Virus record (IMG/VR): IMGVR_UViG_3300040758_000220
Direction: 5' to 3' (one strand)
Source of the DNA: an uncultured virus (IMG/VR IMGVR_UViG_3300040758_000220)
Taxonomy: Duplodnaviria; Heunggongvirae; Uroviricota; Caudoviricetes
DNA: 64,000 nt
Part shown: one piece after another, positions 1 through 64,000 of the stretch
Numbering within the stretch: position 1 is the first letter of the stretch
How the letters are laid out: the number at the start of each line of letters is the position of its first letter
The notes under the pieces: model-generated
Databases searched by the model: none
What the model saw: only the letters and a program-made list of their open reading frames with translations
Told to the model about the DNA's origin: nothing
Position numbers and translations under genes: made by a program

Positions 1-51
1 CCGCAGTCAAAGTGCATGGTCCTACCGCTAGACGACGGGGCATTGCGCACG

Positions 52-228
52 TCACTTCCCCGCTCCACACGCCGCCGGCTTCTTCAGCGCCATCCAGTCC
101 GCCAGCCCGGTGATCCCAAGCTGCTCGGTCGTGCCAACCGTGCCCGCCACAGCGCCGATCATGGTCACGGTGGGGACGACGGCGGGGCCGCAGGAGGTCA
201 GGGCGAGGAGGAGGATCACGCTGCGCAT
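52..228 (-). CDS. Small putative lipoprotein
   Basis: MRSVILLLALTSC lipobox-like N-terminus. Confidence 0.5.
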   Translation of the reverse strand: MRSVILLLALTSCGPAVVPTVTMIGAVAGTVGTTEQLGITGLADWMALKKPAACGAGK

Positions 229-1043
229 GGCCGGAACGTCGCCCCGATGTGCCGGGCCAGCGGGTAAGGGATTTTGGCGATCATGGCGCTGGCGGCTTTG
301 CGGGTGGGAGACTTGCTGCTTGTCGTGACGCTGATCGACTCTGGATCGTGCCACCACGTGCCGCCCTGCTTCAGATGGTCGGGCACCATTCGGTTGCAGG
401 ATATCAACGTGCCATTAGGGCGCCACCCTTTTCCGTCATGCTTAACACCATCTGGCAGAAGATAATGGAACGCCGCCGCCTCCTCTGGCGTGCTGGCAAC
501 GCGCTCGCTCCAATTTCTCGGAGCGCAGGAAGCCTGAGATTTCATCCGCTTGCCGCGCGCCAGAGGCATCAACGCCGGCACATCCCCCCAAAGATGATAC
601 GACCCAAACGCCCACCGCGACCGCCCTACCCAAGGCTGCGCGCCACGCACGTTCTCCACGATCAACGGCACCCGATGCCCCGCTGCGACCGAAGCCTGAG
701 CCTGTATCCGAAAGCACGCATCGAACAGCGCCGTCAGGTCCGTCAGCATCTTGCCGGACGTATCAGCACGGATCGCAGCCGCCTTCGCCTTCGCGCGCGT
801 CCATGGCATCGCCATGTAGGAAAATTCCTGGCACGGTGGCGACGCCACGATCAGCGCAGCGTCCTTGAACTGCGCGCCGTGCAGCGTCAGCACGTCCTAG
901 ATCACCAGCGTCGCGGGGTAGCGATGCTCGCCATAGACGTGCCGCTCGATGTCGAAACCTACAACTCGGTATCCCTCCGCCAACAGTCCTTCCGCCCACC
1001 CTCCCAAGCCGCAGTAGAGGTCGATGGCGAGCGGGCGCCCCAC
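216..1043 (-). pseudogene. C5 DNA cytosine methyltransferase-like gene with in-frame amber stop at 897-899
   Basis: Motif I (IDLYCGLGGW) and catalytic ASPPCQEFS plus ENV lie in one frame, separated by LVI*DVL (TAG). Confidence 0.8.
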
Positions 1044-1045
1044 CG

Positions 1046-1366
1046 CTACCCCTTCGGCGCCCGCACCGCCGCCACCGTCGAGGCCGGCGCAGCGATGACG
1101 GGCGTCCCGGTGTTCAGCGCCGACGCGATCAGCGTCAGGCTGTTGGCATCCACCGCCGCGCAGGCCGGGCTGCTCACCAGCACGTCGGCGGCGGTCAGGG
1201 CCTTCGTGGCGTTGGAGCCGGTGGTGATCGAGGCCGCGACCGCGTTGTAGCACGGGAGCGCGGAGGCGGCGATGCTGAGCGCGGCCTGCTGCTGGGCGGT
1301 GGTGCAGGCGGCGAGGGCCAGCGCGAGGGCTGGGGCGGCGGCGAGGATGGTGCGGCGGGTGAGCAT
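1046..1366 (-). CDS. Putative lipoprotein (lysis-region type)
   Basis: MLTRRTILAAAPALALALAAC signal/lipobox; AAGGAG RBS upstream. Confidence 0.65.
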   Translation of the reverse strand: MLTRRTILAAAPALALALAACTTAQQQAALSIAASALPCYNAVAASITTGSNATKALTAADVLVSSPACAAVDANSLTLIASALNTGTPVIAAPASTVAAVRAPKG

Positions 1367-1394
1367 GTGCGGGTCTCCTTGGGTCAGAGGCAAA

Positions 1395-1685
1395 CTAGGG
1401 GTAGGCGGTAGCAAGCTCGGCGTTAGTGATGTTCTCGTCGCACCACTGACACCATTGCATGTGAACGGCGATCGGGACGCCATAGACCGGCACACGAACC
1501 AAGCCAAAAGCGTCCCGCCAAACGATTTCTTCGCCGGCCGGTTCGATCAGGCCCTTATCCAACAATACCCGGAGTGTGTCGGCGCCAGCGAAGGCGTGCA
1601 TACCGATCACAATTCGCTTGAACGCCGCGCGCTGAGCCTTGGTCAGTCCAGCGGTCGGGTTGCGTGTCGGCACATCATCCTCCAT
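1395..1685 (-). CDS. Hypothetical phage protein
   Basis: 96-aa ORF with protein-like composition in operon orientation. Confidence 0.55.
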   Translation of the reverse strand: MEDDVPTRNPTAGLTKAQRAAFKRIVIGMHAFAGADTLRVLLDKGLIEPAGEEIVWRDAFGLVRVPVYGVPIAVHMQWCQWCDENITNAELATAYP

Positions 1686-1835
1686 CAGCGCGGTCCCGCC
1701 GCGCTCGGTCAGGCGGCAAGTTCAATGCACGACTCGCATCAGAAGATCGCGCACATCTCGGAGCGCGACCAGATAGCCGTCCGGCCTTCATCCCCAAGGC
1801 GCCGGACCGGTTGCCGGGAATGGCGAGCGGGTGCA

Positions 1836-2231
1836 TCACGGCCCCGCTGGCGTGGGGCCTGGTGCCGACTTCGGCAGGATCGACGTGATCGGCCCCGATG
1901 CCACCCAGCGCGCGGCCAACATCAGCGCCACGGCTACCAACCCAGCAATCTCGTTGGTGGTCGCCGTATCCCAGCCAAGGCCGAATTTCCCCACCGCCCA
2001 TGTCACCGCATAGGATGCGATCGGTGCCCAAACCGTTTTGCTGCCGAGCGCCGACTGACCGGCGAGATACTGCGACAGGCCAGGGTCCAGCGTGGCAATC
2101 GCCTTCACCGCCTCGGGCACATCCTTGGCGCCATTGACGGCGGCGGTTTGCAGGTTGGCAACCAGGGTGGTGACGGTAGTCGCGCTGGCGATCGCGGCGT
2201 TGGTGGTGGCGGGGGCCATGGTGGTGCTCAT
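1836..2231 (-). CDS. Holin-like small membrane protein
   Basis: Two hydrophobic segments (SKTVWAPIASYAVTW; IAGLVAVALMLAARW) and AAGGA RBS. Confidence 0.5.
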   Translation of the reverse strand: MSTTMAPATTNAAIASATTVTTLVANLQTAAVNGAKDVPEAVKAIATLDPGLSQYLAGQSALGSKTVWAPIASYAVTWAVGKFGLGWDTATTNEIAGLVAVALMLAARWVASGPITSILPKSAPGPTPAGP

Positions 2232-2247
2232 GGGCGGGGTCCTTCGA

Positions 2248-2454
2248 TCAGTTCAACGGTATCGACTCAGCAGTCGCGGGCGCCGCTCGGTCTATCTGGC
2301 CACGCTCGACAAGGGCGTTGTGGAACGTGACGAGACGCTCCGTGATCATGGCCTGGATTTCGTCCTCAGTGGCGCCCGTCGCCTCCAGCCGCGCCGCGAT
2401 CCGCTCCAGCGCGGCGGGGATGCGGGCGGCGGCCGTGGGGGTGCGGCGGGTCAT
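2248..2454 (-). CDS. Hypothetical protein
   Basis: ATGA overlap with the upstream ORF. Confidence 0.45.
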   Translation of the reverse strand: MTRRTPTAAARIPAALERIAARLEATGATEDEIQAMITERLVTFHNALVERGQIDRAAPATAESIPLN

Positions 2455-2717
2455 GCGGGCGTGTCCTTCGGCCAGTAATACTCTACATGCCGGATGACAT
2501 CTTCGCACAGCCTACCGGTCCGCTGCCTCATCAACCAATTGTCGCGGCCAGGAAGATAGCAGCTATCGAACTGGTCGAACGCCTCACGGATGGCGTGCTC
2601 GACCGGCGACGTGACGCTGGAAACGAGCAGGCCACCGTTAACGCCGCCGTAGCGCGGCCCGAGTTCGACCACAGGCACAATGGGCAGATGTTCCGCGTCG
2701 GGCTGCGCCTCGCTCAC
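2451..2717 (-). CDS. Hypothetical protein
   Basis: ORF coupled to both neighbours; GAGGAGG RBS. Confidence 0.5.
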   Translation of the reverse strand: MSEAQPDAEHLPIVPVVELGPRYGGVNGGLLVSSVTSPVEHAIREAFDQFDSCYLPGRDNWLMRQRTGRLCEDVIRHVEYYWPKDTPA

Positions 2718-2893
2718 TTCCTCCTCCCCGCCGCCTCGCGCGCCGCCAACACCCGCTCGGCATTCCGCAGCCCCGCGTCACGCAGCCAAGTGCTCGGCTT
2801 CGCGTTCGCCAGAGCGGCGGCAAGCCGGATCGTCTTGCGCTCGGTCGGCGTCAGGCGGGTGACCATCGTCACGGTGCGGACCTCTTTCGGCAT
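2714..2893 (-). CDS. Small ribbon-helix-helix-like DNA-binding protein
   Basis: 59 aa, MPKEVRTVTMVTRLTPTERKTIRLAAALANAKPSTWLRDAA: strand-helix-helix pattern; not in the ORF track (<60 aa). Confidence 0.55.
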   Translation of the reverse strand: MPKEVRTVTMVTRLTPTERKTIRLAAALANAKPSTWLRDAGLRNAERVLAAREAAGRRK

Positions 2894-2910
2894 GGGGGCG
2901 TATTACATTA

Positions 2911-2939
2911 TTGACGGGCGGGACGCAAGGGGGTATGGA
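2911..2939 (+). promoter_or_regulatory. Sigma70-like promoter
   Basis: TTGACG-N17-TATGGA, divergent from the RHH-like gene. Confidence 0.45.
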
Positions 2940-2945
2940 GGGGGC

Positions 2946-3211
2946 GTTGCTGCAAGGCGGCCGACCAGCGTATCCTTCCGGGTCGTTAAACCAAGATGGA
3001 GTGGAGACCGGGAAACCGGCTCGCGTGCCCGACACATGGGCGGAACTGCGCCGCGTTGTGTGACTGCCGGGGAGAGCACCGGAAACCGCCCGCGATTTCG
3101 GCATTGTCGCGGATTCGGTCAGTTCGCTGGGTTCTTACCCGGTGAGCGTGGGTTGCCGAGCCTGCCAGGCCATCGTGCCGCAAGCGCCGCTCAGGAAACT
3201 GGGCGGCGCTT
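2946..3211 (+). ncRNA. Candidate structured RNA or long 5' leader
   Basis: Series of hairpins (CCGG-GAAA-CCGG; CCGG-GGAGAGCA-CCGG; CCGCGA..TCGCGG; 13-bp stem with GAAA loop at 3182-3211) and no credible ORF. Confidence 0.45.
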
Positions 3212-3232
3212 CGCGTTGGGTAGGAGGACTGG

Positions 3233-3412
3233 ATGGCCGATACCCCGAAGCCCAGCAACGTCGTCAAGCTCGCACCCTATGCAACCGATCACGACTTTCT
3301 GCGTGCGGTCGAGGGCTACGGCCGGTGCCTAAACCCGGAACAGGAAGCGCGCCTGTCGCGTGAGCATCTTGAGCGGCTTCTGCGCATTGCGCGGCGCGCC
3401 TGTCCGAAATGA
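3233..3412 (+). CDS. Hypothetical protein (MADTPKPSNVVKL...)
   Basis: AGGAGG RBS; ATGA overlap with the next ORF. Confidence 0.6.
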   Translation: MADTPKPSNVVKLAPYATDHDFLRAVEGYGRCLNPEQEARLSREHLERLLRIARRACPK

Positions 3413-3642
3413 GCCATCGCACCTTTGATGATCCGAACAGCATCGAGGCGCGGCAAGCGTTGCTGGACAACCGATGCGAGCACGGGCCAAAACGGCACCG
3501 GACGCGGCGCCGGTCCAAGAAACGGGCGAAGCTGAAACGCCAGCAAATGGCGCACAAGATCGTCGTCACCGCAGCTTCGCAACGCCGCTGGCACGCTGCT
3601 GTCGTGGCGTACTGGAGTGGCGCCCGCGAGGAACATCCGTGA
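3409..3642 (+). CDS. Small basic hypothetical protein
   Basis: Coupled to the previous ORF. Confidence 0.5.
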   Translation: MSHRTFDDPNSIEARQALLDNRCEHGPKRHRTRRRSKKRAKLKRQQMAHKIVVTAASQRRWHAAVVAYWSGAREEHP

Positions 3643-3740
3643 TGTCCATGCGCCTTCGCGGAGGAAACGTCCAAGAACGGAAAGCAGGCCATGGGCGTCG
3701 TCATCATCGCCCGCAAAGCCACAACTAGGAGCACCAAGCT

Positions 3741-4043
3741 ATGACCGATTTTGTCCAGCCAACCCAGGGAGAATGGTACCACGCGGCTGCCCGCAGCGCG
3801 AAAGCGGGCAGCCCGATGACGACCAGGGCGGTTCAACAGAAAATTGCACGCCTCGCGACGGGCGGCATGCCTCGGGTCCTGGACCTGTTCTCAGGCTGCG
3901 GCGGCCTGTCCCTCGGCTTCAAAGCCGCCGGATTCGAAATACGGGCCGCCATCGAATTCGACCCCGAGGCCGCGCGCTCGCATGGCCGAGCGGTAGCCAA
4001 TGCCGCTTGCGGAACAGGAACTTGTCGGAGGCGCGGATGGTGA
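3741..4043 (+). pseudogene. Truncated N-terminal fragment of a C5 DNA methyltransferase
   Basis: RVLDLFSGCGGLSLGFKAAGFEIRAAIEFD (motifs I-II), then similarity is lost before the PC motif; AGGAG RBS. Confidence 0.75.
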
Positions 4044-4213
4044 AGGTCACGTCCCGCATGCCTGGCACACTGCGACCGGCCCCTCATAGGCCGCCAGCAT
4101 CGCGATCACCAACACGACGGCGGTCACGGCGAAGATCGCTGCCACCAGGACCCGCGCCGGCGTCAGGATTGGGCGCTGCGGCAACGGCTCGGGCGGGGTG
4201 CAGTCGAAGGGCA

Positions 4214-4516
4214 TCAGGGTGCCGACTTCTGCTTCGAGTCGTGCGTCGAGAGCGCCGCAGCATCGACCGCATCACGCCGATCGCGTTCGACCAGTGTCGC
4301 GGTCGCCGATGCTGCTTGGATGGATGCCGCGGTAGACCTCTCGATCAGCGCAATCATTTTTGACAGGTTGCCATCGAAGGTGAATGACATGCTTTCGACC
4401 TTCCTTGCGACGTGCGCCATTTTCCAGAGTGCGATTCCTGCGGTGATGGCAGCGAGCAACCCGGCCACTGCACCAAAAGTGGACGTTAGGAACGTTAGGA
4501 AGGAACCGCCTGGCAT
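4214..4516 (-). CDS. Single-TM membrane protein (lysis region)
   Basis: N-terminal hydrophobic helix followed by a helical tail. Confidence 0.5.
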   Translation of the reverse strand: MPGGSFLTFLTSTFGAVAGLLAAITAGIALWKMAHVARKVESMSFTFDGNLSKMIALIERSTAASIQAASATATLVERDRRDAVDAAALSTHDSKQKSAP

Positions 4517-4522
4517 GGCTTG

Positions 4523-4681
4523 TTATCGATCCCAAAATCCAGGCTCGGCCGGCGGCAGCGGAGGCTCGGGCAATGGCTGCACCTGCTGGGTGCGCGCCGG
4601 CGGATGAGCCTGCTGCGGTGTTGTCCAGGACGGCACCGTGCAGCAGCCCCCGAGCGCGAGGAGCAGCGCGGAGGCCGCCAC
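4523..4681 (-). CDS. Small Pro-rich lipoprotein (o-spanin/Rz1-like candidate)
   Basis: ALLLALGGC lipobox and Pro-rich tail. Confidence 0.4.
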   Translation of the reverse strand: MAASALLLALGGCCTVPSWTTPQQAHPPARTQQVQPLPEPPLPPAEPGFWDR

Positions 4682-4682
4682 G

Positions 4683-5303
4683 CTACGGCACGTCGAAGCC
4701 GATCGGCACGCTCTTCCGTTCGCTAGTGCGTGTCCAGAGCCACAGGAACGGGCACGTCTCGGTGACATGATACTCATACGTCCAGCGTCCCGAGGCCAGC
4801 CCGGCGGGAAGGTCCCATTGCAGGGCGAAGTTGCCCGCATCTTGCGGCACCAATCCGGCCCCCGTCAACGGCAGGCCACGCCTGGCGCTGGCGCTTGTCA
4901 GGATCGCCTGCGTCGTCTTCGGGCAATCTGGCATTCCGGAGACGCGATGAAACTGCACGGTCAGCACGCGGGCGCCATTCACGACAGCAACCGAGGCGCC
5001 GGTTGCGGAACTGACCACGCCGACCGCCCCCTGATATTGCCCGCTCACGAACACGGCCAGCAGCACGGCAGCTACCCCGCACGCCCACGCGCCGAGCAGC
5101 GAGCGCCAACGGCAGCATCTCAGCGGCCGGCACCGCCATGGCCACTGAAAAGCCCCCGTAGGAATGATCCTATCCACGGTAGGCTGGCCATGAGTGAACC
5201 GATGCACGCAGATAGCAGCAGCCATGCTCCGCGTCCTCGCCGTTCTGCCCAGACCTCGGATCGTTCGGCCGCCTCCCTGGCATCGCGCTGGCGTTCCGAC
5301 CAC
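4683..5303 (-). CDS. Membrane-anchored periplasmic protein (true start probably near 5150)
   Basis: TM helix followed by a beta-rich domain with two Cys. Confidence 0.5.
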   Translation of the reverse strand: MVGTPARCQGGGRTIRGLGRTARTRSMAAAICVHRFTHGQPTVDRIIPTGAFQWPWRCRPLRCCRWRSLLGAWACGVAAVLLAVFVSGQYQGAVGVVSSATGASVAVVNGARVLTVQFHRVSGMPDCPKTTQAILTSASARRGLPLTGAGLVPQDAGNFALQWDLPAGLASGRWTYEYHVTETCPFLWLWTRTSERKSVPIGFDVP

Positions 5304-5470
5304 GCTGCCATGGCCTGCCGGTCGGTGGTGTCGATGCCGGCGTGCTCCAGTGCCCAGCGGACCGGATTGACTTCAAACGCTGCAATAACGCTGGTTTGAT
5401 GATCTGCGGCATGGCGTGCTTCCACGCGATCTTCCCAGCTTTCCCCCCCGGGCTTATCACTGTCTGCCAT
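5120..5470 (-). CDS. Holin/antiholin-like membrane protein
   Basis: Charged N-terminus and C-terminal TM helix. Confidence 0.45.
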   Translation of the reverse strand: MADSDKPGGESWEDRVEARHAADHQTSVIAAFEVNPVRWALEHAGIDTTDRQAMAAWSERQRDAREAAERSEVWAERRGRGAWLLLSACIGSLMASLPWIGSFLRGLFSGHGGAGR

Positions 5471-5518
5471 GCTCGGATATGAAGTAGGTCACACCATCGG
5501 CTCTTTTCCGTCGCCCCA

Positions 5519-5896
5519 CTACTCCCACACGCCAAGCACCGCTGCGCTTTCCGCCGCACTCGTCGCCACCAGCCCATAGGTGCCTGGATTCACCCCCGCC
5601 TCCGCAAGCTGCGTCGGCGAGACCATAGCCCGGATGGCGATGTAGAAATGCGTCGGATCGGTCCCGCCAGCACCACCAGGTTCGCCACACCATGCCGCCG
5701 TGCTGGTGCCGTCCGCGTTCGTCACCGCCGGGTTGCCAGCAGCGTCGCGCGCCGTGCCAAGCATGTTTGTGGGCACCTGACCAGCGCCAAGCAACCCAAC
5801 GGCTCGCAGCGCGGCGAAACCACCCAACGCCAGAGCAAGGCCGGATTGCGGAAAGGAGTAGGTATAATCATAGAAACCCGCAGTGGCCTGGCTCAT
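5519..5896 (-). CDS. Hypothetical protein, possible fibre-associated chaperone
   Basis: ATGA-coupled immediately downstream of a fibre-like gene. Confidence 0.55.
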   Translation of the reverse strand: MSQATAGFYDYTYSFPQSGLALALGGFAALRAVGLLGAGQVPTNMLGTARDAAGNPAVTNADGTSTAAWCGEPGGAGGTDPTHFYIAIRAMVSPTQLAEAGVNPGTYGLVATSAAESAAVLGVWE

Positions 5897-6990
5897 GGCG
5901 CTGCCCTCTGGAGCTGACCCGATGGCATTGCTTGGCGATAGACGACAAGGCTTTGGATAAAACCGCTGAGACCGCCTCCGCCGGGCACGTGACCGAAGAT
6001 GAGCCTCGTCAGGCCTCCCGGCATCCCGGCTGTTGAACCCGAAATCGGCGTCCCACCATTGAGCACCACACTGGGGGAGGTGCTTCTTCCGAAGGAAATG
6101 CCGGCCGTAAACGCTGTGCCGGCAGAGACAGAACCACCAGATTCGCTATTCATGATTATTGTGCCGCCAACCTCGACATAGCCGTTGACATCCGAGTGGC
6201 CGCTTGCGTGGAAAATCGTGATCCAGTTGTTGTTGGTCGTATCATCGATTGACACGGTTCCCATATTTACTGTTGCGGAGATGAAAGGCCACATCACGGT
6301 GACGACCATTGTTCCGGCATTTGGGTTGAGCCAGCCCCCAGCAGTGATAGTGGCACTCTCCGCAGCCCGCGTTGCCGCACTGCCGGTCGTCGGTATGTAG
6401 GAGGTCGGAAAGGCCAGCGGCTCAAGCTGGTATCGCGTCAGCGTCCCGGTTTTGGTCACGACGACCGTGCCGCCCGTCGTGATGGTGAAGATATTAGGCG
6501 ACCCAGCCGTTGCGGTGCCGGTCCCGGTGCCCAGGGCGGTCCCTAGCGTGACGGCAGCGGAGCCGCTGCCAATGACCCAGAGGGTGAAAGAGCCGGTGCC
6601 TAGAGTGATAATCTGTGTCGCCGTCGGCGTGTCGCTGTTCAGCAGATAGTTTTCGCTCGACTGCAACTCCCGCAGAAATCCCTGCGGCATCAGGCGAGGA
6701 ACATTCGTCGGATAATTCGTGTAGCTCGACCCCGCAGCATCGGTGTAAAGCCCGCTTGTCGCGCCTGACGCCCGCGTGAACGTGATGGTCGGGCACCTCG
6801 GCCCGACGCTGATCGAGCCTGGAATCTGATTGGATTGCGCGCCGGCAAGGAAGTTGCAGGACAGCGATGGACCTGAATTCGGACTGACCGGCCAGAACTC
6901 AAGCGGCGAACTGGCCGACGCCGAGGCAAGCCCGGCTCCCGCGGCTATCGTTGCGGCGACGCACACCGAGAGAAGCCAGCGCCTCATCAC
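5893..6990 (-). CDS. Fibre/ConA-LamG-like beta protein with signal peptide
   Basis: ITFTRASGAT...PR...ENYL and PTSYIPTTGSAATRAAE motifs typical of phage spike/fibre domains; N-terminal signal peptide. Confidence 0.6.
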   Translation of the reverse strand: MMRRWLLSVCVAATIAAGAGLASASASSPLEFWPVSPNSGPSLSCNFLAGAQSNQIPGSISVGPRCPTITFTRASGATSGLYTDAAGSSYTNYPTNVPRLMPQGFLRELQSSENYLLNSDTPTATQIITLGTGSFTLWVIGSGSAAVTLGTALGTGTGTATAGSPNIFTITTGGTVVVTKTGTLTRYQLEPLAFPTSYIPTTGSAATRAAESATITAGGWLNPNAGTMVVTVMWPFISATVNMGTVSIDDTTNNNWITIFHASGHSDVNGYVEVGGTIIMNSESGGSVSAGTAFTAGISFGRSTSPSVVLNGGTPISGSTAGMPGGLTRLIFGHVPGGGGLSGFIQSLVVYRQAMPSGQLQRAAP

Positions 6991-7517
6991 TTGAAATCTT
7001 CGCCCTGAAAGTTGCCAGCGACGATACTGCCGCCCGTTACGGCCGTGGCCGAGTTGACGAGACCGAGCGTCCAGCCGCTCATGATCTCGTGCACAGGGTT
7101 CCCGCTGGAGTCGAACGGCGGCCCGGTAAGGAGATTGGTAAGCGGTGGCGTCGTTCCATTCGTTCCGGCACCCGCTGCCAGAGTGAGCGCGTTTATGATA
7201 TTGGAGATCGTCCCATTCGTTTCGACGAGTTGGATAGTATGTGCCACCGAGTCGGTGCTTGTGACTGTCACCCCATTGCAGATAGAGTTGTTTGCAGCGC
7301 CGACGATCCCCGGCACGAAAGTGCCAAGGGTAGTGACTTGGTTATTGGCAGCGTGCACCACTTGCGGAAACACCGGCGCTGCCGAAAGCGAAGTCTGTGC
7401 ACGCGCCTCGTGCGGGAACGCCACCGCCCCGGCGAGGCCGGCGCAAACCAGGATGACCCCGGAGTTGATGTTGAACAGATCGTCCAAGTCCTTGAGCAGA
7501 TCGTCTAGGTCCTTCAT
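6987..7517 (-). CDS. Secreted beta-rich hypothetical protein
   Basis: Hydrophobic stretch ending ARA-Q; Thr/Gly-rich. Confidence 0.55.
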   Translation of the reverse strand: MKDLDDLLKDLDDLFNINSGVILVCAGLAGAVAFPHEARAQTSLSAAPVFPQVVHAANNQVTTLGTFVPGIVGAANNSICNGVTVTSTDSVAHTIQLVETNGTISNIINALTLAAGAGTNGTTPPLTNLLTGPPFDSSGNPVHEIMSGWTLGLVNSATAVTGGSIVAGNFQGEDFK

Positions 7518-8695
7518 GGCAAGCTTCCTCCCATTGCCCCATAGCCTCGGGACAGATACAGATTGATGTAGTTCAAGGAAGATGGAGGCGGGGGCACCTG
7601 CAACGCATAATTCCCCGCCGGCCCCCCGGAGTTCGAGAACGTCGCCGCCCCGTTCGCCGCCAAGCTGGTCAGCGTGGCCCCGGTCAAAGTCCCCCCGGAC
7701 GGGGCCGCGACGGTGAGAGCGGTGATGATCTGGGTGGTGAAGACGGTGACGCTATGCCCATCCGCCAGAGCAGGCAGATTGACCGTCAGCGTCGCCAGCG
7801 TGCCGGCCGGAGTGAGGTAGATCAGCCCCGTGTTGACGGGGGCGGTGACGGTGCCACCGGAGGTCGGCGTGCTTGGATAACTTGCACCAAAGGATGTACC
7901 ACGATCCAGCGATAGTTCCGCAGCAGCCGGCCGGCGCTCAAACGGTGTCGCAAGAGACACCACACCGGGAACCAGAATTGGTGTAGGGGAGATTTCGAGC
8001 TGCATCCCTTCAAAAATCACACCGTCTGTGGTTCCCGCCGTGCCAACGCCGTTGAAGCAGAACTGCACCGCCGCCCCAAGGGTAGAGACGGGCACGTTGA
8101 AACCCACCTGATACCGCGCATACGATCCTGGCGTGGCCTGGAGGGCCTGAGCGGGGATGCCGCCAAGATTCTGCTGCCCAGTCCATGTGCCGGCGATCAA
8201 TGACGCAGGCGTCCCGGCGGCTGCGGTGGACATGGTGAGGATGGGCTGGACGCCCGTTCCGGAGAAGTTTGCTGCGGGCGCCGCATAGTATGAGAGAATA
8301 ACCGGCTGCCCCTGCATCTGCACGGCGGCTTCCGGGGTCAAGATATAGGCCAGGCAGAGCGCGGTGGTATTGGTGTTCCCGGCGGTGCGGGCAAGCTGTT
8401 CTCCCGCAGAGAAACCAATCGGCAGACCAGACGTGATGCGCGTCAGATACGCGGACGACGCCGACGTGTAGGCGAACCATTGATCGGCATGGTACGTGGC
8501 GGTGGTGGTGATGCCGGTAACCGCGCTCGTGCCGAGCTGATACGGGTTCGTGCCGAAGTCTGACCCAACCAGCAGGTTGCGGAAGTTGGCTGGCGAGACA
8601 TAGGACTGCGCTTGCGTTGACGGGGACGGCTGCGCCTCCGCGACGGCGGACAGCAGCGCCAGCAACGCCAGCGCAGGGAAGATGCGACGGATCAT
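7514..8695 (-). CDS. Secreted carbohydrate-binding-like fibre protein
   Basis: Signal MIRRIFPALALLALLSAVAEA; FRNLL.GSDF, ADQW and QLE...ATPFERRP..ELS motifs typical of phage fibre domains. Confidence 0.6.
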   Translation of the reverse strand: MIRRIFPALALLALLSAVAEAQPSPSTQAQSYVSPANFRNLLVGSDFGTNPYQLGTSAVTGITTTATYHADQWFAYTSASSAYLTRITSGLPIGFSAGEQLARTAGNTNTTALCLAYILTPEAAVQMQGQPVILSYYAAPAANFSGTGVQPILTMSTAAAGTPASLIAGTWTGQQNLGGIPAQALQATPGSYARYQVGFNVPVSTLGAAVQFCFNGVGTAGTTDGVIFEGMQLEISPTPILVPGVVSLATPFERRPAAAELSLDRGTSFGASYPSTPTSGGTVTAPVNTGLIYLTPAGTLATLTVNLPALADGHSVTVFTTQIITALTVAAPSGGTLTGATLTSLAANGAATFSNSGGPAGNYALQVPPPPSSLNYINLYLSRGYGAMGGSLP

Positions 8696-8709
8696 CTGGA
8701 GACTCCCTG

Positions 8710-10884
8710 TCACGGCGTTGCCCATTTCTGCTGTGCCATCAGGTAGTGCGCCAGCAACGCCGATGGCGGCTCCTTGTCCGTGTAGATCGCGGCCATCGCG
8801 ACGCATCCGGTAGCTGGATGCGCGATGCTGCCCATGCCCATGACGTACGTCCCAGAGCTATTGCCCAGTCTGTTCGTTCCGGAGAACGCCGTCGTGACAG
8901 GTGGTTGATTGTTTAGGCCGAGAACAAGGTTTTGGTTGGTCGAGGCATCACCTTGCCAATAGACAAAATTGGCTTGGTTCGCTGCCATTACCGCCGAAGT
9001 CAGGTACGTCGTCGAGCCGACAAAGTCGCCCAGAATCACATAGCGAGAGGCGTTCGAGTCGAATTCCCACCCGTAGTATTGTCCGAAGAAGTTGCCGAGC
9101 GCCGTAGGAGTCGTTGGCGGCATGACCACCAGCTCCATCGTGGCGTTTTGGTATAGCGCGACGGCGGAGCTTTGCGCCACCGTCGCCCCCATCAACTGAT
9201 CTGTGTAGAGCGCCGTTGTGCCAAGAGCAAAAATCCCGCTTGCTGAATTTTGCGCGACTGGCTCGCTCGTTTGATAGGTGCCGGTGCTGCCGGCCTCGCC
9301 ACTCAGTTGGGAATAGATGACCTGTGGCGCGTACTCGTTGGGTACCTTGGTGATACCTGGCACTGGGATACTACCGCTGGCTATGGCCGTTACGGTCAAC
9401 ACCCCCGTCGCCGCGAAGGAGCCGGTATATTGGGTAAGAGCCGTCGCGGTGAACTGGACGCACGGCTTGCTGTTCACGCCGGTAATGTTGAGCGTCGGTG
9501 GCACGCCTGGATTGCTGGATCGCATGCTCCAGTTGTGGCCGCTCTGATCGAACAGAACCGTGACGTTGCAGGTGGTGCCGAGGCAGTCAGCAGTCAGTGC
9601 GGTGACATCGGCCTCACAGCCCGAGGGCCAGATGTCAAAGCCGGCGCTGGTGTCCTGCCGCACGATGCGGAAAAGCGGGCCGCTGTAGTCGGCGTTCACG
9701 AGGCTCGTTGACCAAAGCGCCAGCAACGCCTTCTGGTTAAGCGCCGGAACCCCTGCATAGTTTGCCGGGGTAGCATGGCTCAGGGTTCCAAGCGGTGAGG
9801 CTGGCAACGGCGGCCCGTTGTTGACGCCGCAGCCAGATGGCCTGCGGGGAAAATGACTCTGTGCCAGTGAGTTAAGGACCGCGGAGTCTTCAGCAGTCGA
9901 TGGGAAATAGCTCGTCTGCAAAACAGTCTGTATCCTGCCTCCATAATCGTTCGTGTCGCCTGTGTACCCGACGCCTATCGAGACAGGATACGGATAGCCA
10001 GTATTGACAGTGTTGCCCCCGATCGGGCCATTCCAAGTCGTGTAGGTATCACAGGGCTGAGTGAGCGTCGGTACGCAGGCCGATGTAAGCAGGGACGCGT
10101 TGAAGCTCACCGCCGGCTGGTTGTATTTCCAAACTCCTGCGATCTGCGCAAAGCCGGCCGGAAACGTCCCGATACCGGAGTAAGACGCTCCGCTTATCTG
10201 ATTGTCTACATCTCCGCCGAAAAGTATCGACTGCTGGTTGTTGGGATAAGGCTGCTCCAGTTCGATATACCAGTTGCCGCCCAACGGTATGTTTGGGATG
10301 ATCGCGCCGTAGCGAAACTCCCCCACGCTCGCAGACGCTGCGCCGCTATCGCTGACCATATAGGTTGCGCGCGACCCTGTAGTCGGCAGCCCGACCGGCG
10401 CTAGGTTGTAGAGATACTGGCCAGCATAAGGGGCCGTGCCGGCAGAACCATCTTCATTGTTCCGTGTGATGATGATCTCGGGGAGACCGTTGGCTTTCCA
10501 ACCGATCAACGGCCGATGGCCGGAGAATGGCGCCGTGCCGGCGTTGCTGGTCAGTGGGTTAAGCCCGAATTGGTCATACAGCGTCTGCACCCGGCAGTCG
10601 TAGCCGTCGCAGAACGCATGCAGGGCGTTGAGGTCCACCATCCCAGTCTGAGCGATGCTGCCGATCAACGCGGTCGCTCCTGCCGACGGCCCGCTGGTAA
10701 GTACGGCCTGAAATAGTGGACCGCTGTAGCTGCGCGTCACCCGCTCGACGACGGACCATGCGGAGAGGCAGCCCTGCGAGAGAAGATCGCAAGGTTCCGT
10801 GGGGATTGGAATCGGCGGCGGCGTCCGCGGCTGCGCCAGCGCGAGGCTTGGGAGCAGAAGCGCGAGGGCGATGAGGGCGCGCAT
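8710..10884 (-). CDS. Secreted protein with two arabinofuranosidase-B-like/ConA lectin modules
   Basis: Repeated W S...YSGPLF...C...C.V..L(Y/F)DQ motif; signal MRALIALALLLPSLALA. Confidence 0.6.
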   Translation of the reverse strand: MRALIALALLLPSLALAQPRTPPPIPIPTEPCDLLSQGCLSAWSVVERVTRSYSGPLFQAVLTSGPSAGATALIGSIAQTGMVDLNALHAFCDGYDCRVQTLYDQFGLNPLTSNAGTAPFSGHRPLIGWKANGLPEIIITRNNEDGSAGTAPYAGQYLYNLAPVGLPTTGSRATYMVSDSGAASASVGEFRYGAIIPNIPLGGNWYIELEQPYPNNQQSILFGGDVDNQISGASYSGIGTFPAGFAQIAGVWKYNQPAVSFNASLLTSACVPTLTQPCDTYTTWNGPIGGNTVNTGYPYPVSIGVGYTGDTNDYGGRIQTVLQTSYFPSTAEDSAVLNSLAQSHFPRRPSGCGVNNGPPLPASPLGTLSHATPANYAGVPALNQKALLALWSTSLVNADYSGPLFRIVRQDTSAGFDIWPSGCEADVTALTADCLGTTCNVTVLFDQSGHNWSMRSSNPGVPPTLNITGVNSKPCVQFTATALTQYTGSFAATGVLTVTAIASGSIPVPGITKVPNEYAPQVIYSQLSGEAGSTGTYQTSEPVAQNSASGIFALGTTALYTDQLMGATVAQSSAVALYQNATMELVVMPPTTPTALGNFFGQYYGWEFDSNASRYVILGDFVGSTTYLTSAVMAANQANFVYWQGDASTNQNLVLGLNNQPPVTTAFSGTNRLGNSSGTYVMGMGSIAHPATGCVAMAAIYTDKEPPSALLAHYLMAQQKWATP

Positions 10885-11369
10885 CAAAATACGAACTCCA
10901 CAGCGGTCGCCGTCCCAGTGCATGAGACAGTCGACGGCGTGGCAGCGGCTACGTTGTTCCAGTTGAACTGATATCCTCCGCCGTTTGCCTTGATCGTGGT
11001 GCCATTGGTGCTCGCGACCGTATTCTCCGCGCATGTGCAAGTGCCTCCTTGGACGCAGATCGCAACGTCCGAGCCGCCATTGTCTGTCACGATCAAGTTA
11101 GTCCAAGTTGTCGGCACCGCCCCATAGGTCACCTTCATCGTGTTGATCGCAACAGAGGATGTGACCGACAAGGAGCCGGCGCCGGTCTGCTGGAAGGGGA
11201 CGGTGGGAACGCCGCTACCAGATGGTCCTGTCACCGGCAGCGGGGTCGTCGGCGAAACAGGCGTCGTTCCTTGCTGCGGCGTCGTGCCGTTCATGTAATA
11301 TGGCACGTTCTGTGCGGCGGCGGCATTCGCCAGCAGCACCCCCGCCAGCAACGCAATGACACGGATCAC
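10884..11369 (-). CDS. Secreted beta-rich protein
   Basis: Signal VIRVIALLAGVLLANAAAA-Q. Confidence 0.55.
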   Translation of the reverse strand: MIRVIALLAGVLLANAAAAQNVPYYMNGTTPQQGTTPVSPTTPLPVTGPSGSGVPTVPFQQTGAGSLSVTSSVAINTMKVTYGAVPTTWTNLIVTDNGGSDVAICVQGGTCTCAENTVASTNGTTIKANGGGYQFNWNNVAAATPSTVSCTGTATAVEFVF

Positions 11370-11425
11370 AGGACCGCGTAGCCTACCTGGCACTTGCAAA
11401 GCTGCCTGCTTTAGCTGACGGTCCA

Positions 11426-11737
11426 TTACTTCCGCCTCCGCACGATGTCGATCAGCAGGCAGAACACCGCAAACCCCGCCAGGCCGATCAGTTGCAGTTC
11501 GCTCGGGTCGGGCAGCACCCGCGCCACCAGCAGCCAGACCGCCACGACAAGCCCCGCCGTGAACCCGATGCTGCCGAGGCGGGCTATCTCCATCGCGGTG
11601 CGCTGCGACAACGCGCGCAGGCTCAGCAGCAGGATATTGGCGTTGGCGGCGGTGAACAGCGGCTGCTTGGGCGGCGTTTCCGGCGCGGGAGCGTCTTCCT
11701 CGCCGATCAGGGTGAACTGGCGCTTGGAACCGGACAT
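11426..11737 (-). CDS. Two-TM membrane protein
   Basis: Two hydrophobic helices and basic C-terminus; TAATG coupling. Confidence 0.6.
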   Translation of the reverse strand: MSGSKRQFTLIGEEDAPAPETPPKQPLFTAANANILLLSLRALSQRTAMEIARLGSIGFTAGLVVAVWLLVARVLPDPSELQLIGLAGFAVFCLLIDIVRRRK

Positions 11738-11958
11738 TATGCGTGCCCTTCCTTCGACTTCAGGTTGTTGACCAGCTTGTCGAACGTCACGACGCCAGGG
11801 TCCTCGACGGGCTTGCCCTTGGCGATCTTCTTGTCGGCGAGGTGGTAATTCGCGACCGCCTTGAAGGTGTCGATCATGAAGTCCGGCGTGGCGCCCGGCT
11901 GGAGCGCGGCGGTCAGGAGTTTTTCGGCGAGTTTGGGGAGGTCGGATTTGACGGTCAT
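11737..11958 (-). CDS. Hypothetical protein
   Basis: Coupled to both neighbours. Confidence 0.55.
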   Translation of the reverse strand: MTVKSDLPKLAEKLLTAALQPGATPDFMIDTFKAVANYHLADKKIAKGKPVEDPGVVTFDKLVNNLKSKEGHA

Positions 11959-14900
11959 TGGCCATATCTCTGCTGGTATTGATCCTGCCACCGCGTTGGC
12001 GTCGGGGGCGCGGCAGCGGGGTTGTCGTTCGCCGGCCCCACGAACGCCGAGCCGAGCGCGGCGCCCGCGACGCCGCCGCGCTGCATGTAGCGGTGGATCA
12101 GTGCCTTCGCCAACGCCTGTTCCTCGGGCGGCCCGCGTAGGGCGCCAGATATGAAACGGAACACCGTTGGGTTGGTATAGGCGTTGATGACGTGTTTTAG
12201 CACGACGCTCATCGGGATACGCACCAGCGGGGTCGGCACACCACGCAGCGCGTGCATGCCGGGGATCGGCGTGGAAGCAGGATGCGTCACCGCCGTGCTG
12301 GCAATAATCGACTTCCCCGCGTCGGTTCCCTCGCTCGCTGCCAGGATGTCGCGGACATTCTGTGCGAACAGGATGACATCGTCGGTCGAGCCGCCGAAGA
12401 TCGCTTCCTGCTGCTGGCGTGTTAGTTTGCTCAGCCTGTCGGACAATCCCTTCAGACCGTACACATCCGGATGGGTCAGCACATCCTTGATGTAGGTTCG
12501 GGACAACAGCTTGAATTCCGGCGAGTCCACGCCGAACCGCTTGGATGCCGTTTCCAACAGTTGCGGATCGCGGACAATCCTCTGCGCGACGTTGGTCAGC
12601 ATGGCATTCGGGTTGGTCAGCATCTGGCCGAGCGGGTCGGTCGAGTATTCCTCGGTGACGCCTTTCAGCGCCGCCTTCCGTTGCGCCGAAATGTTCTTCA
12701 GTTCGTCTTCCATCGCCTTGATCGGGTTATCCTTCGACAACTTCTCGATCCGCTGTGCCGCGTCATAGGCGTTCTGCATCGCCTGGGAGAACGTGTCGCC
12801 GCGCTTCGTCGCCATCGGCAGCGGCGCCTTGCCGCCGTCCGTCATCTCGGACACGTACTGCGCCTGCTTGCGGAATTTTGCGACGACTTCGGGCGGATAG
12901 TCCGCCAGCACACCAAGCCGATCGCGCTTCTCGAACTCGCTGATGAACTTGGCCCCGTCTATCTCCCCCTCATAGATCGACTTGCTAGCGTCCAGCGCCG
13001 CCTGCATGTCGGCGCCGACTACCGCATCCCACACTGGCGCGCCCGCCAAGCCACGGAGATAAGCCCGCGTCTCCGGCTCCGCCCCAATGACGGTGCGCGC
13101 GGCAGTCCCCGCTCCCGGCGGCATATTGGCCTCTGTCCAGTCCACCAACTTTTGCGCGGTCGGATCATGGAACGGCGCCATGTCGGTGCGGTAGCCGCTG
13201 TCCAGCGTGTCGAGCATCTTCACGCCGGGTTCGGGGAGGTTCTCACGCAATGATTGGTCGATGACGCCACGGAAATACTTGATCTGGCCATTCTTGAAGG
13301 CTGGCGCGAGGGTCTGCCAGTTCGCCAGATCGCCAAGCATGGTGCGGATGTGGCGGAGTTGCCCTGTGGTAATGTCGGGAGCGACGCCCTCCTCTTCCTC
13401 GGCCTGATCCAGTTTCGTGATCGCGCGCACCAGCGCGGGATGATTGCGCTGCACGTCCTCGGGCAGATCGCGCAGAAAGTCCCGCGCAGCCTGGGCGGGT
13501 GCGGATACATCGGCGACACGGCTACCGAAAAGCTGATCCCACTTGCTGTAGAGGTCCTGATACCGCAACCCGACCGCTTGGCGCGCAGCCGTGATCTTGC
13601 CCGACAGCGTGCGAACGAGATCGCCTGGGTTCTGCGTTGAAAGACCCGACTGTAGTTGTGCGATGGCGCCGCGTAAGTCTTGAAACCCCTGTTCCACTAA
13701 CCCGCGCGTGATCGCTTGGTTTGCCTCCAGCGCTTTCTGCGCTTCAGCCAACGCGGACTGCCGGCCGACCTCGGCGCCCGTGCCGCCGCCGCGCGCAGCG
13801 GCCTCAGCAGCGTCGAATTTCGCCGCCACGTCGGCGTTGGACGCGTGCAGCATGTCGGCATAACGGGCATAGAGCGCCTGCCCGGCTGGCGCGTAATCCA
13901 CTTCGGCGGTGCGTTTCAAAGGTTCGCCAAGTTCCGCGCGCGGGATGCCGAGCGCCTCTGCCGTACTCGATATTTCACCTGACGCGTATTGCGCGAGGCT
14001 CGGCGTCACCGGGTCAATGTCGTAGCGTTTGCCGATGCTCGACAAAATCGGCAGGATGGGCGCGGCCGGATAGGCGACCTGCGGCGGCAGATGCACGCCT
14101 CTTTCGGCAAGCGGCCCGAACCGCGCCGCAGTTTCAGGCGTGACGCCGCCGACGTAGCGCGCAAATCTGGGCAAGCCAGTCGCTTCGGCCACATAGCGCG
14201 CGCCATACTTCGCCGCCGCGGCGGCCTGTCCGGCAACACGCCCCGCTACTCGACCCCCAGCCTCGAACAGCGCGCCCTCGGCCAGTTCGCCGGGGACTTT
14301 CTCAATCCCCATCCCCTCGTCGCCAAAGCCGGCCAGCGCCAGCAACGCACGATTGGCTTCCTTGCCGGCGGCGTAACCGAGCGCCGACCCTGCCATACCG
14401 CCCGCCGCCGTACCGACTGGCCCGGCGCCGAATGTGCCAGCGCCACCACCGACCGCAGCCCCGCTCGTAGCGCCCGCTACCGGCAGCGCCTGCGACACCA
14501 CATCGGCGGCGCCGCGCGTCAGAGCACCAGTGATGCCGCCGCCCGCACTCGATGGCCGTAGGCGTTGGCCGTTGACGGTGACGTAGAAGCCTTGCGAATC
14601 CTGCCGCACATTGTCGCCGTACATCGCTTGCAGGATTTTCTTCTGCTTCGCCGGGTCGCCCGCTGCCATGTCGAACAGGGTTTGTGTGCCGAGGCCGACG
14701 TTGTCGGATGTGGGCTTCGTCCGCTTCTGACCTTCGGGATCAAGATAGTCGGCGCCTTCCGGGATGGCGTCGTAGGTCTGCGGCTGCGCTGGATCGACGC
14801 GCCAGTACTTCGTCCGCTTCTGGCCTTCGGGGTCGAGATAATCCGTTCCGGGTTTCAGCGCCGCGTAGCCTGCGGCGTCGGCGATGCGTGGCAACTGCGC

Positions 14901-14972
14901 GGGCCGCGACCCGGCGGGAATGTCTGCCGACTGCGCTTCCTGGCTGGACAGGATGGTAGCGAGGTCGGACAT
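11955..14972 (-). CDS. Large internal virion/DNA ejection protein
   Basis: 1005 aa, helical, glycine-zipper segment; position typical of podovirus ejection proteins; duplicated DYLDPEGQKRTK motif. Confidence 0.7.
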   Translation of the reverse strand: MSDLATILSSQEAQSADIPAGSRPAQLPRIADAAGYAALKPGTDYLDPEGQKRTKYWRVDPAQPQTYDAIPEGADYLDPEGQKRTKPTSDNVGLGTQTLFDMAAGDPAKQKKILQAMYGDNVRQDSQGFYVTVNGQRLRPSSAGGGITGALTRGAADVVSQALPVAGATSGAAVGGGAGTFGAGPVGTAAGGMAGSALGYAAGKEANRALLALAGFGDEGMGIEKVPGELAEGALFEAGGRVAGRVAGQAAAAAKYGARYVAEATGLPRFARYVGGVTPETAARFGPLAERGVHLPPQVAYPAAPILPILSSIGKRYDIDPVTPSLAQYASGEISSTAEALGIPRAELGEPLKRTAEVDYAPAGQALYARYADMLHASNADVAAKFDAAEAAARGGGTGAEVGRQSALAEAQKALEANQAITRGLVEQGFQDLRGAIAQLQSGLSTQNPGDLVRTLSGKITAARQAVGLRYQDLYSKWDQLFGSRVADVSAPAQAARDFLRDLPEDVQRNHPALVRAITKLDQAEEEEGVAPDITTGQLRHIRTMLGDLANWQTLAPAFKNGQIKYFRGVIDQSLRENLPEPGVKMLDTLDSGYRTDMAPFHDPTAQKLVDWTEANMPPGAGTAARTVIGAEPETRAYLRGLAGAPVWDAVVGADMQAALDASKSIYEGEIDGAKFISEFEKRDRLGVLADYPPEVVAKFRKQAQYVSEMTDGGKAPLPMATKRGDTFSQAMQNAYDAAQRIEKLSKDNPIKAMEDELKNISAQRKAALKGVTEEYSTDPLGQMLTNPNAMLTNVAQRIVRDPQLLETASKRFGVDSPEFKLLSRTYIKDVLTHPDVYGLKGLSDRLSKLTRQQQEAIFGGSTDDVILFAQNVRDILAASEGTDAGKSIIASTAVTHPASTPIPGMHALRGVPTPLVRIPMSVVLKHVINAYTNPTVFRFISGALRGPPEEQALAKALIHRYMQRGGVAGAALGSAFVGPANDNPAAAPPTPTRWQDQYQQRYGQ

Positions 14973-16840
14973 CAGTGCAACACCAACGGATCAGTGGCCC
15001 AGGGCGCGGCGGGCGCTGGCGCGGCAGGCGTCGCGCCCGGCAACGGAGTTGTCAGTCCTGGCAAGTTCAAGGTCCGCCCGCTGCGACGGGCTTGGTTCTG
15101 CATGATCGACAAGTCTTGCTGGAAAATCGAGTTCAGGTTGTCCATCGCGGCTTGGACATTCGCGCGGCTGTCACCCCAACCTTCACCGCGGATAATTTTG
15201 TCCACCATCGCCTGATCGCCAGCAATCGCGCGGCTGGTCGGGTTGGCTTGCTTGAGCAACAGCGGCGCATTGTTGCGAAGAAACTCCAGCGCACTCTCGA
15301 AATCGGCGCGGTCGGTTGCGCTGTCGGCCCCGAGCATATTGCCCACTGCCTCGATCTTCTCCAGCGGTTGCCCAAGCCGCGTCGCTATGCCGACCGCTTT
15401 GGGCAGCAATTCCTTGATCTTCTGCACCTGATCAAGTGCGAGTTTGAACTGCTGCGCACGGTCCTCCAGCGTGTTGAGTTGGTTGGCATTCAGAACTTGC
15501 TTGCCCTGCACGGTGGCGACGTAACTGCCGAGTTCTTCCGGCGTTGGCGGGCGGCCGTTCTGCGCGATGAACGTCTTTTCGTAATCAGCGGCATGCTCGG
15601 CTGTAAAGGCGGTCATCGACGTGCCAGGGACTTTCTTGGAGACCGCGATGATATTGTTTGCCGCCGTATCAAGTTGTCCGGGCGTATATTCCGGGTGCTG
15701 TTTCGCAACGTCAGCCTTCACGTCGGCGATCTGCTGGCCCGCGACGCCGCCGCGCGACTCAGCGCCGACCTTTGACGCCCCGGCCAGATCAACCGGTAGA
15801 TGTGTGCCGACTTCGTAAGCGACGCCGTTGCCGCCGATCTGGACGATCTTGGTCTTCCCGTCCGGCCATCTGTATTCCGATGGTTGCCCGAGATGTTCCG
15901 CCTCCGTCTTCCGCAAATTCATCGCGAGAGTCGGATCAATCGCCATCATCTTGCGGAAGGCGTCGTCCGTCAGTTTTCCGTCCTTGTAGGACGCCGGGTC
16001 GGCAGAGATAGCCCGTGCTTGGCCTTCCCGCTGCTGCGCAAGGAACGCGACCGGATCGCTGACCTCGGACGCCAGCCTAATCGCCGCGTCCATGTCCTCC
16101 GGCTTGCCAGACGCGATGGCTGCCGTTATCGCCTTGGCCGCCGCCGCCCTGGGCAACTCCTCGATTATCCGCAACTGATGCTCCTGCATCGCCGCCGCCG
16201 CCGCCGCGCTGGCCTGCATGTGCTGCGACAGCTTCTCGTATTCGCCCTCTTCCAGCAGTTTCGTCGCGATCCGATCATCAGCCGAGGCCGCAACTGCTTT
16301 CGCCATCGCGACGCCGGTTGAGAGATCGGTCTGCATCTTCTCCAGCGCCGCCTGCATATCGGCTGCCTGGAGTTTGTGCTTCTCGATCGCGAGGTCGGTG
16401 TTCTCCTTCCACTGCTTGTAGCCTTCCTCGTATGCCTTCCAGTCGTTTGCCTTGGTGGCGTTGATCGCCGATGCCATGCCGTTCATGGCATTGATCGCTG
16501 GCGTATGCGTCAGCGCCGAGGCCAGCATCGCGAAGATGCCGGCGGCCGAGGCGAAGCCCTTGAGCGGATCGTTCTCCGGCGGCGGCGGCGGCCTCGTCAC
16601 TTCGACCGGCGTGTAATCGGCCTGCATCTTGTCCACGCGAGCCTGATCCTTGGCGACATCCTCCTTCATTTTCGCGTAAACCGGCGCCTGCGCGGCCTCT
16701 TTCTCGCGCTGCGCGGCCGCGATCGCGGCAACGTTCTGCTGTACCATCGCCGGCCCGTACACCGTCGCCCCCATCGCCACGGCGGGCGGGGGCATCTGTG
16801 CCCCGAGAGCGGTCGCGGCGGGGATGGCGCCAACCGACAT
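14972..16840 (-). CDS. Internal virion/DNA ejection protein
   Basis: Ala/Gln/Lys-rich helical protein, TGATG-coupled. Confidence 0.65.
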   Translation of the reverse strand: MSVGAIPAATALGAQMPPPAVAMGATVYGPAMVQQNVAAIAAAQREKEAAQAPVYAKMKEDVAKDQARVDKMQADYTPVEVTRPPPPPENDPLKGFASAAGIFAMLASALTHTPAINAMNGMASAINATKANDWKAYEEGYKQWKENTDLAIEKHKLQAADMQAALEKMQTDLSTGVAMAKAVAASADDRIATKLLEEGEYEKLSQHMQASAAAAAAMQEHQLRIIEELPRAAAAKAITAAIASGKPEDMDAAIRLASEVSDPVAFLAQQREGQARAISADPASYKDGKLTDDAFRKMMAIDPTLAMNLRKTEAEHLGQPSEYRWPDGKTKIVQIGGNGVAYEVGTHLPVDLAGASKVGAESRGGVAGQQIADVKADVAKQHPEYTPGQLDTAANNIIAVSKKVPGTSMTAFTAEHAADYEKTFIAQNGRPPTPEELGSYVATVQGKQVLNANQLNTLEDRAQQFKLALDQVQKIKELLPKAVGIATRLGQPLEKIEAVGNMLGADSATDRADFESALEFLRNNAPLLLKQANPTSRAIAGDQAMVDKIIRGEGWGDSRANVQAAMDNLNSIFQQDLSIMQNQARRSGRTLNLPGLTTPLPGATPAAPAPAAPWATDPLVLH

Positions 16841-17250
16841 CAGAATGCCCCAAGCGCCTGCGCAGCCGTCACCGCTGGATGCGACGCGCCCAGCAATCCG
16901 GACCAGATCGCGCTCCAATCTGGCAACGTGTCCGCAACCGGCGCGATTGGCGGGGTGGCAGTCGATGCTGGAGGCGTCACGGCCGGCAAGGCAGTTGCCG
17001 AGGTCGGCGTTGTCGATGTCCCCAGCGACGAAGCGGCCGGGGCGGCGCTGACCGGAGCCGCCGCCACTGGCGCGGGAGCGGCGGCCGGTGCGGCGCTCCC
17101 GCCGAGCCACGACGGCAACCCCGGCCAGCCGGATTGCTGGGCTGCCGTCGGATTGAGCGACGCAACTTCGTTCGCGAAGACTCCGGCGACGCTCGGGCCT
17201 TGATCGAGGCCGGGCCAGTTAAATCCGGAGGGGGTGGCTGAGGTTGCCAT
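16840..17250 (-). CDS. Ala/Pro-rich hypothetical protein
   Basis: Fills the gap between two ejection-type genes. Confidence 0.5.
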   Translation of the reverse strand: MATSATPSGFNWPGLDQGPSVAGVFANEVASLNPTAAQQSGWPGLPSWLGGSAAPAAAPAPVAAAPVSAAPAASSLGTSTTPTSATALPAVTPPASTATPPIAPVADTLPDWSAIWSGLLGASHPAVTAAQALGAF

Positions 17251-17251
17251 G

Positions 17252-18499
17252 CTACGCCGCTAGTTTGATTGTGGTGCCGCCGCCCGCCAGCGCGCCGGCC
17301 AGCGCCGAAATCGCCTGTCCGGTCTGCGTGTTGAGCGCAGTGTTGGCGGACACGAGGCTGTTGTAGAGTTCGCCCGATAGCTGCGTCTCGCTGATGCCCT
17401 GGGCGAGAAGCTGATCCGCCAGCGTGGCGCCTTGGATGACCGCCTGCTGCTGCAACACCGCGATGTCTTGCACTTCCTGCGAAGACCCCGGTGCGACACC
17501 CATGTTGGCATACTTCGCCTTGATCGCGGTGATCCCGTCCTGCGTGGCAGCGTTGATCGACGCCTGCACGGCGGGCGGAAGCGTGCCGGTTTCGAGGTAG
17601 CTTTGTAGAATTTGACCCTGGGCCGCAGAGGAAGAGGCGAGGTTTTGGATGTTCGACAGGCCGGGGATACTGTTGCCTTTCAGGAGGTCCATACCAAGAC
17701 CCGCTGCCGCGATGCCGGCGCCGACCAACTTGCCGGTCGGCGAGCCGATCGCGTTGCCGATGGTATCGAGAATGCCGGTGCTCGGCGTCGTCGCCACGCC
17801 GCCAGGCCCGAGGGGCGCGCCGCTGGGCGTCGGCCCGACCGCCACGGCATTGGGGTTCGCCACCACCGAACCGTCTGGCAGCGTCAATTGTGGGCCGGTG
17901 TATGTCCCGGGATCAGTCAGTACGCCACCGCCAGCAACAGGGGTCGGAGCAGCGTCCAGCGCGGAGGCGGCCGGAGCGGCAGACGCGCCACCCGTCTCCG
18001 CGCCGACCGCGCTCGCGGTGCTCGGCGTCGCAAACCCAGCGGTTGGACTGGCGGCCGTCAGATCGACCGGGGCGCCCGCCGCGACGCCAGCGGGGCCGGC
18101 AACCGATGCGGCCCCCGGACCGGCGGTGGAGAGCGTCGGCGCGGCACCCAGGGCGGAAGCAGCCTCGGTTGCGCCGGGGATCGCGGTGCTGACGCCGCTG
18201 GCAAGGGCAGGGGTTGTGCCGGCCGACAGCAGATCGGTTGCGCCGCCGATCACGGGACCGGCCGCACTCAAAGCGTCCGCGCCCAACCCGGCCGCAGCCG
18301 CGCCAGCAGCGGCATCGGCCGCGCCGAACCCAAGAGCCGTGGTGGCGTCGAATGCGCCGGCGGCAAGGGGGGCCTCGACCGCGCCAGCCAGTGCGGCATC
18401 CGCCACCCCAGCAGCAGCGGCATCCGCCACCCCAGCAGCAGCGGCGTCAGCCGCCACCTCGGCTCCGGCCGCCGTGGCCGCTCCTACCCCCAGCCCCAT
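17252..18499 (-). CDS. Ala/Gly-rich pilot/ejection protein
   Basis: Low-complexity N-terminus, helical Gln-rich C-terminus; follows the GNAT genes as in many podoviruses. Confidence 0.6.
   Translation of the reverse strand: MGLGVGAATAAGAEVAADAAAAGVADAAAAGVADAALAGAVEAPLAAGAFDATTALGFGAADAAAGAAAAGLGADALSAAGPVIGGATDLLSAGTTPALASGVSTAIPGATEAASALGAAPTLSTAGPGAASVAGPAGVAAGAPVDLTAASPTAGFATPSTASAVGAETGGASAAPAASALDAAPTPVAGGGVLTDPGTYTGPQLTLPDGSVVANPNAVAVGPTPSGAPLGPGGVATTPSTGILDTIGNAIGSPTGKLVGAGIAAAGLGMDLLKGNSIPGLSNIQNLASSSAAQGQILQSYLETGTLPPAVQASINAATQDGITAIKAKYANMGVAPGSSQEVQDIAVLQQQAVIQGATLADQLLAQGISETQLSGELYNSLVSANTALNTQTGQAISALAGALAGGGTTIKLAA
18393..18445. repeat. 24-bp tandem repeat (GCGGCATCCGCCACCCCAGCAGCA x2) inside a CDS
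   Basis: Seen directly; encodes AAAGVADA repeats. Confidence 0.85.
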
Positions 18500-18500
18500 C

Positions 18501-19592
18501 TCACGCCGCCTTCAGATCGAGTTTGTAGAGCATCCCGAACTCCTGAGCGCCCATCCGGCGATACAGCGCCCCGAGCCGCGGCCCGTCGCCCCGAACGCCG
18601 GCACGTTGATACACCTCTCCGACGCCTCTTGCACGCGCCGCGTTGAGCGCGGCCTGCTGAAGTCGCCACCCCAGCCGCAACCCCTTCGCGTCCGGCGAGA
18701 CAAAGAACGGTAACTGCGTTGCGGTCAGAACGTCGGCATCCTCCATCGACGGCGCCACGACATGGATCAGATAGCCCAGCATGCGCCCATTGAGCCTAGC
18801 CGTCACGATGTCGCCCGCGTTGATGTCTTCCAGCCGCTGGAACAGCGGCCAGTTCTTGCGCCGCCACCGATCTTCCGGCTCGCCGACCGCTTGGCAGTGC
18901 GCCGCCATCAGCGCCTGCCCGTCGCGCTCGAACGCCGCCAGTGCCTCGCGCTGGATCACCACCCCGTCCGCATCGGGTTCGGCGCGCGAGAGCGGCGCGC
19001 CCAGCGTGCGCCGGAACGCCTTGCGACAGGCCCGCGCCGCCGCCAGCATTTGCGGCTGGTGCGCGAAATAGTGCCGCATGGTCGCCGCCACGTCGGACTG
19101 GATATTGACCTCCGCCAACGCCGCCCAGTGATCGTGGTCGTGCGGATATGGCAGGCAGTGCTCGAACAGCCGGGCGCAGACGGACTCCTGAGCCAGATCG
19201 GCGAAATCGACCGTGAGGACGCCTGATTGCTGCGAAATCCGGTGAAGTGCGCGGTCGTTGCGCTGCATCTCGCGGGTCGTTTTCGCGCGGTCGAGTTGGC
19301 ACACGCCACGCATGTCGAGTTTCAGGTAGCTCTCGACCACCTCCGCTACAGGCCGGCGGATCACGGCCATGCGGATGTCGGGACGGATATGGCGGATCAG
19401 CCGCCACCAGCGTGCCGCGGCGGTCTCGACAGTGCCGGTGCAGTCCTGCGCCAACCAGGACCGGACATCGGCCATGCTGCGGATGTGGCGCATCTCGTCG
19501 TAGCCGCAGTGGTAGGCTTTGTGCGTGAGGAAACGCGCCGCCCAGGTGGAGCGGCTGCGACCGAGAGTGAAGATGATGAAGGGGGCGGTCAG
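18501..19592 (-). CDS. Fusion of a sulfotransferase/P-loop-like domain and a GNAT acetyltransferase
   Basis: N-terminal FIIFTLGRSRSTW; C-terminal FFVSPDAKGLRLG...LYRRMG GNAT motifs; probable CTG start in a CTGA overlap behind GGGGAGG. Confidence 0.65.
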   Translation of the reverse strand: MTAPFIIFTLGRSRSTWAARFLTHKAYHCGYDEMRHIRSMADVRSWLAQDCTGTVETAAARWWRLIRHIRPDIRMAVIRRPVAEVVESYLKLDMRGVCQLDRAKTTREMQRNDRALHRISQQSGVLTVDFADLAQESVCARLFEHCLPYPHDHDHWAALAEVNIQSDVAATMRHYFAHQPQMLAAARACRKAFRRTLGAPLSRAEPDADGVVIQREALAAFERDGQALMAAHCQAVGEPEDRWRRKNWPLFQRLEDINAGDIVTARLNGRMLGYLIHVVAPSMEDADVLTATQLPFFVSPDAKGLRLGWRLQQAALNAARARGVGEVYQRAGVRGDGPRLGALYRRMGAQEFGMLYKLDLKAA

Positions 19593-20188
19593 TACACCCT
19601 CCCCAACTCCACATACCGCGCCTTCGTCGCGCGCGGCGTCTGCTGCATCCGGCGCGCAACGATGCCTTCCGGCACGTCGCTGTAGCGCGGGATGATGATC
19701 CGTGAAGCATTCTGGTGTGCCGCCCACGACGCCATCGCCGGATAGATCGAAGCCGCCTGCTCGGGCGCCTCGATGTCGTTCTCATCGTGCTGGCGCATGA
19801 ACACGAAGAAGTCCTGCACCACCGGCTGTGGCTCCAGTGGGAGGCGGATCAGTTGCGCCAATCCGCACGCCTGTTCGGTGCGGACAAACCACCATTCGTT
19901 GCTGTAGATGCAGTTGCGCAGGAACCCCTTGATCTCCGCCGCCGCCGCTTCGGGGTGCCGCTCGTGCAGCCGGAATGCGAGCCAGTCCTGAAGTTGCGTC
20001 AGGTCGGGCAGTTCCATGCGCCGGATGATCGCCGGGTCCGGGGCGGCAATCTTTTGGGCCGGGACCCCGATGCGCAGATCGCCAATCGGAATGCCGGGGA
20101 TTTCGACGGCCGGTGGGGCCGGGGGTGGTGGCCGGATCACTTGCAGGATCGCGCCGGCTTGGATGTTCTGGGGCGGGGCGTCGGTCAT
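19589..20188 (-). CDS. GNAT-like protein
   Basis: GNAT-like alpha/beta pattern; conserved position after the nozzle gene. Confidence 0.5.
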   Translation of the reverse strand: MTDAPPQNIQAGAILQVIRPPPPAPPAVEIPGIPIGDLRIGVPAQKIAAPDPAIIRRMELPDLTQLQDWLAFRLHERHPEAAAAEIKGFLRNCIYSNEWWFVRTEQACGLAQLIRLPLEPQPVVQDFFVFMRQHDENDIEAPEQAASIYPAMASWAAHQNASRIIIPRYSDVPEGIVARRMQQTPRATKARYVELGRVY

Positions 20189-20527
20189 CTAGCCAATCTC
20201 CAAAGCATTCGACTCCGCCACATGCAGGGTCGCGTTCAGTTGAATCCAGCCCTCCCGCTGCCCGGGGTCGTTCCAGTCTACATCCGTCAGGTCCAATGTG
20301 GAAATACCGAGGATGGCGTCGGTCGCGTTGTGAATCTGCTGATGCTGGTCAAGGAACGCCGCGGGGTCGGCGAGGTTGACCGGGTCGAGTACATATTCGG
20401 GCAATGCGATGTTGTGCTGCGCCAGCACCGCCGCCCGGATCAGGAAGTGCTCATTGGCATGGTTGAAACTCCACGCCGCCATCTCATCGTCCGTTGTCGG
20501 CACGTTCCAGACGCTGGCCAGTCCCAT
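20189..20527 (-). CDS. His-rich phage protein
   Basis: WSFNHANEH...HQQIH...LH pattern; in the structural operon. Confidence 0.6.
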   Translation of the reverse strand: MGLASVWNVPTTDDEMAAWSFNHANEHFLIRAAVLAQHNIALPEYVLDPVNLADPAAFLDQHQQIHNATDAILGISTLDLTDVDWNDPGQREGWIQLNATLHVAESNALEIG

Positions 20528-20529
20528 GA

Positions 20530-22989
20530 CTACCCCCGGTAACCTGCGGAAACAGCGTCGCTCCCTGCCGAGATCAACGCAACATCGGCAGCCGAGGTCG
20601 AGATCGTAAATCCTAGCAACGCCCCCTGCTGCCCATTTGCTGTAGGGGGGGCAACATACAACCCGTTCGTCAGCCCCACCGGATTCGGCGTGAGCGTCAC
20701 TGGACTGGTCGCAACCTCGCTGTCCACCGCGAACGTGATGTTCGGGCTGCTGTCGGAATAGTACTGCGCTACCAGCCATACCCGGTTGGCGGTTTTCGTC
20801 ACCATGTAGCCGCCCGGCTTTGCCCATAGTTTGGACTGCGCCGTCTTGGAGAAGGCTGTCGATGGGGTGGAAAACAAGGGATAGATGTTCGTTCCATTCG
20901 TCCCATAGGCCGTGATGACCGATGCGATTTCCTGATGCTGGCAGTAGATCAAATTCACGTCCTGCTCGGTCGTGCACCATTTTTTCTGATCGGGTAGCCA
21001 GATGCACAGCTTGTTGACCTGCTCGCCGGTTATCTCGTCAATCACCGGGATCAACAACGCCCAGATGCGCTTGCCGTAGAGAATCGCCTTGCACGCGCTG
21101 AGCTGGAAACCGCCAAAGGCGTTCGGCACGCTGTTGTAAAATCCATCGAGCGGTTCCGACACCTTCGACACCCGCCCACCATAGCCGACATGCACGCCGA
21201 ACTCGTTGGCGAACACGATATTGCTGCCCAGCACGTCCACCGTCGCCGCGTAGGGGGTGCCAGTCTCCGGGTCGGCATTCTGGTTGGTGAAACTGGTCTG
21301 CGGCGGGGAGCCGCTGGTCGTCACGCCGCCGATGTAGTTTATCGAGCTGTCCCCGATCAGGTAAAGGAACCCGTTGGTCTGGATCGGCTGGACATAGGCA
21401 ACGCGCAGGAACGAATCGTTCGAGGTGAAATCACCGCCGCCGACGGCGGTCGAGAAGTTCCACGGATCGCCCGGCCCGGTAAAATTGACCGTCCCGCCCG
21501 CGCCTTGCGGAGCCGTCGAGTAGGGATTCACCACCCAGACACGCGACTGGTAGGTCTCGACCGCCGAGCCGGAAATCCCGAACGGCATCACCTCCAGGAT
21601 CGCGGCTGCGGCGTTGTTCAATCCCGTCTGCACCTCGATCGCCGGCACCGATGTAAACCCGGAGCCGCCGTTGCTGACGGCCACGGCAGAGATCGCCCCG
21701 GCGGTCACCGTCGCCACCAGCACCGCCCCCGTACCTCCCCCGCCCACCACGGTCAGGGTCGGCGTGCCATTCAGGTTCGTCCCCCCCTGGACGATGGTGA
21801 CAGACGCGATGGCGCCCGGCGTGATGGCAGCCACGGCCACCGCCCCGCTGCCCGTGGGGAGGCTGACGGTTGGGGGGCTGGTGTAGCCGGTGCCGCCCGC
21901 GATCAACGTCGTGGACGCCACCACGCCCGAGGCGTTGACAGTGTAGGTCGCCTGAGCGCCGCTGCCGCCGCCACCCGAGAACGCCAGGGGGTAGGTGCCC
22001 GGCACATACCCGGAGCCGCCCGGACTGACGGACAGCGAATTGACGGCGGTTCCAGAGAGCGTAGCGGTGATGGAGGCGCCGGAGCCGGGGATCGGGAAGC
22101 TGACCGTGGGCGCGCCCGTGTAATTCGCCCCGCCGGCGGTCAAGGCAATGGATTGAACGGCACCGCCCGATGTCGTGAACGTGCCCGCCGCGCCCGATCC
22201 CGCCCCGCCGGTGAAGCCGAGAGGGAATGTGCCGGTCGGGTAGCCGGTGCCGCCGGAGACCAGCGTGAGATACTGCACCACGCCGGTTGCCAGCACGGCT
22301 TCAAGGATCGGCGTCGTGTCGGTGCCGCCGCCGGAGAACGCGACCTGCACGATATCGCCTGGGAGGTAGTCGAGGCCGGGATTGGTGATGATCAGATTGG
22401 TGATCGAACCGTTGGTCAGGACTGGCACGAGTCTGACGTTGGTGCCCGCGCCGCCAAAAACGGTATAACCCGGCACGGAAGTATATCCCGCCCCACCGTC
22501 GATCAGTTGGCTCGGGTCGAACGGCGCGATCGAGCCTGGTTGATAGAACAGCGTGCCATCGGTCGCGAAGTAGCCGTTCTCCTGCTTTGACGTGATGATG
22601 ATGACCTGACTGCCCCATTGCGTGACGCCGACGTTGCCACGCGCCGGATTGGCGATCGTGCCGTCGGGGGCGATGGTGATTTGCGCCAGCGTCTCGGTGT
22701 TCACCAGCCAGATGTCGCCATCGTCCTGCATGACCACGCAGTACGGCGTCTCGCCGACGTTGGCGAAATTGAAGAACGCGACGGTGCGGCCCGCCTCGCT
22801 CACCGTGAAAATCGGCGCTCCGATGCCTGGGATGGTGCGGAGATTCGAGTCGCCGAGCGGTATCCAGCCGTCCATCCACGAAGCCTCGGTATCCTTGATC
22901 CCGGGCCGGGAGGCGTTGGTGTTCAGGCCCGTGAAGCCCTCAAAGGCCAGTATCTCGAAGGCTTCCTGCTGCTGTTGCGACCCGCTCAT
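20530..22989 (-). CDS. Tail nozzle/stabilisation (beta-propeller) protein with inserted Gly-rich repeats
   Basis: N-terminal FEGFTGLNT, beta-rich; central GGxGYTxxPTV repeats. Confidence 0.7.
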   Translation of the reverse strand: MSGSQQQQEAFEILAFEGFTGLNTNASRPGIKDTEASWMDGWIPLGDSNLRTIPGIGAPIFTVSEAGRTVAFFNFANVGETPYCVVMQDDGDIWLVNTETLAQITIAPDGTIANPARGNVGVTQWGSQVIIITSKQENGYFATDGTLFYQPGSIAPFDPSQLIDGGAGYTSVPGYTVFGGAGTNVRLVPVLTNGSITNLIITNPGLDYLPGDIVQVAFSGGGTDTTPILEAVLATGVVQYLTLVSGGTGYPTGTFPLGFTGGAGSGAAGTFTTSGGAVQSIALTAGGANYTGAPTVSFPIPGSGASITATLSGTAVNSLSVSPGGSGYVPGTYPLAFSGGGGSGAQATYTVNASGVVASTTLIAGGTGYTSPPTVSLPTGSGAVAVAAITPGAIASVTIVQGGTNLNGTPTLTVVGGGGTGAVLVATVTAGAISAVAVSNGGSGFTSVPAIEVQTGLNNAAAAILEVMPFGISGSAVETYQSRVWVVNPYSTAPQGAGGTVNFTGPGDPWNFSTAVGGGDFTSNDSFLRVAYVQPIQTNGFLYLIGDSSINYIGGVTTSGSPPQTSFTNQNADPETGTPYAATVDVLGSNIVFANEFGVHVGYGGRVSKVSEPLDGFYNSVPNAFGGFQLSACKAILYGKRIWALLIPVIDEITGEQVNKLCIWLPDQKKWCTTEQDVNLIYCQHQEIASVITAYGTNGTNIYPLFSTPSTAFSKTAQSKLWAKPGGYMVTKTANRVWLVAQYYSDSSPNITFAVDSEVATSPVTLTPNPVGLTNGLYVAPPTANGQQGALLGFTISTSAADVALISAGSDAVSAGYRG

Positions 22990-25211
22990 GAGAACGTAAC
23001 GTTCGATGAATTGAGTACCTGCCACGTCGTCGCGGAGGCCGAAATCATACTGGCGTAGGCGCCCGCAGCAGTGAATGTCGCGGTCGTATGGCCACCGCCG
23101 AATGCACCCGTCGTCGCTGCGGTTACCGTGTCGCCGCCGCCGCCGGTCTCCTCAGTGATGAACAGCGGGCGGCCGGCAAAGCCTGGGTCCGCGAGGGTGC
23201 AGTATATGTTGCCACTTGGCGAAGCCAGGACTGCCGTGCCTGCCTGGATCGAGAGGGTGCTATTGACGGTATATGGCTCTCCGACTGAGGCAAGGTTAAC
23301 GGGCAGGAACTTGAACGGATAGTCCCCGAATTGTCCATAGAAGGCAAAGTTGTTCTCGATCTGGTAATTATCTATCGAGTAGTTCGGCGCGGGTGATAGG
23401 AGTTTGATTGCCAGAGGATCGGAAGGCGCCCCTGGCGTCACTATGTTGTCCATGTTGAATTGGCATCCGATGACTTGTGTGCCATCTGCCTCGTAGGCAA
23501 TCGAAATCCCTGCCGCGACACACGTCGGATATTCTGCCGGCAATGCAAACGAGCATCCAATGATCTGGACGCCTCGCGACCCCGCCGTGACCGAAATGTC
23601 AACTCCATCGGTGCCGTTCGCGTTGCGGGCGCCGCCGGCTGCATTGTTGCCACTGAACGTGCAGCCGATGATCTGATCGAAATCGGTGGCCAATGTGCCG
23701 TTTCCGCACTGGAGGCCGGTGTTCTGGGCGTTCTGTATTTGTGCGCCTTGGATGATGTTGCTGAAGCTTCCTTGGATGATGATGGTATTTTCGCCGTTGA
23801 AGAACGCGCCGCCGTGGAATTGGTGTGATCCGGCGGCGTAGGTCAGCGGCGTGCTGCTTGTTGTGCCCAGCAGGAGTTGCGCCACGCTGGCGGTCACTAA
23901 ACTGGAACCGCAGGTGAGCATATAATGATACCAGTCGGTACTTTGGTTCTGATACCCTAGCGTTGTCGAATCGGCGATGTAGACATTCCACATCCAACCG
24001 GACTGATAGGTATTGCCGACCAGGATACCGTTGGCAAACCCCTGGAACAGCACATCACGCAGCGTCGGCCAACCCTCGTTCGGACCCGACGGCCGCAGCG
24101 TGTCAGACATCAGCAACCCGGTCTGGCCGGTATAGGTGCCAGGCACGCCAGCAAAGCCTATTTTTTCGAGCGTGATGTTGCCGGATGTCGAGTCCACCAG
24201 CGTCAGACCGGCGTTGTTGCCGTGGAAGACAATCATGCTCTCCTGGCTGATCGCGCTAGCCCCTGGCACAGCATAGTAGGACCCGACGCCGATGATGGTG
24301 TCGTTCTTCAGCGCGAGATTGCCGGTGTAGTTGGAAAATCCGCCTGGGTGGTAGATCGCGGGATTGCCGGCAAGCCGCGCTGCTGCGGTGCAGTTATTCC
24401 AGGGCGTCGTATCGTCGTGCCCGCCGACACCACTTTGCGTGCCGTCCAGATAGGCGCCGAACCAGCGGATCGACCAGCTCTTGCCGCCGGTCTCGCGATA
24501 CCAGCTCCGCCCCGATGCATCGTTGATGATCGTGCCGCCGTTGGCCGTGGTCGGCGTGCCGAGATAGAACGGCCCCTCGCCGCCATCTCCTTTGGCGTAG
24601 AAGCCCTGGAGAAAAATCTGGTTGTTGGGCAGCGTGGTCGAGGTCGCCGCTTCCAGCGCCGCGACAGTCGCGACCACGAGTGGCATGGCAGTCGAGGCGA
24701 TGCTGCTGTCCTTGATCAACTTGCCCGTCGTGCCGTTGAACAGCGCCAGATCGCCAGAGTTCGCCGCTGAGGGACCTTGCACGATGTTCGCTGCCAGGAT
24801 GCCGCTGTCCTCGATGAGCCGGCCCGACGTTCCGTTGAAAGTGAGAATGTCGCCTGCAACGGCGGATGTGGGACCTACGACGTTGCCGGTCCCGCCGCCG
24901 CCTGGCACGTAGGCATAGGTCTGACCGTTGATGACGTAATTGAGTTGCACGCTCGGCGCACCGCCGAACGGGTTGAAATACATCGTGATGGTGCCGTCGT
25001 TGGAGACGGCCACGCCATACTGCACATAGGCCGCAGTCGTCGGCCCGCTGTTGATCGCGAAGCTGATGTTGCCGTTGTTGGTAATCCCCACGCCCGTGAG
25101 GTTACCGCCAGTCGCCGGGCCGGCATCCTGCGCGACACCATCCGTCGTCCAGGACAACGGATGCCCCGGGGTAACGACGCCGGATTGGAGGATGGGTTGA
25201 CCTGCGCTCAT
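22986..25211 (-). CDS. Tail spike with right-handed beta-helix (depolymerase-like)
   Basis: GFYAKGDGGEG, SIRWFGA..DG...DDT pectate-lyase-3-like start, Asn/Ile ladders. Confidence 0.75.
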   Translation of the reverse strand: MSAGQPILQSGVVTPGHPLSWTTDGVAQDAGPATGGNLTGVGITNNGNISFAINSGPTTAAYVQYGVAVSNDGTITMYFNPFGGAPSVQLNYVINGQTYAYVPGGGGTGNVVGPTSAVAGDILTFNGTSGRLIEDSGILAANIVQGPSAANSGDLALFNGTTGKLIKDSSIASTAMPLVVATVAALEAATSTTLPNNQIFLQGFYAKGDGGEGPFYLGTPTTANGGTIINDASGRSWYRETGGKSWSIRWFGAYLDGTQSGVGGHDDTTPWNNCTAAARLAGNPAIYHPGGFSNYTGNLALKNDTIIGVGSYYAVPGASAISQESMIVFHGNNAGLTLVDSTSGNITLEKIGFAGVPGTYTGQTGLLMSDTLRPSGPNEGWPTLRDVLFQGFANGILVGNTYQSGWMWNVYIADSTTLGYQNQSTDWYHYMLTCGSSLVTASVAQLLLGTTSSTPLTYAAGSHQFHGGAFFNGENTIIIQGSFSNIIQGAQIQNAQNTGLQCGNGTLATDFDQIIGCTFSGNNAAGGARNANGTDGVDISVTAGSRGVQIIGCSFALPAEYPTCVAAGISIAYEADGTQVIGCQFNMDNIVTPGAPSDPLAIKLLSPAPNYSIDNYQIENNFAFYGQFGDYPFKFLPVNLASVGEPYTVNSTLSIQAGTAVLASPSGNIYCTLADPGFAGRPLFITEETGGGGDTVTAATTGAFGGGHTTATFTAAGAYASMISASATTWQVLNSSNVTFS

Positions 25212-26407
25212 ACCGTGAACCCCTGGGCGATCCCCACCACATCGAACAGCGTCCCGTCATTGGCGATCAATGTCAGCACGTCGCGCGCGGCAGCCGTAGC
25301 GGTTGCGGTGAAGGATGGGTAAGTTGTCCCGAAGTTGAACCCTGTCGTGAGATGCCACGTTGCCGCGGTGGCGCCTTGCTGGATATTCAGCACCATCCGC
25401 TGATCTGGCCCATTAGCCGCACCGGCGTGCAACGTGATCGTGCCACCGGACGCCGGGCCGTTCACCAGAGCGTTCGTCACACCCAGCGTCGGCGTGATCG
25501 CGAACGTCCCGGTCGCTGTCGCTGCCACGGTGATCTGGCTGTTGCTGATCAGCGAGCCGTTGTTGAACGCCAGGAAATCGCCAAGGGCGGCGCTGCTCAG
25601 CAAAGTCCCCGCCGTCGGCAGCGTGATATCCGTCGTCCCCGTCGCCACCAGCGTCACCGGATGCGCCCCGGAGACCGTCACCGCGCCCCCGAGCGAGACG
25701 GCCTTGCCGCCAATCGACCCGACCGCGACCGCGCCCGTGTTGGAGATCGTCGCGTCGCCCGACATGGCGCGGGCCTGCGCGAACCCGCTGGAATTGCCCA
25801 CCCAGATGTCGGCCGAGGCCAAGGCGTTCGCCAGCAGAGTCCCGGTGGTCGGCAGCGTCAGCGTCGTGTCGCCGGTGATGCCGAGCAGCAGGTTGTACGC
25901 GCCCGAGACCGTCACCGACCCGCCCGTGGCCAGCGGGCCACCGAGCGACACGCCTTTGCCGCCCACCGCCGTCACCGTCGTCTCGATCGTCCCCTCGGTG
26001 TTGACGCTGGTCACGTCGCCGGTCAGGTTCGCCACCGAGGCCGTCTGTCCGTTGGTGATCGTCCCGCCGTTCATCCCGGCGCCAGTGTACCACTCCGACA
26101 TCGGCCCGAACGCGCCCAGCGTCGAGGTCACGCCGTTGAGCACGAACAGCAGCGGCAGCGGCGACTCGGTGCCGTAGTTCTGTACCGTCAGGATCGCGGC
26201 TTCCTCGGTGATGCCAAGGCTAAGCTGGCTGAACCCGCCGGTCGAGATCAGGTTGTTCTGGATCGTGAGCGCGGTCTGCTGGTCCGAGAGGATGGCGAAG
26301 CTGGTGGCTGCCGGCTCGGGCGCGGCGCCGCCGTCCTGGATCACGCCGTCCGTGGTCCAGACCGCGACGTGGCCGGGGGTGATGGTGCCGGTTTGGTCTA
26401 CGCTCAT
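25208..26407 (-). CDS. Tail fibre protein
   Basis: MSGDATISNTGAV and TLPTTGTLL fibre repeats; N-terminus paralogous to the spike. Confidence 0.7.
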   Translation of the reverse strand: MSVDQTGTITPGHVAVWTTDGVIQDGGAAPEPAATSFAILSDQQTALTIQNNLISTGGFSQLSLGITEEAAILTVQNYGTESPLPLLFVLNGVTSTLGAFGPMSEWYTGAGMNGGTITNGQTASVANLTGDVTSVNTEGTIETTVTAVGGKGVSLGGPLATGGSVTVSGAYNLLLGITGDTTLTLPTTGTLLANALASADIWVGNSSGFAQARAMSGDATISNTGAVAVGSIGGKAVSLGGAVTVSGAHPVTLVATGTTDITLPTAGTLLSSAALGDFLAFNNGSLISNSQITVAATATGTFAITPTLGVTNALVNGPASGGTITLHAGAANGPDQRMVLNIQQGATAATWHLTTGFNFGTTYPSFTATATAAARDVLTLIANDGTLFDVVGIAQGFTV

Positions 26408-26420
26408 GTCGCCACACCGG

Positions 26421-26448
26421 TTGACATGCGATGGAATACCGCTAGAGT
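26421..26448 (+). promoter_or_regulatory. Sigma70-like promoter for the antisense endonuclease gene
   Basis: TTGACA-N16-TAGAGT. Confidence 0.5.
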
Positions 26449-26516
26449 GACGGAGCCTGCCGGAGCGTTACCAGCGCCCGACAGGCTCCTACCAACGACC
26501 TGTATGAGAGGCCAAG

Positions 26517-27290
26517 ATGGGTAAGGGCAGCATACCACGCGCAATGACGGTTGGCGACCTGTTCGGCGAAATGCCGCCCGTGGCGAAAAAAACGCACGCC
26601 AGGGGCTGGAAGCGCGACGGGCGGTCGAAAGCGATCGTGTCATACGCCGGCAAAGAGAGACAGCGACTCCAAATTGAATGCCAGGTTTGCGGCAAGCCGT
26701 TTGTCGCCGTCCGGACGACGCGCTTGTACTGTTCGGCGTATTGTCGGCACGCGGCAGGATATACCCCTCGGACTCGGCCGACACGCAACTGCGAACAATG
26801 CGGGAAGGAGTTTGTCGCTTACAAAAAGACGAATCTTTGGTGTTCCCCTTTCTGCTACCAACGATATTACACCGAAAAAGACAGGCCGGGATATAACAGC
26901 CGGATGAGAGCGTTCCATAAACGCCACCGCACGGCGACGCCGTGGAAGCATCTTTTGTCGGGAGCGAGGGAGCGCGCTCGCAACAAGAAACTGGTTTTTG
27001 ATTTGACAAATGAATGGGCCGCAGCGAGGTGGACCGGCAAGTGCGAACTGACGGGTGTCCAGTTTTCTTTGTCTCATGCTCACAGAGCCGCGGACTCCCC
27101 AAGCGTCGATCGTATCTCGCCGGCCGAGGGCTACACGCAGAAAAATTGTCGCTTCGTGCTTTGGGCTGTGAACAGCTTGAAAGCCGAGGGAACAGACTCG
27201 GATATGTACCGCGTCCTCCAGTCGGTACTGAATGGGAACGTTCCGGCATCGTTACCACCTGCCATAGGGCGAGGTCGCCCGACCGGGTGA
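26517..27290 (+). CDS. Free-standing HNH-like homing endonuclease with Zn-ribbon repeats
   Basis: CxxC...YCSxxC repeats; C-terminal CELTG...PSVDRISPAEGYTQKNCRFV. Confidence 0.8.
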   Translation: MGKGSIPRAMTVGDLFGEMPPVAKKTHARGWKRDGRSKAIVSYAGKERQRLQIECQVCGKPFVAVRTTRLYCSAYCRHAAGYTPRTRPTRNCEQCGKEFVAYKKTNLWCSPFCYQRYYTEKDRPGYNSRMRAFHKRHRTATPWKHLLSGARERARNKKLVFDLTNEWAAARWTGKCELTGVQFSLSHAHRAADSPSVDRISPAEGYTQKNCRFVLWAVNSLKAEGTDSDMYRVLQSVLNGNVPASLPPAIGRGRPTG

Positions 27291-28184
27291 TACGTATGCC
27301 CGGAAGTTCTTCATCCTCTCATCGTAGAGGTCTTTATACATCCGAGCGGCGTTGCCATTCTGCAGCCCGAGATAAGCCAAGTGGGCCATGAAATAGGGCA
27401 CCGCATCGGTCCAGGGGTCTGCAATCGCTTCAACGCTTTGGTCGTCTATCAGGTCTTGCGGGAGGCACTGACAATCCCACTCTTGCTGGTATAGCTGCGA
27501 TGCAGGCGGGTACATGAACAGTGTGCCACTAGTCCCCTGGCCAAACTGAGCGGCGTAGGCCGGCACATACTGGAACTGGCCTGCTACATATTGACGAATG
27601 AGGGCCTGGAGAGAAGAAAACGAGTAAACCGGGAGACTATACCGGTAGTTAGAGAATATGACCGATATGCTCCGCACCATATAGATCGACCGGACGCCCG
27701 GCCACGGAGAAAGATCGACTGCGGAAAATGGGTACTGCTCCTGGCCTTGGTTCAACGTATTCACCGGCGCCACCGCCAGCGCGCCCTCGAACCCCGTCCC
27801 AGTCGGGTCGCTGATGCTGATCTGTGGCTGGAAGTAGCCAGCCCCGCCGTACTCGATGTTCACCGAGACGATGACGCCGCCGATTGCCGTGGCGCTTGCG
27901 GTCGCCTGCGCGCCCTGTGGCAGCGGCAGAAAGCCAGAAGGCGAGTCTGGCGGGGAGATCGTGACCGTCGGATCGGTGTAACCCACACCACCGTTGAGAA
28001 TCTGGCACGAGACAATCGGATTGCTAATCGCGGGCAGAATACGCACGCACTGACTTCTCATCGCGGTCTCACGCCGCGCTTGATTGCAGTATTCGATCAG
28101 GTCTCCGTCGTCTTCCAGCTCCATGTTTCCATCACGGAGGAAGCGGCGGCACTGCTTCAGGTACGTGTAGAGGGATGCTGGCAT
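27252..28184 (-). CDS. Head-tail adaptor (tail tubular A-like) protein 2
   Basis: Paralogue of the upstream gene (NQARRE; WTDAVPYF.A.LAY). Confidence 0.65.
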   Translation of the reverse strand: MPASLYTYLKQCRRFLRDGNMELEDDGDLIEYCNQARRETAMRSQCVRILPAISNPIVSCQILNGGVGYTDPTVTISPPDSPSGFLPLPQGAQATASATAIGGVIVSVNIEYGGAGYFQPQISISDPTGTGFEGALAVAPVNTLNQGQEQYPFSAVDLSPWPGVRSIYMVRSISVIFSNYRYSLPVYSFSSLQALIRQYVAGQFQYVPAYAAQFGQGTSGTLFMYPPASQLYQQEWDCQCLPQDLIDDQSVEAIADPWTDAVPYFMAHLAYLGLQNGNAARMYKDLYDERMKNFRAYVSPGRATSPYGRW

Positions 28185-28946
28185 CTACGCCGCCGCCCCG
28201 CGCTGTGGCGCCACGCCCAACTGGTTCGCCCGCGTCGGGTTCGGATTCTGCGGGTAAATCCCCGGCAGCGTAAGCGGCGTCGAGGCCCGCCGTGCCCGGT
28301 CCACGAACTCCTGATACAGCCCGAACATCTGCTTCGCGTATTCAAGCCGCGCGTTGGTCTGGGCGGACATCAGCGCGAGGTAGGCAGCGAAATATGGAAC
28401 GGCGTCAGTCCAGATCACGGGCACCGCCTCTGGCGTGGTGTCGTCCGCCAGCGGAATTGGGATACACACCGCGTCAACGGGAACTGTGTACGCGATGTCT
28501 GGTAGGGGCGAGAGATACAATGACCCGCCCCCGACTGGGTTGGGCGATGTCTGCGCCGCCGCCCCCTGGCCGAATTGGGAATACACGGTAGGTGGGCCGG
28601 AAGTCGGAGTCGGATTGGACAATTCGTATCTCGCGAACCAGCCCCATGGTCTCGGTCTCACCCACTTCATTCCTGCCCCGACACTATACCATAGTGTTTC
28701 AATCTCCCACACGCCCAGGATGCCGTTCACGCCCGCGTTGGGGATGACGATGCTGCTGAAGGCGTAGTTGTTCACGCCAATCGAAAGTGTGAGGTTCCCC
28801 ATGGCGCGAATGCACTTCGCCTCGCCGGCCAGTTGGTTGCGCGCTGAATTGATAAAGGTCGTCAGCAGGGCGGGCGGATAAAGCGACGCCGGGGCCGCTG
28901 GGTTCTGCAAAAGCGACTGCGTTGCGGCGAGATACTGATTCAGCAT
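28185..28946 (-). CDS. Head-tail adaptor (tail tubular A-like) protein 1
   Basis: LTTFINSARNQLA...LSPLPD..Y...WTDAVPYFAAYLA adaptor pattern; position after the capsid genes. Confidence 0.7.
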   Translation of the reverse strand: MLNQYLAATQSLLQNPAAPASLYPPALLTTFINSARNQLAGEAKCIRAMGNLTLSIGVNNYAFSSIVIPNAGVNGILGVWEIETLWYSVGAGMKWVRPRPWGWFARYELSNPTPTSGPPTVYSQFGQGAAAQTSPNPVGGGSLYLSPLPDIAYTVPVDAVCIPIPLADDTTPEAVPVIWTDAVPYFAAYLALMSAQTNARLEYAKQMFGLYQEFVDRARRASTPLTLPGIYPQNPNPTRANQLGVAPQRGAAA

Positions 28947-29159
28947 CGCGCCACCTCACGGCCGGCGGCGCTCTTCCTCCACATGCCGATCAATCGGCGC
29001 CCCAAACGGCACCATGAGCGCGCGCAAGCCGCCCTGCTTCCAGTGGTGATCCGCTGAGCGGCTACCAGGAACGCGCGGACGGAACGCCCCTTAGACCCGA
29101 CGCCAGAGTTGAGTGAGGCGACTGCCACGGCGGACCACCTCTCTCATAACGAAGTTGCA

Positions 29160-30299
29160 TCAAAGGGGCTGAATCATCACAACGTCGTTCAGATTCCCCA
29201 AGGTCAGCGCAATCGAGGCCAGCGTGGTCGGCACCGCTCCGCCCGGCAGAATGACCGCCGACGGGGCCGTGAGGAACAGGCCGGGGTCGATCACCACCGG
29301 CGCCGAGAGGCCACCCAGCGAGGATGTGACCACCGTGATCGCGCCGGCCCGCGGCTTGAAGTTGGTCATCTCGACCGCGGGGTTGATGATCGCGGACACG
29401 CTGGTCGTGCCGCCGCCGCCCGTCGTGATGACGCCGGCGGGTTCCGCGACGTTGCCCCAGCCGGCACCGGCCGCCACCGCGGACGCCGCCGTGATGGTCT
29501 GCATGACCAGCGGCGTGATCGTGGCGCCGGCTCCGGCACCGCCCGCCGCCGTCAGCGTCAGCGCCGAGATGGTTGAAAGCGGCGCGCCGTTGTTGGTGCA
29601 GAGCGCGCCGGTGATGACGCTGGCGTTGCCCGCGTTCAGGATCAGCGTGACCGTCGCCTGGGTGATCGTGCCGGCGTTCGGATCGAACGGGTTCGGCAGG
29701 ATCACGCACGGCACCGTCGAGGTCAGGTAGCCGGCCCCGAAGTTCGTCAGGCTGACCGTGGTGACCGAGGTGCCGGTGAGCGCGCAGTAGCCGGTCGCCG
29801 GGATGCCAGGCGACGGCGGCAGCGTGATGTGCAGAATCGGCGGCAACGAGTAGCCGGACCCGCCCGCGTTGATGGTCGAGACCGACAGCGACCCGCCGAC
29901 GATCGCCTGCCACGTCGAGCCGCCCACATTGGCCGTGATGGTCGCCGTCGCGGTCGCGAACCCGGTGCCGCCGCCGGCGACGATCGCCGCGACCGGGCAG
30001 CCCGTCAGGTTGGCGATGCGGCGCGTGAACCCGTCCGAGGTGATGTGCTGCACGCCGCCCGAGACGCGCCGGTCGAGGCGCCAGACGCCGGTAACCGGGT
30101 CGAGCCATTCCAGGACGCTGTTCGCGCCCGTGTCGAACAGGATGCCGTTCGTGCCCGTGGCGGGCAGCACGATCGAGCCACCCGGCGGCAGGCCGAAGAA
30201 GTTCGACTGCACGTCGTATGGGGCCTGATTCAGATTCGGAGGATAAAGGGGTGCTGGTGTCGGAAGCGGAACCCCAGGCCCAGAGATAATTTGTGCCAT
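29160..30299 (-). CDS. Capsid decoration/minor structural protein
   Basis: Directly after the capsid gene; Thr/Gly-rich with GGSGY repeats. Confidence 0.55.
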   Translation of the reverse strand: MAQIISGPGVPLPTPAPLYPPNLNQAPYDVQSNFFGLPPGGSIVLPATGTNGILFDTGANSVLEWLDPVTGVWRLDRRVSGGVQHITSDGFTRRIANLTGCPVAAIVAGGGTGFATATATITANVGGSTWQAIVGGSLSVSTINAGGSGYSLPPILHITLPPSPGIPATGYCALTGTSVTTVSLTNFGAGYLTSTVPCVILPNPFDPNAGTITQATVTLILNAGNASVITGALCTNNGAPLSTISALTLTAAGGAGAGATITPLVMQTITAASAVAAGAGWGNVAEPAGVITTGGGGTTSVSAIINPAVEMTNFKPRAGAITVVTSSLGGLSAPVVIDPGLFLTAPSAVILPGGAVPTTLASIALTLGNLNDVVMIQPL

Positions 30300-30314
30300 T
30301 TGTTTCGCTCCCGA

Positions 30315-31370
30315 TCAGTACGCGTTTCCGCCAAATCCGTACACCCACGCCCCCGACACGCTCTTCGCCGAAATGAAGTCGTATCCGAGCACGACGATAC
30401 CCTGCTGGCCGATCTGACCCAGCGGCACCAGCGAATAGAAGCCGGAGAAGTCCAGGGCGGCATCCTCCGAGATATAGATGCCACTGTACTTGCAGTCGCA
30501 CGCGAACAGGTTCCCAACCGGCGTGAAGTGATCCGCGAAGATCGGAATCCCCGAGACATTCAGGTTCGGGAACGATGAGCGGATCGGCGTGTCGGCGGTG
30601 TAGGCGCGGCCCGGCGTGGTGAACGCTTCCTCGATCCCCTGGAAGTCGTTGTTCAGCGTCGAGTAGTCGGCGGGATTCATCACCACGAAGGTCGGGGCCT
30701 CGCCGCCGGCTGTGTCGGTGATCTTCGACAGCAGCGACGACATCGCCTTGCGGTTCCAACCCAGCGTCGCCGTGCTGTAGGTCGTGTTCCAGGTCGAACT
30801 GGAACCCGCGTTGATGTACTGGCCCTGGAACGCCGAGTTGCCAGAGGCGGTGCGGTTGATGCCGCCGTAGGTCGGGACGTTGGTGCCGTTGTCGAACGCG
30901 TCGATGAAGCTGTTCGGATACGTCGGCTGCGCCGAGTTGTTCGTATACAGCAGCCGCGCGATATTCTGGCGCGTCACCGCGTAGGCGTCGTTCATGCGGA
31001 CCTTGAGCAGCGACACCTCGCGGTCGGTCGCCTGGAGGATGGTCTCGCCGAACGGCAGCGGGATCGGAACAACCCAGTACGCCAGGTTCCACTGGCCGTT
31101 CTGGACGCCGGGGGTTACGACTGGCGAATTGAATCCGCCACCGTAATTTGTGAAAGAACCTTGCACCACGCTTTGCCCTTGCAAAGGTATGGTTACCTGG
31201 TTCAAGCCGCCGGCGGCCTTCTGCGCGTTCCCCCAGAGATAGAACAACGATGGGGAAGCGAAATAGATCTGTACGAACAATTTTCTGACGAAAGCGCGCC
31301 TGGTGACCGAGGTCAGCTCATTGTAGACTGAACCAGCGGAAGGGGCCACACCTATGCCCGGAAGCGGCAT
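30315..31370 (-). CDS. Major capsid protein
   Basis: 351 aa, downstream of the scaffold; TYGGINR motif; strongly biased codons. Confidence 0.85.
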   Translation of the reverse strand: MPLPGIGVAPSAGSVYNELTSVTRRAFVRKLFVQIYFASPSLFYLWGNAQKAAGGLNQVTIPLQGQSVVQGSFTNYGGGFNSPVVTPGVQNGQWNLAYWVVPIPLPFGETILQATDREVSLLKVRMNDAYAVTRQNIARLLYTNNSAQPTYPNSFIDAFDNGTNVPTYGGINRTASGNSAFQGQYINAGSSSTWNTTYSTATLGWNRKAMSSLLSKITDTAGGEAPTFVVMNPADYSTLNNDFQGIEEAFTTPGRAYTADTPIRSSFPNLNVSGIPIFADHFTPVGNLFACDCKYSGIYISEDAALDFSGFYSLVPLGQIGQQGIVVLGYDFISAKSVSGAWVYGFGGNAY

Positions 31371-31388
31371 TTAATTATACTCCCACTG

Positions 31389-31417
31389 TTGACATAGTCA
31401 TCCCAGCTTCGTATGGT
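31389..31417 (+). promoter_or_regulatory. Sigma70-like promoter for the antisense HNH gene
   Basis: TTGACA-N17-TATGGT. Confidence 0.6.
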
Positions 31418-31449
31418 GCGGGCGTGACCACCGAACCAAGGAAACTGAG

Positions 31450-32286
31450 ATGCCTATGAAGAGTTACGTGTCCACTCGCCCTTGCGCGCAGTGTGGGGCG
31501 ATGTTCACCACCACCCGACACCGCGAGCTCGAACGGAGATTCTGCGCTAGGGCCTGCGTCCTTGCTTACGAGACGGCCCACGGTCGCGAGGCCGCTCGCA
31601 AAGAACCTGTTGAGTTCACCTGCAAACAGTGCGGCAGCCCATTCTCGATGAAGCCGTCGTACGTTGCGGAGTACCGTCGGCGTTTCGGAAAGGACCCGAT
31701 GTACTGCTCGATTCCATGCAGCGCTCTCGGTCGCAAAGCCGATACGATGGCCCGGAGCACTTTCGTCTGCCTCGAATGCGGGAAAGAGAACCCGATGAAG
31801 CGGTACGAGGGTGAGGGCCGCACGGTCTATTACCGGCAGCAGAAGTTTTGCGATCAGGTCTGTAAGTCCGCCTACCAGGCTACCGCCGCCAAAACTCGTT
31901 TTGAGGCTGGAGACTACAGCAAGTTCACTGACGACCGCGGTTACGTGCAAATCCACGTCCCGACCAAGGTCGAAGGCAAGAAACGCTCCGCTCTGGAGCA
32001 TCGGCTGGTCATGGAAAAGCACATCGGTCGGCGTTTGTTCCCAGAGGAAACGGTTCACCATATCAACGGCCAGAGGGGGGATAATAGGATTGAGAACCTC
32101 TGCCTGTTCTCCTCCCGTCACGGCCCCGGCCAGCGCGTCACCGACAAGATCGCCTTCGCGATCGAGATGCTGCAACTCTACCCCGAGTTCGCCCGCGAAG
32201 CCGGCTGGATGTTGGTTCCCGTGGAACATCCTACCGCCGCGACCCCTGTTGCTGCTGCGCCCGGAAGTCCTTCAACGCCGCATTGA
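31450..32286 (+). CDS. Free-standing HNH endonuclease with Zn-ribbon repeats
   Basis: EHRLVME...[21 protein letters not shown] motif; three CxxC...FC/YC units. Confidence 0.88.
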
Positions 32287-32887
32287 TCTCGGCGTTCAGC
32301 GCGCCCTCGTCCTCGCCCTTGGACGCGATCATCGCCTTGACGAACTTGTCGTCGTCCGGGATGTTGTCCATGAAGCCCCAGGAGCCGGTCGAGTTCGGCT
32401 GGACCGGTTCGGCCGGCGGATGCAGCTTCTCCCAGTGCGCGGCGGCGATTTCGAGATCGGCGATGCCGTTCTTCTCGGCGTGCGCCACGATCTCGGCGAT
32501 GCCTTCGTCGCGCCAGCCTTCCTGGCGCAGCGCGGCCTTCTGGCGCGTCCAGTTGGCCTCGAAGTCGGCGACCAGCTTGGCCTGCCGTTCGGCTTCCTTC
32601 TCCGCCTCGCGCGCGGCCTTCTCCGCCTCGCGCTCGGCCTTGGCGGCGGCACGTTCGTCGGCGGCGGCCTGCTTCTCGGCCGCCATCGCCGCGCGGATTT
32701 CGTCCAGCGTGCTGTTGATCGGGGCGGCGGCGTCGATCTCGGGGATGACGGCGTTCGGATCGGCGGTCTTGCGGGCCTGAAGCAGCAGCTTGCGCGCCGC
32801 CGGATTGGCCAGCATGCCGTTGACGGCGCGGATCGTCGCCTGGCTGGCGAGGAATTCCGACTCGTCTACTTCGCGGGTGGCCATCAA
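32231..32887 (-). CDS. Capsid scaffolding protein
   Basis: Charged coiled coil immediately upstream of the capsid gene. Confidence 0.7.
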
Positions 32888-33204
32888 CGACTCCCTGCAT
32901 TGGCCATGGCATAGACCTCCTCGGCCATTTTCACTCTGGCAAAGTCATCATCAGTCCGCGCCACACCATCGACATGCGACGCGACCGGAACCTTCTGCCG
33001 GGTCTTTGTCAGCAGCGCGTTGCGATACACTGCGCAGGCGTCCTTGAACCGAGCCTCGGCGTATTCCTGCGTCTCGGCTCCGGACATTGCCAGTGGGCAG
33101 ATGAACATCTCGGGATCGCCCGGCCGCTTGATGACGACCCACCAATTCGAGTCGTCGGGCGCCGACCTGATCTGCTCATCGATGCTGCCGGTGTAGTCGG
33201 CCAC
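32884..33204 (-). CDS. Hypothetical protein
   Basis: Coupled ORF. Confidence 0.5.
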   Translation of the reverse strand: MADYTGSIDEQIRSAPDDSNWWVVIKRPGDPEMFICPLAMSGAETQEYAEARFKDACAVYRNALLTKTRQKVPVASHVDGVARTDDDFARVKMAEEVYAMANAGSR

Positions 33205-33207
33205 CGG

Positions 33208-33381
33208 TTAGCCCTTCGATCCGGCGTTCGGGACGTGCGAGATCGCCATATCGCCGGACTTCTCGCCCGCCGGCAGGTGCGACTTGCGGCCACCGATGTC
33301 GAGCTGTTCCATGTCCACGCGGACGATCTGCTCGTCGGACTTCGGGACGGATTTTGTACTATCCTGAAAGATATTTACCAT
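33208..33381 (-). CDS. Small phage head-region protein (MVNIFQDSTK...)
   Basis: AGGAGG RBS, 57 aa; not in the ORF track. Confidence 0.6.
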   Translation of the reverse strand: MVNIFQDSTKSVPKSDEQIVRVDMEQLDIGGRKSHLPAGEKSGDMAISHVPNAGSKG

Positions 33382-33394
33382 TCGTATCGTCCTC

Positions 33395-33796
33395 CTACGC
33401 TGCCATCGCTGGCGAGGGGGTCGGCGGCGGTGCGCCGGGCGGTCTCTGCGCGCCCGCGACGGCGGCCTGCTGCGGCGCCATCTGGGTGTGGCGGAGTGCC
33501 ATCTGCTTCATGAAGTTCTGCTCGCCCTGTGGCGAGGCGGCGCCGGGCGGGATGTTCTTCCCGACATCGGCGATGGCTTTGTTGAGCGACTGGCCGAGCG
33601 GCGTCTCCGGCCCGACCATGGCCATCACCATCGCCATGCCCTTCAGCAGGGCGCCCGCCGCTTGGATTCCCTGCGCCATCTTCCCGAGGTTCTGGGACGG
33701 TCCTGTCGCCGGGGAGGAGCCGATAGGCGGCTGACCCGGTTGAGGTGCCCCAGGCGGGGTTGCTGGCGCGGCGGCGGACGGCTGCGTTCCGGACAT
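33395..33796 (-). CDS. Pro/Gln-rich head-region protein
   Basis: Composition and position upstream of the scaffold. Confidence 0.6.
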   Translation of the reverse strand: MSGTQPSAAAPATPPGAPQPGQPPIGSSPATGPSQNLGKMAQGIQAAGALLKGMAMVMAMVGPETPLGQSLNKAIADVGKNIPPGAASPQGEQNFMKQMALRHTQMAPQQAAVAGAQRPPGAPPPTPSPAMAA

Positions 33797-33822
33797 GGCG
33801 GGTTGGTGGTTGGACTCAGGGC

Positions 33823-33882
33823 CTACTTGCGGCCCTTGCGGTGCATCTTCCGCTTCGCGCGGACGCCGAAATCAGCGGCCAC
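33823..33882 (-). CDS. Tiny basic peptide (MAADFGVRAKRKMHRKGRK)
   Basis: GTG start overlapping the preceding micro-ORF. Confidence 0.4.
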   Translation of the reverse strand: MAADFGVRAKRKMHRKGRK

Positions 33883-33913
33883 GACGGTGAGACTTGCGCT
33901 TGTAGCGGATCAT
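33872..33913 (-). CDS. Tiny basic peptide (MIRYKRKSHRRGR)
   Basis: AGGAG RBS 7 nt upstream of the ATG. Confidence 0.5.
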   Translation of the reverse strand: MIRYKRKSHRRGR

Positions 33914-34112
33914 GGTTGATCTCCTACTTGGGTTGCACGATGCCCAGGCGCTCCTCGTTATGCCGCCACCCGGACCGGACCCCGGCTCGGGAGACTCATC
34001 ACTGTCTGGGCGCGCGTAGTTGCGGACGGGTTGTGGCGGGTGGCAAACGGTTTGGCGGCATGTCGCGCCTATGGGGCTTGTGCGGCTTATTGAGACGGGT
34101 TATTGTGGGGGT

Positions 34113-34310
34113 ATGACGAGGCCGAGCGCGGCAGACCCCGAGCAATACCTGACGCCGAAACGCGGCGCCCACCTTGCCGGCATTTCGGTCCGGTCGCTCT
34201 ACACGCGGTTACGCGGGCCGAACCCGCCGCCGTTCAAGCGCCGGGGGAAATGCTATCTGTTGCCGATTCGGGAATTTACGGAATGGGCGATGCAGGATTG
34301 TATCGAGTGA
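34113..34310 (+). CDS. Excisionase/AlpA-like HTH DNA-binding protein
   Basis: YLTPKRGAHLAGISVRSLY...PPFKRRG...F.EW. Confidence 0.7.
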   Translation: MTRPSAADPEQYLTPKRGAHLAGISVRSLYTRLRGPNPPPFKRRGKCYLLPIREFTEWAMQDCIE

Positions 34311-34540
34311 TCCCCCTCCGAATCGCCGGCGCCAACTGTGTGATGAAAGCGGCGCATGGGCAGGAAGACACCGTGCGCGACCTCCACGTCATCATAACGG
34401 ACGGATGTTGCGTCTCGCGGTGGGAGCCGACCCCCGATGAACTCGCCAAACTAAATGCTGGTGGCAGCGTTGAATTGTGGGTTCTTGGCCGACAACCGCC
34501 AGTGTTTCTTGGCGTCGCTGACCATGTGGGCACAGAATGA
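34307..34540 (+). CDS. Hypothetical phage protein
   Basis: SRWEPTPDELAKLNAGGSVELWVLG..PPV motif; GTGA coupling. Confidence 0.6.
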   Translation: MIPLRIAGANCVMKAAHGQEDTVRDLHVIITDGCCVSRWEPTPDELAKLNAGGSVELWVLGRQPPVFLGVADHVGTE

Positions 34541-34893
34541 CCCAACGCTCCGCCCTCCCCATCCACGGCACCTACACGCCAGCCAACTACCCGCGCACCC
34601 ACCGTCGGCAACTGAGCGGCATCTACGTCTACAAGGACAAGACGCTGGTGTCCTACCACCATCCGGGACACAAGAAGCGGTTCAGCATGAAGTTGGCTGA
34701 CTGGAACCAGTGGGTGAGGACGGCGGGGGCAGTGTGCGAGCCGTGGAGGCCGCCCGCGAAAGAACGGAAACCGCCCGCGCTATCGCCCGACGCCAGTCCG
34801 GTTGCTGACGCATCTCAATCGCCATCCAGCCCTGATATCGAACCTCTTCCAGCGCCTCTGCCGCTTCCCAGTGCGCCGACAGCGGCGCCTTGA
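34537..34893 (+). CDS. Hypothetical protein
   Basis: ATGA coupling; 3' part overlaps the convergent isomerase remnant. Confidence 0.45.
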   Translation: MTQRSALPIHGTYTPANYPRTHRRQLSGIYVYKDKTLVSYHHPGHKKRFSMKLADWNQWVRTAGAVCEPWRPPAKERKPPALSPDASPVADASQSPSSPDIEPLPAPLPLPSAPTAAP

Positions 34894-35290
34894 AATCTCC
34901 CAGGTCTGGCTGCGAGGCGTGATAGTGCGCCAGCACGTCCGCCGAATCGCGGATTGCGGTCCCGATAGAGTCGCCAGCCAGATCGACGCACGCGGTATCG
35001 AGATGCACCCGCAGCCCGGGACGATCGACCTCGCGCACCATCTTCCAGACCTCGAACCAGTGCGTCAGGAAATCCCCGCCATAGATTTCCGGCACCGGTT
35101 CCAGCCCGATCACAACGCCATGGGCGGCGTCGGCGAGCGACCGCAGCTTGGCAACCGCCCGGTCCCACGCGACGCCCAGAGGTAGGTTCCCGCGCCTCCG
35201 GTTGGCCGGCGCGCCGAACACCATCACGCCGGCACCGAGGGCGTGCGCGACCTCGGCCATCCGGGCGAAATGGTCGCGGAGCAAGAGCAT
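34682..35290 (-). pseudogene. Sugar phosphate isomerase/epimerase (xylose-isomerase-like TIM barrel), N-terminally truncated by the IS end
   Basis: VFGAP.NRR, LEP...YGGDF, HLDTAC, HYHASQP and IEM motifs; begins immediately after the IS right end. Confidence 0.75.
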
Positions 35291-36543
35291 CTGACATCCT
35301 CTCGACCCCTGAAGGGCCGAGGTTCCTAGGCGGCTCACGCTGCCAACTCCAGGATGGTTCCTGCTTCAACGGGCCGCTTAGTGCGGTGCCCCTCCACAGG
35401 CTTCAACGCGCAGTCCGCGCGCCGTAGTATGTTGATCGCCGCGTTCGTGTCGGCATTGGCTTCGTGGGCACAAGCGACGCACACAAACCGCGCCTGATCG
35501 AGCCGACTGGCGATATCGACCACGCCGCACTCCGAACAAGTCTGGCTGGTGTAGGCCGCTGGCACTTCAATTAGTCTGCCGCCACGATCCGCCAGCTTGT
35601 AGCTGAGGAACCGGCTGAACATGCCCCATCCTTGATCGAGGATGGCGCGGTTCAATCCGGCCTTCTGCCGCACCTTTCGGCCGGGTGCCTCTGCTGTGCC
35701 TTTCGCAGATGCGGACATGTTCCGCACCTTCAGCGCCTCCACAACGACGATACCGTGGTTCTTGGCAATGTCGGTTGAGACCTTGTGGAGAAAGTCCTTG
35801 CGGGCGTTCGCCACCCGCAACTGTATCTTGGCAACGCGACGGATAGCCTTGCGCCGGTTGGACGATCCGCGCCGCTTGCGGCTCAGTACGCGCTGAGCGC
35901 GCCGCAGCGACCGCAGCGCCTTCTTGCCGTGGTTGGCGGGTGCAATAGATGTGCCGTCGCTCAGAGCAGCGAACACGGCTATGCCGCGATCTATACCGAC
36001 CGATGGCAGTTCGCTCGGCGCTAGTTCAGCCGCTTTCTGTTCCCACTGAATAGCGACGTGCCATTGCCCCGCGCAGCGGGAGACCGTCGCGTTGCAGATA
36101 TCGCCGGGTATTCCATACCACCCACGAAGGCTGATCCAGCCGAGCTTCGGCAGTTTGATCCGGCCAGATGATTTGCCGGTGCGCTCAACTTTGATCGAGA
36201 TGGGATCGGGAAACCGGAAGCTATCGTTGACGCCCTTCTTGCGGGGCGTCGGCGCCTCGGCACGACCTGCCCACCAATTCATATAGGCGCGATCGAGGTC
36301 CTTCAGCGCCTGCTGTAGCGTATGCACCGGGCACGCCTTCAGCCAGCCCACCTCGGCCCGCAGCATGGTGACTTCGCGACATTGGCTGGCGAAGGAGAAC
36401 TTGCGGCCGGGCCGATACCAGTCGCGGCGCTGCTCCAGGGCGACGTTGTAGACGAACCGGCAGGCGCCAGCGATCTGCGCCATCTGAGCACCTTGCTCTG
36501 ACGTGGGATACAGCCGGAAAAGATTGGCCTTACGGTCAACCAC
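35291..36543 (-). mobile_element. IS200/IS605-family remnant (tnpB plus right end; no tnpA or left end)
   Basis: Right-end hairpin CTCGGCCC-TTCAG-GGGTCGAG followed by AGGATGTCA(G). Confidence 0.75.
35335..36543 (-). CDS. tnpB: RNA-guided endonuclease TnpB
   Basis: FRLYPT..Q, GACRFVYN, GIDRG, VVEAL, YTSQTCSECG, NADTNAAINI; RuvC D/E/D intact. Confidence 0.95.
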   Translation of the reverse strand: MVDRKANLFRLYPTSEQGAQMAQIAGACRFVYNVALEQRRDWYRPGRKFSFASQCREVTMLRAEVGWLKACPVHTLQQALKDLDRAYMNWWAGRAEAPTPRKKGVNDSFRFPDPISIKVERTGKSSGRIKLPKLGWISLRGWYGIPGDICNATVSRCAGQWHVAIQWEQKAAELAPSELPSVGIDRGIAVFAALSDGTSIAPANHGKKALRSLRRAQRVLSRKRRGSSNRRKAIRRVAKIQLRVANARKDFLHKVSTDIAKNHGIVVVEALKVRNMSASAKGTAEAPGRKVRQKAGLNRAILDQGWGMFSRFLSYKLADRGGRLIEVPAAYTSQTCSECGVVDIASRLDQARFVCVACAHEANADTNAAINILRRADCALKPVEGHRTKRPVEAGTILELAA

Positions 36544-37477
36544 CCACAATCTCCAATACCCGGTCCGCCGCCATGAAAATCCCGCTGATTTTGCCTGAGA
36601 GCACCGATATCACCTTGCCCTGCTGGAAAACACGGCACGCCCTGCCTTCCGATAGTCCGGGCATCTTGGTTTTGTCCGAGATTTGCGGCCCCACGAAGCG
36701 GAAGATGTCGTGAAACGTCGGGAAGTGGCGGGCGACCTCATCCTCCATGGCGGCGCGTTTCGCTTCCACGTCCACGACCCCGTCCACCGGCGTGTGCCGC
36801 ACCGACGCCAGCGTGAAAATATCCGGCTCCTCGGTCGGATAGATCGCGCACAGCGGACCGTAGACCAGCATCACCGCGGGGAATGGCTGATTTGCGTGGT
36901 AGCGCAGCAGAATCGCCTGTTCATAGAAGATTTCTATCGGAACCGGGCAGAGATGGCCGTAGGTCGCATCGACCACGCGATCGAACGCCGCGACATCGGC
37001 CAGCGACACCGCACGGCCAAATTGCGCGACACCCGCCAGCCGGCGGGTAAAGTGCGCCCGCGCCTTCGCGGTCAGGATCAGCCGTTCACTGACCTGGATG
37101 CAGCCTTCGATGCCGGTCAGGAAGTCCGGCGCCGGCACGATGGTGAATGGCAACCCCGCCGCCTTCATGATCGTGCAGTAGGTCCGGAAGTCGAGCAGCG
37201 AGTCCCGCTCCGGCACCGCGTACAGGTTGACGGGAATCTCCCTGGTCAAGTGCGGGTAGGCTTGCATGAACCGATAGAAGCCGGCCCATGCCTGGACGCG
37301 CGTCTCGTGGTTGCAGGGGTAGTGGAAGCCTTGATGAAGGCGGAACTGGTTGTTGCCGGACGCCTCGTGCAGCAGTTCGTGGTTGCGCTCGAACAGCGTT
37401 ACGTCGTGATTGTGGTCCAGGAGGATGGTGGCGATGTGCGCGCCGAACCAGCCGCCGCCGATGATGGCGATGCGCAT
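36536..37477 (-). CDS. FAD-dependent oxidoreductase
   Basis: MRIAIIGGGWFG Rossmann motif, ASGNNQFRLHQGFHYP, SGKI; TAATG-coupled to the portal gene. Confidence 0.85.
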   Translation of the reverse strand: MRIAIIGGGWFGAHIATILLDHNHDVTLFERNHELLHEASGNNQFRLHQGFHYPCNHETRVQAWAGFYRFMQAYPHLTREIPVNLYAVPERDSLLDFRTYCTIMKAAGLPFTIVPAPDFLTGIEGCIQVSERLILTAKARAHFTRRLAGVAQFGRAVSLADVAAFDRVVDATYGHLCPVPIEIFYEQAILLRYHANQPFPAVMLVYGPLCAIYPTEEPDIFTLASVRHTPVDGVVDVEAKRAAMEDEVARHFPTFHDIFRFVGPQISDKTKMPGLSEGRACRVFQQGKVISVLSGKISGIFMAADRVLEIVGG

Positions 37478-39264
37478 TACCGCCGCCGCCCCCCGCTGTG
37501 TTCGAGTAATTTTGCGTAAGCTTCCGGGTTCGACTGCTGCAACTGCGCCAACAGTTGCGCTTGCCGTTCCTCTTTCGCACGCAGCCGCGTCAGCAGGATA
37601 TCGCGGTTCTGGAACGGCGCCTGCTCGATGTAAGACTCCGGATCGACCACGCCCGCCTTCAGCCCGTTCGTCAGCAGGTTGAGGTGGTCATTCGCGAAGA
37701 TCGGTGACGTGGTATGGCCATCGACCACCATCCGGCCGTCGTCAGGGATGTCGCCCAGCAGGAACTGCGTCTCGACGGGCTTCTTACGGTCGGTCCAGTA
37801 GGCGCGGCCGTCCTTGACCTGCGCGACATGGAACAAAAGATCGGCGGCCGACGCGCACTGTCGCTCGGTGATGAGCGCGCGGTCGCCGATCGGCGCGCCC
37901 GCCGTCTTCATCATCGGCGTTGCCTGCACGCCGGAGCGGACGCCGCTCTCGCCGCGGCCCGAAAGCATGTTGTCGAAGCCGCTGATTTGTTCCATTAGTT
38001 GAATAATCTTGTCCACCAGCGGCAGCGCCTCGGCGGGGAACTTCGGCGTGAGGTCGTTGACCGACCCGCCCTGCCCGAGATTGAGGAATCCAGCCTGCCG
38101 CATGGCGTCGTACTGCTCGTCGGTGATGCCGTCGCCCACGATCGCCAGGAACTTGTCCACCTGCAACCCGAACAGCCGGCGGATGTCGGCGGCGGTCGTG
38201 GAGAGGAAGTCCTGCGGCGCGATCAGGTCGTTGATCTCCGACCGCCCCCAGATGCTGCCATGCGTCTGGTTCGGCTGGATCAGCGTGTAGGGGTGCAGCC
38301 CGGACTCGATGCCAGAGACCAGCAGGTTGGACCGCTTGTAGCGCGGCGCGATCAGGATATCCGGCTCGATGATCTGGATCGTGGTGTAATCGTTCTCTCC
38401 CCACATCCAGAGTTCGTGCATCAGCACACCCAGCGCGGCGTCGGTCGGCCCGATGCCGCCGAATGTCGGGTCCTGGTTGAGTTGCACGATGCCGCCGACC
38501 GTGGGCCGCGTCGGCCCGCCGATGCCGGTCTGGATTTGCGAGGTCGAGAGAACCTGGTGGAAGAAACTGTTGTTGATGTCCGACGACGTGCCGGGTGCCG
38601 CATGCTGCATGATGCGGTCGAACAACTGCCTTGCGTCCGGCATGTGCCAGATGCGGCGCCAGACCTCGGGCATGGTGAGATAGATCGTCTCGACCATTGC
38701 CGCCTGGGCATCGAGGCTCGCCATGCTCGGCTTGTAGACGCCGAACTGCCACGGCATGATGAGGCCGGAGCTATAGACCGGCACGCGGTCCGGGCCTTCC
38801 TGCTTGACAGTTTGCTTGAGGATCGCGGCGCCGTATTTCAGCGATTCGAACACGCCCTGGGCGAACAGGATGTCGGTGTTGCTCCGCTCCCATGACCGCG
38901 CCACCAGCCGCGACGCCACCATGCCGCGTTGTAGGATTTGGTCGTCGTACTCGTTCTCGAAATCCATCGCGAAGCGGATTTCGGTGGGGGAGAACAGCAG
39001 CGAGGACAGCCGGTCAACCATCCGGTACAACAGGTTGAGCATCGACCGGGCGCCGTCCGACCGGCCGGTCTCGATGACTTGGTTGAGCGCGCGGTAGTAG
39101 GCGGCGCGCGCTGCCGAGTCGGAGCGGCAGGTTTCGATGATCTTGAGGGCTTCCCGGACAAGTTGGCGGTTGTCGGCGGGGAGTTCTACGAACGCCTCGG
39201 GCCGCGCCGCCATGGACTTGCGGCGGGATTCGAAGGGGATGATCTCGGCGGTGGTGGTGCTCAT
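37477..39264 (-). CDS. Portal protein
   Basis: 595 aa downstream of terminase; WGRSEI..L...Q and EQISG...GRGESGVRS patterns. Confidence 0.85.
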   Translation of the reverse strand: MSTTTAEIIPFESRRKSMAARPEAFVELPADNRQLVREALKIIETCRSDSAARAAYYRALNQVIETGRSDGARSMLNLLYRMVDRLSSLLFSPTEIRFAMDFENEYDDQILQRGMVASRLVARSWERSNTDILFAQGVFESLKYGAAILKQTVKQEGPDRVPVYSSGLIMPWQFGVYKPSMASLDAQAAMVETIYLTMPEVWRRIWHMPDARQLFDRIMQHAAPGTSSDINNSFFHQVLSTSQIQTGIGGPTRPTVGGIVQLNQDPTFGGIGPTDAALGVLMHELWMWGENDYTTIQIIEPDILIAPRYKRSNLLVSGIESGLHPYTLIQPNQTHGSIWGRSEINDLIAPQDFLSTTAADIRRLFGLQVDKFLAIVGDGITDEQYDAMRQAGFLNLGQGGSVNDLTPKFPAEALPLVDKIIQLMEQISGFDNMLSGRGESGVRSGVQATPMMKTAGAPIGDRALITERQCASAADLLFHVAQVKDGRAYWTDRKKPVETQFLLGDIPDDGRMVVDGHTTSPIFANDHLNLLTNGLKAGVVDPESYIEQAPFQNRDILLTRLRAKEERQAQLLAQLQQSNPEAYAKLLEHSGGRRR

Positions 39265-39488
39265 GTGGTCATGCCCCAGCGCCCGTTGACCGTGGTGCCG
39301 TTATATTCGACGAACGGCGACGCCTTTCGAGCTTCCAGCAGTTTCACGTCGGGCTGTCCCGTGCAAACCGGACAGTAGCGCGGCGCCACCCCGATCGTCG
39401 TAGTGTAGTGCCCGCACGTCCATTGGACCGATGTGCACAGCACCGTCTGTTTCATGCCAGACAGGGAGTCTGAATCGGTGGCGCTCAT
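39261..39488 (-). CDS. Small Zn-ribbon-like protein
   Basis: CGH...CPVC; coupled. Confidence 0.45.
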   Translation of the reverse strand: MSATDSDSLSGMKQTVLCTSVQWTCGHYTTTIGVAPRYCPVCTGQPDVKLLEARKASPFVEYNGTTVNGRWGMTT

Positions 39489-39715
39489 CCGATGAACCGA
39501 ACTTCTATGCGCCGCGCCGGCACCACGATCTGTGCCAGTTCACCAACGGGCGTGTTTGCTGGCGTCAGACCAAGCATGGTCCAGTGACTGTCGAACGCAA
39601 CGGCCGGCGCTCCAAAGGACGGGGGCCACATCGGTAGAATACGGCGCAATTCTGCCTCTTGCGCGACGACCAAATCACGGCACGCATGGGCGCAGAAAGT
39701 ATCGATATCGCTCAC
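39485..39715 (-). CDS. Hypothetical protein
   Basis: Coupled ORF. Confidence 0.45.
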   Translation of the reverse strand: MSDIDTFCAHACRDLVVAQEAELRRILPMWPPSFGAPAVAFDSHWTMLGLTPANTPVGELAQIVVPARRIEVRFIG

Positions 39716-40329
39716 CGCACCCTCACCCGATACCCCGGCTGCTGGGTCTCCAGCGCCGGCACCGACGAAATCTTCGTCCCGACATGCCTTGGATCGGCCG
39801 TGTTCTGCACATGCGCCTCTCTGACCGCCTTCTGGGTCCGCGCCCCCATGTTCGGGAACGGGCCGGAAGAGACCGGTCCCGAGTAGCCTACACCCTGCCC
39901 GCCCTGAAAGCCAAAATATCCTGGGGGGGCGCTTTCCATCAGCCGGGAGATGTCGTTGTTGACCGGGACATCAGAGGTGTCGCCGGGGCGGAGGCCGTCC
40001 TTCATGTCGCCGAGCTTCATGACCGCGGCGTCCTGAGCGTCGAGACCGAACTGCTCCTGCGCCATCTGGGCGCGAAACTCGGCGCCGGCTTCCATGTCGC
40101 GGTGCAACGTGTCCACGACCCCTCGGATGGACTTGCCGATGTGGGGGAGGGTGAGCGCCGGGGTGGGTTCCTCGCCCTCACTATCCCAGCCGCATTTTGG
40201 ACAGTAGCGTGGCACCGGGTCGGCTTCCAGGTTCGGATGCGCAAGGTGGGTGAACTGGTGCGGCATCCGGAGGATGGGGTTGTGGTGCGCTGGGTTGCCT
40301 TCGCAGGCGAATGTGTAGGCTTTGGTCAT
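39712..40329 (-). CDS. Zn-ribbon (FmdB-like) phage protein
   Basis: YTFAC...H...CPKCG; typical position between terminase and portal. Confidence 0.6.
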   Translation of the reverse strand: MTKAYTFACEGNPAHHNPILRMPHQFTHLAHPNLEADPVPRYCPKCGWDSEGEEPTPALTLPHIGKSIRGVVDTLHRDMEAGAEFRAQMAQEQFGLDAQDAAVMKLGDMKDGLRPGDTSDVPVNNDISRLMESAPPGYFGFQGGQGVGYSGPVSSGPFPNMGARTQKAVREAHVQNTADPRHVGTKISSVPALETQQPGYRVRVR

Positions 40330-40399
40330 AGGGGACTCCGCGGGAAACCGCTGCCTTCAGGCAGCGGAGGGATAGCGGGGCGAGCAACGCTCGCCACAC

Positions 40400-40428
40400 T
40401 TGCTATATATCTGACGGGTGTATAAGAT
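40400..40428 (+). promoter_or_regulatory. Promoter for a probably leaderless tnpA transcript
   Basis: TTGCTA-N17-TAAGAT, with the ATG 5 nt downstream. Confidence 0.5.
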
Positions 40429-40433
40429 GCGGC

Positions 40434-40838
40434 ATGTCCACCGAACCGCGATACAGAACCAGTGCAGGGGCGGTTTTCAGCCTGAAGTATCACCTTGTCT
40501 GGTGCCCGAAATATCGGCGCAAGGTGCTGGTCGCTCCGGTTGACTCCCGCCTCAAGGAACTGATCGTCGAGACAGCCGAAGAACACGGCATGACCGTCCA
40601 CTCGATGGAAGTGATGCCCGACCACGTGCATCTGTTCGTCGAGGCGGACCCGACCTTGTGCGTGGCCGAGATCGTCAACCGGATCAAAGGCCGTTCCAGC
40701 CGTATTCTCCGCCAGGAGTTCGCTTCGCTGCGGTCCCGCCTTCCAACGCTTTGGAGCCGCAGCTATTACGCCGGTTCGGTTGGCGCCATGTCCGAGTCTG
40801 TCGTACGCCGCTACATCGAAGCGCAGAAGGGCGCCTGA
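40434..40838 (+). CDS. tnpA: Y1 HUH transposase TnpA
   Basis: YHLVWCPKYRR, MPDHVHLF (HUH), LWSRSYY, RYIEAQ. Confidence 0.97.
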   Translation: MSTEPRYRTSAGAVFSLKYHLVWCPKYRRKVLVAPVDSRLKELIVETAEEHGMTVHSMEVMPDHVHLFVEADPTLCVAEIVNRIKGRSSRILRQEFASLRSRLPTLWSRSYYAGSVGAMSESVVRRYIEAQKGA

Positions 40839-40841
40839 CCG

Positions 40842-41975
40842 ATGAAGCTCGTCGCCTCCGTTCGTCTGCTTCCGACACCAGAACAAGCCGGTCTTTTGCG
40901 TGCCACGCTTGAACGGTGCAACGCCGCTTGCGATTGGCTGGCGCGGCTTGGCGCGGACACGAAGACTACGCGGCAATACGATCTGCACAAGATCGGTTAC
41001 GCCGAGATGCGCGCCCGCTTTGGTCTCGCCGCGCAGGTTGCCGCGCGGTGCATCGGAAAGGTCGCCGACGCGTTCAAGGTTGGCGATAAAGACGAGCCCC
41101 GCGAGTTCCGGCGCCACGCCGCACAGCCTTACGACGAACGCATTTTTCGGTTCCTGCCTGGACAAGATGCGGTCTCGATCTGGACGATCGCCGGGCGCCA
41201 ACACATTCCGTTCGTCTGCGCCGACGCCCACCGCGAATTGCTGGCGAGCGCCAAGGGACAGGTCGATCTGATGTTCGTCCGCGGCAAGTGGATGCTCGCA
41301 GCGACTTGCGACGTTGAGGAAGCCCCGGTCTACGTTCCGACCGATGTTCGAGGCATCGACCTCGGCGTCGTCAACCTCGCCGTACACGATTTGGGCCGCA
41401 CGTTTACCGGCGCGCAAATCGACAACGTGCGGCGTCGCCAACACTCTCGCCGCCGCGCCTTGCAGAAGGTCGGCACTCGTTCCGCGAAGCGCGCGCTCAG
41501 GCGCGCTTCCGGCAAGCAGGCGCGCTTCCAGCACCACACCAACCACGTCCTGAGCAAAGCGATCGTTCTCGACGCCGAACGCGGCCGATGTGCGGTAGCC
41601 CTCGAAGACCTCGAAGGCATTCACGATCGGGTCCAGGCCAACAGGCGCCAGCGGAGACGATTGCATAACTGGGGCTTCCATGAACTGCGCTGCCTGATCG
41701 AGTACAAGGCGCGGCTGAGGGGAGTTCCAGTCGATCTTGTCGATCCACGCAACACGAGCCGGGAGTGTTCGTGCTGCGGCCTGATCGACAAGCGGAACCG
41801 GCCGAGCCGGGATAAATTCGAGTGCATCGGCTGCGGCGTTGCTGCGCCAGCCGACCACAACGCGGCGGTCAACATCCGGCAACGGGCGCTGACCGCCAGG
41901 GGCATTGTAGTGCCGCCCCAGGTGGCGATCCGGCTTTCCGGTCGTGTCAGCCACGAAGAAAGCTGTCTGCTTTAG
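40842..41975 (+). CDS. tnpB: RNA-guided endonuclease TnpB
   Basis: GIDLG, ALEDL, NTSRECSCCG...CIGCG, ADHNAA; RuvC intact. Confidence 0.95.
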   Translation: MKLVASVRLLPTPEQAGLLRATLERCNAACDWLARLGADTKTTRQYDLHKIGYAEMRARFGLAAQVAARCIGKVADAFKVGDKDEPREFRRHAAQPYDERIFRFLPGQDAVSIWTIAGRQHIPFVCADAHRELLASAKGQVDLMFVRGKWMLAATCDVEEAPVYVPTDVRGIDLGVVNLAVHDLGRTFTGAQIDNVRRRQHSRRRALQKVGTRSAKRALRRASGKQARFQHHTNHVLSKAIVLDAERGRCAVALEDLEGIHDRVQANRRQRRRLHNWGFHELRCLIEYKARLRGVPVDLVDPRNTSRECSCCGLIDKRNRPSRDKFECIGCGVAAPADHNAAVNIRQRALTARGIVVPPQVAIRLSGRVSHEESCLL

Positions 41976-41986
41976 CTGACAGTGCA

Positions 41987-43897
41987 TTACCTCGCACTCC
42001 CCCAACTATTCCGCCGCGCCGCCTGCAACGCCCGCCGCCGGGCCGTCTGCTGCCCGTTCAGGAACGTCTGAAACAGGTTATCACGAAACATCTGGTGCTG
42101 GTCGATGATCGACAGCCTCCGCCGGGCCGTCTCGTACTCGCGGGTGCGCTTGGCGGTGATGAGGCCGCGCCGGGCGCGCTCGTCCCAACACCGCACACCC
42201 AGTGCCAGCGAGAATACGCGATCATCCTTGGCCGATCCCTGCGCCTCGATGGAGTCGCCGTCGCGGGTGATCGTGCGGCATTCCTCCAGCGTCTCCTGCG
42301 ACCGGATGCGCAGCATGCCGTTGTTGGTGAAGTCGCGGAGGCGCTCGAAGATGGCGACCTTCAGTTGCTGCGTGGTTTTCCACATGGCCGCGTGGCCAGG
42401 GGTCATGCTGTCCGAGCGGGTGTAGAAATAGTTGCGCACGTTCTGCTGGATGCGCGCCAACCCGCGCTCCTCACCGGCCTTGCCGAAATACCCGAACCTG
42501 AGTTGCTGGCGCAATGACACGAGTTCCCGCCACGTCGCCTCGCCCGGCCCGTTGATCTCGATGATCCGGTACACCTCGGATTTGTCGCCGGCATACCAGC
42601 CCTCCAGCGAGGCGATCACCCAAGCGAACTGCCGCGAGTCGATCAGCGGCCATGCGTACTCCGCCACCTGGTCGATGCCGTCCGCGAAGCAGCGGAGCAC
42701 CTGGACGGCGGAGCGGTCGTTGTATTCGCTGTGGCCGAAGGCCACGTCCGCAGCGACGACGTAGACGGATTCCTCGACGGGTTCTTCCCAGACTTTTAGC
42801 TGAACACTTTTCTGATTCGGTGCCGGGAAGACACGGAAGTCGGTGAACTCGGTGCCGGTGACATAGCTGTAGGTTTTGTATTTTCTGCTGACATTAGTGT
42901 GCGCCTGCTTCCCGAGAGATTCGCTGTCAAAGAAGACCGCGCCGGTCATCTGCCATGCGTCTTCTTCGGTCCATGGCTGATTTTCGAGTCTGCCTGCATC
43001 GCCCGTGAAGTCCGGCTCCGCATCGCCGTCCACATCGGCAGTCGGGTTCATCTCGCGCCTGATCCACGCGAGTTGTTCGGGCGTGATGTCGTGACCGTAT
43101 TGGGCCTTGACCTGCCGAATCTTTACGATTTCCTCGCGGGTGCAAGGGAAAAGGCCGTATTTAGCGAAGTCGGGGTCGTCTCGGTCGATCTTCTGCGAGG
43201 GGTGGCTCCACCAGCCCGCAAACAAGGTAATACACCTGTGGTCTTTTTTCCCTTCTTCGTACACCTCGTGCCAGTACCCATAGCCTTTAGCGGTCGATTC
43301 ATCAATGAAAAGGCGGTTCGGGTTCGTGCGAGCGAGCGAATGTCGGTATCCTTCCAGCCCAGCGGTGTTGCCATAACTGCAAAGCTCGGAACGGTGGGCA
43401 AACGCAATAGCAGACGAACTACCGAGCGCCTTACCACCCTTGGACTCCTTCACACCAACTGATAGCAGATTGATGCGCGATCGGTTCTCTAGGGATAGGC
43501 TGTATCTATTATCTCGCGCCTTCCGGGGAAACTTGAAACTCTCCGGCATACGCTCCAGCATATCAATAAGCTCCTGGCGGGCCTCATCGAGATGTTGCGC
43601 GGTGTCGAAGAGGAGTGAGCCGGTCATTTCAAAAACACCCAGCCAGAATAGCCCGAGTGCGCGTATAATAGTAGATGATCCTAACTGCCTAGACTTAAGT
43701 ATTTTGAAGTCATGAATGTCTCGCCCAAGTCCCTCGAAGATAGTTTCAATAATCATAACCTGGGCGCCGTACAAGTTCTCACGGCTGAGCGTTATCCATC
43801 CAAGCTCCTTGCTCTTAACCCAAGTATGGGACAGAAACTCGTAGAAGGTCTCCTTCATCCGCTCCGCGTACTCGGGGGACCAGCGTTCGTTAGCCAT
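41987..43897 (-). CDS. terL: Terminase large subunit
   Basis: ILKSRQLGSST Walker A, H.SE Walker B, ESTAKG, nuclease DVAFG...DDRV. Confidence 0.92.
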   Translation of the reverse strand: MANERWSPEYAERMKETFYEFLSHTWVKSKELGWITLSRENLYGAQVMIIETIFEGLGRDIHDFKILKSRQLGSSTIIRALGLFWLGVFEMTGSLLFDTAQHLDEARQELIDMLERMPESFKFPRKARDNRYSLSLENRSRINLLSVGVKESKGGKALGSSSAIAFAHRSELCSYGNTAGLEGYRHSLARTNPNRLFIDESTAKGYGYWHEVYEEGKKDHRCITLFAGWWSHPSQKIDRDDPDFAKYGLFPCTREEIVKIRQVKAQYGHDITPEQLAWIRREMNPTADVDGDAEPDFTGDAGRLENQPWTEEDAWQMTGAVFFDSESLGKQAHTNVSRKYKTYSYVTGTEFTDFRVFPAPNQKSVQLKVWEEPVEESVYVVAADVAFGHSEYNDRSAVQVLRCFADGIDQVAEYAWPLIDSRQFAWVIASLEGWYAGDKSEVYRIIEINGPGEATWRELVSLRQQLRFGYFGKAGEERGLARIQQNVRNYFYTRSDSMTPGHAAMWKTTQQLKVAIFERLRDFTNNGMLRIRSQETLEECRTITRDGDSIEAQGSAKDDRVFSLALGVRCWDERARRGLITAKRTREYETARRRLSIIDQHQMFRDNLFQTFLNGQQTARRRALQAARRNSWGSAR

Positions 43898-44516
43898 TTA
43901 CGGCCCCCGCCAATGCTCGCTCAACCGACCACCCGTACACGTTAACGCGCTGCACCACAGTCCCATAGCGAACGCCAGCAGCGCGCGCCGCTTGTGCCAG
44001 CGTCATCCTCTGGCCCCGATATTCGACGATGCGGTTGGTCCGACGGTTATTGGCTTGCACTTGCCTGTCTGCCCAGATGCAGTTGTCAGGTGTATATCCC
44101 CTCTCGTTATCTTGCCGCTCGATGGTCGAGTCCGCCGTTGGCTTGCGCCCCATATTGACGAGAAAGCGATCATATCCGCTGGGTCCGAGCCATTCCTCGC
44201 AAACGGAGATGCCGCGCGCTCCGTAGTCCGGGTATGACGGGTTCGCGGGGTTGGTGCAGCGCTGAATGATTTTCCGATAGGTATCGTATTCTGGCGAACC
44301 GATGTCTCCGTGTTTGGTGTTTGCTGCCTGGGTTTGCTCGACCATAAAGCAACCGCAACTTTGCGTGTGGCCGGATTTGAGATTGGTGGCAAGAACCACA
44401 GTCTCCCGTCCGCACTCACACTCACAGCGCCACATCCCGTGGCCGTTGGCAGATGAGCCGACATCCTCGGCCACCCGCAACCGACCGAAGGTCTGGTGCA
44501 ACAGATTTGCTTTCAC
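43890..44516 (-). CDS. HNH-type homing endonuclease
   Basis: FGRL...WRCECECG...SCGC, YGARGISVC..W, TIERQDNERGYTPDNCIWA. Confidence 0.88.
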   Translation of the reverse strand: MKANLLHQTFGRLRVAEDVGSSANGHGMWRCECECGRETVVLATNLKSGHTQSCGCFMVEQTQAANTKHGDIGSPEYDTYRKIIQRCTNPANPSYPDYGARGISVCEEWLGPSGYDRFLVNMGRKPTADSTIERQDNERGYTPDNCIWADRQVQANNRRTNRIVEYRGQRMTLAQAARAAGVRYGTVVQRVNVYGWSVERALAGAVNG

Positions 44517-44782
44517 CGCCTCCCCCCACCAAACCCGAACCCCCCAGCCTGGGCCTGCTGGTTAGCCTCCAATTCCGCCAGCGCGATTTCGGATTTCGTT
44601 TTGACTATGGACCAGAAGCTCGCCTCATTCGCCGCCTCGTCGATCATCAGCGTCGCCCACACCTTGCCGCCCGGGTCCACGATGACGAACGCGCCCGCGA
44701 ACCCGTTGTCGCGGTTCGTGTCGATCTTGCCCGCCATCGCGCGGAACGGGGCGGCGTGGTCGGGGGTGGGGAGGTCGCTCAT
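44513..44782 (-). CDS. Hypothetical phage protein
   Basis: Coupled ORF. Confidence 0.55.
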   Translation of the reverse strand: MSDLPTPDHAAPFRAMAGKIDTNRDNGFAGAFVIVDPGGKVWATLMIDEAANEASFWSIVKTKSEIALAELEANQQAQAGGFGFGGGRR

Positions 44783-45138
44783 GCGACGCTCGCCGGCACT
44801 TCGCAGAGATCGGGCGACGTGAGGGCAGCCTCCTTGCTCGGATAGATCAGCGTCTCCCCGCCCCGCATCACCTGATACGCCTCTGCCCCGAACGGGTGAC
44901 GCCGCGGCCCTGCCACCAGTTGCTGCAACTCCGCAGCCGACTTAGGCCGCGCGGCGTCCTTGGAGAGCGCGAGCCACGCTTCATCCTTCCACTGGCCGGC
45001 GACGACGTAGGGGGGGAGATCAGTGGCATTGGGTCGGAACGGCCGATCGCACTTGCCGCAGGTGAACTCGGTAAGCACGATCTCGTGCTCGGTGATGTCG
45101 CCGCAATGCGGGCACTCAACCAGCGTGGTCTCGCTCAT
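44779..45138 (-). CDS. Zn-ribbon protein
   Basis: CPHC...CGKC. Confidence 0.55.
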   Translation of the reverse strand: MSETTLVECPHCGDITEHEIVLTEFTCGKCDRPFRPNATDLPPYVVAGQWKDEAWLALSKDAARPKSAAELQQLVAGPRRHPFGAEAYQVMRGGETLIYPSKEAALTSPDLCEVPASVA

Positions 45139-45800
45139 AACCCATTCACCTTCAAAAACTCCCGGCAAACCCCCGGCTCCGCGTGCGTGATCCAGTCGAT
45201 CCCGTTCGGATATACCACCCTCATGTTCCGGGCGGTAATCTGCCTGAGATCGTTCCGCAACCCCCTGAGCGGCAGGGTGAATAGGTCCTCCCGCACCAGC
45301 CGCTCCAGCTTGACCTCCGGCCAGTCGTCTGGCTTCAGGCTCTGCCAGTCGTAGCGCCGGATCAGGTCGGCCTCGCGGATGAACGGCACGGCGATGAACA
45401 TCAGGGCCGTCTCGATGAACTGGTGCGGGTAGGCCATCGGCGCGGCCACCTTAACCCCCGAACGGGCCATCCTGTCCAGCGTGGGCGCCGCTGGCCGGGC
45501 GAGCAACAAGTCGGTCTCGACGTGCACCACCCAGTCATAGCCACCCTCCACGGCCCGTTGCAGGCCCGCGCAGAAGGCCCGCCCCCAGCCGTCGCGGCCC
45601 GTCTTGGTCAGGTGGCCGATGTTGTCACCGAGTTGCAGAACCTGGGCACGTCCGGTGTCGGGGAGGTCGGGCGAGGCGCTGTCTACCACCAGGATGTCGG
45701 CGTCAGGGTTCAATCGGGTTACGAGGTCGAGCCATTGCCCGAACAGGTAGCGGGCGGGCTGACCTTCACAATACGATGTACCAAAAATGAGAACCCTCAT
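45135..45800 (-). CDS. Glycosyltransferase (GT-A)-like protein
   Basis: ILVVDSASP, NIGHL...GWGRA...G, VHVETD (DxD-like). Confidence 0.6.
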   Translation of the reverse strand: MRVLIFGTSYCEGQPARYLFGQWLDLVTRLNPDADILVVDSASPDLPDTGRAQVLQLGDNIGHLTKTGRDGWGRAFCAGLQRAVEGGYDWVVHVETDLLLARPAAPTLDRMARSGVKVAAPMAYPHQFIETALMFIAVPFIREADLIRRYDWQSLKPDDWPEVKLERLVREDLFTLPLRGLRNDLRQITARNMRVVYPNGIDWITHAEPGVCREFLKVNGL

Positions 45801-46501
45801 ACGAGCTGTCCCCACCCATGCCCCCGCAGGAACGCCTCATACTCCCTCCGGTCGGCGTGCGTCAGCCAGTCCAGGCGCCCGCACTCCTCATGGGATACCC
45901 GGCTATCGTTCATCCGGGTGCCGCGATAGCCGAGCATGTGGACCGCGCCATCCGTCAGGTCCATCAGCTTGCGTTCCGGGCACGGATGGCCGTCGCACAC
46001 CGGACGGGCGGCGCGCCAGTCGTACCGCTCCACGAACCGTGACTCCCGCAGCCACGCCACATCGGCGAAGAACAGGTCGCTCTCGCGAAACCCGCGCGCC
46101 GGCGTGAGGGTCTGAGCGAAGTGCTTGCCGGCCGCGCGCATCGCGGCGATCGGCTCGGCAACCGAACGGGCGAACAGAAGGTCAGTCTCGATGAAGGCGA
46201 CCGAGTCGTAATCCTGGGCAATGGCTTGCTCGATCCCGGCGCACATGCCCCGCCCCCAGCCGTCGCCGGGCAGTTCGCCGGGCTTCTCCGCAAGGTGGCC
46301 GATGTTGTCAGGAAAGCGATGGACGATCACGTCGTCGGTCACATCGGGCAGCATCGGAGAGGCCGCGTCGAACACCACGATGTCATTGTCGGGGTTGAGG
46401 CGGCGTGTGAGGCGCGCCCAGTGTTGGACGAGCCAAGCACGTTCGGGGGTGGCGCAAAAACAGCCGCCATAGATCAGCGTCCTCTCAGGCATTTTTAACA
46501 T
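45797..46501 (-). CDS. Glycosyltransferase (GT-A)-like protein, paralogue of the neighbour
   Basis: IVVFDAASP, NIGHL...GWGRG, FIETD, RYDW, DWLTHA shared with the neighbour. Confidence 0.6.
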   Translation of the reverse strand: MLKMPERTLIYGGCFCATPERAWLVQHWARLTRRLNPDNDIVVFDAASPMLPDVTDDVIVHRFPDNIGHLAEKPGELPGDGWGRGMCAGIEQAIAQDYDSVAFIETDLLFARSVAEPIAAMRAAGKHFAQTLTPARGFRESDLFFADVAWLRESRFVERYDWRAARPVCDGHPCPERKLMDLTDGAVHMLGYRGTRMNDSRVSHEECGRLDWLTHADRREYEAFLRGHGWGQLV

Positions 46502-46504
46502 TTA

Positions 46505-46732
46505 TCACTCCTCCGACAGATAGCGGTGTGGGTAGAATTTTTTTACGTCCGCCGTCAGCGCCTTGCCGACGGACCATGCGTTCATCGTGGCGTCGGCAAC
46601 GGCCGGCGGGACACCGCTGTAGATGCTGGTCTTGCCGGTGTCTTGCCACTGGACGTGTAGTTCCTTTGTCTCGGCGTCGTAACCTATGCGCCCGACATGA
46701 CTCGAATAGACGTCACGCATCACTGGTGGCAT
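46505..46732 (-). CDS. KTSC domain protein
   Basis: V.SS.V..IGYD.....L.V.W......Y.GVP........A.SVGK. Confidence 0.85.
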   Translation of the reverse strand: MPPVMRDVYSSHVGRIGYDAETKELHVQWQDTGKTSIYSGVPPAVADATMNAWSVGKALTADVKKFYPHRYLSEE

Positions 46733-46988
46733 CCTGCGCCTCCCACCCCCTCACCCAGGCCGCCTGCGCGTCCGGCGAGGCGAACAGCGGCTCGAACCAC
46801 ATGCCGATGCTGCCGCACGCTTCTTCATCGGCCCGCATCTCAGCCATCGTGTGGTGGCGGATTTCGGGCGGGTCTCCCGGAGGATGCTTGCTCGTGGGAT
46901 GCAAGCAGCCGGCCGCCAACACTCGTCCGTCATCCTGCCGGCCGGCGTGCCGGCAGTTCCGACAGTCCCGCCACGACCTATCCTTCAT
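46713..46988 (-). CDS. Cys-rich hypothetical protein
   Basis: CRNCRH...C.HP...R....CG..G.WF. Confidence 0.55.
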   Translation of the reverse strand: MKDRSWRDCRNCRHAGRQDDGRVLAAGCLHPTSKHPPGDPPEIRHHTMAEMRADEEACGSIGMWFEPLFASPDAQAAWVRGWEAQDATSDA

Positions 46989-47247
46989 CTTCCACCTCCC
47001 CTTCGATCGTCACCCCGTCGAATGCGCTCGGCGGGCGTGTCTCGCGGATCATGGTGCGCAGTTCGCCATCCTCGAAAGCCGCCAGGGCTTCCTGCCCGGC
47101 CGGGGTGCGGCGGTAGTATTGCCCGGAGAGGTGGCGCGCGTAGCCTTTGGCGGTCAGGCCCTTGGCGATGTCCTCCCAATCGCCGAGGGCGAGGAAGTCG
47201 CCGGCGGCCATGACTTCCAGGCAGGTGGCTTCCTTGTCACTCAACAT
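46978..47247 (-). CDS. Small winged-helix-like protein
   Basis: L.AKGY......Y..T.AG..AL. Confidence 0.5.
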   Translation of the reverse strand: MLSDKEATCLEVMAAGDFLALGDWEDIAKGLTAKGYARHLSGQYYRRTPAGQEALAAFEDGELRTMIRETRPPSAFDGVTIEGEVEDEG

Positions 47248-47400
47248 AGATATCCGGGAGTTTCCCGTCCTCTGCGCGAGGCCACAGAACGATGTCGCCG
47301 TTGCCGCGCACGGCGTAGAGGCATGGATGGCCGCGAATCAGGTCGTCGGCGCCTTCCTTCGTGAACCCGTCGATCATCGTTTCGTCCACCCGGATCAGCC
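47237..47400 (-). pseudogene. 3' half of a phage gene split by IS1595 element 1
   Basis: In frame with 51488-51691 once the element and one target duplication are removed (...HRLI RVDETMIDG...IYVE*). Confidence 0.7.
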
Positions 47401-47469
47401 CGGACTTATGGCGCAAGTGTCTAAGGAAACCTCTAGTCCCTGACTGCGACTCTTCCTACCATATACGGT

Positions 47470-47922
47470 ATGGAAAATCCAGACATCATCGCCGCCCTAC
47501 TCGCCAAGCGAGCCGAGATCGGCAAGGCAATCGCAGACCTGCAACGCCAGGAACGCAAGCGCAAGGCCGAGATGGTCCAGCTTGACGCGACCATCAAGCT
47601 GTTCGCCCCAAGCGTCACGCTGGCCAAGCGCGAGGCGACCAAGTTCGCCCGATCGGTGCATTTCGTGGTGGGGGAGCTATCCCGCCGCTGCAACCAGGCC
47701 CTCCGTGAGGCCAATGGGCAGCCAATCACGGCGGATATGCTGGCGGTGGCCGCGATGCGGGAGAAAGGTCTGGACTTGGGCGACGGGGAACTGCGGCAGG
47801 ACATCGGGCGCCGGTTCTTGTGGACCTTGGCCAGGATGCTGCCGCGCAAGGGTGTGGTCAGGGACGGGTACGGGGCTGGGGCTGGGTGGACGCTGCCTGA
47901 AGTTCAACGGCACGACGGCTAA
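47470..47922 (+). CDS. Coiled-coil plus winged-helix-like accessory protein
   Basis: L.AKRAEI...I.......LDATIKLF; F..GEL.R....LREA; similar to 62946-63362. Confidence 0.7.
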   Translation: MENPDIIAALLAKRAEIGKAIADLQRQERKRKAEMVQLDATIKLFAPSVTLAKREATKFARSVHFVVGELSRRCNQALREANGQPITADMLAVAAMREKGLDLGDGELRQDIGRRFLWTLARMLPRKGVVRDGYGAGAGWTLPEVQRHDG

Positions 47923-48354
47923 TATTTTTTTTGACACCGGCTGGCACGGTAGCGAGGACATCGTTCCCGGCGCGAGTCGGGCATCAAGATACAGTGCCGC
48001 AAGTGGGTCCAGGTGGACCGATGGCACAACATATAGCAGAAGGGGCATTCTTTCGGTCGAGTCGGCCGGCGCCCCGCGAAAGATTGTGTCGGGGCTGGAC
48101 AAAAACCGGCGTCCCTCACAAAATTTGTTGACAACTAGCAGATACCACCCCGAGTATCCTTTTCCACACAAGGTGGCCCCTTTCAATGGCTTCCTGAGGG
48201 AGGTTCTCATTGGACATGAGGATGGGCGCGTATGCCCGATGTCTGCCCGATGAGAAGCGCCCGCTGCGTGCCGTCGCGCTAGTGTGTTCCCGCCCTTCGG
48301 CGAATTCACGAGCAACCTCCGCTCGCCGTAACCATTCTTAACGGTAGATCGGGT

Positions 48355-48702
48355 ATGTCGGGAAGTGGAGGGGCCGGCAGCGGCCAGCGCACACATGGTC
48401 CATATCACAGGATACACACTCCCAGCCAGACCGAGCAGACGGCGCGCCTCCAGTTTGCCAGCGGTCAGGTATGGGGGCGCGAGGCAAAATGGAGTTCGCT
48501 TCTCTCCGTCAAAGCTTACCGGGGGCCGCTACCCCCGACGGACGAGGGCATCGAGTTCTACACCGATGTCCAACCCTCCCCAGGGCAACACCCTTCTGAC
48601 GTGTTCTGGTACGCCGGCACCCCTGGTGTCACCGTGGCGCCGATCGACGGTCGCGACTTCGCCATCATTACGGTGCGAATCACCACGTACCGATATCTGT
48701 AG
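48355..48702 (+). CDS. Small cargo protein, possible toxin
   Basis: YHR...VKAY.GPL....GIEF.TDV.P; abuts an acidic partner ORF. Confidence 0.5.
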   Translation: MSGSGGAGSGQRTHGPYHRIHTPSQTEQTARLQFASGQVWGREAKWSSLLSVKAYRGPLPPTDEGIEFYTDVQPSPGQHPSDVFWYAGTPGVTVAPIDGRDFAIITVRITTYRYL

Positions 48703-49065
48703 GTGAGTACGATGAAACGAGTGTACACAGCTACCGAGCCTCTCCCCCCGCTCGACCTAGCGCCGCAAGCGGTAGTGAATGTGTCGGTTGCGAAGCTCCA
48801 TCACGATCAAGGCATCGATTTTGAAAGCGGAGAGGATGATCTCGACACTTACAAGGCGGCTTATTTTCGATTGGACGACAATCAGATAGTTGCCCTAATC
48901 CATCACGCTAGAGAACCTCAAGGTAGCATAAGCATCTATCTTGACCGCGGCCTCGGACCTAAGCGGGTCAAAAAAGTGGTCCATGCGGTGATAACCAGCC
49001 TAGGAATTGCTGACGGGCTGGTAGGCTGGGTGGAAACGGAAGTCCTTCGGCCTCCCATAGTCTAG
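48703..49065 (+). CDS. Small cargo protein, possible immunity/antitoxin
   Basis: Acidic FESGEDDLD motif; starts 1 nt after the partner. Confidence 0.5.
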   Translation: MSTMKRVYTATEPLPPLDLAPQAVVNVSVAKLHHDQGIDFESGEDDLDTYKAAYFRLDDNQIVALIHHAREPQGSISIYLDRGLGPKRVKKVVHAVITSLGIADGLVGWVETEVLRPPIV

Positions 49066-49071
49066 CCGCAT

Positions 49072-50055
49072 TTACCCAGCCTTGTGCCTCTGCCAGTAGC
49101 CGCAGAAATCGACTGACGGCCCGTTCGACATCGCCAGCTTGACGGCGTGCTGCGTCTGCTCCCCATTCGAGACGCGCCGGTTATCCTCACGCCATGCGCT
49201 TTCGCGGGCATAGTTCGCCAGATATGCGCCGCTGATATGGTGAAAATGGCCGCGCTCGCCGCGCCGCAGACGCGAGAAGGCCGACTCCGCGAGGTTCGAT
49301 GACACGCCGTTCAAGCTATAGGCTTCGCCGTGGTCGATGCGGCTGACGGCATAGTGAGCGTCCAGCGGGTTCCAGGAAGACGCTTCGTCCACCACAATGT
49401 TCGATCCCTTGGCGACGTGGGCAGCGATCCAGCCGACCGATTGGGCTTCGGCTTGGAACACGCTGGACACGATCTTGCCCTCTCGCTCACGCGCGATCAC
49501 CACCACCTTGCGCTTGCCGGACTGATTGCGTGCCAGTCGCCGGTCGCGGCGGTTCTCTTTGAGGTTCGCGGGCCGGACGTGGCCTCCCGCGTACATGCCG
49601 TCTATCTCAACCGTTTTGCCTTCGCCACCGACCCGCGCGCCTTTCATTTCGGAACCGATGGCCTCGCGGATTTTGTGCATCAACACGAAGCTGGTCTTGT
49701 AGCTGGTGCCCAGATCGCGAGACAGAGCCAGCGCATTCTTGCCTTTGACTTCGTTCATCGCCAGCGCAATCGCGCATAGATAGACCTGCAACGGCATCTT
49801 GTGCGAGGCGAAAAGGGTTCCGCTCGATATGGAAAATTCCTTGTCGCAAGCCTTGCAACGCCACCGCAGCGGGCCGCGGGCGCGTCGCACGGTGTAATGC
49901 ACCAACCCGCCGCAGTATGGGCACACCGGCTCCCCATTGGTCTCTGGCCAGCGGATGCGGGCGAACAGCAACTCGGCGTCTGCGTTCGACAACCGCATGA
50001 CGTGCGCCAGTGTGAGGGTCTTGGCGGCGGGGGAGAGTAGGAAGTGCTGGGACAT
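49072..50055 (-). CDS. IS1595-family DDE transposase
   Basis: RWP...PVCPYCG...CKAC Zn ribbon, VEIDG, VVDE, IDH, SNLAES. Confidence 0.95.
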   Translation of the reverse strand: MSQHFLLSPAAKTLTLAHVMRLSNADAELLFARIRWPETNGEPVCPYCGGLVHYTVRRARGPLRWRCKACDKEFSISSGTLFASHKMPLQVYLCAIALAMNEVKGKNALALSRDLGTSYKTSFVLMHKIREAIGSEMKGARVGGEGKTVEIDGMYAGGHVRPANLKENRRDRRLARNQSGKRKVVVIAREREGKIVSSVFQAEAQSVGWIAAHVAKGSNIVVDEASSWNPLDAHYAVSRIDHGEAYSLNGVSSNLAESAFSRLRRGERGHFHHISGAYLANYARESAWREDNRRVSNGEQTQHAVKLAMSNGPSVDFCGYWQRHKAG

Positions 50056-50166
50056 GGCAACATCACCACATTCGATGTATCTACCCCGAATGTGATGGCG
50101 ATATTCACCGTTGTCAAGGGTAAAAACATCGGATACGATGATATTTCACATCGGACGGAGGGCGAT

Positions 50167-50394
50167 ATGCCCGAGGAGCACTGGCAGAAGCGGGTGAAGG
50201 GGATTCTGAAGGCCGAACTGAAGCGCCGGCATGTCGGCTACAAGGAACTGGCCGAGAGGCTGCACACCGTGGGGGTGGAGGAAACCGACCGGAACATTGC
50301 CAACAAGATCGCGCGTGGCGGGTTCAGCGCGGTGTTCTTTGTTCAATGCCTACAGGCTATCGGGTGCCATACGGTGCATCTTGAAGACGCCTAG
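50167..50394 (+). CDS. DUF6471-like HTH regulator
   Basis: W...VKGILKAELKRR.V.Y.ELA..L...G..ET..NIANKI.RG.FSA.FF.QCL. Confidence 0.85.
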   Translation: MPEEHWQKRVKGILKAELKRRHVGYKELAERLHTVGVEETDRNIANKIARGGFSAVFFVQCLQAIGCHTVHLEDA

Positions 50395-50419
50395 GCTTCG
50401 GGGTGAGGTTCCCTGCGGC

Positions 50420-51358
50420 TTGAAGGTCGCAGGGACTGCCATCTTCCTCGCGTTGCTCGCCGCGTATGTCGGCACATACATAGTCAGCCAGTACCGCCAA
50501 ACGGAGCTATATCAGCCAACCCCAAGTAGCAGGGATGGCAGTCGCGACCCACAATCCCATCCCCAAACATCCAACCAGCAGACTGGCGATGAGCCAAGCG
50601 GCACCGAGCAGAAACCGTTCGTCGTAAAGGTAGCCCCATCCCCGGAGGCTCAACCCGAGACACCCGAACAGCGAGAGGCCCGCAAAGCAAAAGCGACGGA
50701 TGACCATCTGGGCGTTGTATTCTCTGGCATCGCCGCCTTCGCCACGGTTCTCTTGGTGTTCGTAACCGGCGGCCTGTGGGTTGCCACTTATCGGCTGTAT
50801 CGCGGAACCCTGCGAGCCATCAAAGGTGAGGAAAAGGCCGCCAAGGCCATGAGCGATCTGGCGACAACTGCCGACAAGACCGCTGAACGGCAGCTTCGAG
50901 CATATGTGTTCGTCGAGAACGCATGGGTCATATGGGTGCCAGACGAAGATGATCTGTCTAGAGATGAAAATGTCAGATTCACAGGCAAGGACCCATGGTA
51001 CGTTCTGTATAAGTTGAAAAACTATGGCGTCACTCCTGCCTATAAAACGCGTGTCAAGCATGTTGCGACCGTAGTTAACTGGCCGCCAGACGGTCTCCCG
51101 ACGCCTGTAGACGGTGACTACTTTGGGACCGTCGCGCCGAACGAAGACTTTATCGACAACGAGACCACCAAGGTCGAGGGAATGCCGCTCGGAGAAATTA
51201 TAGCTGAATACAAAGCCGTTATGCTCATCGGCCGCATCGACTATCTCGACGCGTTCAGCAAAGAACGATGGACCGAATTCTGTTACTACTTGAATGGCAC
51301 CATTCCCGACGATGGCGAGATGTCCATTCACGACGCCGGAAACGAGTCCGACCAATAG
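50420..51358 (+). CDS. Membrane-anchored cargo protein (start uncertain)
   Basis: Two TM helices; ERQLRAYV, LKNYG.TPA and GRIDYLDAF motifs; lower GC. Confidence 0.65.
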   Translation: MKVAGTAIFLALLAAYVGTYIVSQYRQTELYQPTPSSRDGSRDPQSHPQTSNQQTGDEPSGTEQKPFVVKVAPSPEAQPETPEQREARKAKATDDHLGVVFSGIAAFATVLLVFVTGGLWVATYRLYRGTLRAIKGEEKAAKAMSDLATTADKTAERQLRAYVFVENAWVIWVPDEDDLSRDENVRFTGKDPWYVLYKLKNYGVTPAYKTRVKHVATVVNWPPDGLPTPVDGDYFGTVAPNEDFIDNETTKVEGMPLGEIIAEYKAVMLIGRIDYLDAFSKERWTEFCYYLNGTIPDDGEMSIHDAGNESDQ

Positions 51359-51487
51359 CGCAACCGTCATTGCGATGCACCTCACATGCATAGCACTCGT
51401 CCCTTGCATCTGTCTCATTTATGGTATATTCAGGAAAGTGCTAGTGCTGGCCTAGCGGTTTCCTTAGACACTTGCGCCATAAGTCCG

Positions 51488-51691
51488 GATCAGCCGATGG
51501 AGAACGCGAAGTCTGGCCTTCTCAGCCTCGGCAACCAGCCTATGTAGCCGCTGCACGTCGCCCAGGACTTGCTTGACGGTCGGTTCGTCAAGCCCGGGCG
51601 CGGACGGCGCCACATATTCCAGGTTCGGCGACGCGAAACGCGGCTGCGGTTTTGTTCGCCTCTTGCGTGGCGCCTTCGGTTTGACGGTCAA
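51488..51691 (-). pseudogene. 5' half of the phage gene split by IS1595 element 1
   Basis: ORF runs into the target duplication and inverted repeat. Confidence 0.65.
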
Positions 51692-52017
51692 CGTCGTCTC
51701 CTCTCGTTATCGTTCGCCTTACGCGCATCCAGCATGATGCCGTGGATGACCGGCAGAAGAATATCGTCTCTGTCTTCCACGGTTTCGTCTCCGAAGAGAA
51801 CCATGGGAATCGGCATCAACATCCCCCGGTGCGGCCCATCCGGCACCCGCTGGATCAAAATTCGGCGACGGTCGGGATCGTGGGCGCCAAGCGTTGCAAA
51901 GCCGAATTCCTCCTCGCCGGGATTCGGCAGCCTGATCCGCGTGTAGCGGTCCGGGTGGGCGATGAAGAACTGCGCGTCGGTAAGAGTGGCGGACATTTCA
52001 CTGCCTCCAGAAAACAA
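51688..52017 (-). CDS. Hypothetical phage protein
   Basis: D..FF..HPDR..RIR motif; true start probably near 51996. Confidence 0.6.
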   Translation of the reverse strand: MFSGGSEMSATLTDAQFFIAHPDRYTRIRLPNPGEEEFGFATLGAHDPDRRRILIQRVPDGPHRGMLMPIPMVLFGDETVEDRDDILLPVIHGIMLDARKANDNERRRR

Positions 52018-52218
52018 CGGTTGCTGTCGGCGATCTCGGCAACGGTCTTGCGGGCGCCGTGCTCGCGATAGAACGCGAGCGTCGCCACGCAGCAGATTTC
52101 GAACAGGGCGGCGTCAATGGCGCGGCGCACGGTTACCGGGAGAGCGTCGTAGGCACGCATCTGCTTGGCCTTGTCGTAGACGCCAGTGAAGGCGGCGACG
52201 TAGCCTTGGACTGGAGCG

Positions 52219-53634
52219 CTATTTCCCTGCACGCTCACGCAACGCCTCCACAATCCGCTCGAACACCGCGGGCCATGTCCCGTCAGGCCCCTGCCGGAAC
52301 AGCCGCGTCTGCGGATACCAGAGCGGCGTGTCGCCGGACCTACCGGCCCGCCAATCGCCTCCAAGATGCGACAGCGGCACCCAGCACTCCTTCTCGCAAG
52401 CCGCCGCCAGATGGGCCACGAACGACTCGCACACAACGACCAGATCGACCTCGCGCAGGATCGCCACCGTATCGAGTGAGTCGCGAATCCAGGGCGACAT
52501 ATCCCGAATCAGGCTGGCGCACCCCGCCGCGTGCAAATCCTGCACTCGTTCCCCGATTTGTACCGAGTAGAGCTGCACCCCCGGCACCTGATACAACGCC
52601 AGGAATTCGGTTACGGGAATGGACCGGTAGCGGTCGATCTCGTTCAGCGGGCTGCCGCCATAGGCGATCGCGATATGCAGCTTCCGGTTCGGCGACTTCC
52701 AGCCGCGCGGGACTTCCGACCGCGCCGGCGGCATCTCCCAGACCTGGCGCTGGTTGCGGATTTGCTCCGTCGTCAGGTTGAGCGCCACGGGAATGGAGAG
52801 CACCGGAACCCACTGATCGGCGATCGGGTAGGTCGGCGATTGAGGAACCACCTCGACGTTCTTCAGACCAGAGAACGCCAGCGTCATCATACGCAGGATG
52901 TCGGGCTGCACGCGGAAGATCAGCTTCTCGACCAGTTTGGACGCGGCGGGGACGAAGCGGGCGAAACTCACGGTGTCTCCAGCCCCCATATCCGCCTCGA
53001 CCAGCAATGTCTCTACGTGTCCCCCGGTCCATTCCGAGTATGGCATGTTCGTCAGATGTGGAATTTTGTACGGCACGCGCGCTGCGAAATGCCGGAGTCC
53101 GTTGGCATAATCACCCGCGAAGAGGTAAGCAAACCCAAGCCCCGTCTCGATGATCGGCTCCTGCGACATCTCGAACGCCATGCGCGCGTATTCCAGCGAT
53201 TCCTCGACGCGGCCCTGGATCGACAGCGCGAGCGAGAGGTTCGTCCACGCGAACGCGCGGCCTTCCTGGTCGAATTCGGGATTGTCCTCCAGTATCTTGA
53301 TCGCGGCGCGCGCCACGGTCTCGGCTTCGTCGATCTGGCCGATGTTCACCAGCCGGTGCCCGAGATTGACCATCGCCTTGACGTGCAGTTCAGGCGTCAG
53401 GTCGCCCTTTTCGTCGCCCATCGGGCATTCCATGCAGCGCCGGTAGGCGGCGATCGCTCCAGCCGTCGCCTTCATGTCGGCGAGGGCGCCTGCCATGACA
53501 TACCAACCGACCGCCATCGTCGGGTCCGCAATGACCGCGCTGCACAGCATCCGGTAGGCTTTGGTCGGGTCCTGCTGGACGAGGGGGAGCGCTTGATTGT
53601 GGAAGGAAATGCTGCGCTCGCGGGCTTCGTTCAC
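52219..53634 (-). CDS. TPR-repeat plus glycosyltransferase family 9-like protein
   Basis: TPR helices; DMGAGD...FARF, RSIP, YSVQ, DLVV...S..AHLAAA..K, DWR.....PLWYP..RLFRQ. Confidence 0.85.
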   Translation of the reverse strand: MNEARERSISFHNQALPLVQQDPTKAYRMLCSAVIADPTMAVGWYVMAGALADMKATAGAIAAYRRCMECPMGDEKGDLTPELHVKAMVNLGHRLVNIGQIDEAETVARAAIKILEDNPEFDQEGRAFAWTNLSLALSIQGRVEESLEYARMAFEMSQEPIIETGLGFAYLFAGDYANGLRHFAARVPYKIPHLTNMPYSEWTGGHVETLLVEADMGAGDTVSFARFVPAASKLVEKLIFRVQPDILRMMTLAFSGLKNVEVVPQSPTYPIADQWVPVLSIPVALNLTTEQIRNQRQVWEMPPARSEVPRGWKSPNRKLHIAIAYGGSPLNEIDRYRSIPVTEFLALYQVPGVQLYSVQIGERVQDLHAAGCASLIRDMSPWIRDSLDTVAILREVDLVVVCESFVAHLAAACEKECWVPLSHLGGDWRAGRSGDTPLWYPQTRLFRQGPDGTWPAVFERIVEALRERAGK

Positions 53635-53799
53635 CTTCCGACCCCTCCAACCCGCCGTTCCTTCCGGATGAGCATGGCGAGGGTCATCGCACCACCAGCC
53701 ACACCATAAGCGCCACCCAACCGAGCACCACGAGCAGCCGAAAGTTGACCGTTGCTGCGCGCTCGCGTTGCCAGAGGCATCCTCGACTCTCGTGGATGG

Positions 53800-54588
53800 T
53801 CATCGCATGGCCTGCTTGGGAAGTGGGGTGGCGTGGGTGGGTGGTTCGGGCGGCGGCGCGACGACGGCCGGTTCTTGGCGCTCTCCGAAGCCTCGGTCAT
53901 GGGTTTCTTGGATGTATCGCTGCACCGCTTGGATAGCCTCCACAACGACGGGATCGTCGCCTCGCGGCGCCAACTCAGCGGGTAGTGGGATCGGCGTGGC
54001 GTACTTGGGGTCGAGAGGCCCGTCGAGGCAGCCGGCTGGCTGATTGAAACAACCGATCGTCGGGCAGTCGGCCGCATGGAATCCAGCAGGTTCAATCCAT
54101 GCCGAGCAGTGATCGCACCACCGCATTTTTCTGAGGCGGCGTTGCTCATTCGCATCCTTCTCACGCGCCAACTCCGCCTCAAGCTCGGCGACGCGGGCTT
54201 CTGCCGTCACGGCGCGCAGCCCAAGCACGGACATTTCAGGCGACTGCGCCGTTGGATATCGGCCGCGCCCATTGTCCTCCCGCCACTCCGCCGGGCCGAG
54301 GTAGCGGTAACCCTGTTCGAAGGCGTCGTCTGGCATCGTTGGGCACGGAAGAGGGTGGCCCGACCACTGATCTTCCAGGTGCCAAGTCAGCACCCATTCC
54401 TCGCCATCTGGCGCGCGCACCCAATGTTGCCCGTGCTCATGATGCTCCGGCGGCGGGCGCAGTTCGGTCACCTGCGCCTCGTTGTGAACCATCCTCAGAC
54501 TCCCGTCGTCTTGCTGCTGGAACACCGATACCGCACTGTGGTCAGGGCCGTGCGCGGTGTCACAAGCAAAGGGAATTATATACTTCAC
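53800..54588 (-). CDS. Hypothetical phage protein
   Basis: 262-aa ORF, GTGA-coupled. Confidence 0.55.
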   Translation of the reverse strand: MKYIIPFACDTAHGPDHSAVSVFQQQDDGSLRMVHNEAQVTELRPPPEHHEHGQHWVRAPDGEEWVLTWHLEDQWSGHPLPCPTMPDDAFEQGYRYLGPAEWREDNGRGRYPTAQSPEMSVLGLRAVTAEARVAELEAELAREKDANEQRRLRKMRWCDHCSAWIEPAGFHAADCPTIGCFNQPAGCLDGPLDPKYATPIPLPAELAPRGDDPVVVEAIQAVQRYIQETHDRGFGERQEPAVVAPPPEPPTHATPLPKQAMR

Positions 54589-55028
54589 TCCCCAGCCTCC
54601 AACGCGGCCAAGACCTCACGCTCGTTAATGCAAATTTGGCCGCAGAGAAGCGCCATCAACTCCGGCTCCTCGCCGTTCCGTGTCCAGACGATGGTGCGTT
54701 TCCCAGCACCAGCCATCCAGCCGATCTCAAGATGCGCCGATCGGCCGCACGGCAGGAACAGGATGCCGACATCGGCCCATTTCATGCCGTCGAAGTCGCT
54801 GTTGAAGCCCCGCTGCGCGAGAGGATGTTTCAAGTGCTCGCGATATTGGTAGGACGTCCAGCCTTCCCAGTTCGGGTCAAGCTCTGACCACCGAAATCCG
54901 TTTGTAATGCCGCCGGGTGGGTTGCGAAAATCGTAGACCTCATGGCCATGCGACCGCAAGATTTCAACAGCGAACGGCTGGTTGGCGTTGCGCCAGCTTG
55001 AGGCGAGATAAATCTTACAAGGAGTCAT
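54585..55028 (-). CDS. Nucleoside 2-deoxyribosyltransferase-like/TIR-like fold protein
   Basis: KIYLASSWRN, GHEVYDF, D...M.WAD, PCGRSAHLEIGW. Confidence 0.7.
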   Translation of the reverse strand: MTPCKIYLASSWRNANQPFAVEILRSHGHEVYDFRNPPGGITNGFRWSELDPNWEGWTSYQYREHLKHPLAQRGFNSDFDGMKWADVGILFLPCGRSAHLEIGWMAGAGKRTIVWTRNGEEPELMALLCGQICINEREVLAALEAGE

Positions 55029-55183
55029 CTATATAATTCCCCAAGCAAATACATATTCGCCGATCTTCTTCGTCGCGGCGTTATCGAGCAGCCGCTTCAA
55101 CAAAGGATGCGACTGGTAGATTTGTGCAAACGCCCGTTTCTGCGCGGGCGTCAGTGGGTTGTTCGTTGCCGGCAGATCGACCA

Positions 55184-55390
55184 TTACTCCCTCCTGCTCC
55201 CCGGCGTCTTATCGACACAGACCGTGATAGAGTACCGCGTCCCGGCACCACCTTCTGGCCGCGACCAGCGGTGAACCCACTCGTTCGTGGCCGCCCGCCA
55301 TTCGGCCTGGTGGCCGGCGGCGCAATGCTTGCACCCGGCGCGCACGCTGACCTCGGGCGGCTTGGTGGGCGGCGGGGCGGTTTCGCTCAT
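55184..55390 (-). CDS. Small hypothetical protein
   Basis: ATGA-coupled. Confidence 0.45.
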   Translation of the reverse strand: MSETAPPPTKPPEVSVRAGCKHCAAGHQAEWRAATNEWVHRWSRPEGGAGTRYSITVCVDKTPGSRRE

Positions 55391-55791
55391 CCCGCAACCT
55401 CGCGCGCCGCAGCCAAGTGCTTGCCGGGCGGCTCCGGCTTGCGCTCGGGCGTTTCCACGACCGCCGGCCGGCGCAGGTATTCGGCGCTGGGTATGAACGC
55501 GTAACCGGGTTCAGTGGCGATCTCCTCTGGCGTGATCATTTGCAGTTCGAGGGCGTCGCGCGCGTTATACCGCCAACTCTGACTGATCAGGAAGAATCTG
55601 AACTCGACAACCGCTTCGTTCATCATCTCCGGTGACCACGTGACAGGCGGCGTTCCCGGATGCCGGTAGCATCGGGCATGAAACTCGCCGCCCTCGAATA
55701 CCCCGGCGACACGCTCAGGCACCATCAGCAAGCCAATGCAGATACCCGCATCGTCCACCAACTTGAACCACGCGCCAGAGAGGCGTTTCAT
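55387..55791 (-). CDS. Hypothetical protein
   Basis: ATGA-coupled on both sides. Confidence 0.55.
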   Translation of the reverse strand: MKRLSGAWFKLVDDAGICIGLLMVPERVAGVFEGGEFHARCYRHPGTPPVTWSPEMMNEAVVEFRFFLISQSWRYNARDALELQMITPEEIATEPGYAFIPSAEYLRRPAVVETPERKPEPPGKHLAAAREVAG

Positions 55792-56329
55792 GGCTGCGTT
55801 CTCGCAATCGAGCGGATCAGCGGCATCCAGGTCTCCCCCAGCTTGTAGGCGCGGCCATCGCCCGCGAGTTTTAGCAGCAACTCACGGTCTTCGGGCGCCA
55901 GTGAAGCCCCGGCAATAGCATCCAGATACCTAGCCGACACCGCCAGCAGCAGCGCCCGTTCATCCGCAGTCACTTCCGCCCGCCCCGACCCTTGTGTGGC
56001 CTGCCGCACGCCATCAGCCGGCCCTCCCCTTGTCGTTCAGGACGAACTCCTTGGCATCCGACCGCCACGCCGGCTCAGCCTTTTCGCCGCGGTCGCAGAC
56101 GCCGACCGGGCGGGTGACGACGATGTGCTTCACTTCGGGTTTTGTGTCAGCCATGTCGGGTGCTCCTGAACTACGAACGACTGGATCGACGCTTGCTGCG
56201 TTTCGCGGCACGCTTCTGGCGGTATGCTGCCGCAACAGCTTGCTTCGCGGGGCGCCCCGACCGAACCATTTCCCTCACGTTGGACCGGAAAGTGGCATCC
56301 GATGAGCCGGTTTTCAGCGGCATAGCACC

Positions 56330-56569
56330 TTACCCCGCAGGCGGCTGTGTCGGCGTCAGCGAATATGTTTCGCCGGCGTGCGACTTGGTGAGCCGCGCCT
56401 CCAGCGCCGCGATCTCCGCCGTGAAGTGGGCGAAGATCGCCTCGAACGGGTTTACCGCGCCGTGCCAGGGGCGAGCTTCGTCGGCCGGCGCCTCGGGCGC
56501 CGGCTCGGCGGGCGGCGTTGGTTCGCCCGCCACTTCCGGCAATGCCCCGGCTTCCTCTGTCCCGCTCAC
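56330..56569 (-). CDS. Hypothetical protein
   Basis: GTGA-coupled. Confidence 0.5.
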   Translation of the reverse strand: MSGTEEAGALPEVAGEPTPPAEPAPEAPADEARPWHGAVNPFEAIFAHFTAEIAALEARLTKSHAGETYSLTPTQPPAG

Positions 56570-56778
56570 GGCGTCACCGCCGGGGCTGGGACCGGCAGCA
56601 GATACGCCTCGACCTCCCCGGCTCCCTTCACGATATCCGCAACCGAAGGCGGCGGCGTGGTCGGGATGCGTTCGATCACCTTCAGCATGTATTCCAGCGC
56701 ATACCGCCGGCGTTCCTCATCGACCGTTACCGGCGTCGGCGGGGTTGCCGGGGCGTCTCCGAACAAGGCCATTTTCAT
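56566..56778 (-). CDS. Hypothetical protein
   Basis: AGGAG RBS. Confidence 0.55.
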   Translation of the reverse strand: MKMALFGDAPATPPTPVTVDEERRRYALEYMLKVIERIPTTPPPSVADIVKGAGEVEAYLLPVPAPAVTP

Positions 56779-56799
56779 TCTCCTGTTTCAGCCGTTCCG

Positions 56800-57372
56800 T
56801 CATACTCCAACCCGCGCGCCCGGTTCCACCATCCCGCGCAGCCGGTAGACCGAGGACAGCCCCACGCCCAGTTCCCGGGCCGCGATCGCGGGGCCGAATT
56901 CCGCCGCCATCTCGCGCACCCGCGCCGGGTCGATCGATGGCTTCCGGCCCTTGTATTTGCCCTCGCGACGCGCCTTGGCAACGCCCTCGCGCTGGCGTTC
57001 CAGCATGATATCGCGCTCGAAAGCCGCGATCGCCGCGAGTACGGTGAGTAGCAGCCGGCTGGTCGGATTCCGGGTATCTAGTCGCTCTCCCCCCATCGAC
57101 AGCAGGATCAACCCGACACTACGGCGCGTCAGGTCGTCGATAATGGTCAGCAGGTGCGCCGTGCTCCGCGCCAGCCGGTCCGGCTTCGTCACCACCAGCA
57201 CGTCGCCCGACGCCAGCGACGCCAGGCACGCCTCGAACGCCGGACGCTTGCCGACCGAGGATGCCTGTTCGGAGACGATCCGCTCGGCGCCGGCGGCGCG
57301 CAGGTCGCGCTCCTGCGCCGCGAGGCCGGCAATCTGGTCCTGGGTGCTCGTCCTGGCGTAACCGATAATCAT
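56800..57372 (-). CDS. Small serine recombinase (resolvase/invertase)
   Basis: IGYARTSTQDQ catalytic Ser, GDVLVVTKPDRLARS, ERQREG, C-terminal HTH. Confidence 0.95.
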   Translation of the reverse strand: MIIGYARTSTQDQIAGLAAQERDLRAAGAERIVSEQASSVGKRPAFEACLASLASGDVLVVTKPDRLARSTAHLLTIIDDLTRRSVGLILLSMGGERLDTRNPTSRLLLTVLAAIAAFERDIMLERQREGVAKARREGKYKGRKPSIDPARVREMAAEFGPAIAARELGVGLSSVYRLRGMVEPGARVGV

Positions 57373-57557
57373 GCTTCACCACCGTAAATCCGCCGGCAAC
57401 AGTCTTGGCCTCACGGATGGCCGCGTCGCAGCCGCGCGCTCCTCCGGGGTCGCGGCGCGCGGCGGGTGCAACCATCTGGAAATGCGGCCACCGGGGTCGG
57501 TCGCCACATACCAGACCACGAGGCCGATCCACAGACCGAGAGCATATCCCAGGGCAA

Positions 57558-57894
57558 TCACGCCGCCCGCCTCTCCGCCGCCATGATGCGGTAGACCGTC
57601 GTCCGCGATACTCCGAGCGCCACCGCTGCGGCCTCCGGGCCGATCTGTGCCACCTTCGCCTTCACGTCCGGGCGGCTGATGGTCGGCTGCCTTCCCTTCA
57701 TCCGCCCCTCGGCGCGCGCCGAGGCCATGCCGCGGCGGACGTTCTCGGAACGGATCGCGCGGAGTTCGTCCTGCATGGCGCGGACCAGCGCGAGGCAGCC
57801 GGCGGCGCAGTTGGGGCATGGCGGCGTGTTCGGACAAAGCCGCGTGGTGGCGATCCTGGCGGCGAGGCGGAGGTCGATGTCGTTCGTGGTCATG
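57558..57894 (-). CDS. Resolvase C-terminal (arm plus HTH) protein with Cys-rich N-terminus and no catalytic domain
   Basis: ENVRRGMASARAEGRMKGRQP...LGVSRTTVYR; start approximate. Confidence 0.65.
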
Positions 57895-58050
57895 CGTCCC
57901 TTATGACGTTGCGTTGGGTGGGTGTCAAGGGGTATCAGATACTCCAAAGGAGACCGCTGATGGCTGGATTGCGGTATTATGTAGCAACGGGCACCAAATC
58001 GGATTGGGCCGGATCGGCCCTAATCCCCACCTACTTCTGGTAGGTGCGCC

Positions 58051-58569
58051 GTGAGCGAGAGGGGGCTTGTTCCAGGGCAGGTTGACCGACCCACTGCCAG
58101 AATTTATCCATTCCCCCGCATGGCAGCGCCTCAACCCTCTGCGACGGAGGAAGCCGGGAGCACCCCTGTGTCGGCCTCGGCGGCGCTTGTCGAGACCGCG
58201 AGGGAACCCGCGAGAGGCTTTTTGATAGCGGCGCGGCGAAACTTGACTGAACAAGACTTGGACACCCCCGCGGCGCGTCGATTCCTCATCGCCGAAATCG
58301 AGCGGTTGGATCAAATTTGTTCGGAGCACGGGGAGCTGACTACCAGATTTCACAACCAGAGGGTCCAAATTGCGGAACTGCTGGCAGACGGCAAGGCGCA
58401 GCGGAAAACCGATTTTCTCTCGAATGTCTGTCTTGCGGCGGGGTTCACCGGCATGGGCGCGGCGCCCGCTTATCTTACCCTAGCGGGCGGGGTTGTGTAT
58501 GGTGTGGTGATTCTCCTGGGATCGGCCTGCTTGGCGGCGGCCAGTATTATCTCGAAAGTTCGGAAGTGA
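58051..58569 (+). CDS. Cargo protein with coiled coil and two C-terminal TM helices
   Basis: Hydrophobic hairpin at the C-terminus. Confidence 0.65.
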   Translation: MSERGLVPGQVDRPTARIYPFPRMAAPQPSATEEAGSTPVSASAALVETAREPARGFLIAARRNLTEQDLDTPAARRFLIAEIERLDQICSEHGELTTRFHNQRVQIAELLADGKAQRKTDFLSNVCLAAGFTGMGAAPAYLTLAGGVVYGVVILLGSACLAAASIISKVRK

Positions 58570-58946
58570 CGCTCGCGTTCATCAGGATTGAGGACGCGGG
58601 CGATCTTCCTCGTGAGCGCGTCATTTTGAGGGCGCAGGCAGACGTTGACGTTGGGATGTACGCCCTCCTCCAAGGCGCCGCGATTAAGGAGGATAGTAAG
58701 CCGGACAACACGGCGGTTTATGCAGGCGCGCAGGCGAACGCTTTTTGGTTTCCCCGCAAGGAGATAAAGAAAAGCGATTGGGTTGTCGTTTATACAAAGG
58801 CAGGCGATCGGAGCGAGAAGGCCGCCGAAAACGGCCCTACCTCGCACTTCTACTATTGGAGGAAGGGCCGAGTGATCTGGTCTCCTGGAACGGCGGTGAT
58901 AGTTTTATACGCTCCGTCCTGGGAAATAGGGCCGCCGGTTCCGTAA
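58566..58946 (+). CDS. Cargo beta-sandwich protein (lamin-tail-like)
   Basis: GTGA-coupled; ERVIL......G.Y, FWFP...I...D.VVVYTK.G, FYYW.....IW. Confidence 0.6.
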   Translation: MTLAFIRIEDAGDLPRERVILRAQADVDVGMYALLQGAAIKEDSKPDNTAVYAGAQANAFWFPRKEIKKSDWVVVYTKAGDRSEKAAENGPTSHFYYWRKGRVIWSPGTAVIVLYAPSWEIGPPVP

Positions 58947-58950
58947 TCGG

Positions 58951-59193
58951 CTAAAGGTCCGCCAGCGCCAGCACCGTGATTCCAAGCACGGTCAGGCAGG
59001 CCAGGAAGAACGTCACGGAGAAGGTTCCGCGCGCCAGTTTGGCCGTAACCGATCCCTCCGTCTCCCCCTCGAATCCGTGCTCCCGGAGCCGGCGGGCAAG
59101 CTCGGCATAGGTCACGTCTGCCCGCTTTAGCTCGGCCTTGAGCAACCGACGCGCCTTGTCGGCCCACTCCTTCTCTTTGGTTGCAAGCCCCAT
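58951..59193 (-). CDS. DUF6471-like HTH regulator
   Basis: W...ARRLLKAELKRA.VTY.ELA.RL; paralogue of 50167-50394. Confidence 0.85.
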   Translation of the reverse strand: MGLATKEKEWADKARRLLKAELKRADVTYAELARRLREHGFEGETEGSVTAKLARGTFSVTFFLACLTVLGITVLALADL

Positions 59194-59302
59194 CTGGCTA
59201 CCTCACTTTTCTGTCCGGACCCTGACTAATATGTCAGTTTCCTGTTGACAAAGCAAGGTCAGCATCCTTATATATCTGTCAGCAAGCAGACGGATATGTA
59301 AG

Positions 59303-60289
59303 ATGTCCCAACACTTCCTCCTCTCCGCCGCCGCTCGCACCCTCTCCCTGGGCGCCGTGCTTCGCATGACCCCCGAGGAAGCCGAGGCGGCTTTCCGGTC
59401 GATCCGCTGGCATGACACAGATGGCAAGCCGGTGTGCCCGCACTGCGGCTGCCCCACGGTATGGGACTGCCGCAAAGCCAATGGCGCCCCGCGCTGGCGT
59501 TGCAAGGCGTGCCGCAAGTGCTTCTCGGTCACGTCCGGGACGCTGTTCGCGTTCCACAAGCTGCCCATCCGCGATTACCTCGCGGCCATCGCCATCTTTT
59601 GCAACGAGGTGAAGGGCAAATCGGCCCTGGCGCTGTCCCGCGATCTGGGGACACAGTACAAGACCGCTTTCGTCCTAGCGCACAAGCTGCGCGAGGCGAT
59701 GGCGTCGGAACTCAAGGGCCTGATGGTGGGCGGACCCGGCAAGGTCGTGGAAACTGACGGCGGCTATTTTGGCGGCTACGTAAAGCCGGCCAACTACAAG
59801 GAGAACCGCCGCGACCGCAGGCTGGCGCAGAACCAGAACGGCAAACGCCAGGTCGTGGTGGTGGTCCGGGAGCGGGATGGGCGCACCCTGCCGGCCGTGT
59901 TCAAGTCCGAGGGCGCCGCGCTGGGGTTCATAACGTCCCGCGTTGCCAAGGGCACCGAGCTTGTGGCCGACGAAGCCGCGTCGTGGAATGACCTACAGGC
60001 CCGGTTCGCCATGCAGCGGATCGACCACGGGCAAGCGTACTCGGATCGCGGCGTCTACTCGAATGGCGCCGAAGAGTTCTTCTCCCGGATGCGCCGGGGC
60101 GAGATCGGGCACCACCACCACGTCGCCGGGCCGTATCTGATCCGCTACGCGCAAGAGGCGTCCTGGCGCGAGGATCACCGGCGGGTGGACAACGGCCGGC
60201 AGGTCCAGGGCGTGATGGGGCTGGCGATGGCTTGCCGGCCGAGCGTGGACTGGTGTGGGTACTGGCAGAGGGCGCAGAAGGCGGCGTAG
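59303..60289 (+). CDS. IS1595-family DDE transposase
   Basis: Zn ribbon CPHCG/CKAC, VETDG, VADE, SNGAEE; clearly homologous to 49072-50055. Confidence 0.95.
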   Translation: MSQHFLLSAAARTLSLGAVLRMTPEEAEAAFRSIRWHDTDGKPVCPHCGCPTVWDCRKANGAPRWRCKACRKCFSVTSGTLFAFHKLPIRDYLAAIAIFCNEVKGKSALALSRDLGTQYKTAFVLAHKLREAMASELKGLMVGGPGKVVETDGGYFGGYVKPANYKENRRDRRLAQNQNGKRQVVVVVRERDGRTLPAVFKSEGAALGFITSRVAKGTELVADEAASWNDLQARFAMQRIDHGQAYSDRGVYSNGAEEFFSRMRRGEIGHHHHVAGPYLIRYAQEASWREDHRRVDNGRQVQGVMGLAMACRPSVDWCGYWQRAQKAA

Positions 60290-60295
60290 CGCCAC

Positions 60296-60790
60296 TCAGG
60301 CCGCTTCCGAGTATTCCTTCACTGGGCCGGGCTGATTGTCCACTAGCGCATCAAATTCCGCGTCTCTCCGTTTCCGAAGCATTTCGGTGGCCCACCGCAT
60401 CAGACTGGTGGATGGCGCCCCACGCTTGCGCATCATCTCCAGTTGGGGGGGCACATAAAGGAGTGACTGAGTATGGCGCTCGGCAAGTCGTCCAAGCGCT
60501 TCGCCGCGCCCGGTGTTGGCCCAGGCCCACTCGAAATCGTCCTTGAGGAATTCAAACGGCGTTGCTAATCTGTCCCGCAGGACGCGCCCCACGAGCCCAG
60601 CCTCTTGCTCCTTGAGACGGACGCGGGCGATCAGTCCCAAAACGCGTACAGGACCGTATGTCATCTCGGCGATGACGCCGAGAGGGATGATGTGGCCGGC
60701 TTCCCGTTGCAGATCGCAATGGTACACGATGCGCGACAGGGTGAGGCGACCCGGCCGGATCGCTACCACGTTGTCGGTCATCAAACGCAC
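60296..60790 (-). CDS. DUF3037-like partner of a HipA-like kinase
   Basis: IVY..D.......IPLGVI pattern; directly downstream of the kinase. Confidence 0.55.
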   Translation of the reverse strand: MRLMTDNVVAIRPGRLTLSRIVYHCDLQREAGHIIPLGVIAEMTYGPVRVLGLIARVRLKEQEAGLVGRVLRDRLATPFEFLKDDFEWAWANTGRGEALGRLAERHTQSLLYVPPQLEMMRKRGAPSTSLMRWATEMLRKRRDAEFDALVDNQPGPVKEYSEAA

Positions 60791-60794
60791 TCCT

Positions 60795-61595
60795 TCAGAC
60801 GCCCAACACGGCCCGAAGGCCGGTCCTTCGGGCCAGCAGGTTACCTAGTATGTTCGCTCGGAATGGCTGTGGCAAGTAGAACATAGGGAGTCGGTTCACC
60901 AGCCTGGCAATCTCCCCTTCGGGGAGAGCGCATATCCGATCGGCTGTTTCGGCCATCACGTCGGCGTGATCCGCTCCCGGCAGCCCAGGTCCCAGGAGCG
61001 CGACCGGGCTGGTTGGCCCTTTCCAGCTATAGGACATGGAGTGGCCATGATCGTAAAAACCGGTCTGACCTTCCTCGTCAGGGCTGTCTAAGTTGAAATT
61101 GACGTGATCGAGCTTCCGGTCGCCATCGCCGATCCAAGTGTGGAACACCCGCATGGCGGAAAATGTCGGCAGGGCGCCAGACGCCTGCTGCCCCGAGATA
61201 AGGTTCCGCTTGGCAGCCTCATTCCATTTCATCGACTGATGAAAGGCCCAGGCGGATATTGATCGCCCCAGCTTGTATTGTCCTGGCGCAGATGCGCCCC
61301 AAAGGACAACAGGACAGACCGGGAGAGCGAGTAGATAGGCCAAATCGAACGCCAGTTTCTCGTGGGCCGCTCGACAATGTCCGGTCTCGCCGCCCTTGTT
61401 TGGCCCCGGCTTAGCGACGCCGCGCACCCCGCTAATCTTGTTAACGACATTGATGGATTGGGATTCCCCTTCCGGGAGAGCCGCCCCCTCTCTCCACTCA
61501 TCAGGTGATGTCTCAATCGTCGCAAACCACTCATCTCGGAAGGACCGTTGAACTACCGAAAATCGTACTGCGGCCGCTGTGCGCCGACCACTCAT
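60795..61595 (-). CDS. HipA-like (PI3/PI4-kinase fold) protein kinase
   Basis: VAK, HEKLA.DLA..L.LPV.P, FHTWIG.GDR, YDHG, L..RR. Confidence 0.75.
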   Translation of the reverse strand: MSGRRTAAAVRFSVVQRSFRDEWFATIETSPDEWREGAALPEGESQSINVVNKISGVRGVAKPGPNKGGETGHCRAAHEKLAFDLAYLLALPVCPVVLWGASAPGQYKLGRSISAWAFHQSMKWNEAAKRNLISGQQASGALPTFSAMRVFHTWIGDGDRKLDHVNFNLDSPDEEGQTGFYDHGHSMSYSWKGPTSPVALLGPGLPGADHADVMAETADRICALPEGEIARLVNRLPMFYLPQPFRANILGNLLARRTGLRAVLGV

Positions 61596-61765
61596 GGCAA
61601 TTCACTCCAATAAAGTGCCCCACGGTGGCATCCCCGGATGTGACAGAAGATAGGTCCCACGCGAGGCACTTCGTCAACTAGATATGGGCGCGTCTTGCCC
61701 TGGTTACCCCCAAGATACGCGATTGTGGCCGACTCGGCACAATCGGACGAGTCGGTCGCCTGATT

Positions 61766-62536
61766 TTAGGCAGCGCCGTCGGACGGGAGCAGAGAAGCGG
61801 CTAGGCGGCTGCGAGCAAGGCCCGCTTCTGCCCTATCGAGGTCGCGTCCGATTTTCGACCGGCACTGAGCCAGAAGGCGCCCGTCAACGCTTGACGGTAG
61901 GCCCCGCCCCATCTCCCACATATCATGAACGGCCGCGACATCGGACGGGGTTAGTCTGGGGGCAAACTGAGAGACGACATCGTCTATGGCGACTTGGACA
62001 TCCGTGGCCTGTTTCGTCGTCCCGTCGATCTCGCCCTCCGTGATTTCTGATGTCGAGTAGATGCCCTTCTTGGTGGGAACCGCAAACAACATGCCCTTCT
62101 GCACCATTCGATAAAGCTTTGATGTCAACTGGTTACGCTTGTGTATTTCCTTAGTGGCCTTGTACAACCCGATCAATATCCTATCCAGCGATAGGATGCC
62201 CCCCGCCTCATTGATCAGATTGAGAATGGCGAACTCAAGCTTGTCGGCGTTCGACACGCTCAGCTCAGCCAACAGTTCCTCGGGAAGGTCTGCGACGTCC
62301 TCCGGTGTCAGTGTCAGCCGCTGGGCCAACCCAGGGCGAACGGCGGCGTGGCCGGCCGTTGCGGCGTCTAGCTCCCTTTGTGCGGCCACCAAGCTATCCG
62401 CGAGGTTAGCGAATTGACTTGCTGACTGAATATGACGATCATGACGCCACGGCTCCCCCGCATAGCGGTGGGCTAACTTCTCGTGAACTCCCTGTTGTTC
62501 CTTGACAAAAGGGAGATAGCTAACTAGATTGCTCAA
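61766..62536 (-). CDS. Winged-helix-like protein downstream of the atypical tRNA
   Basis: AGGAG RBS plus TTG start about 20 nt after the tRNA CCA; LSLDRILIGLY...LTSKLYRMVQKG....V..KKGIY wHTH pattern. Confidence 0.7.
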   Translation of the reverse strand: MSNLVSYLPFVKEQQGVHEKLAHRYAGEPWRHDRHIQSASQFANLADSLVAAQRELDAATAGHAAVRPGLAQRLTLTPEDVADLPEELLAELSVSNADKLEFAILNLINEAGGILSLDRILIGLYKATKEIHKRNQLTSKLYRMVQKGMLFAVPTKKGIYSTSEITEGEIDGTTKQATDVQVAIDDVVSQFAPRLTPSDVAAVHDMWEMGRGLPSSVDGRLLAQCRSKIGRDLDRAEAGLARSRLAASLLPSDGAA

Positions 62537-62556
62537 GCTCAGTCTCCTAGATTGAG

Positions 62557-62650
62557 TGGCGGAAGGGGCGGGATTCGAACCCGCGGTACCCCGGCTAGGG
62601 GGTACGAGGTGTTGGTAGCACCCCGGCATAGGCCGCTCGCCCACCCTTCC
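62557..62650 (-). tRNA. Atypical tRNA: serine-type body with Gly anticodon ACC
   Basis: GGAAGGG TG GGCG AGCGGCCTA TGCC G GGGTG CTACCAA CACCT C GTACCCC CTAGCC GGGGTAC C GCGGG TTCGAAT CCCGC CCCTTCC G CCA; all stems pair and CCA is encoded. Confidence 0.92.
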
Positions 62651-62774
62651 ACGATGCACCGGCACCATTGCCGGCATGTCTTCGTCTTCTTCCTCTGCAG
62701 AACCACACACACTTCCGTATCAATATCGCGAAGGGGCTTGTGCCGTAGCGGTGCAGGCCCCTTCCGCGTTACGA

Positions 62775-62803
62775 ATTATAGGCGAAGACGAACCGAATTG
62801 TAA
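62775..62803 (-). promoter_or_regulatory. Sigma70-like promoter upstream of the tRNA
   Basis: TTACAA-N17-TATAAT (consensus -10) on the minus strand. Confidence 0.6.
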
Positions 62804-62945
62804 GTAGAGGCGAGCCGGCTCGTGGCCGGCGCGTGAGTAACGCGAATTTGTTCGCATTCCGTCCCATGACGCGCGACTAGATTGGTTTGAGTCGCAATTA
62901 TGCGACGCGCCGAAAATGGGAGCGGGGCGTCCGCGAAATGGCGCC

Positions 62946-63362
62946 CTACACCAGCGCGCGCCGCGTCGCCTTCCCCATCCCCACCGTCCGCGCCATGCCC
63001 CGGGCCTGGAGCTTGCCGAACGTCTCCCGGAGCTTGGTCCGCGTCCGCTTCATGGTGTGCCGATCCGGGAACCGGACACCCTTCGCCCGGAGCGCGCCCA
63101 GCGCCATGTCCCGAATCGCCAGCGGCTTCTCGGCCTCGCGGAGCATGTCGATCGCCAGCCGGCGTAGCTCGCCCCGCTTGAAGATCGGGTTGGGCTTGTG
63201 GAACCGGGGCGGCAGCTTGAGGTCGGGGGCGATGGCCTGGATGCGGGCTTCTAGGTCCGCTAGCTTGTCGCGGTAGCCCTGAGCGAGCGTCTCGGCTTGC
63301 TTCAAGGCAAAGTGGCAGCGGGTCCGGGCGCGGCGGAGCTTGGTTAGGTCTGTGTCTTTCAC
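62946..63362 (-). CDS. Coiled-coil plus winged-helix-like accessory protein
   Basis: FKRGELRRL....LREAEKP; same position inside the IR as 47470-47922. Confidence 0.7.
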   Translation of the reverse strand: MKDTDLTKLRRARTRCHFALKQAETLAQGYRDKLADLEARIQAIAPDLKLPPRFHKPNPIFKRGELRRLAIDMLREAEKPLAIRDMALGALRAKGVRFPDRHTMKRTRTKLRETFGKLQARGMARTVGMGKATRRALV

Positions 63363-63431
63363 GCCGGATATGCTAGAGAATCAGCGGCTTGGAGGCTTTG
63401 GCCTTGTGGTGCCCGTTGCTACATAATACCG

Positions 63432-63709
63432 CTGGATTGCCCGACATGGACCTGTTCTCCTACGCCCCACCCACCTCCCCGACCCCACGCGAGGAACCCT
63501 CCGCCGCCCTGTTCCCGGATGCCACGCCGCCAGAGCAGGTGCGGTGCTCCGGTGATTGCGTCTGGATCGAGTTTGGGCTGGCAACGGCTGAGAGCGGGTG
63601 CGAGATGTGCCGGGCGATTGATCTGGCGTCGGGGGTGTACGTGCCGTTTGCGGTTACGGTGCGGGAGGTGTTTGGGGAGGCGGTTGACGACGCGGCTATG
63701 TCGGGCTAA
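63432..63709 (+). pseudogene. 3' part of a phage gene split by IS1595 element 2 (5' end: ATG at 57960)
   Basis: AAGGAG RBS plus ATG GCT GGA TTG at 57960 joins CCC GAC ATG... after the element is removed; an internal ATG could allow a restart. Confidence 0.65.
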
Positions 63710-63742
63710 TGTTGTGGGAACGCCGCCATAAGGGGTCCGCCC

Positions 63743-63961
63743 ATGCCTTCCGATCAATTCCGCGTGAGTGTTTACCTACCCCGGGATGCGGAAGCGGTGG
63801 TCCGCAGCATTGCAGCGCGGCGCGGGATAGGTGTCAATGCCGTGTTCCGGCTGGCGCTTGGTGTTCTCCAGGCCCATGAGGATGCGCGGGAAGCTGGGCA
63901 GTATGTCGGCACGACGCGGGTGCGGGAGCATTTGGAACAAGTGATCGTGGCACCGCTCTGA
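63743..63961 (+). CDS. CopG/RHH-like DNA-binding protein
   Basis: RVSVYLP.......V..IA..RG.....VFR.AL. Confidence 0.65.
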   Translation: MPSDQFRVSVYLPRDAEAVVRSIAARRGIGVNAVFRLALGVLQAHEDAREAGQYVGTTRVREHLEQVIVAPL

Positions 63962-64000
63962 CGCCTCACTCGGCAGTGCCGTGATCCCCCCAATCGAGAC

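Follow-up and report, generated by a model that had tools for sequence, protein, structure and literature searches.

The tRNA gene and the winged-helix gene that stand together in the analysed DNA, a stretch of 64,000 nucleotides from an uncultured virus (hereafter the window), form one copy of a conserved and apparently undescribed arrangement. We propose that this cassette may be a three-part RNA–RNA toxin–antitoxin module carried by insertion sequences, with the tRNA as toxin, a cis-antisense RNA as antitoxin and the winged-helix protein as autorepressor. We consider the chances of this reading as a whole to be evenly balanced.

Layout of the cassette

The cassette lies wholly on the minus strand, in the order promoter, leader, tRNA and protein gene. 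An earlier reading of this DNA, made from the letters only (the sequence-only reading), had described a promoter, a leader of about 120 nt, the tRNA, an AGGAG ribosome-binding site and a 256-aa gene, and each was located where it had been placed. The leader between the sense promoter and the tRNA measures 124 nt, and the spacer between the tRNA and the gene, which contains the AGGAG, 20 nt. The features of the cassette and of the element around it are as follows.

57964-57971 and 63432-63439: 8-bp target duplication
57972..63431: IS1595-family transporter insertion sequence of 5460 bp, enclosing the cassette
57972-57996 and 63407-63431: perfect 25-bp terminal inverted repeats
59303..60289, plus strand: IS1595-family transposase (Pfam DDE_Tnp_IS1595, E 6e-34; NCBIfam NF033547 above cut-off)
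60296..61595, minus strand: HipA-like kinase (60795-61595; ESM Atlas HipA_2) and a 164-aa partner
61766..62536, minus strand: protein gene, TTG start at 62536, 256 codons, stop at 61766
Residues of the protein gene (AlphaFold2 model): N-terminal helical hairpin 4-65, linker helices, winged helix ~93-164
61963..61978, minus strand: lone IS1-type end motif where the family similarity stops, the single match in the window
62502..62530, plus strand: antisense sigma-70-type promoter, TTGACA-17 nt-TAGATT, in codons 3-12 of the protein gene
62537..62770, plus strand: predicted cis-antisense RNA of ~235 nt over the ribosome-binding site, tRNA and leader, with ends placed from the promoter and hairpin positions
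62557..62650, minus strand: tRNA with encoded CCA, anticodon ACC (ARAGORN; Rfam tRNA 43.8 bits, E 1.9e-7)
62657..62676, minus strand: small hairpin directly 5' of the tRNA, 6-nt loop of UAUGGU type
62727..62768, minus strand: GC-rich leader hairpin, predicted antisense terminator read on the plus strand (from the fold and family A/T runs)
62775..62803, minus strand: sense sigma-70-type promoter, -35/-10 (consensus scan 10/12; -10 perfect)
62798..62837, minus strand: predicted operator, imperfect direct repeats at 11-bp pitch, the last copy on the -35 hexamer

This anatomy suggests that leader, tRNA and protein gene share one sense transcript. The sense promoter has the same position in relatives. 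The small hairpin is present in 38 of 66 tRNA loci, where its stem varies in sequence and its pairing is preserved, and a search of the window stretch and 15 loci with Rfam found the tRNA as the only family.

Homologues and the tRNA linkage

A word-indexed search recovered 38 homologous proteins among 3979 candidates, mostly of 164-200 aa, while a profile search gave 997 representatives at E <=0.001 and 188 at 1e-30. We fetched 110 loci, 80 from metagenomes (confirmed out of 92), 26 from genomes, one viral, two from phage records and one from a plasmid record. Dropping duplicates, 5'-cut genes and winged-helix-only forms left 84 distinct two-domain loci; L097, from the unpublished genome G006, counts as one row in all tallies. 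The tRNA calls come mostly from ARAGORN or our own parser, with L042 called by Rfam and four by eye.

The sequence-only reading had asked whether atypical tRNAs are consistently found upstream of homologues. A same-strand tRNA lies 17-94 nt upstream in 68 of the 84 loci, is absent in 10, and in 6 the sequence ends too early to tell; the linkage thus holds in 68 of the 78 homologues whose upstream DNA is long enough to judge, and almost all of these tRNAs have the 7/5 body of a serine tRNA. Five of the ten two-domain members without a tRNA belong to one clade. Yet in an unbiased profile search of 1203 genomes (3 x 401) none of the 7 new matches has a tRNA; among them are five short forms, the divergent L142 and the full-length L141. 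The linkage of 68/78 is inflated because the search was centred near the query, and it describes the clade near the query; per genome the cassette is rare. L141 has the promoter, the leader hairpin and the antisense promoter without a tRNA, and a lone autorepressor controlled in this way is not easily accounted for. The viral locus and the two phage records all lack an upstream tRNA. A single-protein scan of viruses gave no match, nor did a search of plasmids with leader and tRNA.

Identity of the tRNA

The window tRNA has a 7-bp acceptor stem, a 5-bp T stem, a 7-bp variable arm, a 4-bp D stem with GG in the loop, G73 and the anticodon ACC, which would decode the Gly codon GGU. Compared with host tRNAs, its core scores 43 against Ser, 36 against Tyr and 27 against Leu, and it is thus nearest to tRNA-Ser. 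The same features recur in 51 parsed tRNAs of relatives: G1-C72 in 50, G2-C71 in 48, A3-U70 in 42, G73 in 41 (10 are without it) and a long variable arm in 49. The 7/5 form is found in the window and in all 51, with the reservation that the parser sought this form and that other folds would show as unparsed. The window tRNA shares G1-C72, G2-C71 and A3-U70 with the Ser tRNAs of the hosts G002 and G003. It has G11-C24, versus C11-G24 in five of seven correctly read host Ser tRNAs; C11-G24 in the D stem is a minor tRNA-Ser identity element, and the mismatch carries little weight because host Ser tRNAs also differ there. In their acceptor, D and T parts 60 of 61 family tRNAs are nearest to tRNA-Ser, in a comparison with long-arm tRNAs from two carrier genomes; this set is without short-arm tRNAs, and two short-arm family members were therefore left unjudged.

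ARAGORN labels the window tRNA as Gly, a label that rests on the anticodon. Bacterial tRNA-Gly has U73, C2-G71 and a short variable loop, and a tRNA-Gly identity is ruled out by G73, G2-C71 and the long arm. To our knowledge, ACC is not a normal anticodon in bacteria.

It is important to point out that the anticodons vary widely. The tRNA-linked loci carry 21 of them, of which TAG occurs 12 times, GTC 8, ATC 6, TAA 6, TAT 5, TTA (ochre) 5 and GCG 4; TAC, TGG and GAT occur 3 times each, ACC and GTT twice each, and nine are singletons, one of these being serine. A non-serine anticodon is thus present in 67/68 and a serine anticodon in 1/68. The anticodon stem is fully paired in 64 of the 68, with 44 different sequences, and the loop is canonical, with U33 in 65/68 and A37 in 63/68. 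L007, the nearest locus, keeps the leader and the acceptor, D and T arms of the window copy and differs in the anticodon and variable arms. Well-supported sister pairs in a quick tree frequently carry different anticodons (L024/L034, L047/L063, L031/L041, L061/L099) and sometimes have a common one (L050/L058, L057/L075, L010/L014, L043/L049).

SerRS recognises its substrates by the long arm and G73, irrespective of the anticodon (passages of PMC7609411), and E. coli is killed by serine-charged allo-tRNAs with Leu anticodons (passages of PMC5389517). Because the synthetase reads these features and ignores the anticodon, the cassette tRNAs would be charged with serine, and from these rules and the allo-tRNA experiments it appears quite likely that a tRNA of the window type mistranslates with serine.

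Avoidance of the cognate codon

The 17 Gly codons of the window gene comprise GGT 0, GGC 8, GGG 7 and GGA 2, in exact agreement with the hand count of the sequence-only reading. That reading had judged the absence of GGT statistically weak, and rightly so: P is ~0.07 if the GGT share is taken as 14%, the value in 35 long window ORFs, some of them maybe spurious, and GGT is likewise absent from 3 other ORFs of the 41 counted. The neighbouring kinase does use GGT, as it had also remarked, at 4 of 27 Gly codons. Taken alone, the lack of GGT in the window gene is not beyond chance, and L018, the other ACC locus, has GGT at 3 of its 12 Gly codons.

Across the family, the depletion of the cognate codon that the same reading had suggested looking for does emerge. 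In codons 14-170 of the 62 loci with a non-serine sense anticodon, the cognate Watson-Crick codon occurs 111 times versus 161.5 expected from GC-matched relatives, and it is below expectation in 16 of 19 anticodon classes. Label permutations gave 0/5000 counts as low as the observed one, a p that is too small because the loci share kinship. The avoidance is partial and is carried by UNN anticodons, with an observed/expected ratio of 0.49; CNN has 0.23 (3 loci), and GNN (0.90) and ANN (0.89) hardly avoid the codon. For the ACC class the count is 2 versus 3.0 expected. Codon avoidance argues that the tRNAs decode and that the protein is made meanwhile.

Antisense promoter and leader hairpin

Read on the other strand, the codons for the conserved N-terminal F-V-K of the protein spell TTGACA, and a -10 lies at codons 3-4. 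The codon choice follows this: Val11 is GTC in 59/62 homologues, versus 14/60 for Val153. A strict match to the antisense promoter occurs within the first 54 nt in 65/84 homologues, versus 0-3/84 in eight other windows, and synonymous recoding yields at most 48 such matches.

The other end of the predicted antisense RNA would be set by the leader hairpin, which lies just past the sense start. Over the family (n=73) the A content before it, 4.4/8, is higher than the T content after it, 3.0/8 (p 1.6e-7), and because the A-run on the 5' side exceeds the T-run on the 3' side the hairpin would be a terminator mainly of the opposite strand. In the window copy the antisense U-tract is weak and the hairpin was uncalled by a terminator scan. 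The predicted RNAs are ~190-260 nt long in loci with a tRNA and 85-125 nt in those without. An RNA-library contig of 179 nt is identical to 62546-62724 and falls inside the predicted 62537-62770; as a strandless contig, it could also be a sense precursor or DNA carry-over. The RNA data are one run (X1, share 0.11), one record of one study, in which the protein gene body and the promoter are uncovered, an absence that carries no weight. On the strength of the promoter and hairpin signals we regard antisense control of the tRNA cassette as likely.

We also considered a leaderless ORF upstream. An ATG near the start occurs in 25/63 loci versus 2, 3, 9, 17 and 24 in five control windows, the ORF is absent in the window and the cognate-codon pattern is missing from it, and this candidate was rejected.

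Winged-helix protein and promoter repeats

The AlphaFold2 model of residues 1-186 (pLDDT 90) consists of a long helical hairpin and a winged helix, and together with the fold searches it bears out the earlier description of the gene as wHTH-like. Structural comparison ranks generic winged helices highest (Z 9-11 over ~65-80 residues), with enzyme folds absent among the best matches; the N-terminal hairpin was hardly probed by this search. Foldseek with the model returned nothing at E <=0.001, a sequence search of the PDB nothing below E 0.05, and the window protein falls in no family of Pfam, PADLOC, NCBIfam or PHROGs. Z-alpha domains reach Z ~10, but are equalled by cullin, PadR and other winged helices, and their match is no sign of Z-RNA binding. 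Pfam MazE_antitoxin matches 7/148 members weakly (best E 0.002), and the structure model disagrees. The AbiEi profile likewise gives weak matches to 12/38 members, with E up to 0.1 and 2e-4 at best, none of them to the window protein; the Atlas AbiEi lead stands at 0.85. The last 70 residues of the window protein, after ~186, are probably an accidental tail, because the homologues mostly have 164-200 aa and the similarity to the nearest locus stops near codon 180-190, at the lone IS1-type end motif.

We now turn to the repeats at the sense promoter. Over 62 loci, the 96 nt that lead up to the sense -35 contain 142 recurrences of 4-mers at lag 11 versus 29 in shuffles (z 16.7), and 73 at lag 22 versus 27; an upstream control window has weaker periodic peaks, at lags 12 and 22. 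The signal is concentrated between -45 and the -35 hexamer, is in phase with the -35 (positions assigned by consensus score) and is contributed by 48/62 loci; the window copy has 5 lag-11 matches. One-turn direct repeats that end on the -35 would suit a head-to-tail binding of the winged helix that blocks the polymerase, though the array could also serve activation instead of repression. The fold and the repeats make us lean towards an autorepressor. Control by heat shock or SOS was rejected as a general feature, as CIRCE and two LexA patterns match 1, 3 and 0 of 76 promoters.

The mobile element

The element around the window cassette has terminal repeats, an 8-bp duplication, a family transposase and inner passengers in common with IS1595 and IS1 transporter insertion sequences. 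Transporter insertion sequences with passenger genes are a known class. Its other passengers are a DUF6471 gene and small unknown ORFs; the HipA-like kinase and its partner, which recur beside no distinct homologue in the neighbour clustering, lie outside the conserved cassette. Terminal repeats flank the cassette in 4/8 loci checked. IS1-type ends, by a pattern drawn up after viewing these sequences, are paired around it in 5/142 loci, two of which are also among the terminal-repeat loci. A transposase adjoins 45/84 loci, and 28/41 of those with long flanks. The region of the window is phage-like, with major head and terminase-like matches. An empty insertion site was not found, the right flank being missing from the viral contigs, and nothing in G001, the nearest virus record, matches 55000-64000.

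Proposed circuit

In the mechanism that we propose, the tRNA, once serylated, would insert serine wherever the codon that matches its anticodon occurs, GGU for the window copy, and enough of such a mistranslating tRNA would harm the proteome. The identity elements are those described above, and the charging and toxicity would follow from the SerRS rules and the allo-tRNA experiments. We think it somewhat probable that the tRNA is a toxin; a replacement of Gly by Ser at one minor codon may be mild. The strong promoter in codons 3-12 would produce a fully complementary antisense RNA ending at the leader hairpin, which would block both the maturation of the tRNA and the translation of the protein. 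Being encoded in cis, this RNA would track any change of anticodon, and the anticodon arm would therefore be free to vary.

The winged-helix protein would be made only when sense RNA escapes, and would then close the promoter by binding the 11-bp repeats, which extend into the -35. It would be no standing guard, because the antisense promoter lies in its first 12 codons and the antisense RNA covers its ribosome-binding site. Its role would rather be that of a feedback brake, whose gene avoids the misread codon. After loss of the element, or after an arrest of host transcription such as phage infection brings about, the antisense RNA would decay first and the tRNA would be freed, leading to addiction and possibly to abortive infection.

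More tentatively, and rather doubtfully, codon-rewriting tRNAs could form a new class of selfish or defensive modules with the anticodon arm as a swappable specificity part (21 versions). The variety of anticodons may be driven by conflict, with each version hitting hosts or phages according to their codon use.

Alternative explanations

Of the alternatives, the one that survives best takes the locus for a type I system of the SymE/SymR kind. The winged-helix protein would then be the toxin, for example by coating DNA, the antisense RNA would restrain it, and the tRNA would have joined the leader later, in the role of an additional toxin or of a helper. As sequence signals, the type I features of an antisense promoter in the gene and an RNA over the ribosome-binding site are found in 65/84, and promoter, hairpin and antisense promoter all persist in the tRNA-less L002, L102, L110 and L141. 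SymE itself is a toxin that arose from the fold of a transcription factor, and its coding sequence contains the antisense promoter (passages of PMC1891008), and the codon avoidance suits a protein that is needed during tRNA activity. However, the best structural matches are without an enzyme fold, the repeats over the gene's own promoter suggest autoregulation, and the strict antisense promoter is scarcer in tRNA-less loci (3/10, five of the ten being one clade) than in tRNA-bearing or truncated ones (62/74). We hold this reading to be unlikely.

Another option is that nothing is killed. The cassette could be a transposition switch, whose promoter reads into the transposase and is tuned by protein, antisense RNA and tRNA; the mistranslation could be mild and tolerated, or the tRNA could be a decoy or regulatory RNA. 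An IS1-like transposase does follow the gene on the same strand, nearly always directly, in 28/94 distinct loci, and L089 is an element of 2.35 kb, scarcely more than cassette and transposase. The weak avoidance in the GNN and ANN classes would also fit, as would the finding that certain transposon-near groups of allo-tRNAs do not translate (passages of PMC5389517). On the other hand, in the 22/94 distinct loci with an IS1595 transposase nearby it is upstream or convergent, and that of the window is 1.5 kb from the cassette on the opposite strand. The canonical anticodon loops and the codon avoidance speak for decoding, and a harmless RNA would hardly need triple control. We find this explanation rather improbable.

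The sequence-only reading had favoured a protein antitoxin, which represses or binds the tRNA until infection frees it to poison Gly-rich phage proteins. The tRNA linkage, the repeat array and a winged helix weakly like AbiEi speak for it, and the part in which the protein controls the tRNA survives as a probable repressor role, which fits the fold and the 11-bp array; the primary antitoxin looks instead like the cis-antisense RNA, and the conserved antisense promoter and terminator would be left unexplained by a protein antitoxin. The focus on glycine does not hold up, given 21 anticodons without a glycine bias, ACC in 2/68 and the use of GGT by L018. As for an anti-phage role, the only viral locus and the two phage records have no tRNA upstream, and we found no evidence of a defence function among the cassette loci. 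The recurring neighbours are transposases and IS-linked ORFs rather than defence genes, with the note that not every single neighbour is annotated; among 94 distinct loci the only recurring defence-gene neighbours are a restriction-type pair in 2 tRNA-less loci. Because the cassette is an insertion-sequence passenger, maintenance of the element is at least as likely as anti-phage defence. The protein-antitoxin proposal in its full form is improbable.

Finally, tRNA genes are frequent integration targets and ACC is, as far as we know, abnormal as a bacterial anticodon, but a chance integration-site remnant or decaying pseudogene is very hard to believe and is largely refuted by the family data: position and strand are fixed in 68/78 loci, the stems stay paired through many sequences with 21 anticodons and codon avoidance, and the hosts G002 and G003 retain their own Ser, Leu and Tyr tRNAs elsewhere.

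Relation to known systems

Returning to the three-part module, its nearest precedents for the tRNA are the allo-tRNAs, which have in common with it serine identity, non-serine anticodons and a similar favoured set of UAU, GCG, GUC, Leu and ochre (passages of PMC5389517 and PMC7609411). In soil metagenomes they are reported to lie close to genes of toxin-antitoxin systems and to ORFs related to transposons (passages of the same two papers), and lethal mistranslation was shown for two of them (passages of PMC5389517). However, allo-tRNAs have 8/4 or 9/3 stems and a Sec-like D arm with a long stem and a tetraloop, whereas the cassette tRNAs have ordinary 7/5 stems and an ordinary D arm; the cassette tRNA is not an allo-tRNA. 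PMC5389517 also mentions polycistrons of irregular 7/5 tRNAs. Its accessible passages, section 13 and the supplement text, the Fig. 4A locus maps excepted, do not mention a fixed partner gene, an antisense RNA or an operator, and the supplement text has no match for transposase, antisense or promoter.

With symE/SymR of E. coli the cassette shares a predicted antisense RNA opposite the 5' end, a promoter in the coding sequence, a transcription-factor fold and a link to mobile elements. SymE has an AbrB fold and is LexA-controlled, SymR is 77 nt long, and a tRNA is absent (both comparisons from passages of PMC1891008); the cassette differs by its winged helix, its 11-bp repeat array and a predicted antisense RNA of 190-260 nt across a tRNA. 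With the type VIII systems SdsR-RyeA and CreTA the common element would be an RNA toxin with an RNA antitoxin, encoded in SdsR-RyeA on opposite, overlapping strands. These are the only two tested RNA-toxin families in TADB 3.0, neither toxin is a decoding tRNA, CreT sequesters tRNA according to a title cited there, and no dedicated winged-helix gene or insertion sequence is described for either in the accessible passages (all PMC10767807). By analogy, and with its toxicity predicted, the cassette would work like a type VIII or symE/SymR-type locus. AbiEi also has a DNA-binding domain that represses its own promoter via repeats, and a weak profile likeness exists; the AbiEi repeats are inverted ones (PMC7319586). 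An adjacent nucleotidyltransferase toxin gene of the AbiE type is not what recurs beside the cassette, which is not AbiE.

A literature search, mostly confined to papers free of subscription, found no description of this cassette as a system, nor of a tRNA-based cassette as an insertion-sequence passenger. Since allo-tRNAs became known in 2016, neither a purpose nor a means of control has been assigned to them, and the cassette, if the proposal is true, could supply the genetic logic for those seen near transposons. The circuit is small (<1 kb) and complete, with predicted toxin, antitoxin, promoter positions and operator, and exists in dozens of natural versions. If the proposal is true, mobile elements wield corruption of the genetic code as a weapon, and the family holds natural inducible missense and ochre suppressors; should the tRNA prove to be a codon-programmable toxin, the system would be categorically new. 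Automatic tRNA annotation is wrong here because its labels follow the anticodon, and the same proposal, if true, would explain a kind of tRNA that such annotation misnames.

Variation of the cassette tRNA

The tRNA of the cassette is not the same in all relative loci, that is, those with homologues of the winged-helix protein gene. The following variants deviate in their structure or gene arrangement:

L045 4898-4970: short-arm tRNA of the cassette
L078 1551-1626: short-arm tRNA of the cassette
L021 977-1074: cassette tRNA with an odd D arm and A73
L050 62-153: second, irregular tRNA-like gene, immediately 5' of the cassette tRNA

The two short-arm tRNAs have alanine anticodons and U73 and lack the G3-U70 pair, and on the basis of these features they are possibly mistranslators with a different amino-acid identity. 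The L021 tRNA is the only one in the family with a serine anticodon. The tandem in L050 resembles the irregular-tRNA polycistrons mentioned in the allo-tRNA paper of Mukai et al. (PMC5389517). In the variable-arm loop, a CUAG-like word can be seen by eye in the window (62587-62592) and in many other loci.

We now turn to the cassettes with an ochre-suppressor tRNA (L026, L029, L030, L032 and L062), all of which belong to one clade. Here, the winged-helix protein gene itself stops at TAA in four of the five loci, as compared to 25 of the remaining 79, and judging from this stop-codon usage, read-through of the protein may act as feedback.

Relatives without a tRNA and the promoter region

Five short relatives (L105, L106, L134, L136 and L137) consist of the winged-helix half only, and no tRNA is present at these loci. 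Tandem or direct repeats are found upstream of them, which is in line with the predicted binding of repeats by the family. A tRNA-less clade (L079, L080, L081, L108 and L110) has a conserved leader hairpin of a different kind, located between the terminator and the start codon. At L016, a palindrome similar to the CIRCE motif lies across the sense promoter.

The main element and other mobile elements

The IS1595-family element that carries the cassette (57972-63431) and the rest of the window contain the following further features:

57949-57971 and 63432-63709: left and right parts of a small gene apparently split by the element
60296-61595: HipA_2-like kinase and 164-aa partner, within the element
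62946-63362: 138-aa ORF matching no listed family
47401-51487: second element of the IS1595 family (terminal repeats of 40 bp; apparent 8-bp target duplication)
49072-50055: transposase of the second element
35335-36549: further transposase-like gene (phrog_506 match, E 1e-101)

Since the ribosome-binding site and start codon of the small gene are to the left of the main element and the remaining frame is to its right, the target of the insertion appears to be the first codons of this gene. The kinase and its partner, which matches no listed family, probably constitute a second toxin-antitoxin pair within the element. The 138-aa ORF was found again in 12 distinct loci, and in most of these an IS1595 transposase is present as well.

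The second IS1595-family element also has passengers inside, of unknown kind. The further transposase-like gene is surrounded by phage head and terminase-like genes.

Follow-up and report, generated by a model that had tools for sequence, protein, structure and literature searches.

In bacteria, natural tRNAs that violate the genetic code are, to our knowledge, rare; those described so far belong to two groups, the allo-tRNAs and the tRNA-ProX family. Allo-tRNAs, coming largely from metagenomes of peat, of soil, including forest soil, and of sediment, accept serine, carry 35 kinds of anticodon and have transposons and toxin-antitoxin genes in their vicinity (Mukai et al. 2017, Nucleic Acids Res 45:2776; PMC5389517). 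In E. coli some of them insert serine, while many are inactive in translation and others are toxic (PMC5389517). The bacterial serine set consists of G1-C72, G2-C71, G73 and a long variable arm, the anticodon playing no role; the glycine set consists of U73, G1-C72, C2-G71, C35 and C36 (PMC9976931). Since SerRS ignores the anticodon, a change of anticodon leads to serine misincorporation, as reported for engineered tRNA-Ser variants in yeast, flies and human cells, where toxicity is dose-dependent (PMC6125640, PMC9258585).

The window analyzed here is the whole stretch of 64,000 nucleotides from an uncultured virus; it overlaps the viral record G001. Its only tRNA call by ARAGORN is the following:

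62557–62650, minus strand: class-II tRNA gene, 94 nt, anticodon ACC (ARAGORN, RF00005, fold, nearest neighbours tRNA-Ser)

When 401 nt are searched in E-value mode, the gene matches Rfam RF00005 with 43.8 bits (E 3e-8, gathering score 29); it is not listed when the whole window is searched at the gathering threshold, indicating that the filters of that run missed it. The cloverleaf is the minimum-free-energy fold (-49.1 kcal/mol, z -2.4), and 4 of 200 shuffled sequences fold as well. It is composed of an acceptor stem of 7 bp, a D stem of 4 bp, an anticodon stem of 5 bp, a variable stem of 7 bp and a T stem of 5 bp: by segment count all 28 stem pairs are standard, two of them being G-U. The acceptor end features G1-C72, G2-C71, A3-U70, G73 and an encoded CCA. 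The D arm, with a 9-nt loop, is laid out as in ordinary tRNA-Ser; the variable arm has a 6-nt loop and one unpaired base on either side. The anticodon loop, CU-ACC-AA, is a canonical one of 7 nt, with U33 and A37, and the anticodon itself lies at positions 62614–62616, where A34 corresponds to 62616 (T on the plus strand). A sequence-only reading of this DNA had described a paired 7/5 cloverleaf with intact stems, an encoded CCA, serine-type ends and the same anticodon loop: the gene call, the RF00005 match, the predicted fold and the pair count all bear this description out.

Among the sequences compared, the nearest relatives of the tRNA are all tRNA-Ser, with identities of 67–79%. The 20 nearest neighbours within 312 collected tRNAs are all of the serine type, the best of them being 79% identical, versus 55% for the best tRNA-Gly; the 26 tRNAs found at the best BLAST loci in 406 genomes are likewise all tRNA-Ser, and serine anticodons are present in 120 out of 120 class-II tRNAs of viral contigs sharing the same acceptor stem. 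The serine identity features recognized earlier from the letters alone are supported by all three comparisons. The long variable arm, G1-C72, G2-C71 and G73 are in place; the anticodon, ACC, is neither NGA nor GCU. C11-G24, in the D stem, is a serine identity element in E. coli and is the pair found in the collected tRNA-Ser genes; pair 11-24 of the window tRNA is G-C instead, so that its charging by SerRS may be inefficient. Glycine features had been reported as absent, and indeed U73 and C2-G71 are missing: the gene has G73, G2-C71 and a long variable arm, and agrees with the glycine set in G1-C72, C35 and C36 alone. As judged by sequence, the locus is best explained as a functional tRNA gene, in which a complete bacterial tRNA-Ser recognition set is joined to a glycine anticodon.

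The tRNA might, alternatively, decode glycine in the ordinary way, the additional arm notwithstanding: GlyRS would charge it by way of C35 and C36, and it would supplement the reading of GGU for the element or a phage. Both bases are among the determinants of glycine identity (PMC9976931), the viral record G001 overlaps the window, and phages carry tRNAs with added arms. Yet G73 stands in place of U73, G2-C71 in place of C2-G71, the third pair is A3-U70, and the body of the tRNA is far closer to tRNA-Ser than to tRNA-Gly (79% versus 55%): this explanation is very improbable.

The combination of serine identity (long variable arm, G73) with a non-serine anticodon is shared with the allo-tRNAs. 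Unlike these, which have 8/4 or 9/3 acceptor and T stems and a tRNA-Sec-like D arm with a long stem and a tetraloop (PMC5389517), the window tRNA is of the 7/5 type, with a 4-bp D stem and a 9-nt D loop. A likeness to allo-tRNAs had been noted from sequence alone: it is apt as far as function is concerned, but membership fails, since a 7/5 tRNA with a normal tRNA-Ser D arm stands outside the allo-tRNA family. The tRNA-ProX/ProRSx pair of Streptomyces and Kitasatospora also features a natural bacterial tRNA having one identity and other anticodons; A34 is found in all tRNA-ProX members as in the window tRNA, and both are co-encoded with a dedicated protein gene (PMC11415595). tRNA-ProX differs in its proline identity, in its partner, which is the synthetase paralogue ProRSx and not a winged-helix protein, and in the core nucleotides A33 and A15-A48, absent from the window tRNA; it is not reported as transposon or phage cargo (PMC11415595). 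The nematode nev-tRNAs similarly have a variable arm, Gly (CCC) or Ile (UAU) anticodons and charging determined by the body, but are eukaryotic, leucine-charged and not known to be tied to mobile elements (PLoS One 2015, PMC4300185). Engineered tRNA-Ser variants are laboratory constructs or human polymorphisms (PMC6125640, PMC9258585), while the window tRNA is natural, bacterial and transposon-borne, with a conserved partner. Finally, acceptor stem, discriminator, D-arm layout, variable-arm placement and T arm are as in canonical bacterial tRNA-Ser; the differences are ACC instead of NGA or GCU, G11-C24 instead of C-G, and the location in transposon cargo, in front of a protein gene.

The carrier is an IS1595-family element of 5.46 kb, bounded by inverted repeats of 26 nt that match perfectly and by a target duplication of 8 bp:

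57971–57996: left terminal inverted repeat, 26 nt, 100% complementary
58951–59193, minus strand: 80-aa ORF of the IS core (55–62% identity by tblastn in 7 related loci)
59303–60289, plus strand: IS1595-family transposase, 328 aa (PF12762 E 6e-34, PF12760 E 4e-7)
62946–63362, minus strand: P_A, 138 aa, conserved passenger of this IS1595 subgroup (91 homologue clusters)
63407–63432: right terminal inverted repeat, 26 nt, 100% complementary

The direct repeat, GCTGGATT, is found at 57963–57970 and 63431–63438; its register is ambiguous by 2 nt, the second copy overlapping the called right inverted repeat by 2 nt. Target duplications of the IS1595 family are 8 bp long. The transposase, 64% identical to a Skermanella copy and 62–63% identical to copies from Rhodovastum plasmids, has an N-terminal zinc ribbon; together with the terminal inverted repeats and the duplication, this is what is expected of an IS1595 element. 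The location of the tRNA within an IS1595 cargo element, as first proposed, is therefore borne out by inverted repeats, direct repeat and PF12762/PF12760 transposase. A sister copy of the IS, at 47400–51488, is missing from the otherwise identical record G001, which has an empty site; with the repeats and the duplication, this shows the carrier to be mobile. P_A homologues, present in 28 metagenome loci, are found with the transposase also in relatives without the tRNA: no tRNA is called by ARAGORN in 22 of the 28 P_A-related loci. Two loci, L206 and L207, hold the same tRNA as the window, and two others, L229 and L230, an odd UAU tRNA, not related to it.

The tRNA is followed, on the same strand, by three protein genes, and preceded by a leader with a promoter candidate:

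62775–62804, minus strand: sigma-70-like promoter candidate, CTTACA-18 nt-TATAAT, 10 of 12 (consensus match only)
62730–62764, minus strand: hairpin of 35 nt with imperfect pairing, separating the promoter-like site from the leader of the tRNA (sequence)
62658–62675, minus strand: leader hairpin, 8 nt ahead of the tRNA 5' end; stem of 7 bp, loop ATGG (sequence, alignments)
61766–62536, minus strand: P_B, 256 aa, helical hairpin plus winged-helix domain (gene call P0170, 34 homologue clusters)
60795–61595, minus strand: P_C, 266 aa, weak HipA_2 / PI3-PI4-kinase-like family signatures (78 homologue clusters)
60296–60790, minus strand: P_D, 164 aa, last gene of the cargo block (ORF)

The promoter candidate lies about 125 nt upstream of the tRNA, in a region where 4 such sites are found versus 0.7 expected from shuffles. 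The 35-nt hairpin gives a chance-level match to 'mir-2450' in the Rfam search. P_B starts with TTG at 62536, 20 nt past the CCA of the tRNA, and is preceded by a Shine-Dalgarno sequence, AGGAG, at 62544–62548. About 70 C-terminal residues of the window P_B are missing in its homologues, of which one Atlas cluster counts 178 members. No Pfam family is found for P_B; its AlphaFold2 model (pLDDT 81) gives, in a fold search, weak matches only, to winged-helix proteins of the MarR/PadR type (E > 3e-3). In the P_C family, PF20613 is matched by 8 of the 28 aligned members (best E 5e-9) and PF00454 by 6 of the 28; the window P_C itself has no match to either at E <= 1, and no PDB sequence match. The P_C family is absent from a sample of 401 Alphaproteobacteria genomes (0 out of 401), and is found in viral data at one distant locus, without a tRNA. 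P_D has no Pfam, NCBIfam or PADLOC match and is not found in 29 related IS loci; no hits are obtained for 12 ORFs of the element in NCBIfam and PADLOC searches.

The association of the tRNA with P_B is found elsewhere. A tRNA-then-P_B unit, defined as a serine-type class-II tRNA with a non-serine anticodon that precedes a gene of the P_B family by no more than 64 nt and shares its strand, is present in 4 of the 7 P_B loci whose upstream DNA is readable: the window, L265, L311 and L312. In L265, a phage contig, a tRNA(UAG) lies about 22 nt before the P_B homologue, in the gap between portal and terminase genes; in L311, an islet of a Rhizobiales-type genome, a tRNA(CCU) lies about 23 nt before it; in L312, from a Burkholderiales-type genome, the tRNA is of the GUC type and the distance is 64 nt. 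The last two units lie in small low-GC inserts, one beside a transposase gene, while the unit of the window is in a transposon. The downstream partner also varies, being a ClpP-like protease in L311. The anticodons correspond to Gly (window), Leu (L265), Arg (L311) and Asp (L312). GUC and UAU, the latter seen in L229 and L230, are also among the predominant anticodons of allo-tRNAs (PMC5389517); these are not known to have a fixed place directly upstream of one conserved protein family, as the tRNAs of the units have with P_B.

All four tRNAs of the units keep G1-C72, G2-C71, A3-U70 and G73 (L312 in an 88-nt register), and in all of them the anticodon loop is of the canonical 7 nt and includes U33 and A37; CCA is encoded in three of them. 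In the tRNAs from window, L265 and L311, 27–28 of 27–28 stem pairs are standard. When these three are compared pairwise, stem pairs changed on both sides are 15, 12 and 8, and those changed on one side 1, 0 and 1: judging by these paired changes, the tRNA stems are under selection for structure. L265 and L311 also feature ATGG-loop hairpins at the same place as the leader hairpin of the window, with stems that are different yet complementary, as seen by eye and without statistics. A promoter scan upstream of the L311 and L265 tRNAs calls no site, and the -35/-10 candidates seen there by eye fail the scan rule.

That the other units combine this serine-type body with anticodons for Leu, Arg and Asp also tells against the glycine decoder, as cognate charging cannot hold for all of them. 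Bacterial tRNA-Leu has A73. The G73 present here is an antideterminant for LeuRS (PMC9976931).

A viral scan for the tRNA 3' end followed by the P_B N-terminus gives 41 raw matches, of which one, on the L265 contig, is real. When phages and plasmids are searched by tblastn with three P_B proteins, only Bordetella phage vB_BaM-IFTN8 is found, with partial matches in Alcaligenes phage CASP1 and in a Zymomonas plasmid. In genomes, the P_B family is rare: it gives one weak hit, with a stop codon, in 301, 1 in 400 (G987 not being scored), 0 in 2 and 1 in 401. The idea that the tRNA serves as attB integration site for a P_B cassette was rejected, since no integrase is adjacent in the four loci and the tRNAs lie inside a transposon, between phage genes or inside low-GC inserts.

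The tRNA does not stand alone as an oddity: it comes first in a putative small operon and is part of a recurring tRNA-plus-P_B unit with a variable anticodon. What is required at this position may, however, be only a structured RNA, since three other P_B loci (L264, L266, L268) have in place of the tRNA a small hairpin motif of two stems, both showing compensatory changes among the three copies. The tRNA would then be a non-decoding leader RNA, whose fold serves the operon transcript and whose anticodon is irrelevant and drifting: it could act as an RNase P or 3'-processing site setting the 5' end of the P_B mRNA, as a stabiliser, or as a site that P_B or a host factor binds, or by which either is diverted. 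This is a possible explanation and the main rival of the reading preferred below; we assign to it a minor share of our confidence. It fits with the replacement of the tRNA by the hairpin motif, with the different anticodons of the four units (ACC, UAG, CCU, GUC), with the 20-nt spacing, through which processing of the tRNA necessarily shapes the 5' end of the P_B mRNA, and with the existence of allo-tRNAs that are charged but unused in translation, or inactive (PMC5389517). A pure processing signal, on the other hand, would have no need for the full serine set, kept in four out of four tRNAs, and both the encoded CCA in three of the four and the canonical anticodon loop with U33 and A37 in all of them speak against it. 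Drift would, moreover, be expected to give some serine anticodons; none is found, all four being sense anticodons for other amino acids, although a sample of four is small.

The ACC anticodon is present in five other assemblies, several of which may stem from one campaign: loci L206 and L207, and contigs of runs X12, X19 and X20. An assembly error had been named as an outcome to be checked, and is excluded by this identity; an assembly or sequencing artefact at the anticodon has accordingly a negligible probability, the anticodon sequence being the same in window, L206, L207, X12, X19 and X20. The agreement of L206 and L207 with the window extends past the inverted repeats, so that a single insertion site is represented. 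The stretch is present in 20 runs (19 DNA, 1 RNA), and for 11 of those with DNA the sample is possibly the source. Peat, wetland and soil are the labels given to the DNA runs; they are not taken as habitat evidence. The RNA run is the metatranscriptome X20:

62546–62724, minus strand: stretch covered by the X20 RNA-library contig (exact match)

The tRNA is apparently expressed: this single contig of 179 nt, with 0 differences and a depth of 7, spans the 74-nt leader, the tRNA and an 11-nt trailer. It is one contig from one run, whose library may include DNA, and strand, ends and level are not given; its cover corresponds to 2 of 30 bins of a 5.6-kb stretch, and absence of cover elsewhere carries no weight.

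Other searches for the ACC form gave negative results, within their scope. The exact 34-nt 5' half of the tRNA has 0 matches in genome contigs; a 401-nt blastn query around the tRNA has no match in plasmids, and in the three plasmids whose transposases are closest there is neither a tRNA beside the IS nor a genuine match to the tRNA gene. When the 401 genomes of the Alphaproteobacteria class sample (including the unpublished genome G246, on which no claim depends) are searched with the tRNA by BLAST, T-arm and acceptor matches are the only ones, and no close homologue is found. In species-representative genomes, no class-II tRNA with a CUACCAA loop, G73 and CCA is found besides the window form at the pattern used: of 74 raw matches in genome contigs, one is an ARAGORN tRNA, a Ser(CGA) with the motif elsewhere. 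At this pattern, the ACC version is thus known from one insertion in one population. As to the anticodons of homologues, proposed earlier as a check, the nearest relatives all carry serine anticodons; ACC recurs in five assemblies, and UAG, CCU and GUC are found in the P_B units.

The presence of the ACC form at one insertion site only would also fit with a recent hitch-hiker in decay: a tRNA-Ser captured by the transposon along with adjacent DNA, its anticodon mutated, neutral or mildly harmful and bound to be lost. In run X12 a variant at 62604 disrupts pair 2 of the variable stem (one contig, depth 5.35), no tRNA is called by ARAGORN in 22 of the 28 P_A-related loci, and the nearest known tRNA-Ser is just 79% identical. 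This explanation is nevertheless improbable: all 28 stem pairs are intact despite a divergence of at least 21% from any tRNA-Ser found, three more tRNA-then-P_B units have intact cloverleaves with stem changes on both sides, DNA runs with dates from 2014 to 2025 yield contigs in which the stretch has not changed, and a contig from an RNA library covers the tRNA.

The reading we prefer, the prospects of which we consider evenly balanced, is that of a missense tRNA charged with serine, which an operon of a mobile element would produce from its leader. As the spacing suggests, a promoter upstream of the leader would drive a transcript containing the tRNA first, then P_B, P_C and P_D, in an operon that would occupy the passenger slot of an active IS1595-family transposon. 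According to established tRNA biology, RNase P and 3' processing would free the tRNA, and the host SerRS, indifferent to the anticodon, would charge it with serine. By analogy with published ACC tRNAs, unmodified A34-C35-C36 would read GGU best, and GGC and GGG less, placing serine at glycine codons. An orthogonal tRNA with ACC in E. coli had no inosine modification, and read GGU at 1.3%, GGC at 0.40% and GGG at 0.33%, with GGA below detection (PMC11066159, where Boren 1993 is cited for an E. coli Gly-tRNA(ACC)).

Recoding of the element's own genes was considered and rejected, on small samples. The window P_B has no GGT among its 17 Gly codons, none of which falls on a Ser-majority column; among the Leu codons of the L265 P_B there are one CTA and one CTG, neither at a serine column. 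P_A and P_C together contain 5 GGT codons; one of these encodes a Gly that is nearly invariant, and another falls where most homologues have Ser. Residue 95 of P_A, encoded by GGT, is Gly in 26 of 27 homologues: since the element uses GGT at conserved glycines, decoding as serine would damage its own proteins. That the anticodons are aimed at rare codons was also rejected as a general rule: GGT accounts for 15% of Gly codons here and AGG for 2 of 30 Arg codons in the genes flanking L311, but CTG for 37 of 87 Leu codons in the phage genes of L265.

The missense tRNA would act as the RNA effector of a mobile-element module, either as a dose-limited missense tRNA or as a 'toxic' one, its transcription being tied to, and probably controlled by, the putative DNA-binding protein P_B, as gene order and the weak winged-helix match suggest. 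Speculatively, such a module could be used for addiction, for diversifying the proteome under stress or for abortive infection. A more specific proposal, which we regard as doubtful, is a new class of toxin-antitoxin or abortive-infection system, in which a 7/5 serine tRNA with a repeatedly switched anticodon would be the toxin and the winged-helix protein, co-transcribed with it, its check. Loss of control, through loss of the element or phage shut-off, would lead to proteome-wide serine misincorporation and cell arrest; the variable downstream partners, a putative HipA_2-like kinase here and a ClpP-like protease in L311, might be add-on effectors.

What is new at this locus is that the tRNA ends 20 nt before P_B, and that three P_B homologues are preceded by other tRNAs of the serine type with non-serine anticodons. 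The code-breaking principle would here be embodied in a tRNA-Ser body that is canonical throughout. Genes of this kind are labelled, wrongly, as tRNA-Gly, tRNA-Leu, tRNA-Arg or tRNA-Asp by standard annotation: a class of potential mistranslators is thereby hidden by anticodon-based tRNA annotation. The partnership with one conserved protein family, P_B, provides a defined two-gene unit, portable to a laboratory strain. Since putatively miscoding tRNAs stand before the same gene in other mobile elements, the tRNA of the window may be a recurring device, rather than the product of a one-off mutation.

A single tRNA gene was found by ARAGORN in the 64-kb window, at 62557-62650 (-), with anticodon ACC. 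The Rfam tRNA model, run on 401 nt around it, scores 43.8 bits (E 3e-8; gathering score 29), whereas the whole-window Rfam search at gathering threshold lists no match for it, having lost it to the speed filters of that run. Fast Rfam filters can thus lose a genuine class-II tRNA, of which this gene is an example. Folded at minimum free energy, the sequence gives the cloverleaf (-49.1 kcal/mol, z -2.4) and, when it is cut into arms, 28 of 28 stem pairs are standard, including two G-U. The parts of the tRNA are as follows:

Acceptor stem: 7 bp, with G1-C72, G2-C71 and A3-U70
D arm: 4-bp stem, 9-nt loop
Anticodon arm: 5-bp stem, loop CU-ACC-AA
Variable arm: 7-bp stem, 6-nt loop
T stem: 5 bp
3' end: G73 followed by an encoded CCA

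The structural description offered by the sequence-only reading is borne out in full by ARAGORN, Rfam, the fold and the stem pairs.

The same tRNA is present on two metagenome contigs, L206 and L207, 99.97-100% identical to the window, DNA outside the transposon ends included; since the match extends past those ends, the two contigs come from other assemblies that captured this very insertion, in an organism of the same kind. Nineteen DNA runs, from 2014 to 2025, contain almost all of the 1.8 kb surrounding the tRNA; 11 of the 20 runs with this stretch (19 DNA and 1 RNA) are flagged as possible source samples. The anticodon is identical to that of the window in contigs of the DNA runs X12 and X19 and of the RNA-library run X20: an assembly error at this position is excluded, and it is hardly conceivable that the whole observation is an artefact. 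X12 differs once, at window 62604 (T for A, in one contig of depth 5.35), where the second pair of the variable stem changes from U-A to A-A and is broken.

X20 is the sole RNA run with part of the stretch. Its contig (179 nt, depth 7) matches 62546-62724 exactly, so that the tRNA is flanked in it by a 74-nt leader and an 11-nt trailer; strand, ends and level are not readable from contigs, and RNA libraries may contain DNA. Position 34 is A in this contig, with no sign of inosine in the assembled sequence.

The tRNA is cargo of one of two IS1595-family elements in the window:

57971-57996 and 63407-63432: perfect 26-nt terminal inverted repeats of the tRNA-bearing element, with an 8-bp direct repeat outside
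47400-51488: second cargo element, with 40-nt inverted repeats, 95% complementary, and an 8-bp direct repeat

The 26-nt repeats enclose an IS1595-type transposase. As judged from 28 related metagenome loci, the core of this subgroup consists of an 80-aa ORF, the transposase and the 138-aa passenger P_A. The tRNA and the genes of the winged-helix protein P_B, of P_C and of P_D were not found in 26 of the 28, the exceptions being L206 and L207; they are therefore extra cargo, placed between transposase and P_A. Two of the related loci, from other metagenomes, contain a 100-nt tRNA (L229 4019-4118 (-); L230 339-438 (+)), reported by ARAGORN as '???(ataa)'. With the loop taken as 7 nt, it becomes a serine-type tRNA (G1-C72, G2-C71, A3-U70, G73, CCA) whose anticodon is UAU and whose variable region is about 29 nt long, and it stands alone between hairpins, without a P_B gene; UAU is the commonest anticodon of allo-tRNAs (PMC5389517, in excerpt).

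The transposase of the second element (49072-50055) is 62% identical to that of the tRNA-bearing one, and its passenger ORFs have no Pfam family. This element is missing from the otherwise ~100% identical viral record G001 (IMG/VR, 53.4 kb, CheckV 83% complete): the empty site shows recent transposition in this lineage. Window 1-47400 matches G001 at 99.8-100%, which accounts for the lack of a Pfam hit in most long ORFs of the window. In G001 a tRNA-Gln(UUG) also lies upstream of where the window begins, and 181 additional bases stand at the point of window 35290/35291, adjoining an IS605-type TnpB gene (35335-36549).

The nearest relatives found for the tRNA are serine tRNAs. A scan of viral contigs for class-II tRNAs that share its acceptor stem and G73 and have a common T loop recovered 120 tRNAs, all with Ser anticodons (UGA 85, GGA 16, GCU 13, ACU 4, CGA 2), the best being 78% identical to the window tRNA. 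The four ACU genes (among loci L012-L131) are another rare case of A34 tRNAs in bacterial viruses. When the tRNA was compared by BLAST with 5, then 401 genomes of an Alphaproteobacteria sample, 26 of the 26 best loci were tRNA-Ser (67-79% global identity). Among 312 distinct collected tRNAs, a Ser-rich and hence not neutral set, the nearest 20 are all Ser, while the best non-Ser identities are 64% for Leu, 68% for Tyr and 55% for Gly. The bacterial serine identity set consists of G1-C72, G2-C71, G73 and a long variable arm, with no part played by the anticodon, while the glycine set comprises U73, G1-C72, C2-G71, C35 and C36 (PMC9976931, in excerpt). The window tRNA holds the serine set, and only G1-C72, C35 and C36 from the glycine one; one departure from the serine type is pair 11-24, G-C versus C-G in collected tRNA-Ser genes. 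Set beside these shared and missing elements, a decoder accepting glycine is very improbable.

P_B starts with TTG at 62536, 20 nt past the CCA of the tRNA, with AGGAG between, and the alignment of its N-terminus with all 22 homologues shown begins at the first residues. The gap leaves no space for a promoter of its own, so that tRNA and P_B must share one; the sequence at 62804-62775 resembles a promoter. P_B matches no Pfam family and belongs to an unnamed Atlas cluster of 178 members; its model features a helical hairpin and a winged helix (pLDDT 81).

The tRNA-plus-protein unit recurs on mobile DNA, and the finding is broader than the single transposon-borne tRNA first noted. At four of the seven P_B loci with readable upstream DNA, a serine-type tRNA with a non-serine anticodon precedes P_B, always on the same strand:

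Window: IS1595 cargo; 94-nt serine-type tRNA, ACC (Gly); 20 nt to the P_B start
L265: phage contig, between portal and large-terminase genes; 95-nt class-II tRNA, UAG (Leu); ~22 nt to P_B
L311: genome of the Aminobacter-handle family (G1028), low-GC islet amid housekeeping genes; 95-nt tRNA built as in L265, CCU (Arg); ~23 nt to P_B
L312: genome of the Ramlibacter-handle order (G1314); serine-like tRNA, GUC (Asp); 64 nt to P_B

The L265 tRNA shows G1-C72, G2-C71, A3-U70, G73, CCA and a 7-bp variable stem. In L312, 25 of 26 stem pairs are standard (hand count, 88-nt register), in addition to the G13-A22 mismatch usual in tRNA-Ser; its 3' end is G-ACC, not G-CCA, and the ARAGORN register lies one base earlier, which makes the discriminator uncertain. 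Inserts are lower in GC than their flanks (L311, 52% vs 62%; L265 unit, 50% vs 63%). The gene after P_B varies: in the window it is P_C, from a family with weak HipA_2 / PI3-PI4-kinase signatures; in L311 a ClpP-like protease (837-1385 (-); PF00574, E 9e-13); in L312 a weak IS1/HTH_38 transposase-like ORF (599-1453 (-)); in L265 none is found on the same strand.

The window, L265 and L311 tRNAs are mutually only 66-77% identical, yet 27-28 of their 27-28 pairs are standard: in pairwise comparison both bases have changed in 15, 12 and 8 stem pairs and a single base in 1, 0 and 1, a sign of selection on structure. Directly 5' of all three lies a hairpin whose loop contains ATGG and whose stems differ but stay complementary (by eye). 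The 7-nt anticodon loop, U33 and A37 are kept in all four tRNAs, which may descend from one ancestral unit or be separate recruits from tRNA-Ser genes. A decaying hitch-hiker tRNA, favored by the broken pair in X12 but opposed by these kept pairs, appears improbable.

No tRNA is present at the other three P_B loci: L264, L266 and L268, the last of them in the Bordetella avium prophage vB_BaM-IFTN8. A two-stem RNA motif occupies its position, just upstream of the P_B ribosome-binding site:

L264 ~3925-3962, L266 ~1878-1915, L268 ~2915-2950: outer 5-bp stem, internal loop with GTTTAAC, inner 5-bp stem, 4-nt loop

Comparison of the three copies reveals compensatory changes in both stems; Rfam gave no match at E <= 0.01 on L264 and L266. 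This motif favors the main rival explanation, that the transcript needs the tRNA shape for its processing, its stability or the binding of a protein, with no role in decoding, as does the existence of inactive allo-tRNAs (PMC5389517, in excerpt); the preserved identity set and the canonical anticodon loops speak against it, and it is considered possible, if on the doubtful side.

As to decoding, an orthogonal ACC tRNA in E. coli, without inosine, gave 1.3% at GGU, 0.40% at GGC and 0.33% at GGG, GGA being below detection, while the E. coli Gly-tRNA(ACC) of Boren 1993 is strong at GGU, weak at GGC and competes at GGA/GGG (both from excerpts of PMC11066159). GGT makes up 15% and GGC 52% of the Gly codons across 30 long window ORFs; no sign of recoding was found in the element's own genes.

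The window tRNA would work in the same way as allo-tRNAs, but is not classed among them, because its geometry is not the 8/4 or 9/3 that defines them and its D arm is not Sec-like (PMC5389517, in excerpt). Streptomyces tRNA-ProX/ProRSx pairs offer a parallel: there too the tRNA has A34 and a foreign anticodon, and a protein is encoded alongside (PMC11415595, in excerpt). In the literature covered, mostly open, no account was found of serine-type tRNAs that have the canonical 7/5 build and a non-serine anticodon and are linked to a winged-helix gene; the supplements of PMC5389517 may list 7/5 cases.

The mistranslation proposed by the sequence-only reading is plausible, though unproven. The most likely reading, held with about as much confidence as doubt, is that of a missense tRNA, which would be excised from the operon leader, serylated, and would put Ser at GGU codons and also at certain GGC or GGG ones. 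In that case the unit would be a module of mobile elements, in which P_B may control, or accompany, the missense tRNA.
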